A stretch of 32,000 bases of DNA, from positions 1,110,001 through 1,142,000 of the forward strand of contig NZ_CP010341.1 of NCBI RefSeq assembly GCF_000940845.1, written 5' to 3'. The position numbers and the translations under genes are program-made. Below are positions 1 through 32,000 of the stretch, one piece after another (position 1 is the stretch's first letter; each line of letters opens with the position of its first letter). The notes below the pieces were generated by a model. It was not told where the DNA came from, ran no database searches, and saw only the letters and a program-made list of their open reading frames with translations. The stretch comes from Propionibacterium freudenreichii subsp. freudenreichii (GTDB taxonomy: Bacteria > Actinomycetota > Actinomycetes > Propionibacteriales > Propionibacteriaceae).

Positions 1-1
1 C

Positions 2-1561
2 AACCCGGACACGCAGGCGGATCCCTGGGGTGGGTTCGGGGCGACGTTGCGCACCGATTCCTACCTGGGCCACCGTGTGTTCAACAGCTATCACTCCGAG
101 ACGCAGCTGATGCGCTACCTGCGCACCCTGGAGGACCGCGACTTTGCGCTGGACCGGGGCATGATCCCGCTTGGTTCGTGCACGATGAAGTTGAATCCGG
201 CCACGGCCATGGAGCCCATCAGCTATCCCGGCTTCGCAAACCTGCATCCGTTCGCACCGGCCGAGGACGCACGCGGCTACCGCATCCTGATCGACGAGCT
301 GTCCGATTGGTTGGTGCAGGTGAGCGGTTATGCGGCCTGCAGCCTCCAGCCGAACTCCGGGGCCTCCGGCGAGTTCACCGGATTGCTGGCCATCCGCGCC
401 TATCACGAGTCACGCGCCGACCACGACCGCAAGGTCTGCCTGATCCCCTCATCGGCGCATGGCACCAATGCCGCCTCGGCGGCGATGGCCGGGCTGAAGG
501 TCGTGACCGTCCACTCGGCCCACGATGGCCAGGTGGACCTGGCGGACCTGGCGACGAAGATCGCCGAGAACCCCGGCAGGATCGCCGCGATCATGGTCAC
601 CTACCCGAGCACCCACGGTGTCTTCGAGGACACCATCACGCGCCTGTGCGAGATGGTGCATGAGGCTGGCGGGCAGGTCTACATTGACGGGGCCAACATG
701 AATGCGCTGGTGGGTCTGGCCCGGCCCGGCCGCTTCGGCGGTGACGTGACCCACCTCAACCTGCACAAGACCTTCGCGATCCCGCACGGTGGTGGCGGTC
801 CGGGCGTCGGTCCGATCGTGGTGGCCGACCACTTGGTCGAGTTCCTGCCGAACCACCCGGTCGTCCCGATGCCCGACGCGCGCATCGGTGCCGGCGGAAC
901 GGTGTCAGCCGCCCCCTGGGGTTCGGCGGGCGTGCTCGCCATCAGCTATGCCTACATCGCGATGATGGGGCCCGACGGGCTCACCAAGGCCACCCAGATG
1001 GCGTTGCTCAATGCCAACTACATCGCCGACCGACTGTCGGACTACTATCCGGTGCTCTACACCGGCGCCAACGACCTGGTCGCCCACGAGTGCATCCTCG
1101 ATCTGCGGGAATTGTCCGCCTCGACGGGCGTCAGCGTCGACGATGTGGCCAAGAGGCTGATCGACTACGGGTTCCATGCGCCCACGATGAGCTTCCCCGT
1201 GCCGGGGACCCTCATGGTCGAGCCCACCGAGAGCGAGGACCTGGGCGAGTTGGACCGCTTCTGCGATGCCATGATCGCCATTCGCGCCGAGATGGACAAG
1301 GTCGCCTCGGGTGCCTGGCCGGTGGACGACAATCCCTTGGTGAACGCTCCGCATCCCGTGAGCAGGATCGGCGCCGACGAGTGGTCACATCCCTATCCGC
1401 GCAGCGTCGCGGCCTTCCCGGCGGGACATCACACGGGACCCATCGAGGGGGAGGGTTCGGACAAGTACTGGCCGGCGGTGGCGCGCATCGACAACGCCTT
1501 CGGTGACCGGCACCTGTTGTGCGTTGCCCCCACCGACGAGCTGCTGGCCCAGCAACAGTAG
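2..1561 (+). CDS. gcvP: Glycine dehydrogenase (decarboxylating), glycine-cleavage P protein; 5' end lies outside the window
   Basis: The frame of ORF 47..1561 stays open back to the window edge. The translation carries GcvP hallmarks: [21 protein letters not shown] and the PLP-lysine region [18 protein letters not shown]. Confidence 0.93.
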
Positions 1562-1578
1562 GAGGGACGTGGGCTACC

Positions 1579-3027
1579 GTGGTCAGGGTGCGCACAGTGA
1601 CCACGGTGGCCGACGATGGGCCCGCAACCCGTGACCGCGGCGGCAATCTGGCGACCGCGGTCAGCAGACGTGTCACGAAGGTCCTGCAGTGGGCTGCCCA
1701 CACGCCGTGGGCGGCCCACCTGTGGAGGGCCAATGATCGCTACAACAATCGCCTGGGGAACCAGTTCGCGGGGGGCATCACCTATTTCAGTGTCCTCGCC
1801 TCCGTCCCGGTGCTCATGTTCGCCTTCAGTGGCCTGGGCCTCACCCTGACGGTCATCCGTCCCGCCCTGCTCGATGATGTCAAGGGCATCGTGGTGGCCA
1901 ACCTGTATCCCGGCCCGATGCGCGACACCGTGCTGCAATACCTGGAGCAGTACCTCTACCACTGGCAGACGGTCGGACTGATCGCCATCGTCGTGGCGTT
2001 GTGGGCGGGCGCCGGGTGGATGGGCAATGTGAAGAGCGCCATCCGGGCCATGTGGCGTCCCGAGTTCGACATGACCGAGGACAAGCACTTCTTCTTCGTC
2101 GAGGTCGCCGTCAATGCGCTCCTGCTGTTGGGCCTCATCGTGCTGGTGGGAGTGCTGCTCGCGGCCAACACCGTGTTCACCGGATGGGGCAGCGAGCTGT
2201 TGGGCCTGGCCCACCTCGGCGAATTGAGGATCTCGGCCGGACTGTTGCGGCTCATCTCGTTGTCGGCGTCCCTGCTGGGTGGCTGGGCGCTGTTCATCTG
2301 CATGTTCCGGGTGCTGCCGCAGACCCATTCGTCGTGGCGGTCGGTGTTGCGCGGCTCGGCGGTTGCCGCCGTGCTGTTCTGGGTGATGCAGGCCGTTGCC
2401 ACCCAACTCGCCGGGGTCTTCGCCCGCAACCGCAGCGCCGCGCTGTGGGGAGCGACCCTGATCGTCGGATTGCTGTTCCTGAACCTGTTCGCGCGGTTGT
2501 TGCTGTATGTCGCGGCGTGGATCGCCACCGCCAACCAACCTGCCGTGGCCCGTCGGTGGAGTGACTTTGACCAGTTGCTTCGCGAACGCGACGACACGAT
2601 CGCGGTGCCCGACCACTGGGCCGCCGCCGACCAGGACCATGCCGAACGCAGCGCGGAGGAAACCGACGAGGCCACCGCGTCGCGACGGGCAGCCGCCCGA
2701 GCCGTTGACGTGGTCGTCGGAAGCGTCATGTCGGGGCTGGGCGGGCCTCCGACCGATGTGGCCGGGGCTGCACCGCTGCTCAGTCCCGGCGGGGCGCGTA
2801 CGGCCATGCCCCCGGCCCCGGCGACGGAGCCGACGGTCGCCAAGGATTCCGTGCTCGTGTCAGCCGGCCGCTCCCTGCGACGTCCCGAATCAACGCGGGC
2901 CAGTTGGGGCGCCTGGCTGCTCGGGGTCGTGACGGGGCTCGGGGCAGGGGCCGGTCTGGTGCGCCGCGGACTGCGCCGCACCGGACGTGATGGGCGCGGT
3001 CAGCGCGGACGTACCGAGAAGGCGTAA
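1579..3027 (+). CDS. YihY/BrkB-family integral membrane protein with a long Ala/Arg/Gly-rich C-terminal tail
   Basis: ORF 1519..3027. GGITYFSVLASVPVLMFAFSGLGL and several further hydrophobic segments match the YihY family. The start is uncertain: the track start at 1519 overlaps the gcvP end, while GTG 1579 follows GGAGGGA at 1561-1567. Confidence 0.75.
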   Translation: MVRVRTVTTVADDGPATRDRGGNLATAVSRRVTKVLQWAAHTPWAAHLWRANDRYNNRLGNQFAGGITYFSVLASVPVLMFAFSGLGLTLTVIRPALLDDVKGIVVANLYPGPMRDTVLQYLEQYLYHWQTVGLIAIVVALWAGAGWMGNVKSAIRAMWRPEFDMTEDKHFFFVEVAVNALLLLGLIVLVGVLLAANTVFTGWGSELLGLAHLGELRISAGLLRLISLSASLLGGWALFICMFRVLPQTHSSWRSVLRGSAVAAVLFWVMQAVATQLAGVFARNRSAALWGATLIVGLLFLNLFARLLLYVAAWIATANQPAVARRWSDFDQLLRERDDTIAVPDHWAAADQDHAERSAEETDEATASRRAAARAVDVVVGSVMSGLGGPPTDVAGAAPLLSPGGARTAMPPAPATEPTVAKDSVLVSAGRSLRRPESTRASWGAWLLGVVTGLGAGAGLVRRGLRRTGRDGRGQRGRTEKA

Positions 3028-5207
3028 TCGGCCGTGCTGGTGGATGTCACCATCGGCGGATGGAGGTCCGTGATGCGGAAGCGCCGCCTGCGGGAGACCA
3101 TCAGCACGATGCATCCAAGGCACACCACCGTGATCGCCACCAGGATGGCGAGCGCTCCCCAGTAGGTGCTGTTGAGCCCACCCGAGATCACCACCCGGAA
3201 GGCATCGACGGAGTATTTCATCGGTGAGATGACGGCGAGCTTCTGGTAGATCGGCGGCAGCAACAGCGCGGGGAAGGTGCCACCGCAGGCCGGTAGTTGA
3301 AGGATCAGCAGAATGAGGTACACGGCCGTCTGCGGGGAGCCGAACACCAGCCTGAGCAGATAGGCCGGCGCCATGAAGGCCAAGGCCGTGACGACCAGCA
3401 GGAGCAGGAACTTCCATGGATGGACCGGGTTGAGTCCCAGGGTGACCCAGACGGTGAGCCCCATCAACAGGGATGCCGCCAGGGCGACGGTTGCCACCGG
3501 ACCGAAGCCCAGCATGGTGATCCGCAGCGGACTCGCGCGGCCGGTCAGGGCCCGCCCGGATATGGTGCGGACCACCAGGAAGATCGAGACGCCGGCGATC
3601 CACAGGGCAATAGAGAAGAACATGGGGGCAAGCCCACGTCCGTAGGCTCCGGCCGGGTTGTCGACGGTCTGGGTAACCGTGGCCGGCGACGCCATCACCT
3701 CTGCCATGGTGTTGCGCTGGTCCTCCGACAGGGTCGGGAGCTGGTCGGTGCCCTTCTGCAGTCCGGAGGCCAATGTCGCAGCGCCATTCGACAATTGCGG
3801 CATGGCCGTGTCAAGGCGCCCCAGGCCGTCGCTGAGCTGGTTGAGGCCCGAGACGGCGCCGGCTCCGGCCGACAGCAGGGTGTGCCCGGACGAGGTCGCC
3901 TGTCCCATGGCCGAGTTGAGTTGCTTGACGCCCTTGTCGGAGGTGTCGAGGGCGCCATTCAGCTGGTCGAGTCCGTGGTCAACCTGGGTGGCGGTGTCGC
4001 CGGCGCGGTCCAGGGCGTTGGTCAATGTCGTACCGGCCATCGCGAGGTTGTCCTTGTTGAGGTTCAGGTTCAGCCCCGCAGTCAGCTGCCCGGCCACCGC
4101 CAGGTTGCTGGTCACTGAGGTGTTCGCCGTGTCGGCCCCGCCCAATTGTGCCAGCAGGGACACATAGTCGGGATCGGTTGCGAGTTCGGGATGGTTGGCC
4201 AGCAACGAGGCGGCGGACTGCTTGGCCCCGGCCAGATCGGACTGCACGCTGATCACCGAGTTCCCGTTCGGGTTCTGCAATGACCCCGTGATCGACACGA
4301 GATGGGTGGCATCCTGCTGTAGTTGGGGCAGTTGCTTGTCGACGAAGTCGTTGACCGCCCCTGACGCATCCTTGGCCCCCGCCACGTCATTGCCGAGCTG
4401 CTTGCCGGAGGCGATGATGGTGGCCGCACCCGCCCGTGCCTGCCCGGCGGCCTGGCTGAGCGTCAGGGCGGACGCCGAGCTGTCATCCAGTGCGCCGTTC
4501 AGCGAATCCAGGGCAGGTTTCAGCCCCGAGGTGTCAGAGACTGCGGCGGCCACCTGATCCTTCATCTGGTGGACCCCGTCGGCCGCCTGTGACAGGCCAC
4601 TGTCGAGGGTCGCCGCCCCCTGTGCGGCGGTGTTGAGGCTCGACTTGATGGTGTTCAGGTTGACGAACAGCGACTGGAAATAGGTCTGCGACACGCTCTG
4701 GTCGAGCGTCTTGGCCAGGGTGTCGTCCATCTTCGAGGTGAGCAGGCCGATGATGTAGCCGTTCGCGTCATCGCGTTCCAGCGAGAGGGTTGCGCGCGCG
4801 GGCTTGTAGTCGCCGGCACCCACCAGCCTGGTGGAGAAGTCCTGCGGCACGGTGAGCACCGCGTAGTAATCGCCCTTGTGCAGGCCACGCTCGGCCTTCG
4901 CCCCATCGGTGCCCAGGAACTGCCAGCCGAAGGTGGGATTGTCACGCAGCGCCTGCTCGAAGTCCCGCCCGCCGCTGACCGTCTTATCGGCGAAGCTGGC
5001 CGGCTGGTCGTGGTTCACCACAGCGATCTTCACGCGATCGAGGTGGTTGTACAGGTCCCAGTTGGCGTGCAAGTAAACCCCGCCGTACAGCAGCGGGATG
5101 ATCAGGATGAAGAACAGCGCCAGGCGCGAGCGTCCCTTGAAGCGACGGAACTCGAACTGGATGAGCTGCCCGAAGGGCACGAAAAGATCTGATTTCTTCC
5201 ACGACAT
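3000..5207 (-). CDS. YhgE/Pip domain-containing membrane protein (ABC-2-type permease partner)
   Basis: 735-aa ORF. It has the YhgE/Pip N-terminal signature (FEFRRFKGRSRLALFFILIIPLLYGGVYLHANWD), a long Ala/Gln/Leu/Ser-rich coiled central region and a C-terminal cluster of TM helices. It starts 4 nt after the upstream ATPase gene. Confidence 0.85.
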   Translation of the reverse strand: MSWKKSDLFVPFGQLIQFEFRRFKGRSRLALFFILIIPLLYGGVYLHANWDLYNHLDRVKIAVVNHDQPASFADKTVSGGRDFEQALRDNPTFGWQFLGTDGAKAERGLHKGDYYAVLTVPQDFSTRLVGAGDYKPARATLSLERDDANGYIIGLLTSKMDDTLAKTLDQSVSQTYFQSLFVNLNTIKSSLNTAAQGAATLDSGLSQAADGVHQMKDQVAAAVSDTSGLKPALDSLNGALDDSSASALTLSQAAGQARAGAATIIASGKQLGNDVAGAKDASGAVNDFVDKQLPQLQQDATHLVSITGSLQNPNGNSVISVQSDLAGAKQSAASLLANHPELATDPDYVSLLAQLGGADTANTSVTSNLAVAGQLTAGLNLNLNKDNLAMAGTTLTNALDRAGDTATQVDHGLDQLNGALDTSDKGVKQLNSAMGQATSSGHTLLSAGAGAVSGLNQLSDGLGRLDTAMPQLSNGAATLASGLQKGTDQLPTLSEDQRNTMAEVMASPATVTQTVDNPAGAYGRGLAPMFFSIALWIAGVSIFLVVRTISGRALTGRASPLRITMLGFGPVATVALAASLLMGLTVWVTLGLNPVHPWKFLLLLVVTALAFMAPAYLLRLVFGSPQTAVYLILLILQLPACGGTFPALLLPPIYQKLAVISPMKYSVDAFRVVISGGLNSTYWGALAILVAITVVCLGCIVLMVSRRRRFRITDLHPPMVTSTSTADYAFSVRPR

Positions 5208-5211
5208 GGCG

Positions 5212-6024
5212 TCACTTGTCCGGGTTGGGTGTCTGGGTGGGGGAGGGGGCGGCGACCTGATCGTCGCCCATGGCCGCTCCGGCAGGCCGCCCGCGGGCGG
5301 TGAGGGGAGCCAGGGCGGCCTGCGCCAGGCTGATCGGGACGGGCTCGGAGCCGAGTGGTTCCACGACCTGGGGACGGTCGCTGCGCAGGCTCAGGCTGAT
5401 GGCAGTGGCTGGGATCAGGTCATCATCGACGACTGAGGCGACGATCACGGAGTCATCCAGGGTGGTCAGGCGCTCGAGGAGGGCGAACAGGAGCGACTGC
5501 TGGGAATGGGGCACGGTCATATCGGCATCGTCGATCACCACCACCCGGGAGGGCCGGATCATGGCCAGCGCCACTGAGGAGATTGCCTTCTCGATGGGCG
5601 TGAGCGATTCCAGCTCCACATGCTTCTCGATGCGGAAGCCAACGGTTTCCTCCATCGCGGCCACCCGGTCGGCTGCCAAGCGACGCGGGAATCCGTCCAG
5701 GAAGCAGCGCTCGGTGATCGACTCGGCCAAGGTGAGCCTGTCCTCGGGGCGTACATAGTCGCCCAATTGGGCGACGCTGGTCATCTGCATCGCCTCAAGC
5801 GGGTCATGGATCGCGTCGACGCCGTCGATGGTCAACAGCCCCGACAGGGGACGGAACCGGCCCGTCAGGGCCAGCAGCAGCGCGGACTTGCCCGAGCCGA
5901 GCGGCCCATGGACCATGCACAGCTGTCGGGCGTGGACATCAAGGTCGATGGGCCCGAAGATCCGACCCTGGCGTCCGCTGGACTCCAGTTCGCGGGCATG
6001 CAGCACCACGCGCTCGTCACTCAT
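5212..6024 (-). CDS. ABC-transporter ATP-binding protein with degenerate catalytic motifs
   Basis: Walker A is GPLGSGKS and the Q-loop is SVAQLG. The signature position reads LTPIEKA instead of LSGGQ. Walker B is VVVIDDAD, with no Glu after the Asp, and I see no H-loop His. The start overlaps the tetR stop by 4 nt. Confidence 0.8.
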   Translation of the reverse strand: MSDERVVLHARELESSGRQGRIFGPIDLDVHARQLCMVHGPLGSGKSALLLALTGRFRPLSGLLTIDGVDAIHDPLEAMQMTSVAQLGDYVRPEDRLTLAESITERCFLDGFPRRLAADRVAAMEETVGFRIEKHVELESLTPIEKAISSVALAMIRPSRVVVIDDADMTVPHSQQSLLFALLERLTTLDDSVIVASVVDDDLIPATAISLSLRSDRPQVVEPLGSEPVPISLAQAALAPLTARGRPAGAAMGDDQVAAPSPTQTPNPDK

Positions 6025-6635
6025 GCGGAAAGTCCCCCCAGGACTGAGGCGAGAACCGACCGGATGGCGGCCGGGGTGACCATGTGCGGTGCCGCCGCAT
6101 GCTCCAGCGCCAGGAGGCTGATCAACTCGAACACGGTCCAGATTGCCTCACGGGTGCGCTGGGGGCCCAGTCTTCGGGCCAGTGGGTGGCCGTCCAGCAG
6201 CCGCATGGCCTGTTCCGTGCGCTCCCGGAGCAACGTCGCATAGCTTTCTGCCACCTGCGGGTCGTGGACGGCCAGTTGCCGGAACTCGCCCAGGGCCACC
6301 TGCCAGGGGCCGGATTCGATGACGATCTGCGCGAAGCTGTCCGCAATGCGGTCGATGGCCGAGGCATCCCGGGCACCGTTGGCGAACATGGCGTCGAGCT
6401 CGGCGATCACCGGCGGGCTGAGGCGGTTGATGTTCTCGATGCAGATGGTGGAGAACAGCTCCGGCTTGGATTCGAAGTTGGAGTAGACCGCGCCCTTGGT
6501 GAAGCCGGCTGATTCGGCGATCTGGGTCATGCTGGCTCGGGCATAGCCGTGCGTGCGGAATGCCCGGCTTGCGGCGTCGATCACCTTGCGGCGTACCTGT
6601 TGGCGTGTCGGACGATGCGCCACGTGGAGGGGCAC
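6021..6635 (-). CDS. TetR/AcrR-family transcriptional regulator
   Basis: N-terminal HTH VIDAASRAFRTHGYARASMTQIAESAGFTKGAVYSNFESKPELF. GTG start at 6635, preceded by GGGAGG with a 7-nt spacer. Confidence 0.92.
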   Translation of the reverse strand: MPLHVAHRPTRQQVRRKVIDAASRAFRTHGYARASMTQIAESAGFTKGAVYSNFESKPELFSTICIENINRLSPPVIAELDAMFANGARDASAIDRIADSFAQIVIESGPWQVALGEFRQLAVHDPQVAESYATLLRERTEQAMRLLDGHPLARRLGPQRTREAIWTVFELISLLALEHAAAPHMVTPAAIRSVLASVLGGLSA

Positions 6636-6662
6636 AGCGAGACCTCCCTGAGAGGAAAACGT

Positions 6663-6681
6663 TCGATACCGGCGGTATCGA
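6663..6681. promoter_or_regulatory. Perfect palindrome TCGATACC-GGC-GGTATCGA; candidate TetR operator
   Basis: 8-bp inverted arms with a 3-bp spacer, read directly from the sequence, 28-46 nt upstream of the tetR GTG. This is the only intergenic region of that operon. Confidence 0.5.
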
Positions 6682-6728
6682 GATGTCCACGGTACAACGC
6701 CCGGCGGGGATCCCGTGAGCGCGGCGGC

Positions 6729-7550
6729 TCAGGCGAACAATGCCAGGGTCAACAAATAGGCCAGGCCGCTCATCTCGACCAGGGACCCGAAGGTGTCGCC
6801 GGTCAGTCCTCCGAGCCGCGCCAGGATATGGCGGCGCCACGCCACGCCGAAGACCCAGCTGGCCAGGCAGGCACACACCGCCACGAGGGCGGCCCGCCAG
6901 CCGAAGAGCAGCCATCCACTGCCCGCGGCGATCACCGCGGCGATCACTGAGGCGACCACGATCGTCGCAGGGTGCGTCTTTCCGGCGAAGAGCGCTCCGA
7001 ACCCCTTCTTGTGGGCGCTCGGAATCCATCGTCCGGTGGCGGACAGGGCGCTGACGCGCGCCACCATGGGCATTGTCACCAGCAGCCAGACGCCACGCCA
7101 GCCATCAAGGTGTCCTGAACCGCCTGCCGCGATCTCCAACGCCAGCACGAGGATGATGGCGGTGACGCCCATGGGCCCGATGTCTGATTGGCGCATGATG
7201 GTCAGGGCCTCGTGGGCCGGCTTGCGGGAGCCCAGGCCGTCGGCGGTGTCGGCGAGTCCGTCGAGGTGCAGGAAGCCGGTGCACAGGGCCAGGATTGCCA
7301 GGCCTGCTGCGATTGCCAGTGGCTGGCCGCCCCCCGCGACGGTGACGATGGCGCAGCCGAGTCCGGCGATCAGGCCCAGTCCGAGGCCGACCCACGGCAT
7401 CGAGGCGATCGCCCGCACGGCGAGTCGCTCATCCACCTCGGCCACCACGGGTGCGGGCAGCACCGTGAACAGTCCCCAGGCAGCCAGCAGTCCATTGCGG
7501 GTGGCCACGTCAGATCGCGTCCTTCGGTTGGGGGTCCGTGCCGGCGCCAT
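6729..7550 (-). CDS. cobS: Adenosylcobinamide-GDP ribazoletransferase (cobalamin synthase)
   Basis: GFLHLDGLADTADGLG and LTGDTFGSLVEMSGLAYLL motifs in a polytopic membrane protein. An alternative GTG start at 7508 lies 1 nt after the cobU stop; the ATG at 7550 would overlap cobU by 41 nt. Confidence 0.9.
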   Translation of the reverse strand: MAPARTPNRRTRSDVATRNGLLAAWGLFTVLPAPVVAEVDERLAVRAIASMPWVGLGLGLIAGLGCAIVTVAGGGQPLAIAAGLAILALCTGFLHLDGLADTADGLGSRKPAHEALTIMRQSDIGPMGVTAIILVLALEIAAGGSGHLDGWRGVWLLVTMPMVARVSALSATGRWIPSAHKKGFGALFAGKTHPATIVVASVIAAVIAAGSGWLLFGWRAALVAVCACLASWVFGVAWRRHILARLGGLTGDTFGSLVEMSGLAYLLTLALFA

Positions 7551-8181
7551 GAGGGCCTCCCGGTCGCGGTGGCAGGCTCAGCGCCCGTCCGGCGACGCAC
7601 AGCAGTACCTCGTCGCAGGCGTCCGCGACGCTGGCGTTGAGGATTCCCAGCCAGTCACGGAAGGTGCGCCCTGCCTGCGTGGCGGGCACCACGCCGGAAC
7701 CGACCTCGTTGGTGACCAGCACCACGCGGCGCGGGGAGCCGGCGACCGCAGTGGCCAACTCATCGATGCGGTGCTGCAGCTCGGGGCGGGCCTGCTCCGG
7801 GTGCTGCCAGGCGTCGGTGACGTCCAGCTCGCGGGTGAGCCACACGCCCAGGCAATCGACCAGGGCGGGGGAGCCGTCGTCGGACAGCACCTGCGCCACG
7901 TCAAGGGTCTCCACGGTGTTCCAGCTCTTCGGGCGGCGCGCGACGTGGGCGGCGATGCGGGCCATCCACTCGGGGTCGTCAGGGTTGCGTTGCGAGGTGG
8001 CGATGTAGTCGACGTGGTCGAACGACCCCAGCAGCGCCTCGGCATAGCTGGACTTCCCGCTCCGGGCGCCCCCGGTGACGAGGGTTCGTGCCGGACGTTG
8101 CCGGGCACCGAGGCCTGACAGCTGATCGAGCAGCCTTCGGGACTCGGGACTGTCAGGAACGTCCACGACGATGCGGGTCAT
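7510..8181 (-). CDS. cobU: Bifunctional adenosylcobinamide kinase / adenosylcobinamide-phosphate guanylyltransferase
   Basis: P-loop LVTGGARSGKSSYAE, then VLVTNEVGSGVVP. The ATG at 8181 overlaps the upstream gene's TGA as ATGA (8178-8181). The 160 upstream codons of track ORF 7510..8661 are a shadow over the preceding gene. Confidence 0.9.
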   Translation of the reverse strand: MTRIVVDVPDSPESRRLLDQLSGLGARQRPARTLVTGGARSGKSSYAEALLGSFDHVDYIATSQRNPDDPEWMARIAAHVARRPKSWNTVETLDVAQVLSDDGSPALVDCLGVWLTRELDVTDAWQHPEQARPELQHRIDELATAVAGSPRRVVLVTNEVGSGVVPATQAGRTFRDWLGILNASVADACDEVLLCVAGRALSLPPRPGGPHGAGTDPQPKDAI

Positions 8182-10763
8182 CTGATGTCTCCTTGTGGTG
8201 GTCGCATGGGGTGCTGCGCTGTGTCCAGTGCGTCGATGGTGCGGGCCAGGGCAGCGACGAACGCGTCGCTGATGTCCGGGTGGCGAACCGCGAGCCGCAA
8301 CCAGCCCGCGCCCAGGCCGGGGAAGCTCTCGCCGCTGCGCACGGTGAAGCCGAGCGTCCGCAATCCCGCACGAAGCCCACCGGGCGGGTGGGCGCGCAGG
8401 TCGACTAGGACGAAGGGGGCCCTGGCCTCCCCGACGGTCTGGATGCCGATCCCGGCCAGGCGGGCCACCAGGTGTCGGCGGTCCTGCGCCGCCTGTCGGG
8501 CATCTGAGGTGGCCTGCTCCACGGCGCGTGGCGTGGAGCATTCGCGGGCGGTGACCAGGGCGGGGGTGGAGATGGGCCAACAGGGCTGTTCGTGCGCCAG
8601 GACGCGAATGAGCGCGGGATCCCCGACCACATATCCGATCCGCAGCCCCGGGACGCTCCAAGTCTTCGTGAACGAGCGGGTGACCAACAGGCCATCCATG
8701 CGTGCCCCGATGAGGCTCTCGGGCTCGCCCGGCACGGCGTCCATGAATGCCTCGTCAACCACCACCACGCGTCCGGGCCGGCACAACGCGCGCAGGCTCG
8801 CCGCCGAATGCAGCACGCCGGTGGGATTGGTCGGATTGCCGATGACCACCATGTCGGCCCTGGGGTCCAGCAGTTCGTGATCGAACTGGAAGCCATCCGA
8901 GGCATGGAGCACCAGGCGGCCGACCGGGCGCCCGGCGTTGCGCAGGGCCACCTCTGGTTCGGTGAACTGGGGATGCACCACGACCGCCCAGCGCGGGGAG
9001 AACCCGTGGGCGATCAGGCTGAACGCCTCCGAGGACCCGGCCGTGAGCAGTACCTGGTCGGGGTTGACGCCATGGCGCAGTGCCACCGCACGGGTCGCTT
9101 CGCGCTGATCGGGGTAGTGGGCCCACTGGTCGCTGGAGGCGACGATGCGCTCCACGAGCCAGGCCGGAGGTCGCACATCGCGCACGTTCACCGCCAAGTC
9201 GACCAGGCCGGGCAGCACATCGCGATCCCCGTGATGGGTGAGGTCGGGCGCTGCGGACAACGCATCTCCCGGCGTCGTGGCGGCAGGCCGGGGGGAGTGA
9301 TGGCCGGTGTGCCCATATTCGCTCGCCGCCCGGGCGAAGCGTTGCGCCAGTACCGGACTCCCTGCCCAGTGCAGGTGCTGGTAGGAGGCGTGGACGCTGG
9401 GCGCGGAACCGGGGGTCGGGGCGACCAGCACCCCCTCGGGTCGGTTGCCCCCCGTCGGGGTCTCCACGTCCCACGCCAACCGTTGGTCGCCCAGCCGTTG
9501 TGGTCCGGGGTCGCGGTCGTAGGGGGGCGTGTCCAGGGTGGTGCGGTGGAACTCATGGGCCCGATAGCGCTCCCCGGCGCGCATCAGGAAGCTGTCGTTG
9601 GCGGCGCGGGCGTGGTGGTAGCCGATGGTCAGGCGCGGCGTCATGGACGAGTCGGCGTCGACCACCCCGGCCATCGCCAGTCCATCCAGGCTGCGGCACA
9701 GGTAGAGCAGCCCCGCACACTCGGCCACCGTCGGCAGGCCCTCGGACACGCGTGAGGCGATTTCAGCGCCCAGGGAGGTGTTGCCGGCGAGCGCCTCGGC
9801 GTGCTCCTCGGGGAAACCACCCCCCAGGTACAGGCCGGACACATCGGCCGGAAGGCCCCGGGCGGTGAGCGGATCGAAGGCCGTCACCCGGCAGCCGGCC
9901 GCCTCCAGCAGTTCTGCGGTTTCGGTGTACCGGAAGGTGAATGCGGGACCCGAGGCCATGGCGATGACCGGACGCCCCGGTACCGGTTCGACCTCTGCGG
10001 CGGGATCCCAGGGATCGACGGCCAGGTCAGGGGCCCCACCGGCGATCGTGGCGATGGCGTCGAGGTCGAGGTGTGCGGCGACGAGCTCACCGGCCTGCTG
10101 CACGATGCCGATCGCGTCACCCTGCTCGTCGGCCGTGACCAGTCCCAGGTGGCGTGAGCCCACGGCCACCCGCGTGCTTTTCGGCAGAGCCCCCAGCACC
10201 GGCAGGCCGACACGTGCGCAGCCCCGGGTGATCTCGTCGACCACGCGGGCACCCATCACCCGATTGAGGATGACGCCGGCCACATGGATGCGGGGATCGT
10301 AGCTGGCCAGGCCATGGCACAGGGCTGCGGCGGTACGGGCACTGTGTGAGCCGTCGACCACGAGCAGCACGGGGGCATCGAGCAGCCTGGCGATATGGGC
10401 CGATGAGCCAAAACCGGCGGGGTCATCGGTGCCGTCGGGCCACGCGCCGAGCTTGCCGTCGAACATGCCCATCACGCCTTCGACGACCGAGATGTCCGCG
10501 GGTTCGGGATGCAGCGCGCCATGGGCGAACAACGGCGCAATGCGCTCGGGCCCGCACAAATAGGGATCCAGGTTGCGGCCGGGGCGACCGCAGGCCAGTG
10601 CGTGATAGCCCGGATCGATGTAGTCGGGGCCCACCTTGAATCCGGCCACGCTGCGCCCCGAGGCCCGCAGGGCCGCCATCAGGCCGATGGCCACGGTGGT
10701 CTTTCCCTGGCTGGACGCGGGGGCCGCGATGAGCACCCGCGGAAGAGCCGTCGCCGTCACCAT
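8178..10763 (-). CDS. cbiA: Fusion protein: cobyrinic acid a,c-diamide synthase (CbiA/CobB) N-terminal half plus L-threonine-O-3-phosphate decarboxylase-type aminotransferase (CobD/CobC) C-terminal half
   Basis: One uninterrupted 861-codon ORF. The N-terminal half has APASSQGKTTVAIGLMAAL and the GATase Cys in VAECAGLLYL. The C-terminal half has HHGD..LVDLAVNV..PPAW, GNPTNPTG and SFTKTWSVPGLRIGY (PLP Lys). The linker is SEYGHTGHHSPRPAATTPGDALSAAPD. Confidence 0.85.
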   Translation of the reverse strand: MVTATALPRVLIAAPASSQGKTTVAIGLMAALRASGRSVAGFKVGPDYIDPGYHALACGRPGRNLDPYLCGPERIAPLFAHGALHPEPADISVVEGVMGMFDGKLGAWPDGTDDPAGFGSSAHIARLLDAPVLLVVDGSHSARTAAALCHGLASYDPRIHVAGVILNRVMGARVVDEITRGCARVGLPVLGALPKSTRVAVGSRHLGLVTADEQGDAIGIVQQAGELVAAHLDLDAIATIAGGAPDLAVDPWDPAAEVEPVPGRPVIAMASGPAFTFRYTETAELLEAAGCRVTAFDPLTARGLPADVSGLYLGGGFPEEHAEALAGNTSLGAEIASRVSEGLPTVAECAGLLYLCRSLDGLAMAGVVDADSSMTPRLTIGYHHARAANDSFLMRAGERYRAHEFHRTTLDTPPYDRDPGPQRLGDQRLAWDVETPTGGNRPEGVLVAPTPGSAPSVHASYQHLHWAGSPVLAQRFARAASEYGHTGHHSPRPAATTPGDALSAAPDLTHHGDRDVLPGLVDLAVNVRDVRPPAWLVERIVASSDQWAHYPDQREATRAVALRHGVNPDQVLLTAGSSEAFSLIAHGFSPRWAVVVHPQFTEPEVALRNAGRPVGRLVLHASDGFQFDHELLDPRADMVVIGNPTNPTGVLHSAASLRALCRPGRVVVVDEAFMDAVPGEPESLIGARMDGLLVTRSFTKTWSVPGLRIGYVVGDPALIRVLAHEQPCWPISTPALVTARECSTPRAVEQATSDARQAAQDRRHLVARLAGIGIQTVGEARAPFVLVDLRAHPPGGLRAGLRTLGFTVRSGESFPGLGAGWLRLAVRHPDISDAFVAALARTIDALDTAQHPMRPPQGDIR

Positions 10764-11359
10764 TCGATACCCGCCTGTCCTCGTTCTCCCTTGCCAAAGG
10801 GATGTTTGACGTTGTCCATGGACGTGACGATGTCGGCGATCCCGATGATTCCGGCGGGGCAGTTGCGTCCGGTGATCACCACATGTTGCGTGCCGGGACG
10901 ATGTGCCAGGTCGTCAGCGACCTCGTCGACATCCAGCCATCCCTTGTTGAGCACATGGGCGAATTCGTCGAGGATGTAGAGCCGGTGGGTCTGTGCGGCG
11001 AGCAGGGTGCGCACGTGGGCCCAGCCCGCGGCCGCCATGGCTGCCTGGTCGGTGCCCTCGGTCGCCCTCAGCCACGACCAGCCGGATCCGAGTGATTGCC
11101 ATTCCACCGGTCCGCCGACTCCGGTCGTCCGATGGGCCTGGTCGAGCTGTGCATAGGCCTGCTGCTCGCCGGTGTGCCAACGTCCCGACTTGATGAACTG
11201 GAAGACCCCGATCGACCAGCCCTGCGCCCAGGCCCGCAGTCCCATGCCGAATGCGGCGGTGGACTTGCCCTTGCCGTTCCCGGTGTTCACGATCAGTCGG
11301 GGGCGGTGGCGCAGTTCGGCGGTGGTCGGCTCGGTGCGCTGCGGCGCGGATCCGCTCAT
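10757..11359 (-). CDS. cobO: Cob(I)yrinic acid a,c-diamide adenosyltransferase
   Basis: LIVNTGNGKGKSTAAFGMGLRA..GVFQFIK and LDEF..VLNKGWL motifs of the CobA/CobO/BtuR family. The ATG overlaps the cobQ stop as ATGA at 11356-11359. Confidence 0.92.
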   Translation of the reverse strand: MSGSAPQRTEPTTAELRHRPRLIVNTGNGKGKSTAAFGMGLRAWAQGWSIGVFQFIKSGRWHTGEQQAYAQLDQAHRTTGVGGPVEWQSLGSGWSWLRATEGTDQAAMAAAGWAHVRTLLAAQTHRLYILDEFAHVLNKGWLDVDEVADDLAHRPGTQHVVITGRNCPAGIIGIADIVTSMDNVKHPFGKGERGQAGIEW

Positions 11360-12801
11360 CGGGCCAGTCCCGTCATGGCGAGCATCGCGTCGACGTCGAC
11401 ATATTCGGCCATGGCCGTCGACAGCGTCCGGATCATCGTGGCGCGCAGCTGCTGGTATCCCGGCCGGGCGTCGTCCGGCTCCCAGGTAGACCCGGTGTTG
11501 CGGGCGACCATGTGCAGGAAACGCCGCCGGAAGCCGTCATTCTCCAGACTGCCGTGCAGCATCGTGCCGAACGAATTCCCGCTGCGGACGCCGTCCAAGA
11601 AGGCCTCGCCGCCGTCCACCTCGAAACGGCCGTGGTGGATCTCATAGCCATCCACGGCGAGTTCATCGAAGTGATACTGCGCGGTGCGAACGACCTTCTC
11701 GGCGTCGAAGCGGAAGCGGGCGGGCAGCACTCCCAGTCCGGGCACTGATCCCGCGCTCGACTCAATATCGTCGTCGATGGTGTTGGCCATCATCTCGAAG
11801 CCGCCACAGATTCCCAGGATCGGCTTGTCCTCGCGGCGACGCTGGACGATCGCCTGCGCGATGCCGCGTTTGCGCAGCCAGTCCAGGTCATCGACGGTCG
11901 CGCGGCTGCCGGGCAGCACCACCAGGTCGGCACGCGCGCAGGTGGCGGGATCGGCGGTCACCTGCACTTCGACGCCGGGCTCGGTCGCCAGGGCGTCAAT
12001 GTCGGTTGAGTTCGAGATCCGGGGCAGCCGCACGGCGGCGACCACCAGCCGGTCCCCGGCGCCGCTCTGGGCGGGCCACCGGTCCACCTGCAGGGCGTCC
12101 TCGCCATCGAACCAGACGTCCTCCAACCAGGGCATCACGCCCAGGTTCGCCAGTCCGGTGCGCGTGGTGATCTCCTGCAGTCCGGGCTCCAGGAGTGCCC
12201 CGTCGCCACGGAACTTGTTGATGATGTAGCCCTTCAGGAGCGCGCGGTCCTCGGCCTCCAGCAGCGCCCACGTGCCGTAGAGGCTGGCCAGGACCCCGCC
12301 ACGATCGATGTCCCCGATGATCACCGTGGGCAGCCCGAAGTGACGGGCCAGGCCCATGTTGACGTAGTCGCCCGCCCGCAGGTTGATCTCCGCCGGCGAG
12401 CCGGCGCCCTCGCAGACGATGAGCTCGTGGCGCGAGGCCAGGTCGGAGTAGGCGTCGTAGGCCGCCTCGGCGAGGTGCTTGCGCCCGGTGGCGTACTCCC
12501 CGGCGTCGAGCTCCCCGTCGGGACGGCCCATCAGCACGATGAAGCTGCGCCGATCCGTGCCCGGCTTGAGGAGCACGGGATTCATGGCGGCCTCGGGGGT
12601 GACGCCGGCGGCGGTCGCCTGCAGGTACTGTGCGCGTCCGATCTCGGCGCCGTCGGGGCAGACCATCGAATTGTTCGACATGTTCTGGGACTTGAACGGC
12701 GCGACATCGATGCCGCGCTGGCGAAGTGCGCCGCACAGGCCCGTGACGAGTGCTGACTTCCCGGCGTCGGAGCTGGTGCCGGTGAGCAGGATTCCGGTCA
12801 T
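11356..12801 (-). CDS. cobQ: Cobyric acid synthase
   Basis: MTGILLTGTSSDAGKSALVTGLC..PFKSQNMSNNS, with the GATase Cys in ILGICGGFEMM. The ATG at 12801 overlaps the cbiB stop as ATGA at 12798-12801. The 91 upstream codons of the track ORF are a shadow. Confidence 0.93.
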   Translation of the reverse strand: MTGILLTGTSSDAGKSALVTGLCGALRQRGIDVAPFKSQNMSNNSMVCPDGAEIGRAQYLQATAAGVTPEAAMNPVLLKPGTDRRSFIVLMGRPDGELDAGEYATGRKHLAEAAYDAYSDLASRHELIVCEGAGSPAEINLRAGDYVNMGLARHFGLPTVIIGDIDRGGVLASLYGTWALLEAEDRALLKGYIINKFRGDGALLEPGLQEITTRTGLANLGVMPWLEDVWFDGEDALQVDRWPAQSGAGDRLVVAAVRLPRISNSTDIDALATEPGVEVQVTADPATCARADLVVLPGSRATVDDLDWLRKRGIAQAIVQRRREDKPILGICGGFEMMANTIDDDIESSAGSVPGLGVLPARFRFDAEKVVRTAQYHFDELAVDGYEIHHGRFEVDGGEAFLDGVRSGNSFGTMLHGSLENDGFRRRFLHMVARNTGSTWEPDDARPGYQQLRATMIRTLSTAMAEYVDVDAMLAMTGLAR

Positions 12802-13829
12802 CGGGATGCCTTTCGTGATGGCGAATGTGTCGGGGCCTTGCGTGCTGACGAATGTGCGCGGATGAGCTGCCCGATTCCCAGGCAGGCCCCGGCCGCCAGG
12901 GCCGTGGCTGCGGCGGTGACCACGCGGACCAGTCGGGCACCGTCGCGCACCTGCCCGGCACGGGGCCGGTGGCCGTTGCCCAGCAGCCCACGGTGCTCGA
13001 CCCTTCCCCCGGGGTAGACATTGCGTCCCCCCAATTGGACGCCGAGTGCGCCGGCCCAGGCGGATTCGCACCATCCGCCATTGGGGCTTGGATGGTTGCG
13101 GGCGTCACGGGCGACGATGCGAGCGGTGGTGACGACCCTCCCGCCCACGGAGGGTGCGCAGATCGCACCCAGGATGCCGGTGAGGCGTGCCGGGATCCAG
13201 TCAAGCCCGTCGTCCAGGCGGGCTGCGCACTTGCCGAAGTGCTCGAAGTGCTCGTTGTGGTGTCCGACCATCGCGTCCAGGGTGTTCGACGCGCGATGGA
13301 TCAGCATGCCGGGAATGCCCGCGACCGATCCCCACCACAGGGATGCCACGCCCGAGTCGGCCGTGTTCTCTGCCAGGGACTCGATGGTTCCGCGGGCCAA
13401 CTCCTGTTCCGGCATGGTGTCGGGGATGCGTCCGCACAGGTGGGGCAACCGGTCCCGGGCGGCGGACAGGTCGTCGCCTTCCAGCTCGTCGGCCATCTGC
13501 TCGCCCTCGGTGGCCAGCGACTGTGAGCCGATCACCAACCATCCTGCGGCCGCCGTTGCTGTCGCATGGGCCAGCGGATGGCGGCGGGTCGCGGCCTCCA
13601 CGGCAACGCCGAGGGTGGCGACCGGCAGGAGGGCCACCACGAGATAGGCCGCGCCCTGACCGACAGAGTCGCGCCACATCTTCTTCTCCAGCCAGCCCGC
13701 CCATGTGCCAAACCAGGCCACGGGATGCCAGGGATTCGCCGGATCGGGGATGAGCCGATCCGCCGTCACAGCACTGATCAGGCCGACGGCACGGCTGCCC
13801 CAGCCGTGGTCGTCCGCGGCTAGGCTCAC
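12798..13829 (-). CDS. cbiB: Adenosylcobinamide-phosphate synthase (CbiB/CobD family membrane protein)
   Basis: AVGLISAVTADRLIPDPANPWHPVAWFG..., GTIESLAENTADS and HPSPNGGWCESAWAGALG are CbiB hallmarks. The start is uncertain, either GTG 13829 or ATG 13871. The upstream 225 codons of track ORF 12798..14504 are antisense to a real plus-strand gene. Confidence 0.88.
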   Translation of the reverse strand: MSLAADDHGWGSRAVGLISAVTADRLIPDPANPWHPVAWFGTWAGWLEKKMWRDSVGQGAAYLVVALLPVATLGVAVEAATRRHPLAHATATAAAGWLVIGSQSLATEGEQMADELEGDDLSAARDRLPHLCGRIPDTMPEQELARGTIESLAENTADSGVASLWWGSVAGIPGMLIHRASNTLDAMVGHHNEHFEHFGKCAARLDDGLDWIPARLTGILGAICAPSVGGRVVTTARIVARDARNHPSPNGGWCESAWAGALGVQLGGRNVYPGGRVEHRGLLGNGHRPRAGQVRDGARLVRVVTAAATALAAGACLGIGQLIRAHSSARKAPTHSPSRKASR

Positions 13830-13832
13830 CGC

Positions 13833-14411
13833 ATGCTTGATCGCGGCATCGATTTCGCCCTGGTGCGCCATGGGGAGTCCACCGGGAACATTGGTGGACG
13901 CGTGCTGGGGCACGAACTGGGTCCCGAGCTCACCACCCTGGGCCGGACGCAGGCCCGCGGCGCGGCCCATGGCCTGACCCGGTGGCATGCCGACATGTTG
14001 TGGAGCAGCGACATGGTTCGCGCCCGAAGCACCGCCCAGGAAATTGCCCAGACCACCCGCCTGCCGCTGAACTGCACGGCCCTGCTGCGTGAGCAGGACC
14101 ACGGCGCGATGGATGGGCTGCCAGTGGGCGATCTTGTGGCGCAGCCGACGCCCGCCGGTCGCGAGATCACCGAGGTCCGGTGGGGTGGCGGGGAGAGCAT
14201 CGCCGATGTCTATGCGCGCCTGCGGCTCTTCGTCATGATGGTGGCGGCGCGTGGTGCCCGGCGCGTGGTCGTCGTCGGACACGGCGACATGGCCTGTGCC
14301 TTCACGTCGATGCTCGCCGGGCTGGGACATCGGGACGTCGCTTGGGACCGCCTTGCCCATGGGCAGGTGCGTTACCTGGGTTGGGACGGCAGGGCGCTGC
14401 TGCCCTCGTGA
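13833..14411 (+). CDS. Histidine-phosphatase (phosphoglycerate-mutase-like) family protein; possible alpha-ribazole-5'-phosphate phosphatase given its cob context
   Basis: The N-terminal catalytic motif FALVRHGESTGN and the second His motif VVVVGHGDMA are both present. The assignment as a CobC-type phosphatase rests on neighbourhood only. Confidence 0.8.
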   Translation: MLDRGIDFALVRHGESTGNIGGRVLGHELGPELTTLGRTQARGAAHGLTRWHADMLWSSDMVRARSTAQEIAQTTRLPLNCTALLREQDHGAMDGLPVGDLVAQPTPAGREITEVRWGGGESIADVYARLRLFVMMVAARGARRVVVVGHGDMACAFTSMLAGLGHRDVAWDRLAHGQVRYLGWDGRALLPS

Positions 14412-14426
14412 GCCTGTGGGCTCGGA

Positions 14427-14482
14427 CAAGAACCTCAAATCCACGGGCCGTCCTTCGCGGTGCACGCGCAGGCAGCTCGTGG
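14427..14482 (-). terminator. Compound hairpin with a U-rich tail on the minus strand; candidate riboswitch expression platform and possibly a bidirectional stop for the convergent phosphatase gene
   Basis: The minus-strand RNA reads CCACGAGCUGCC-UGCGCGUGCACCGCGAA-GGACGGCCCGUGG, followed by AUUUGAGGUUCUUG. The U-rich tail exists only in the minus orientation. Confidence 0.5.
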
Positions 14483-14515
14483 GGCTGACCTTGCGCCGGG
14501 GCAATGTGGGGACAC

Positions 14516-14596
14516 GTCCACAGTCGACCGGACTCGGGGCCGGGCCCCATCACCGTTGCGGGACAGTGCCGGATTCCCACCGGCTTCGCTGCGGAC
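14516..14596 (-). promoter_or_regulatory. Cobalamin (B12) riboswitch-like aptamer
   Basis: The minus-strand RNA reads GUCCGCAG CGAA GCCGG-UGGGAAU-CCGGC A CUGU-CCCGCA-ACGG UGA UGGGGCCCGGCCCC GAGUCCGGUCGA CUGUGGAC. It matches the conserved core GAA.CCGGUG..AAUCCGG..C.GUCCCGC.AC.GU and has a B12-box-like GAGUCCGG. An 8-bp helix GUCCGCAG/CUGUGGAC (one G.U pair) closes it. Confidence 0.7.
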
Positions 14597-14617
14597 GCGC
14601 GCTGGCCGAGGCCAGCA

Positions 14618-14644
14618 CATTGACCCTAGTACACCGGGTCAATG
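14618..14644 (-). other. 9-bp inverted repeat CATTGACCC(N9)GGGTCAATG, 26 nt downstream of the otsA stop; possible otsA terminator or a promoter/operator for the riboswitch leader
   Basis: Read directly from the sequence. A second small hairpin GCTGG-CCGAGG-CCAGC sits at 14601-14616. Neither has a U-tract, and a TAGGGT (TANNNT) hexamer lies inside the repeat on the minus strand. Confidence 0.3.
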
Positions 14645-15860
14645 CCGAGGCGGGCGGTTGTTCTGCGGCTCACACGGGCCGTTCCGTGCCCAGATCGGTC
14701 AGGAAGCTGTTGGCCCACGCGTCGATGTCATGGCGGAAGACTTGCTTGCGCATGGAGCGCATGCGGCGCACATGGTTCGCATGGGTGTCGCCGGCGGCGC
14801 GCAACAGCTGGTTCTTCATGCCGTTGAGGTCGTAGGGATTGACCATGTAGGCCTGTTTCAGCTCCAGTGAGGCGCCCGCGAATTCGCTGAGCACCAGGGC
14901 ACCGGCGTCCGAGTCGTGGGAGGCCACGTACTCCTTCGCCACCAGGTTCATGCCATCGCGCAGCGGGGTCACCACCATCACATCGGCGGCCCGGTACATC
15001 GCGGCCAGGGCCATCTTGGGGTAGCTGGCGTGGCGGTACTCGATGGGGGAGCGCCCGATGCGCCCGACGGACGAGTTGATGCGTCCGACCATCTCATCGA
15101 TGATGCTGCGCAACACCTGGTAGCGCGCCACGCCCTCGCGGGTCGGGGTGGCGATCTGCAGGTAGACATTGCGCATCGGGTCGAGTTGCCCGGAGGTGAA
15201 CAATTCGCCGAAGGCCCGCACGCGATGACGCAGGCCCTTGGTGTAGTCGAGCCGGTCGACGCCCAGGAAGATCTTGTCGGGATTGCCCAGGTCCTCGCGG
15301 AGCTGCTCGGCCTCGGCCCTCGCCTGTGGCGTGCGCGACAGGTCGAGGATCTCCTGCGCGTCAATGGAGATGGGATAGGCACGCGCTAGGATCACTCGGC
15401 CGTCGGGGGAGAAGATGCGGTCGCCCTGGGTGCGCATGCCGGCCAGGCGACGGACCAGGTGCGCGAAATTGCGGGCCGACCCGGGGTCCTGGAAACCGAT
15501 CTGGTCGGAGCCGAGCAGTCCACTGATCACCTGGTAGCGCCATGGCAGTTGCATGAACAGCTCCGAGGGCGGAAAGGGAATGTGCAGGAAGAACCTGATC
15601 TTCAGGTCGGGACGCATTTGACGCAGGAGCGCGGGCACATTCTGCAATTGGTAGTCCTGGACCCACACAGTGGCGCCGGGTGCGGCGACCTCCGCCGCAG
15701 CGGTGGCGAACCGTTGGTTCACCTCCATATAGCTGTCCCACCATTCACGGTGGTATTCAGGGTGCTCGACGCAGTCGTGGTAGAGCGGCCAGAAGGTGGC
15801 GTTCGACATGCCCTCGTAGTACTCATTGAATTCCTGGGCCGACAGGTCCACGGGCATGAT

Positions 15861-15868
15861 GCCATAGC
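15861..15868. repeat. Target-site duplication GCCATAGC (left copy) of the IS in otsA
   Basis: Identical 8-mer at 17308..17315, directly abutting the other IS end. Confidence 0.9.
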
Positions 15869-17307
15869 GGGTCTTCTCAGATGAGGGTGTAGGTCGGCCG
15901 GGCGCGTCGGTCCGCAGATAGACGTCGAGGTCTCCCGACGATGGAGGTTCCTACGCCATCCATCCGAAAGACCTCGACGTGTCCGACGCTACCCCGCCGG
16001 CCGGCTTCGGCCGCCCTGACCTGACCGCCTTCGCTCGACTCGACGGCCTCGGTCTGAGCGTGACCGGACAACGACTTGAACCGGATCGTGCGGTCCTCGC
16101 GTGCCGCGTGGTGGAACCAGATCAGTGGTGCCGACGGTGCGGCAGCGAAGGCGCTGCTCGTGACACCGTGATCCGGCGGTTGGCCCACGAGCCGCTGGGC
16201 TGGCGACCGACCGTGCTGGAAGTTGTAGTGCGCCGCTACCGCTGTGCCGACTGCGGACACGTGTGGCGCCAAGACACCAGCGCCGCGGCGGAGCCACGCG
16301 CGAAGCTCTCGCGCACCGGGCTGCGGTGGGCGCTGGAAGGGATCGTGGTCGCACACCTCACCGTCGCCCGTGTCGCCGAGGGACTCGGGGTCGCGTGGGA
16401 CACCGCCAACAACGCGGTCCTGGCTGAAGGCAAGCGGCTGCTGATCAACGACCCCACGCGGTTTGAGGGCGTGAAGGTCATTGGCGTCGATGAGCACGTC
16501 TGGCGCCACACCAGGCGTGGCGACAAGTACGTCACCGTGATCATCGACCTCACCCCGGTCCGCGATGGCGCCGGCCCAGCAAGGCTGCTGGACATGGTCG
16601 AGGGCCGGTCGAAGGCGGCGTTCAAGACCTGGCTCGCCGACCGCGACGACGCCTTCCGTGACGCGGTCGAGGTGGTCGCGATGGACGGCTTCACCGGGTT
16701 CAAGACCGCCGCTGCAGAGGAGATCCCGGACGCGGTCACGGTGATGGATCCCTTCCACGTCGTGCGCCTGGCCGGTGACGCCCTCGACAGGTGCCGGCGC
16801 CGGGTCCAACTCGCGATCCACGGGCACCGTGGGTTCAGGGACGACCCGCTCTACAAGTCGCGGCGCACGCTGCACACCGGCGCGGACCTGCTCACCGACA
16901 AGCAGAGCGACAGGCTACGCGCGCTGTTCGTTGATGACGCTCACGTCGAGGTCGAGGCGACCTGGGGTGTCTACCAGCGCATGATCGCCGCCTATCGCCA
17001 CGAGGACCGGCAACGTGGCCGCGAGCTCATGGAGAAGCTGATCACCGACCTCAGCGCCGGCGTCCCCAAGGTGCTCACCGAGCTCACCACCCTGGGCCGG
17101 ACCCTGAAGAAGCGAGCCGCTGACGTGCTCGCCTACTTCGAACGACCCGGCACCAGCAACGGGCCGACCGAGGCGCTCAACGGACGGCTCGAACACCTGC
17201 GCGGCTCCGCACTCGGGTTCCGCAACCTGACCAACTACATCGCCCGAAGCCTGCTCGAGACCGGCGGCTTCAGACCCCAACTCCTACACCCCCGATTGGG
17301 ATGAGCC
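15869..17307 (+). mobile_element. ISL3-family insertion sequence, copy 1 (1439 bp)
   Basis: Terminal inverted repeats GGGTCTTCTCAGATGAGGGTGTAGG and GGCTCATCCCAATCGGGGGTGTAGG (17/25 identical, GGCTC-type ends). It carries a single transposase ORF, has 8-bp direct repeats as expected for ISL3, and sits inside otsA. Confidence 0.92.
15979..17304 (+). CDS. ISL3-family transposase
   Basis: 441 aa with a GTG start. N-terminal zinc-finger pairs (CRRCG...CADCG) are followed by VIGVDEHVWRH..YVTVIIDL..VAMDGFTGFK..NGPTEALNGRLEHLRG, typical of DDE_Tnp_ISL3. The TGA stop lies inside the right inverted repeat. Confidence 0.93.
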   Translation: MSDATPPAGFGRPDLTAFARLDGLGLSVTGQRLEPDRAVLACRVVEPDQWCRRCGSEGAARDTVIRRLAHEPLGWRPTVLEVVVRRYRCADCGHVWRQDTSAAAEPRAKLSRTGLRWALEGIVVAHLTVARVAEGLGVAWDTANNAVLAEGKRLLINDPTRFEGVKVIGVDEHVWRHTRRGDKYVTVIIDLTPVRDGAGPARLLDMVEGRSKAAFKTWLADRDDAFRDAVEVVAMDGFTGFKTAAAEEIPDAVTVMDPFHVVRLAGDALDRCRRRVQLAIHGHRGFRDDPLYKSRRTLHTGADLLTDKQSDRLRALFVDDAHVEVEATWGVYQRMIAAYRHEDRQRGRELMEKLITDLSAGVPKVLTELTTLGRTLKKRAADVLAYFERPGTSNGPTEALNGRLEHLRGSALGFRNLTNYIARSLLETGGFRPQLLHPRLG

Positions 17308-17315
17308 GCCATAGC
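17308..17315. repeat. Target-site duplication GCCATAGC (right copy)
   Basis: Identical to 15861..15868. Confidence 0.9.
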
Positions 17316-17759
17316 CATCGAAGGTGAAGGGCTCGATATGTTCGTCGGCCGAGCCGACCCAGCCGACCCAGGTGCCACCATGGTCCTTCATCACGGGGAT
17401 GAGGGCCGTCACCAGGCCGCCGGGAGACAGGGCCCAGCCCGAGGAGTCGTCGTCATTCTGTACGCGATCTACCGGAAGCCTGTTGGCCACCACGACAAAC
17501 TGTGATGTGCCGGCGGCAGGGGCATCGCGCGGTACGGGATCTTCGGTACGTCCATCGTCGGCGGGCGCACTGGGGATGGATTGTTGATCCTCACTCACGA
17601 CACAGACCTCCTCGGCTGTTCTCTTGGTCTGAGGCTACCAATCCGTGCGCCCACGAATTCTGCGACGGCGGGCTGCGCAGGGCTCCCGGGGATTTCTCCC
17701 GGAGCGTCCGGCGGCTCGCGTGACACCGGTTGGGGCAGTGTTCTGGCACAGTGGATGGC

Positions 17760-18617
17760 ATGACGAGCGGATCAGATCTGGTCAGTTTTCCCACCGACGA
17801 GGGCAGGGCGACGACCGAGGCGATAATCGATGATCCCAGTAACGCATTGATCTGCCTGGACTTTGACGGCACCCTGGCACCGATCGTCGCTGACCCACAG
17901 GATGCCAGGCCTGATCCTGAGGCGATGGCGGCGCTGGAACGACTGCTCACCCGGGTGGGTCGGGTGGCGATCGTGACCGGTCGGCCGGTCGATGTGGCGC
18001 TCCAACTGGGCGGCTTCGCGATGCTTCCGGACACCAGTCGACTTCGTGTATTCGGCCAGTACGGAGCGGAGACCTGGAACGGCGCGACCGGGCACATCCA
18101 CGTGCCCGCGCAACCGCCGGCCATCGGCGAGGCGAAACTGCAGATCGAACGCATGTTGGCCGACCTGTCGGCGCAGAATCCGGCACTGCGGGGAACCGCG
18201 ATCGAGGACAAGGGGCTGGCGATTGGCGTGCACACACGCCGCGCAGCCGATCCCGCCGAGGCGCTGGTGGAACTGACCCCCCGGCTGGACACCCTTGCCG
18301 ACCGGCTGGGCCTGATCACCGAACCGGGTCGCAATGTGGTGGAGCTGCGCGCCGGTCACAGCGACAAGGGTGATGTGGTGGCCAAGCTGTTGGACGATCC
18401 CTCGATCGGCGCGGCTGCCTTCTGCGGCGACGACCTGGGTGACATCTCCGCGTTCGCCGTGCTCATCAAGTGGCGGCGTCGCACCGGACGGCGTGCGGCC
18501 TGCGTGGTGTCCGCCTCGGATGAGGTGCCCAGCCTGCGCGAACGCGCCGATGTGCTGTGTGAAGGACCCTCCGGCATTGCGGCCTGGCTCACCTCCCTCA
18601 CCAGCACCGGCAGTTGA
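17760..18617 (+). CDS. otsB: Trehalose-phosphatase
   Basis: HAD motif I is LICLDFDGTLAPIV, followed by VAIVTGRP and FCGDDLGD. The gene is divergent from otsA. The start is either ATG 17760 or TTG 17730. Confidence 0.88.
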   Translation: MTSGSDLVSFPTDEGRATTEAIIDDPSNALICLDFDGTLAPIVADPQDARPDPEAMAALERLLTRVGRVAIVTGRPVDVALQLGGFAMLPDTSRLRVFGQYGAETWNGATGHIHVPAQPPAIGEAKLQIERMLADLSAQNPALRGTAIEDKGLAIGVHTRRAADPAEALVELTPRLDTLADRLGLITEPGRNVVELRAGHSDKGDVVAKLLDDPSIGAAAFCGDDLGDISAFAVLIKWRRRTGRRAACVVSASDEVPSLRERADVLCEGPSGIAAWLTSLTSTGS

Positions 18618-18692
18618 GCCGGGCGTTCCGATGCGGCGGGGCTGATACAGATCTGGCGACGGGCCGATTCGCGTCGATAGAGTAGCCCAGCC

Positions 18693-18766
18693 GGGGCGTT
18701 AGCTCAGCAGGTCAGAGCAGGGGACTCATAATCCCTGGGTCGTGGGTTCGAGCCCCACACGCCCCA
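18693..18766 (+). tRNA. tRNA-Met (anticodon CAT), elongator type
   Basis: Hand-folded cloverleaf: acceptor GGGGCGT/ACGCCCC, D stem GCTC/GAGC, anticodon stem GGGGA/TCCCT with loop CTCATAA, T arm GTGGG-TTCGAGC-CCCAC, discriminator A. Position 1:72 is paired and A31:T39 breaks the three-GC initiator signature. A tRNA-Ile2 (lysidine) identity cannot be excluded. Confidence 0.9.
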
Positions 18767-18864
18767 CTGCAAAACACGTAGTCAGAGCGTGATTCGAGCG
18801 ACTCGTCAAGTGCCTCGGTAGCACATCGGTAGCGTACGCGGTGGCAAGTGAGTTCGAGCACTCG

Positions 18865-18915
18865 CACATGCAGAAGAGCCGCCGACCGAAATGGTCAGCG
18901 GCTCTTCTGCATGTG
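18865..18915. terminator. Long perfect hairpin between the convergent tRNA-Met and TM2 genes (I-shaped terminator candidate)
   Basis: CACATGCAGAAGAGCCGC (18865-18882) pairs perfectly with GCGGCTCTTCTGCATGTG (18898-18915). The 15-nt loop holds a further GACC/GGTC pairing. There is no T-tract on either strand. It lies 16 nt past the TM2 stop. Confidence 0.55.
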
Positions 18916-18930
18916 GGCGCCCACCAGCGC

Positions 18931-19245
18931 CTACTCCCAGTTCAGGATCGGCCGATTGTTGATGTCACGGAACGATCCGGTGGCGATCATGATGATGTCG
19001 ACGATCCACCCGATGCCAAGGCATCCTGCCGTGAGCAACCAGACGATTCCGGTGCCGGCCTTGCCCGTATAGAACCGATGAACACCGAGCCATCCCAGGA
19101 ATATGCACAGCAGCAGGGCCGCCGTGCGGTTCTTGTCACTGACGGGCGGCTGTCCGAAGGCCTGTTGGTAGCCGCGCTGGCCCTGCGCCGGCGTCTGGGA
19201 GCCTCCTGCTGCGGAGGGTCACTGGGCACCTGCCGGAGAGCCCAC
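18931..19245 (-). pseudogene. TM2-domain membrane protein gene lacking a usable start (frameshift or nonsense at the 5' end)
   Basis: This ORF is not in the track. Minus-strand frame ending at TAG 18931-18933 encodes ..QGYQQAFGQPPVSDKNRTAALLLCIFLGWLGVHRFYTGKAGTGIVWLLTAGCLGIGWIVDIIMIATGSFRDINNRPILNWE, a clear TM2 domain. There is no ATG, GTG or TTG between the in-frame TGA (19219-19221) and the domain. Candidate starts are GTG 19229 (other frame) or GTG 19245 (upstream of the TGA). Confidence 0.55.
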
Positions 19246-19669
19246 GGCGACGAGATGGGCGGGAACTGCGGCTAGCACTGTCGTCCGTAGACGTTGGCAT
19301 TGATCCATCCGGGACCAATATCGGGACCCTGGGCGAGATCCAGAACGACATCCGCCGTTGGCCGACCGTCGGTCACCAGCGCCCGGCGCGCCGCACCGGC
19401 GTGTGCAGGCTCGCCACCGTGTGACATCGGGACTGTCCGTTCAGCAGGTGGGCCAGCTCGTCGGCGCGGTTCTCCTCGCCGATCACCTGCGTGGGCCGTC
19501 CCGGGCGGCAGGACCACATGCGGTTCGTCGGGCAGGCAGGCGCGCACCCCGATTCGGGTGCTGAAGAAATCGCGGTTTCCCCGGGGCGTGACCAGGTCCG
19601 GCCACAGGCGCGGCTGACCGGCTCCGCTCCACCGGCTTGCTGCCCGCTGGCAGCTGTCCCGGCCCGCCG

Positions 19670-20626
19670 TCAGGCTGCAGTGAGCATCGCCATCGCCAAT
19701 TCGCGCAGGCCGCCGGCACGAAGTCCGGGCCAACCGTGCACCTGGTCAACCCAGTTCCCGGGGATTCTGGACGCTCCGTAGGCGGCCCCGAGCAGTCCAC
19801 CAGCGATGGCGGCCACGGTGTCGGTGTCATTGCCGATGGAGACCGCCTCCTGCAGGGCTGCGGCGATGTGTTGCGTCCCGTCGAGGTGTGCGGTGGCGTG
19901 GATCGATGCCCAGGCCGCCTGGAAGGCGGTCACTGTGTAGCCATTCGGGGTGAAGCTGGACGGCGGTCCGTCCTCCGCGGATGCGATCTGGCGTTGCCAC
20001 CACGATCGCCGCTCGGGGGCGAGCTGTGGGAGTCCGCTGCGAACGTCCAGATTGCCGGTGAGGACCGCGTTGCGCACGGCCAACGACCACAGCACGGACG
20101 ACTCGATGCAGCGCGGTTCGCCGTGCGTCAGCGCGCAAACCCGCGCGGCCGCGCTGGCGGTCTCCTCGGCGGAGCCCACGGCGGCCAGTCCCACGACGGA
20201 TGTCCTCATGAGTCCGCCGTTGCCGGCCTGGCCCCGCCGCCCGACATCGCGAGCGATGGCCGTCATCGCCTCGCCGAGGCCGACGCCGTCATGGCGGGAC
20301 GCCATCTCGAGGACGGTTGCGGTCTGATTGCCGATGTCCGAGGCTGCGTTGTGCTTCCAATCGATGAACGCTGCGGCGACGGCATCCAGTGCATCCGACC
20401 GCGTGAGGCGAGTGCCGGACGCCGCGACGCGCGCAACGCAGACTGCCATCTGGGTGTCGTCGGACCATTCACCGGGTTCATAGGGCCCCAGGCCACCACC
20501 CACCATCCGCGCATCACCCGCGCGAATCGGGGCGGCGAACTCGTAGGGCACGCCCAGGGCGTCGCCCACTGCCTGGCCCACCAGAACACCGGCTGCGCGG
20601 TCCATGACCTGCGGTGAGAACTCCAT
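19670..20626 (-). CDS. ADP-ribosylglycohydrolase family protein
   Basis: 318 aa. GQAVGDALGVPYEF, GEWSDDTQM and GNDTDTVAAIAGGLLGA are ARH-family (DraG-like) metal-site motifs. Confidence 0.9.
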   Translation of the reverse strand: MEFSPQVMDRAAGVLVGQAVGDALGVPYEFAAPIRAGDARMVGGGLGPYEPGEWSDDTQMAVCVARVAASGTRLTRSDALDAVAAAFIDWKHNAASDIGNQTATVLEMASRHDGVGLGEAMTAIARDVGRRGQAGNGGLMRTSVVGLAAVGSAEETASAAARVCALTHGEPRCIESSVLWSLAVRNAVLTGNLDVRSGLPQLAPERRSWWQRQIASAEDGPPSSFTPNGYTVTAFQAAWASIHATAHLDGTQHIAAALQEAVSIGNDTDTVAAIAGGLLGAAYGASRIPGNWVDQVHGWPGLRAGGLRELAMAMLTAA

Positions 20627-20730
20627 GCGTCAGGCCTTCCCGCCGAGGCCAACAAGCTCCGGGCCACGCGCGGCCGGGGGTGACGGCCGGAGCCCGTCAG
20701 GCCGGGGGACACAGCTGCTTCGCGAACGAT

Positions 20731-22989
20731 TCATGGTCCCCACAGTTCCGGCCCTCCCAGTTGAACCTCGGCGCGGGCGGCGGCCGGGTCAATGCTGATG
20801 CGCAGGACATCACCCGGTTTGGCGTCCAACGAGCGCAACATGGGGAGCCACCCCCAGCTGAAGAAGTGTGATGCGCCGAATTTCGCCCTACCGAGCGATT
20901 CCGACGCCCGCACGATGTCCAGCGCACTGCCGGCGACGAGACGATGGACCTCGGGCGCAAACGACAGGACGCCCGTTGCGAGGCATGATGTGGTCACGTC
21001 CATGGTCTGGATGGCGCCGCCGGGGATGAGTGAGGAACTCTTCCTGTGCGGCTCCGCCTCCGAGCGGGCCCGGGCGGCCCGGCGAATTCGCTCCACTGCC
21101 TGCATATCGGGTTCACTGCCGCGAAGCCCCCAGACGTTCTGGGCGAACTTCTGCATCCACTCCGCGTAGGTGGTCCATACGGTCGATGTGCCCGGGGCGA
21201 TTCCGGCTTCTCGGCACGCCTCGCGCAGCGATTGGCGGTCCATCACCTGATAGGGGGAGCTCTTCAGGATGTCGATCATCGTCGCCGTGACCCCACCAAG
21301 GACCTCGTGGTAGTCGAGGGGCTCGAGCGCTCTGACCTGGTCCCCATCGACCTCGAATCCCGAATGGTTCCCGAAGAAGGCCCGCATCGCCTCCACTGGC
21401 GGAAGGAGCTCGAGGCGGCGGAACTTCCACAGGCGCTGCGCACCCTCGTGAATGGAGGTGATCGTTTGGGGCGAATTGACTGACAGGATCGATCGGGCGG
21501 TGTTCACAAGCCGATTGGCATGGGGGCCCTGGTCATCCTTGTGGACCCACAGCCAATCGCCGAACCACCGCACCGTGGGTTCGGCTCGCAGGATGCGCTG
21601 CACTGCTGCGGGATCGGGCGACTCGGACGGGGTCATGAGGGCGTGGCAGATTGTCGGCTCATCCGAATCCAGGGTGTAGTCGGGTCTGAACCCGCCGGTC
21701 TCGAGCAGGGATCTGGCGATGTAGTTGGTCAGGTTGCGGAACCCCCGCGCCGAGCCGCGCAGGTGCTCGAGCCTGCCGTTGATCGCCTCGGTGGGCCCGT
21801 TGGAGGTGCTGGGCCGGTCGAAGTAGGCCAGGACGTCGGCGGCGCGCTTCTTCAGCGTCCTGCCGAGCTTGGTGATCTCGACCAGGGCCTTGGGGACGCC
21901 GGTGCTGATCGAGTCGATGAGCCGGGCCATCAGCTCGCGGCCGTGGCGCCGGTTCTCGTGGCGGTAGGCGGCGATCATGCGCTGGTAGACGCTCCAGGTG
22001 ACCTCGACCTCGACGTGGGCGTCGTCGGCGAACAGGGTGTCCAGTCGGTCCTTCTGCTTGTCGTTGAGCAGGTCGGCGCCGGTGGACAGGGTCCGGCGGG
22101 CGGCATAGAGCGGGTCGCCCTTGCGGCCGCGGTGCCCACAGATGGCCTGCTGAACTCGCCGTCGGCACTCATCGAGCGCCTCGCCAGCGAGGCGCGTGAC
22201 GTGGAAGGGATCTAGCACGGTCACCACGTCGGGCAGTTCCTCGACGGCGGCGGTCTTGAACCCGGTGAAGCCGTCCATCGCGACCACCTCCACGCCGTCG
22301 CGCCACTCCTGCGGGCGGTCGGCCAGCCAGGTCTTGAACGCCTGCTTGGAGCGTCCTTCGACCATGTCCAGCAGCCGTGCCGGGCCGGTGCCATCTCGCA
22401 CTGGGGTGAGGTCGATGATCACGGTGACGTACCTGTCGCCGCGACGGGTGTGCCTCCACACGTGCTCATCGACCCCGACGACCTTCACCCCCTCGAAGCG
22501 GTGCTCCTCGTCGATCAGCACCCGCTTGCCCTCGGCCAGAACGGCGTCGTTGGCGGTGTCCCAGGCCACCCCGAGCCCCTCGGCGACCCGAGCCACGGTC
22601 AGGTGCTGGACCACGATCCCTTCCAGCGCCCACCGCAGAGCGCGCCGAGACAACTTGGCCCGGGGCTCGGCCGCGGCGGTGGTGTCCTGGCGCCACACAT
22701 ACCCGCAGCCGCTGCAGCGGTAACGGCGCACGACGACCTCCAGCGTCGTGGGCCGCCAGCCCAGTGGTTCGTGGGTAAGCCGTCGGACCACGGTGTCACG
22801 TGGTCTCCCTTCGCAGCCGCAGCGCCGGCACCACTGGTCGGGCTCGACCACCTGGCAGGCCAATACGGCACGATCCGGCTCGAGTCGCTGCCCGGTGACA
22901 ACGAGGCCGAGTTCGTCGAGGCGGCAGAAGGCAGTCAGGTCGGGGCTGGCGAACGCATCAGCGCGCCCGCCGACGGTAGCGTCGTGCAC
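20731..22989 (-). CDS. ISL3-family transposase ORF that lacks its own stop and reads through the IS end into the 3' part of the disrupted host gene (752-aa chimera)
   Basis: Residues 1 to about 445 align with the copy-1 transposase up to ..SLLETGGFRP. The IS end is 4 nt shorter than in copy 1, so the TGA in GGATGAGCC is out of frame. The ORF leaves the IS at 21656 in the native frame of the host gene and continues for about 305 host codons. Confidence 0.85.
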   Translation of the reverse strand: MHDATVGGRADAFASPDLTAFCRLDELGLVVTGQRLEPDRAVLACQVVEPDQWCRRCGCEGRPRDTVVRRLTHEPLGWRPTTLEVVVRRYRCSGCGYVWRQDTTAAAEPRAKLSRRALRWALEGIVVQHLTVARVAEGLGVAWDTANDAVLAEGKRVLIDEEHRFEGVKVVGVDEHVWRHTRRGDRYVTVIIDLTPVRDGTGPARLLDMVEGRSKQAFKTWLADRPQEWRDGVEVVAMDGFTGFKTAAVEELPDVVTVLDPFHVTRLAGEALDECRRRVQQAICGHRGRKGDPLYAARRTLSTGADLLNDKQKDRLDTLFADDAHVEVEVTWSVYQRMIAAYRHENRRHGRELMARLIDSISTGVPKALVEITKLGRTLKKRAADVLAYFDRPSTSNGPTEAINGRLEHLRGSARGFRNLTNYIARSLLETGGFRPDYTLDSDEPTICHALMTPSESPDPAAVQRILRAEPTVRWFGDWLWVHKDDQGPHANRLVNTARSILSVNSPQTITSIHEGAQRLWKFRRLELLPPVEAMRAFFGNHSGFEVDGDQVRALEPLDYHEVLGGVTATMIDILKSSPYQVMDRQSLREACREAGIAPGTSTVWTTYAEWMQKFAQNVWGLRGSEPDMQAVERIRRAARARSEAEPHRKSSSLIPGGAIQTMDVTTSCLATGVLSFAPEVHRLVAGSALDIVRASESLGRAKFGASHFFSWGWLPMLRSLDAKPGDVLRISIDPAAARAEVQLGGPELWGP
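21648..21655. repeat. Target-site duplication AGATTGTC (low-coordinate copy) of IS copy 2
   Basis: Identical 8-mer at 23112..23119, abutting the other IS end. Confidence 0.9.
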
Positions 22990-23111
22990 GTCGAGGTCTT
23001 TCGGGCTGAGTGTGTAGGAGCTCTCATCCTCGGGAGACCTCGACCTCTATCCGGCCACCGACGCGCCGGCCCGCCGCGCGACGTGCGCTACACCCTCATC
23101 TGGGAAGAGCC
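21656..23111 (-). mobile_element. ISL3-family insertion sequence, copy 2 (1456 bp), diverged from copy 1
   Basis: Inverted repeats GGCTCTTCCCAGATGAGGGTGTAG and GGCTCATCCGAATCCAGGGTGTAG (18/24 identical) with 8-bp direct repeats. By eye the transposase is roughly 80% identical to copy 1. Confidence 0.92.
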
Positions 23112-23119
23112 AGATTGTC
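23112..23119. repeat. Target-site duplication AGATTGTC (high-coordinate copy)
   Basis: Identical to 21648..21655. Confidence 0.9.
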
Positions 23120-23837
23120 GTGATCGTGGTCATCCCGAAGGAACTGGTCTGTCGGTTGGCCATGGGCAGCGATTTCGTGACCTGCATCTGCGTTCCCCTG
23201 ACGAGCCATCCGTCCACGACGACCAGGTCGTCACCGATGAGCTCCCCGGCCGAAGTGCCCGTGAGCTTGAGGAGATTGAGGAATCCCTCGCCGGTCAGGG
23301 TCGGGCGGGACAGCCCCAGGGGCGCCAGATATCTGCCAACAGGTTCTGCCGCCGGTGAATACTGCGCAATCGTCAGGGCAATCATCCAGAGTTGCGCGCG
23401 CAGCATTCCCTGAAGGGCGGGCGTGATCCGGGCCATGACTTGTCGGATTCGCTCGCGTGAAACCCCCAGGAGATCGCCTGCTTGGTTGAGCGTTGCCACG
23501 GCGCCTCGTGTTCCGGCGCGTGAAGCGATTGCGGCCAGCCACAGGTCGGTGGGGTCCTTGCCGAACGATGAGCGGTAGGCCGCGGCAAGGAGCTCTTCGA
23601 ACTCATCTTCGAGCGTGTGCGCATCCATGTGGGCGATTCCTTGTGTGGGATTTTCTCAGCTGCGGGGGACAGCCTCGGCTCCGGAAACACCGTGATGTCG
23701 GAGCTGGTGTCGACCCTAATGGCCGGCACCCACACAATTCGGAACTCGGTAACTCGGGATGACTTCCAGCGGGCGAGCCCGGACAGGGGAACCCGTCGAA
23801 GACCCCATCCCACGGCGCCTTGGAGCTGCGCCGGGGG

Positions 23838-24194
23838 CTAACCCTCCCCGGATACCTGGACGTATTCCACGATGTTCCCATCGGGATGGCGCGCAACCTA
23901 TCGGGGACCATTGGGTCCCTCGGCAGGACCTTCCAGCAACTGGCCGCCGGCCTTGGTCACCGCAGCGACCACCTCGGCCACATCGCGCACCGCGATCGTC
24001 GCCGCATGGGAGCGCACCCGGGCGTCTGCCCCCTCGATCAGGAGAAAATCGCCGACCCGGGCCAGCCGGGTGGCGCCGAACGTGAAGGTGTGCGGCGATG
24101 ATTGCCCGGTCAATTGCTCATACAGGGGTAACGAGCCTGCCAGGTCGTCAACGTAGATCCGCGCCAGGACCCTGATCACATTCCCCTCAGACAT
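23838..24194 (-). pseudogene. VOC (glyoxalase/bleomycin-resistance-like) family gene with an in-frame premature TAG
   Basis: From ATG 24194 the frame reads MSEGNVIRVLARIYVDDL...LLEGPAEGPNGPR, then TAG (23898-23900), then in the same frame VARHPDGNIVEYVQVSGEG and TAG (23838-23840). The canonical terminal strand HPDGNxxE lies after the stop. Confidence 0.7.
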
Positions 24195-24267
24195 GGCCCC
24201 ATTGTGGGCCCGCGCACAGCGCCCGACCATCACGGCGGGAAAGCGGTGGTGTCCTCCGCGGACGGAC

Positions 24268-24963
24268 TCAGCCCTCCCGCACCCCGAGTTCCAGCGGGGC
24301 GGCGAAGAACCGCAGCTCGTGCCAGCTTGCCTCATTGAACGCCTGCCACATCCGGTGCCGTCCGGGCTCGGTGCTCCGGGCTGCGGCGGCCCCGGCGAAA
24401 CCGATCGCCTGACGGGTCTGTTCGGCAAATTCCTCGTCCGAGTAGGTATCAAGCCAGGAACCGTAGCGATGCCCGGGGCGGTTGAGTCGTGCCAACCGTG
24501 CTCCCACGTCGGCGTAGATCCAATAGCAGGGCAGCACCGCGGCCACGATCTGCCCGTAGTCACGGCCGGCGGCCACGTCGGCAAGCTGGTCCAGGTAGGC
24601 CTGCGTGACCGGGCTGGGCGCCAGGTGGGCCATGGCATCGGCCGGAATCCAGGACTTGTGCAGCTCAAGCTCCATCGCCACCGAGCTCTGGGCGCCATGG
24701 GTCCAGAACTCCTGTTCTGCCGGGGTTGGCGACACCTCACCGGCAGCGGCCAGGATCCGGGCATAGTCGTGCAGGTAGAGGGCGTCCTGACGCAGGTACC
24801 ACAGGAAGGCCTCACGGGGCAGGCTGCCGTCGCCCAGTCCACGGATGAATTCCAGCTCGTCGATCTGGCGACGGATGTCACCAATGCGGCCCCACCAACC
24901 GTCGGTGATCTGCCGGCCAACGGCCGCCGGGCCGGAGGTGGGGGGATCGGTCTGCATGCGCAT
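24268..24963 (-). CDS. tenA: TenA/thiaminase II family protein (aminopyrimidine aminohydrolase)
   Basis: FIRGLGDGSLPREAFLWYLRQDALYLHDYAR and VAAVLPCYWIYADVG are TenA_C/PQQC-type motifs. The start is ATG 24963 or 24957. Upstream codons of track ORF 24268..25197 belong to the leader. Confidence 0.88.
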   Translation of the reverse strand: MRMQTDPPTSGPAAVGRQITDGWWGRIGDIRRQIDELEFIRGLGDGSLPREAFLWYLRQDALYLHDYARILAAAGEVSPTPAEQEFWTHGAQSSVAMELELHKSWIPADAMAHLAPSPVTQAYLDQLADVAAGRDYGQIVAAVLPCYWIYADVGARLARLNRPGHRYGSWLDTYSDEEFAEQTRQAIGFAGAAAARSTEPGRHRMWQAFNEASWHELRFFAAPLELGVREG

Positions 24964-24973
24964 CAAGGCGACA

Positions 24974-25037
24974 TCCCTTCGTTGGTACGGCCTGGACCAG
25001 GTTCGACGGGCGCGATCTCGACCCGCTGGGGCGCCCC
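24974..25037 (-). promoter_or_regulatory. TPP (THI-box) riboswitch-like element in the tenA leader; divergent
   Basis: The minus-strand RNA reads GGGGCGC-CCCAGCGGG-UCGAGA-UC-GCGCCC-GUC-GAACCUGGUCCAGGCCGUACCAACGAAGGGA. It resembles the THI consensus GGGGUGC..CUGAGA..ACCC..GAACCUGAUC.GG.UAAU.CC.GCG.AGGGA, and the 3' half has the same length. However, CUGAGA reads UCGAGA, P3 is tiny and P5 is out of register. AAGGGA doubles as a Shine-Dalgarno sequence 10 nt before the ATG. Confidence 0.4.
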
Positions 25038-25132
25038 GTGACATGGGTGTGGCCGTCAGCGTAGCGTCGGCCCCACCGCGGGGGCGGTAGCGACTCTCGT
25101 GATCGCTTCTGTTGCTGCATAGACTGCATGCC

Positions 25133-27001
25133 ATGGCCGGACGTATCAATGACGAGGACATCGCCCTCGTTCGTGAGCGTGCCCGCATCGACAACATCGT
25201 CGGTGCCTATGTCACCCTTCGCAATGCCGGGGGCGGCTCGCTGAAGGGCCTGTGCCCCTTCCATGACGAGAAGACGCCCAGCTTCCAGGTGACGCCGGCC
25301 CGCGGCCTGTTCTACTGCTTCGGCTGCGGGGTGGGCGGCGATGTGATCACCTTCATGCAGAAGATCGACAACCTCACCTTCACCGAGGCGGTCCAGACCC
25401 TGGCCGACAAGGTGGGGGTGCAACTGCGGATCGTCGACGACGGCAAGCCGTCACTCCCGGCCGGGCTGCGGGTCCGCATCATGGAGGCCAACAAGCTGGC
25501 CGCCGAGTTCTACTCGAAGGCGCTGGCCGCTCCGGAAGCGCTCGAGGCGCGGCGCATGCTCGACGGGCGTGGCTTCGACCGTCCGGCGGCCGAACACTTC
25601 GGCGTGGGCTATGCGCCCCGTGACGGACGCGCCCTGCACCGCCACCTCAACCACGCCGGATTCCGTGACGACGAGCTCGTATCAGCCGGCCTCATCCGCG
25701 AACATGGGGGTTGGGACTACTTCCAGGGCCGGGTGATGTGGCCGATCAAGGACTCCGGGGCGTCAGTGCTCGGATTCGGTGCCCGCCACCTGTATGACGA
25801 TGACCGGCTGCCCGCCAAGTACATCAACACGCCCGAGACGCCGGTCTACAGGAAGTCGCACGTGCTCTATGGCCTTGACCTGGCCCGGCAGAACATCGGC
25901 AAGAAGCTCCAGGCCGTGGTGATGGAGGGCTATACCGACGTGATGTCCGCCCACCTCGCCGGCGTGGACACGGCGGTGGCGGTCTGTGGCACCGCCTTCG
26001 GGCCGGACCATGCCCGGCTGCTGCAACGGCTGATGGGCAACAACGATTCGACCCAGGGCGAGATCGTCTTCACCTTCGACGGAGACAAGGCCGGTCAGGC
26101 GGCCGCACTGAAGGTGTACAAGCTGGACCGCTCCTTCACCACCCAGACCTATGTGGCCGTCGAACCGAACGGCCTGGATCCCTGTGACCTGAGAATGGCC
26201 AAGGGCGATGCCGCAGTACGCGAACTTGTCGGACGTCGCGAGCCCCTCTACCGCTATGTGATGGCCCACACGGTCGCCGGATACGACCTGGATCGGGCCG
26301 ACGGCAGGGTCGCTGCGGTGCGAGCGGCGGCCGGGATGCTGGCCTCCATCCGCGATGCCAACCTGGTGGGGGAATATGTGCGGGACCTGTCCCGACTGGT
26401 CGGCATGGACGTGGACGAGGTGCGGCGCATCCTCAAGCAGGCCCGCAATCAGGGTGCCGGCGGACGCCGCGAGCCCCCGGTGCCGGTGGTCAGCGAGGAT
26501 GCCGATCCGGTGGAACCGGGCGACTCCCCGGGGTGGCCCGATCGCAATGACCGGAACCTGGATGTCGAGCGGGGCACGTTGAAGCTGATGCTCCAGCATC
26601 CGACGTTGTTCGATACCGCCTGGAACGGCGTGTCGACCTCCGATTTCACCCACCCGGCGTTCCGGGCGTTGTTCGGCGCGATCCTGTCGACCCCCTATGT
26701 CCCGACCGGATGGACCGACAGCCTTCAGCAGGCCACCGGCGACGAGCTGGTCCGCCAGCTGGAGATTGCACTCCTGGTGGAGCCCATCCTGCGCAGTCCG
26801 GATGAGGGATATGCCTCGGCCTACACCTCGCGCCTGAAGCTGCTCACCACGGCTCGGGCGATCGACGATCTCAAGTCGCGGCTGCAGCGGACCAATCCGC
26901 TCCAGGACAAGGACGCCTACGACGCCATGTTCATGAAGCTGCTCGACCTCGAGACCAGCCGCAAGAAGCTGTCCCAGGCCAGTCTCGGCCTCACCGAATA
27001 G
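25133..27001 (+). CDS. dnaG: DNA primase
   Basis: Zinc-finger region GLCPFHDEKTPSFQVTP..FYCFGCGVGGDVITF, and a TOPRIM region (VVMEGYTDVM, TFDGDKAG). ATG 25133 gives the usual MAGRI.. N-terminus. Confidence 0.95.
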   Translation: MAGRINDEDIALVRERARIDNIVGAYVTLRNAGGGSLKGLCPFHDEKTPSFQVTPARGLFYCFGCGVGGDVITFMQKIDNLTFTEAVQTLADKVGVQLRIVDDGKPSLPAGLRVRIMEANKLAAEFYSKALAAPEALEARRMLDGRGFDRPAAEHFGVGYAPRDGRALHRHLNHAGFRDDELVSAGLIREHGGWDYFQGRVMWPIKDSGASVLGFGARHLYDDDRLPAKYINTPETPVYRKSHVLYGLDLARQNIGKKLQAVVMEGYTDVMSAHLAGVDTAVAVCGTAFGPDHARLLQRLMGNNDSTQGEIVFTFDGDKAGQAAALKVYKLDRSFTTQTYVAVEPNGLDPCDLRMAKGDAAVRELVGRREPLYRYVMAHTVAGYDLDRADGRVAAVRAAAGMLASIRDANLVGEYVRDLSRLVGMDVDEVRRILKQARNQGAGGRREPPVPVVSEDADPVEPGDSPGWPDRNDRNLDVERGTLKLMLQHPTLFDTAWNGVSTSDFTHPAFRALFGAILSTPYVPTGWTDSLQQATGDELVRQLEIALLVEPILRSPDEGYASAYTSRLKLLTTARAIDDLKSRLQRTNPLQDKDAYDAMFMKLLDLETSRKKLSQASLGLTE

Positions 27002-27073
27002 GGCCCCGGCCCCACGCCCGACCCCAACGGCCGTCCACAGGCCCGGGAACGCCCTGCCGGATCATCCACAGGC

Positions 27074-27928
27074 ATGGTGGCGCCGACGACCCGCCGGCAG
27101 ACTGCCGCCATGGACGCCACACAGATTGCCAGCATCTCCCCTCGCCTGGACGCAGCCGATGAGCGGGAGCTCGCCCGCCTGATCGAGGCCGGCGTCTTTG
27201 CCGGCCATGCCCTCGAGCAGGACCAGTCGCCCTGCGGTGCCAGTGCTGAGGAGCTGAGGCAGGTGGTGGCGCACGGTGAGTTGGCGTGGCAGAAGTTCTT
27301 CGAGGGCAATATCTCCCTGGTGCGTTGTGTGGTCGCCCGTTGGGTGCCGGTCACCCACCCTGATTCGGAGGATCTGGTGCACGAGGGATGCATGGGCCTG
27401 GTGGAGGCGATCATGCGCTTTGACCATGCACTTGGATGGCGGTTCAGCACACTCGCCTGGTACCTGGTGTCCCAGCAGGTTGCCATCGCCGCAGTGGGTA
27501 ATCGCAGCTGTGGATCAGGCACCGTTGCCCATGCCCGGCGCGTGGCGCGGATCGAACGTGCCCGATCACGCGCGTCGGCCAGCCGTGGGGCGCCGGTGTC
27601 AGACCGCGAAGTGGCCGATCTCGTGGGTCGCTCGGTGGAGGCCGTGCGCCGCGACCTGGGCCAGGCCCGGCGCGTCGAGGCCGATCAGGACATCCTGGAG
27701 CAGACCATCCCCGACGAACGACCCGTCCACGATGTCAGCTTCCTGTCGGAACTGGCCGATCAGGAACGCCGTGTCCTGGAGCTCAATTTCGGGATCCGCA
27801 ACGGGCGCGCGCAGACGCTCGTGCAGATCGCGGAGCACATGGGAATGAGCGTCTCGGCGGTGTCCCGCCTCAAGCAGCGGGCCCTGCGTCGGGGCCGGGC
27901 ATTGGTCCACGCCGAACTCGCCGCCTGA
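27074..27928 (+). CDS. Sigma-70 family RNA polymerase sigma factor (not the primary sigma)
   Basis: Region 1.2-like ELARLIEAG, region 2 NISLVRCVVARW...DLVHEGCMGLVEAIMRFDHALGWRFSTLAWYLVSQQV, and region 4 HTH QTLVQIAEHMGMSVSAVSRLKQRAL. The start could instead be ATG 27110. Confidence 0.85.
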   Translation: MVAPTTRRQTAAMDATQIASISPRLDAADERELARLIEAGVFAGHALEQDQSPCGASAEELRQVVAHGELAWQKFFEGNISLVRCVVARWVPVTHPDSEDLVHEGCMGLVEAIMRFDHALGWRFSTLAWYLVSQQVAIAAVGNRSCGSGTVAHARRVARIERARSRASASRGAPVSDREVADLVGRSVEAVRRDLGQARRVEADQDILEQTIPDERPVHDVSFLSELADQERRVLELNFGIRNGRAQTLVQIAEHMGMSVSAVSRLKQRALRRGRALVHAELAA

Positions 27929-28007
27929 CCGACCGCGCCGATCATGCGGGCTTGCCGGACCCCGGAGGCCCGTCGGACAGGAACGCTGTCACAGGGCGGA
28001 ATCCGCA

Positions 28008-28574
28008 ATGGGCCACAATTGGGTCATGGCATCTTCTCGTGACACCCATGCCGGCCCCGGCCGGGAACAGCTCAAGGCGCTGTCGACTGTCCTGGGTCAT
28101 CGACCCTCCGTGCTGGCGACGGCTTCGGGACCCACCGGGACCTGCCTGGCCACGCCGGAGGCCTTCTGCGTGCTGACGACCGAGGTGCCCACATCCGACG
28201 CCGGGCAGTCCGGCCGGGGAACGTGGCAGGTCATCGGTTGGGAGAACATCCAGAATGGCGATTGGGACAACGCCACCAAGACCCTGTCGTGGCTCCTGCT
28301 CGACGGCACGGTCGGACAGATCGCCGTGACGACCACGGATCGTCTCCCGGGAGTCTTCCGCGAACGGGTGCGGGCGTCCATCCTGGTGGAGGACACCAGT
28401 GAGGTCTCGGAGGGAAAGGGCTCGGTGCTCATCGCGGGACGTCGCAATCCGGTGGCCGACGGTCCCATCACCTGGACTGCACAGCCCCTCAAGCGCACGA
28501 ACATGGCGGACCCCGAAGTCCGGGAACACATCGTGCGCCGCACCGCTGAGCTGCGCGACGAGTACGAGCTGTGA
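28008..28574 (+). CDS. Hypothetical protein
   Basis: 188-aa ORF with a coding-like composition and no motif that I recognise. The start could be the ATG at 28026. Confidence 0.6.
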   Translation: MGHNWVMASSRDTHAGPGREQLKALSTVLGHRPSVLATASGPTGTCLATPEAFCVLTTEVPTSDAGQSGRGTWQVIGWENIQNGDWDNATKTLSWLLLDGTVGQIAVTTTDRLPGVFRERVRASILVEDTSEVSEGKGSVLIAGRRNPVADGPITWTAQPLKRTNMADPEVREHIVRRTAELRDEYEL

Positions 28575-28602
28575 GCGACCGCCCCAGGCGCCCGGATTTT
28601 TC

Positions 28603-28631
28603 TTGACAGGTCATTGCTGGTATCGTTTTAC
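28603..28631 (+). promoter_or_regulatory. Candidate promoter for tRNA-Asn
   Basis: Consensus -35 TTGACA at 28603-28608 in a T-rich context, then a 17-nt spacer to the weak -10 TTTTAC (28626-28631). It lies 27 nt upstream of the tRNA. Confidence 0.35.
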
Positions 28632-28657
28632 GAGCGTTGGGCAGCTTGCCCAGCCGA

Positions 28658-28730
28658 TCCCTGGTAGCTCAATTGGCAGAGCATCTGACTGTTAATCAGA
28701 GGGTTACTGGTTCGAGTCCAGTCCGGGGAG
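28658..28730 (+). tRNA. tRNA-Asn (anticodon GTT); CCA encoded at 28731-28733
   Basis: Hand-folded cloverleaf: acceptor TCCCTGG/CCGGGGA (one G.T pair), D stem GCTC/GAGC, anticodon stem TCTGA/TCAGA with loop CTGTTAA, T arm ACTGG-TTCGAGT-CCAGT. Confidence 0.92.
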
Positions 28731-28743
28731 CCAACCATGTGAG

Positions 28744-28774
28744 GGCACCCGCCGGTATCCGGCAGGTGCCTTTT
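28744..28774 (+). terminator. Rho-independent terminator after tRNA-Asn
   Basis: GGCACCCGCCGG-TAT-CCGGCAGGTGCC (12-bp stem with one mismatch), followed directly by TTTT. Confidence 0.8.
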
Positions 28775-28904
28775 CCATGTCCCGACATCACGCCGGCTGT
28801 GGCCGCACGGGCCGTGCCCCGGGAGCCCGCGAGGCGCCCCGGGTACGCGACCGGGACGCGCCACCGAACCCTGTTCAGCCCGGTGGCGCGTCGCCGGGTC
28901 CCGA

Positions 28905-30119
28905 TTACGCGGCGGCGATGGGTGCCGGCTGACCGATTCGGGCCAGCAGCTGGGTGTACCAATCAAGGGTGATGTCGAAGGGCTTGTGGCCCGCGATCCG
29001 CTTGAAGTCGATCACGCTCAGCTTGTCGCCTGCCTCCTCGTCCTGACCGACCACGCCGGGGGTGCCGGCCAGCGCCGCATCAACCGCCATCGTGGCGGTG
29101 GCGGCGATGAGCTCCAGGTCCTGGGCATTCGACTTGGCGGAGCGGCTGAAGTAACCGGACTTCTGCACCATGGTCTTGCCCGCACCGATGCGCTCGGCGA
29201 ACTGCTTGGCGAACCACGCCCCGGGATTGATCTTGTCGAGCTGCACGTGGCCGAAGGCGTCAGTGGGCACCTCCTGGCCCGTGGCCTGCATCTGGGCGAC
29301 GATATCGGGAACGCCGGCTCCCTCCGAGATGAAGATATTGACGCTTCCCACCTCGTCCATCACGGTGCGCAGGCGCTCGGCCTCGGCGTCCAGGTCGATC
29401 GTGGCCTCCGGCACGTACAGGGCGTGGATATCCCAGCCACGTCGGTCGAGACCGGCCTCCGGGAGCCACTGCTGCGCGTCGAGCCAGGCCACGTAACGCC
29501 GCGAGGTCTCGGCCGCCAGATAGCCGCAGTTGCGGCCCATGATCTCGTGGATGATGAGTTCGCGCGGAGCAGCATTGTGCTCGGCGATCACATTCGCCGC
29601 GAAGCGGGCCCCCTCGTCGGCGGCCGTCCAGGCACCCAGCGACTGGCGGATGGGCACGATGTCGTTGTCGATCGTCTTGGGCAGCCCCACAACCGTCAGC
29701 GGGTAGTCATGCTGTGCCAGGTAGGCGGCCAGGTCGGCGGCCGTGGTGTTGGTGTCGTCGCCCCCGATCGTGTGCAGCACGTCGACCCCGTCGGCAATCA
29801 GCTGATCGGCGGCAACCTTGAGGGGATCATCGCCGGAAGCAACCAGGCCCCGCGCAACCAGGTCCTTCACATTGGTGAGCTTGACCCGGGAGTTCCCGAT
29901 CGGTGACCCGCCGAAGCTGAAGAGCCGGTCGTAGTGTGCGCGCACGGCAGGGGAGAACTCGAGGGAATCGCCCTTGAGCAGGCCCTCATAGCCATAGCGA
30001 TAGCCGATGAGGGTCGTTTCGGGTGATACCTCGGTATAGCGCTTGATGAGCTCAGCGATGGCCGAGGAAAGACAGGGGGCGAAGCCACCAGCGGTCAGCA
30101 GAGCGACCTTTTTCACCAT
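28905..30119 (-). CDS. pfp: Pyrophosphate--fructose-6-phosphate 1-phosphotransferase (PPi-dependent phosphofructokinase)
   Basis: 404 aa. MVKKVALLTAGGFAPCLSS.., HTIGGDDTNTTA and GLPKTIDNDI are PFK motifs. The sequence reads like the classical Propionibacterium PPi-PFK, judged from memory. Confidence 0.93.
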   Translation of the reverse strand: MVKKVALLTAGGFAPCLSSAIAELIKRYTEVSPETTLIGYRYGYEGLLKGDSLEFSPAVRAHYDRLFSFGGSPIGNSRVKLTNVKDLVARGLVASGDDPLKVAADQLIADGVDVLHTIGGDDTNTTAADLAAYLAQHDYPLTVVGLPKTIDNDIVPIRQSLGAWTAADEGARFAANVIAEHNAAPRELIIHEIMGRNCGYLAAETSRRYVAWLDAQQWLPEAGLDRRGWDIHALYVPEATIDLDAEAERLRTVMDEVGSVNIFISEGAGVPDIVAQMQATGQEVPTDAFGHVQLDKINPGAWFAKQFAERIGAGKTMVQKSGYFSRSAKSNAQDLELIAATATMAVDAALAGTPGVVGQDEEAGDKLSVIDFKRIAGHKPFDITLDWYTQLLARIGQPAPIAAA

Positions 30120-30342
30120 TGAGATGGGCCTTTCTTGTGAATGAGTGTCGGCCTGCCGGGCAGCGGCCGACCACCCTCAGCCTAAGGCAATCGGCGGGCG
30201 CGCGCCGTGCGGGCACCGCCCGGTCCCATGGCCGTACCGGGCACCCGGTTGGGCACCTGTGTCGGCGGCACCGCGGGCACGAAGCTTGTCGCCGCGCCCG
30301 GCGCTGTGTGACAGTAGGGGCCAACCCCCCCAGGAGAACTCC

Positions 30343-30765
30343 ATGAACCATCCACGACGTGAAGTGCGCCCTCGGCCTGACGACGAGCGCGGCGCGAGCG
30401 TGAGCGTCCTCATCGCCGCGTGCATTCCCGCTTTCATCCTCATCTGCGGCCTTGCCGTCGACGGGGCCCACCAGGTCAGCGCGCAAAGGGCCGCGACGGT
30501 CACTGCGGCGCAGGCTGCACGCGTGGGCAGCGACTCCGCGGCAACCGGCCGCCTCAATGGCCTCGACGCCCGCCAGGAGGCGATGCGCGCCGCCCGGGAG
30601 CATGTGGGCACCCAACCCGGCATGGCCTGCACAGTGGGGATCGACGCGAATGATCGGGTACACGTCGAGGTGAGCACCCGGGCGGACACCGCCTTCCTGT
30701 CGATCGTCGGGATCAACCACCTGAACGCCCGCGGCGCGGCGACGGCAGAGCTGCGCCCGGTCTGA
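30343..30765 (+). CDS. TadE/TadG-like (Flp pilus-assembly) family protein
   Basis: ATG 30343 is preceded by AGGAGA at 30332-30337. ERGASVSVLIAACIPAFILICGLAVDGAHQVSAQRAATVTAAQAARVG matches the TadE/G-like N-terminal pattern. Upstream codons of track ORF 30145.. are an extension shadow. Confidence 0.65.
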   Translation: MNHPRREVRPRPDDERGASVSVLIAACIPAFILICGLAVDGAHQVSAQRAATVTAAQAARVGSDSAATGRLNGLDARQEAMRAAREHVGTQPGMACTVGIDANDRVHVEVSTRADTAFLSIVGINHLNARGAATAELRPV

Positions 30766-30833
30766 ACAGGGGCATTTCACGCCACTTGCCCGGCACGCAC
30801 GCCTCAGCAGTGTGGATTGCCTAGTCTTGGGCC

Positions 30834-31451
30834 ATGGCTCGTTATTACCCGGTTCACCCGGAGAATCCGCAGGCCCGCTCGATCCACCAGGTGGCCGACC
30901 TGCTCCGCGAGGGCGCGGTGATCGCCTATCCGACCGATTCCGGCTTTGCCCTGGGCACCTTGTTCGGCAACAAGGAGGGCATCGACACGATGCGGCGCAT
31001 CCGTGATCTGGATGAACGCCACCACCTGTCCGTCGTGGTCAGCGAGTTCGCCCAGCTGGGCCGCTACGTCGACATGGACAATCGCGAATTCCGCGCGATC
31101 AAGGCCTCGACGCCGGGCCCCTTCACCTTCATCCTGCGTGCCACCCGTGAGGTGCCCCGCAGCATGCAGCACCCCAACAAGACGGTGGGCGTGCGGGTGC
31201 CCGACCATGTCACCGCCCTGGCCCTGCTCGACGAGCTCGATGAACCGCTGGTCTCCAGCACGCTGATCCTGCCGGGTCAGGAAGAGCCGATGAGCGAGGG
31301 CTGGCAGATCAAGGAAGCACTGGACAATGACATCGCCGCCGTGCTCGATTCCGGCGACGTTGGCCATGTTCCCACGACCGTGGTCGACCTGACCGGCGAA
31401 GAGCCGGTGGTGGTCCGCCGCGGCGGTGGCAAGACCGAGCTGTTCGACTGA
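30834..31451 (+). CDS. tsaC: L-threonylcarbamoyladenylate synthase (YrdC/TsaC/Sua5 family)
   Basis: VIAYPTDSGFALG, KTVGVRVPDH and SSTLILPGQ are YrdC-domain motifs. Confidence 0.88.
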   Translation: MARYYPVHPENPQARSIHQVADLLREGAVIAYPTDSGFALGTLFGNKEGIDTMRRIRDLDERHHLSVVVSEFAQLGRYVDMDNREFRAIKASTPGPFTFILRATREVPRSMQHPNKTVGVRVPDHVTALALLDELDEPLVSSTLILPGQEEPMSEGWQIKEALDNDIAAVLDSGDVGHVPTTVVDLTGEEPVVVRRGGGKTELFD

Positions 31452-31500
31452 CCTGCGGACCTGCCTTCCTGCTGCCGACGCGGGCAGCGGGAGGGCGCCG

Positions 31501-32000
31501 TCAGCCGGTGAGTGCCAGGGATGCGCCCAACGCCGCGACGATGGGCACCAGCAACAACCACAGTGTCGGCGTGGTCGTGCGGCCACGCCGTCGCGCGTGG
31601 GCGATGAGGAATCCCGCACCCAGCCCGATCAGGAAGCCACCCAGGTGACCCTGCCAGGCGATTCCCGGCACGATGAAGTCAAAGACGAGATTGATGCCGA
31701 GCAGCACCCAGATTCCGGTGTTGCGAATGCCGGCAAGCTTGTAGAGGCCGACGAGCAGGCCGAACAGGCCGAAGACCGCAGCTGACGCGCCCACGACGGC
31801 GCTGTGGGTGCCCGACAGTGCTGCGAACAGAATGAACAGTGCGCTGCCGCCCAGTGCGCTCAACAGATAGCTGAGCACATAGTCGCGGCGTCCGATGGCC
31901 GGTTCGATGGCCCGGCCCAACAGCCACAACATGAGCATATTTCCCGCAATGTGCATGAATCCCGACACCGAATGCGCAAACGCCGAGGTGATCAGCCGCC
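31501..32000 (-). CDS. Rhomboid-family intramembrane serine protease; 5' end lies outside the window
   Basis: HSVSGFMHIAGNMLMLW (H..N), GASAAVFGL (catalytic Ser) and WQGHLGGFLIG (catalytic His). The frame stays open to the window edge. Confidence 0.85.
   Translation of the reverse strand, partial: RLITSAFAHSVSGFMHIAGNMLMLWLLGRAIEPAIGRRDYVLSYLLSALGGSALFILFAALSGTHSAVVGASAAVFGLFGLLVGLYKLAGIRNTGIWVLLGINLVFDFIVPGIAWQGHLGGFLIGLGAGFLIAHARRRGRTTTPTLWLLLVPIVAALGASLALTG

What the first reader, a model, noticed from the sequence alone, without database searches (positions are those of the whole stretch)
14427..14616. Cobalamin-riboswitch-like aptamer plus terminator, pointed antisense through a cobC-like gene toward the cob operon
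The conserved cobalamin-riboswitch core is present on the minus strand at 14596->14516: GAAGCCGGUGGGAAUCCGGCACUGUCCCGCAACGGUGA. It has a P4-like hairpin GCCGG/CCGGC with a 7-nt loop, a P5-like CUGU/ACGG stem with a CCCGCA loop, a small GGGG/CCCC hairpin where P6 should be, and a B12-box-like GAGUCCGG. An 8-bp helix (GUCCGCAG/CUGUGGAC) closes it. About 33 nt downstream sits a compound hairpin (14482->14441) followed by AUUUGAGGUUCUUG, so the tail is U-rich only in the minus orientation. The next minus-strand gene is cbiB, at the head of the six-gene cob operon, 0.6-0.7 kb away. That entire interval is filled by an intact plus-strand histidine-phosphatase (cobC-like) gene (13833..14411). Any riboswitch read-through transcript that feeds the cob operon must therefore be fully antisense to the phosphatase gene. 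The switch could thus couple B12-dependent control of the operon with antisense interference on the opposite-strand gene. B12- and S-box-controlled antisense RNAs are known elsewhere, but I know of no such arrangement within a cob locus. The aptamer is also unusually compact, with no long P6 extension.
Basis: partly seen in the sequence, partly recalled or inferred. Interest (0 to 1): 0.78.

Follow-up and report, generated by a model that had tools for sequence, protein, structure and literature searches.

The report
B12 riboswitch reading through an antisense gene
This is the already published vitamin-B12 "cbiB riboswitch" of Propionibacterium freudenreichii, but the start codon it controls opens a reading frame that runs backwards through a whole opposite-strand phosphatase gene to reach cbiB, a layout kept in a dozen related lineages and not discussed in the papers I searched.

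Summary
A compact cobalamin aptamer lies on the minus strand at 14513-14599 (Rfam RF00174 33.5 bits, cut-off 31.5; RF01482 49.6, cut-off 50). The window is P. freudenreichii DSM 20271, and the element is the published "cbiB riboswitch".

The intact plus-strand histidine-phosphatase gene between the riboswitch and cbiB is real. The layout recurs in 12 distinct sequences, one with a phosphatase only 38% identical.

The "terminator" reading is not supported. No other lineage has a U-tract. The hairpin instead holds a conserved Shine-Dalgarno sequence (GAAGGA, 14456-14451) and a GTG start (14444).

That GTG always sits in the codon-for-codon antisense frame of the phosphatase. The GTG-to-phosphatase-stop distance takes 10 lengths, from 6 to 168 nt, all multiples of three. 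The frame then either continues in frame into cbiB or ends in an ATGA/TAATG overlap with the cbiB start. In one metagenomic relative the same CGCGAAGGACG-GTG start site begins cbiB directly.

Best reading: a translational OFF switch whose control reaches cbiB through a roughly 200-codon antisense-overlapping reading frame. The closest precedent is the M. tuberculosis ppe2 riboswitch and its upstream ORF. Antisense interference with the phosphatase is possible but untested.

Verdict: known aptamer, new architectural variant.

The parts
14622..14632 (-). Conserved block GTACTAGGGTC containing a -10-like hexamer TAGGGT (14628->14623). Candidate riboswitch promoter, with a predicted transcription start near 14616-14618.
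   Evidence: Near-invariant GTACTAnnnTC, at a fixed distance upstream of P1, in the nine Propionibacterium leaders that include this region. L134 keeps only the TAGGGT hexamer (CACTAGGGTG). The variable positions fall in the NNN of TAnnnT. The promoter role is inferred from the usual actinobacterial -10 consensus (my knowledge); no transcription-start data were found.
14601..14616 (-). 5' leader hairpin GCUGGCC-UC-GGCCAGC, upstream of P1.
   Evidence: Predicted in the consensus fold, with two pairs changed on both sides among 6 species.
14513..14599 (-). Cobalamin riboswitch aptamer of the compact type, without a P6 extension.
   Evidence: RF01482 49.6 bits, E 2.7e-8. RF00174 33.5 bits, above its gathering score of 31.5. 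Covariation in P1 and the P6 tip. Identical to the published B12el_cbiB of strain DSM 20271 at genome 1124460-1124609.
14441..14483 (-). Its 3' arm contains the SD and the start codon.
   Evidence: Minimum-free-energy folds. No consensus terminator found. The tail is U-rich only in this species.
14451..14456 (-). Shine-Dalgarno sequence GAAGGA.
   Evidence: GAAGGA, GAAGGG or GAAAGGGAG is conserved in all 12 sequences, 4-9 nt before the GTG. It is the best anti-SD duplex between the aptamer and the phosphatase stop, at -7.6 to -10.1 kcal/mol.
14442..14444 (-). GTG start codon controlled by the riboswitch.
   Evidence: It lies +133 to +156 nt from the aptamer core in all lineages, in a scan that did not assume a frame. 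The same CGCGAAGGACG...GTG starts cbiB directly in L195.
13830..14444 (-). 205-codon reading frame that is the exact codon-for-codon antisense of the phosphatase gene. In this species it continues in frame into cbiB, giving a 548-codon ORF down to 12798.
   Evidence: The GTG-to-phosphatase-stop spacers of 6-168 nt are all multiples of 3 and contain no stop codon. The product has no Pfam family.
13833..14411 (+). Histidine-phosphatase (phosphoglycerate-mutase family) gene RM25_0972, possibly cobC-like.
   Evidence: PF00300, E 4.4e-32. 99% identical to the annotated P. freudenreichii protein. Best NCBIfam hit is ribazole_cobC, but at 71 bits against a cut-off of 163. Linked to cbiB-cobQ in Tessaracoccus as well.
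13821..13826 (+). -10-like TAGGCT, 6 nt before the phosphatase ATG. This implies a leaderless phosphatase mRNA whose promoter lies inside the 5' end of cbiB.
   Evidence: AGCCTA(G/A) or AGACTAG is conserved on the minus strand in all lineages, including L134. The leaderless reading is an inference.
12798..13829 (-). cbiB (adenosylcobinamide-phosphate synthase), shown with the published GTG 13829 start.
   Evidence: PF03186, E 1e-83. NCBIfam cobal_cbiB is above its cut-off. Annotated as RM25_0971.
13869..13883 (-). Alternative proximal cbiB start site: GGTGGA (13883-13878) plus ATG 13871. It is used by RefSeq (357 aa) and lies antisense inside the phosphatase 5' end.
   Evidence: WP_052809112.1, 357 aa. 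The ATG is the antisense of the catalytic His13 codon.
8178..12801 (-). Rest of the operon: cobQ (11356-12801, ATGA overlap with the cbiB stop), cobO (10757-11359) and a cobB/cbiA-aminotransferase fusion (8178-10763).
   Evidence: Pfam. Published annotation. Junction sequence.

Best explanation
This is a class-II-like (compact) cobalamin riboswitch working as a translational OFF switch.

A promoter about 30 nt upstream (-10-like TAGGGT) would give a leader of roughly 175 nt. The leader ends in a hairpin that holds the Shine-Dalgarno sequence GAAGGA and the start codon GTG 14444.

That start site is the ancestral cbiB start site. In this lineage an inverted phosphatase gene sits between the start codon and the body of cbiB. 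It sits in the one register where its antisense strand has no stop codons.

When B12 is low, ribosomes start at GTG 14444 and translate about 200 codons that are the exact antisense of the phosphatase codons. This delivers translation to cbiB. In P. freudenreichii the frame simply continues into cbiB. In other lineages it ends in an ATGA or TAATG stop/start overlap with cbiB.

When B12 is high, initiation is blocked and the 0.6-kb leader goes untranslated. cbiB-cobQ-cobO-cobB expression then falls, through loss of coupling and probably through Rho-dependent polarity.

The phosphatase is made from a leaderless mRNA that starts at its own ATG and is transcribed head-on against the operon transcript. 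Its expression may therefore rise when the switch is off.

Shown by computation: the aptamer, the conserved layout, the conserved start site, the frame-locking, and the junction types.

Inferred: ligand-dependent occlusion of the start site, actual translation of the antisense frame, involvement of Rho, and any effect on the phosphatase.
For: 1. Aptamer. Rfam hits, covariation and identity to the published cbiB B12 element. A 213-bp leader fragment is reported to give a B12-responsive GFP sensor (review PMC8123684).

2. Conserved layout. The order otsA(-) | riboswitch(-) | phosphatase(+) | cbiB-cobQ-cobO(-) is found in P. cyclohexanicum, P. ruminifibrarum, several uncultured Propionibacterium lineages, and a divergent metagenomic lineage, L134, with 38% phosphatase identity.

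3. Unique start site. A scan that assumed no frame found the GTG at +133 to +156 to be the only strong SD-plus-start between the aptamer and the phosphatase stop that opens a long ORF. The few other candidates are a TTG two codons downstream in the same frame, a 58-codon out-of-frame ATG in L002, and a 3-codon ORF in L003/L082.

4. Frame-locking. The GTG is always in the phosphatase's antisense frame. The spacers are 6, 30, 33, 45, 51, 81, 93, 111, 138 and 168 nt, all multiples of 3 and free of stops. If indels were neutral, this would have a chance of roughly (1/3)^9.

5. Junctions. The frame continues in frame with cbiB in 6 sequences. It ends in ATGA (5 sequences) or TAATG (1 sequence) overlapping the cbiB ATG in the other 6.

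6. Ancestry. In L195 the same aptamer and the same 11-mer CGCGAAGGACG plus GTG start cbiB directly, with no phosphatase.

7. Family habit. 85 of 89 distinct metagenomic members of this aptamer type have an SD, a start codon and an ORF of at least 60 aa at +102 to +216. Many show CCTCC...GGAGG anti-SD/SD pairs.

8. No promoter space. At most about 40 nt separate the cbiB and phosphatase start codons.

9. Precedent. In M. tuberculosis, the ppe2 B12 riboswitch controls an upstream ORF (uPPE2) that shares an AUGA overlap with PPE2, the first gene of the ppe2-cobQ-cobU operon. PPE2 expression depends on translation of that upstream ORF (PMC11260477).

10. L084, which lacks the riboswitch, starts the same antisense frame at a GTG overlapping the otsA stop as GTGA.
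Against: - There are no transcript, ribosome or protein data for this locus. The literature search for transcription-start or antisense data in this species found nothing.
- Thermodynamic modelling with P1 forced or blocked gave no consistent change in SD or start-codon accessibility across 8 lineages. The switching step is therefore not demonstrated. Kissing-loop contacts cannot be modelled with these tools.
- A stop-free antisense frame inside the gene is common. About two thirds of high-GC homologues elsewhere also lack TTA, CTA and TCA codons. For four species, the expected chance of none is 0.25-0.74 each.
- Plausible independent cbiB start sites exist: GGTGGA plus ATG 13871, used by RefSeq, and GAAGGAG plus ATG in L085.
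- L084 keeps the layout without any riboswitch.
- In P. freudenreichii the model predicts a CbiB carrying a 205-residue N-terminal extension with no known family. That might be harmful to a membrane protein.
- Base pairing with the phosphatase mRNA could hinder translation.
Confidence: 0.55

Rival explanations
1. The riboswitch controls an intrinsic terminator (hairpin 14483-14441 plus a U-rich tail). Read-through gives an untranslated antisense RNA across the phosphatase gene that continues into the cob operon. B12 control of the operon is thereby coupled to antisense interference with the phosphatase.
For: A strong hairpin, followed in P. freudenreichii by AUUUGAGGUUCUUG. The geometry forces any read-through transcript to be antisense to the phosphatase.
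Against: No consensus terminator is found. None of the other 11 sequences has a U-rich tail. The hairpin contains a conserved SD and start codon that are frame-locked to the downstream frame. The aptamer family is overwhelmingly associated with start sites at this distance. Canonical intrinsic terminators are said to be rare in related Actinobacteria (PMC11260477).
Confidence: 0.15
2. The riboswitch mainly controls the length or abundance of a minus-strand transcript whose job is to repress the phosphatase, as AspocR does for pocR in Listeria. In this model cbiB and the operon are transcribed from their own promoter inside the phosphatase gene and translated from their own proximal start sites.
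For: Proximal start sites for cbiB exist. L084 runs the operon without a riboswitch. The phosphatase has its own conserved -10-like promoter.
Against: The SD-GTG is homologous to a direct cbiB start site in L195. Frame-locking and the ATGA/TAATG junctions with cbiB would be unexplained. No conserved internal promoter was identified, though this was not searched rigorously.
Confidence: 0.17
3. Both mechanisms act in series. Translational control at GTG 14444 sets Rho-dependent termination within the antisense stretch, and the product of the frame is irrelevant. The in-frame and overlap junctions are then by-products of selection only to keep ribosomes on the RNA.
For: It rests on the same data as the best explanation. 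The peptide sequence of the spacer-encoded part is poorly conserved and has no known family. Riboswitch-Rho coupling is documented in other bacteria (references cited in PMC11260477).
Against: It cannot be told apart from the best explanation with sequence data. For the M. tuberculosis uPPE2 case, Rho was judged not to explain the dependence.
Confidence: 0.1
4. The riboswitch and its start site are a decaying relic with no present function.
For: L084 has lost, or never had, the element.
Against: The aptamer core is near-invariant, the helices covary, and the start site is conserved across lineages whose phosphatase has diverged to 38-66% identity. A B12-responsive reporter has been reported.
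Confidence: 0.03

Closest known systems
Published P. freudenreichii 'cbiB' B12 element (Vitreschak et al. 2003; Deptula et al. 2017, PMC5644110, supplementary file 28; B12 sensor of Zhu et al. 2015 as described in PMC8123684)
   Same: It is the same sequence: B12el_cbiB of strain DSM 20271 at genome 1124460-1124609, which is window 14460-14609. It is reported to be compact ('short right arm') and to respond to several cobalamin forms.
   Different: The papers I could read call it 'upstream of cbiB' and do not mention the opposite-strand phosphatase gene in between. One table puts the cbiB start codon at 285 nt, which suggests the long antisense-frame ORF was taken as cbiB. None of them describes the SD-GTG, the frame-locking or the junction types. 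The two primary papers (Vitreschak 2003, Zhu 2015) could not be read.
M. tuberculosis ppe2 B12 riboswitch with the uPPE2 upstream ORF (Kipkorir et al. 2024, PMC11260477)
   Same: An actinobacterial compact B12 OFF switch that controls the start site of an upstream ORF. [quoted passage not shown] Some fusion protein is also made.
   Different: uPPE2 is short and non-overlapping. Here the upstream frame is 200-260 codons and is the exact antisense of a functional gene. In half of the lineages it is fused in frame to cbiB rather than coupled by an overlap. Nothing here has been tested experimentally.
Riboswitch-controlled antisense RNAs: the B12 riboswitch with AspocR in Listeria monocytogenes, and the S-box antisense RNA of the Clostridium acetobutylicum ubiG operon
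   Same: A riboswitch sits at the 5' end of a transcript that is antisense to a protein-coding gene.
   Different: Those transcripts are non-coding and regulate only the sense gene. This one carries a conserved start site and leads into a biosynthetic operon. No effect on the sense gene has been shown.
Class II (peripheral-extension-less) cobalamin riboswitches, such as env8 and Rfam RF01482/RF01689 (classification from my own knowledge and the introduction of PMC11260477)
   Same: A four-way-junction core without the P6 extension. The RF01482 alignment covers model positions 16-105.
   Different: Ligand selectivity and the L5-L13 kissing loop were not established here.

Membership tests
Cobalamin riboswitch (Rfam clan CL00101: RF00174, RF01482) | Covariance-model score at or above the curated gathering score | tested here: met
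   RF00174 scores 33.5 against 31.5. RF01482 scores 49.6 against 50, just under, with E 2.7e-8. Relatives L001-L003 also pass RF00174.
Cobalamin riboswitch (Rfam clan CL00101: RF00174, RF01482) | Conserved core (B12 box, P1, P4 and P6 helices) supported by compensatory changes | tested here: met
   28 consensus pairs in 8 sequences. 5 pairs have changes on both sides, in outer P1 and the P6 tip. The core is invariant.
Cobalamin riboswitch (Rfam clan CL00101: RF00174, RF01482) | Binds a cobalamin and changes expression in response | not testable with these tools
   Second-hand only. A review reports that a 213-bp fragment gave a GFP sensor responding to AdoCbl, CNCbl, OHCbl and MeCbl (PMC8123684). 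The primary paper is not held.
Cobalamin riboswitch (Rfam clan CL00101: RF00174, RF01482) | Lies in the 5' leader of a B12-related gene on the same strand | tested here: met
   The start site it precedes opens a frame that leads to cbiB-cobQ-cobO-cobB. In L195 it directly precedes cbiB.
Intrinsic-terminator expression platform | GC-rich hairpin followed directly by a U-tract, conserved among relatives | tested here: not met
   There are no terminator-like sites in 13500-15000. The tail is U-rich only in P. freudenreichii.
Translational OFF platform (SD/start sequestration) | SD and start codon just downstream of the aptamer, embedded in a helix | tested here: met
   GAAGGA is followed 6 nt later by GTG, in the 3' arm of the hairpin. 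This is conserved in 12 sequences and typical of 85 of 89 family members.
Translational OFF platform (SD/start sequestration) | Accessibility of the SD/start differs between the ligand-bound and free folds | tested here: inconclusive
   Constrained partition-function folding of 8 leaders gave no consistent difference. Tertiary contacts were not modelled.
Riboswitch-upstream-ORF relay (M. tuberculosis uPPE2-PPE2 type) | Upstream ORF with its own SD between the aptamer and the regulated gene, ending in a 4-nt NUGA overlap with that gene's start | tested here: inconclusive
   ATGA is present in L085, L001, L115, L003 and L082, and TAATG in L091. In the window itself, and in L081, L002, L088, L089 and L134, the frame runs on in frame with cbiB and has no stop.
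Riboswitch-upstream-ORF relay (M. tuberculosis uPPE2-PPE2 type) | [quoted passage not shown] | not testable with these tools
   This needs reporter mutants.
Riboswitch-controlled antisense RNA (AspocR type) | A riboswitch-gated transcript complementary to a gene, non-coding, that changes that gene's expression | tested here: inconclusive
   Full complementarity to the phosphatase gene is met. 'Non-coding' is contradicted by the conserved start site. The effect on the phosphatase was not testable.
CobC alpha-ribazole phosphatase (NCBIfam TIGR03162) | Score at or above the curated equivalog cut-off | tested here: not met
   71.4 bits against a cut-off of 162.9. It is the best-scoring family, but PspA scores nearly the same at 69 bits. 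Only membership of the histidine-phosphatase superfamily PF00300 is established.

The most novel reading that the evidence does not exclude
About 580 bp of DNA is translated on both strands. The plus strand gives a histidine phosphatase. The minus strand, read codon-for-codon antisense, is a B12-riboswitch-gated leader or N-terminal extension that carries riboswitch control to cbiB.

The arrangement arose when an inverted gene became lodged just after the start codon of a riboswitch-controlled cbiB. It has been kept for a long time by selection on the reading frame. Because the two transcripts are made head-on, expression of the cob operon and of the phosphatase would be reciprocal.
Probability: 0.4. 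Interest if true: 0.8.

Novelty: new variant of a known kind. Interest (0 to 1): 0.62.

Why it matters
P. freudenreichii is an industrial and food-grade producer of vitamin B12, and this riboswitch gates late steps of the pathway (cbiB, cobQ, cobO, cobB).

If the control passes through a translated frame lying antisense to another gene, three things follow:
- Engineering the switch, for example by deleting or replacing the leader, will also affect the phosphatase.
- Public annotations of the cbiB start, which range from 293 to 520 aa, need experimental resolution.
- The locus becomes a natural, conserved and easily tested case of a functional gene nested antisense inside a regulated reading frame. 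Few such cases have good evidence.

It would also extend the riboswitch/upstream-ORF relay recently shown in M. tuberculosis to another actinobacterial family, in a far more extreme form.

Tried and rejected
1. Intrinsic terminator. The consensus scan was negative and the U-tail is not conserved. Rejected as the conserved mechanism.

2. Avoidance of stop codons in the antisense frame, within the phosphatase gene, as evidence of translation. Rejected as decisive. Zero TTA/CTA/TCA codons is expected in 25-74% of such genes here and is seen in about two thirds of high-GC homologues elsewhere, including L084, which has no riboswitch.

3. A simple ancestral inversion from a riboswitch->phosphatase->cbiB operon. 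Tessaracoccus has phosphatase->cbiB->cobQ in one direction, but no riboswitch upstream even at a relaxed threshold. This is not supported. L195 points instead to an ancestral riboswitch->cbiB arrangement.

4. Thermodynamic ON/OFF modelling of SD accessibility. Inconclusive.

5. An L5-SD kissing interaction (UCCCGC with GCG-AA-GGA). Considered by eye only. The sequences are too invariant to test by covariation, so it is not claimed.

6. A protein family for the antisense-frame product. None found in Pfam at E<=1.

7. Literature on transcription starts or antisense RNA in P. freudenreichii. Nothing relevant. The primary papers (Vitreschak 2003, Zhu 2015) are not held.

8. A sigma-70 consensus promoter. 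None found. The candidate -10 boxes are of the actinobacterial TAnnnT type and are inferred from conservation only.

9. L087. This is a P. freudenreichii-like assembly with fragmented cob genes. I treated it as probable assembly error and left it out.
Full report
**What is there**

The window is Propionibacterium freudenreichii DSM 20271, genome coordinates minus 1,110,000. The phosphatase is 99% identical to the P. freudenreichii protein. The published annotation of strain JS16/DSM 20271 lists:
- CobD at 1122798..1123829 (-);
- a phosphoglycerate-mutase-family protein at 1123833..1124411 (+);
- an IS-truncated otsA at 1124670..1125857 (-).

All of these match the window's ORFs.

On the minus strand, Rfam finds a cobalamin aptamer. 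RF00174 scores 33.5 bits (gathering score 31.5) at 14528-14584. RF01482 scores 49.6 bits (gathering score 50, E 2.7e-8) at 14513-14599. The 62-position peripheral extension of the RF00174 model is replaced by 7 nt, so the aptamer is compact. An 8-sequence alignment keeps all helices, with changes on both sides of pairs in outer P1 and at the P6 tip.

The element is not new. It is the "B12el_cbiB" of Deptula et al. 2017, at 1124460-1124609 in this strain, and traces back to Vitreschak et al. 2003. A review reports that a 213-bp fragment of it was used as a B12 sensor.

Pfam confirms each gene:
- a plus-strand histidine phosphatase, 13833..14411, E 4.4e-32;
- CbiB on the minus strand downstream;
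- then cobQ, cobO and a cobB-aminotransferase fusion.

The GC3 phase switches to the plus-strand frame at about 13830.

The phosphatase ATG (13833) and the annotated cbiB GTG (13829) are 3 nt apart. In relatives the gap is at most about 40 nt. cbiB therefore has no intergenic promoter space.

The order otsA(-) | riboswitch(-) | phosphatase(+) | cbiB-cobQ-cobO(-) recurs widely:
- in P. cyclohexanicum, P. ruminifibrarum and an uncultured species;
- in further uncultured lineages;
- in a divergent metagenomic lineage, L134, whose phosphatase is only 38% identical.

That makes 12 distinct sequences in all.

Two arrangements differ. One Propionibacterium genome (L084) has the same layout with no riboswitch. 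Tessaracoccus has phosphatase->cbiB->cobQ in one direction, with no riboswitch upstream.

**The 'terminator' is a translation start site**

A consensus scan finds no terminator, and the U-rich tail exists only in P. freudenreichii.

What is conserved in the hairpin's 3' arm is a Shine-Dalgarno sequence (GAAGGA, GAAGGG or GAAAGGGAG) followed 4-9 nt later by GTG. In the window these are GAAGGA at 14456-14451 and GTG at 14444.

A scan that assumed no frame shows that this GTG is the only strong SD-plus-start between the aptamer and the phosphatase stop that opens a long ORF. It lies at +133 to +156 from the aptamer core.

This fits the family. I retrieved metagenomic sequences with the same aptamer core. 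Of the 89 distinct ones with enough downstream sequence, 85 have an SD, a start codon and an ORF of at least 60 aa at +102 to +216. Many show obvious CCTCC...GGAGG anti-SD/SD pairs.

In one of these, L195, the same 11-mer CGCGAAGGACG plus GTG begins cbiB directly: VSRLLGMTLGVLADAIFGDPKTHHPVAGFG. The start site after the riboswitch is therefore best read as the ancestral cbiB start site.

**Where the start codon leads**

In every lineage the GTG lies in the frame that is the exact codon-for-codon antisense of the phosphatase gene.

The distance from the GTG to the phosphatase stop codon is 6, 30, 33, 45, 51, 81, 93, 111, 138 or 168 nt. That is ten different lengths, all multiples of three and all free of stops. 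The phosphatase C-termini stay aligned throughout. One of the differences is a 30-nt in-frame tandem duplication. If indels were neutral, the chance of this would be roughly (1/3)^9.

The frame then takes one of two courses:
- it continues in frame into cbiB (window, L081, L002, L088, L089 and L134; 518-556 codons in the five where the contig reaches the stop, L089's contig ending first);
- or it ends in a stop that overlaps the cbiB ATG: ATGA in L085, L001, L115, L003 and L082, and TAATG in L091.

In riboswitch-less L084, the same frame starts at a GTG that overlaps the otsA stop as GTGA.

The stop-free state inside the gene is not itself significant. It needs only that TTA, CTA and TCA codons be absent, which is common at this GC content. 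The product has no Pfam family, and the spacer-encoded peptide is poorly conserved. What seems to be selected is passage of ribosomes, not a protein.

**Other features**

A conserved GTACTAnnnTC block (14632-14622) contains a TAnnnT-type -10 box at a fixed distance upstream of P1. It is a candidate promoter.

The phosphatase has a conserved TAGGCT 6 nt before its ATG (13821-13826). This is conserved even in L134 and implies a leaderless mRNA.

Public annotations of the P. freudenreichii CbiB start disagree: 293, 307, 343, 357 and 520 aa. The RefSeq 357-aa form starts at ATG 13871, which is the antisense of the phosphatase's catalytic His codon and is preceded by GGTGGA. An older table places the cbiB start codon at 285 nt, which suggests the long frame was once taken as cbiB.

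**Mechanism**

The best-supported reading is a translational OFF switch. Its output is relayed to cbiB and the operon by translation of a roughly 200-codon frame that overlaps the phosphatase gene in antisense, probably reinforced by Rho-dependent polarity when the frame is not translated.

The closest precedent is the M. tuberculosis ppe2 B12 riboswitch. It controls an upstream ORF, uPPE2, whose translation is essential for PPE2. PPE2 is the first gene of an operon containing cobQ, and shares an AUGA overlap with uPPE2. A minor fusion product is also seen there (PMC11260477).

The switching step itself is not shown. Constrained folding gave no consistent change in SD accessibility.

Antisense or head-on interference with the phosphatase follows from the geometry but is untested. 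Calling the phosphatase CobC rests on genomic context only: ribazole_cobC scores 71 bits against a cut-off of 163.

**Verdict**

The aptamer is already known. I found no discussion, in the papers I could search or read, of the conserved layout of a functional gene nested antisense within the riboswitch-controlled reading frame. I rate it a new variant of a known kind, of moderately high interest, and directly testable.

Noticed in passing
window 14670-17600: otsA is split by an insertion sequence. The 3' part is 14670..15857 (-), a transposase of the IS204/IS1001/IS1096/IS1165 family lies at about 16228..17304 (+), and the otsA 5' fragment is 17284..17598 (-). Other P. freudenreichii strains have an intact 1482-nt otsA (published annotation; ORFs).
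   Followed up: partly
window 8178-10763 (-): An 861-aa ORF fuses a CobB/CbiA-type amidotransferase (CbiA plus GATase_3 domains) to a class I/II aminotransferase domain, possibly a threonine-phosphate decarboxylase.
   Followed up: no
L084:3560-3680 (Propionibacterium sp. GCA_047719395.1): Same otsA | phosphatase | cbiB layout, but only 36 nt between the otsA and phosphatase stops and no riboswitch. The antisense frame, which is in frame with cbiB, begins at a GTG overlapping the otsA stop (GTGA). This suggests coupling to otsA.
   Followed up: partly
L004-L006 (Tessaracoccus), about 4000-7600: Phosphatase->cbiB->cobQ run in one direction with no riboswitch upstream. A cobalamin riboswitch sits just after cobQ on the same strand and presumably controls the next gene.
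   Followed up: partly
window 12798-14360 and public protein records: Public annotations of P. freudenreichii CbiB disagree on the start: 293, 307, 343, 357 and 520 aa. The 357-aa RefSeq form overlaps the phosphatase 5' end by 39 nt on the opposite strand.
   Followed up: yes
L082:3582-3750 compared with L003:4567-4705: Two close relatives differ by a 30-nt tandem duplication in the spacer between the GTG and the phosphatase stop. It adds ten in-frame codons (GGQLLLTNPS).
   Followed up: yes
L092-L210 (metagenome contigs): The same compact aptamer core is widespread in metagenomes, many from soil. It usually lies 100-215 nt upstream of genes whose products begin with lipoprotein-type signal peptides or look like membrane proteins, and CCTCC...GGAGG anti-SD/SD pairs are common. 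L100 has aptamer->cobO->cobQ.
   Followed up: partly
window 13878-13883 and relatives: In lineages where the antisense frame is in frame with cbiB, the phosphatase motif is GESTGN and its antisense reads GGTGGA (SD-like) before the His-codon-derived ATG/GTG. In the two ATGA-overlap lineages whose protein was translated (L001, L003) the motif is GESEGN, and in those and L085 the SD-like hexamer is absent. This may reflect phylogeny or co-adaptation of the two strands.
   Followed up: partly
L087 (GCA_040769685.1): A P. freudenreichii-like contig in which cbiB and cobQ are broken into fragments and the 'phosphatase' is called at 260 aa. This is probably frameshift errors in the assembly rather than biology.
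   Followed up: no
window 18693-18766 and 28658-28730 (+): Two tRNA genes (Rfam, 70.1 and 69.2 bits). The first is annotated tRNA-Met(cat) in the published genome.
   Followed up: no
window 12798-12801: The cbiB stop and the cobQ start overlap as ATGA, the same coupling signature seen at the antisense-frame/cbiB junction in other lineages.
   Followed up: no
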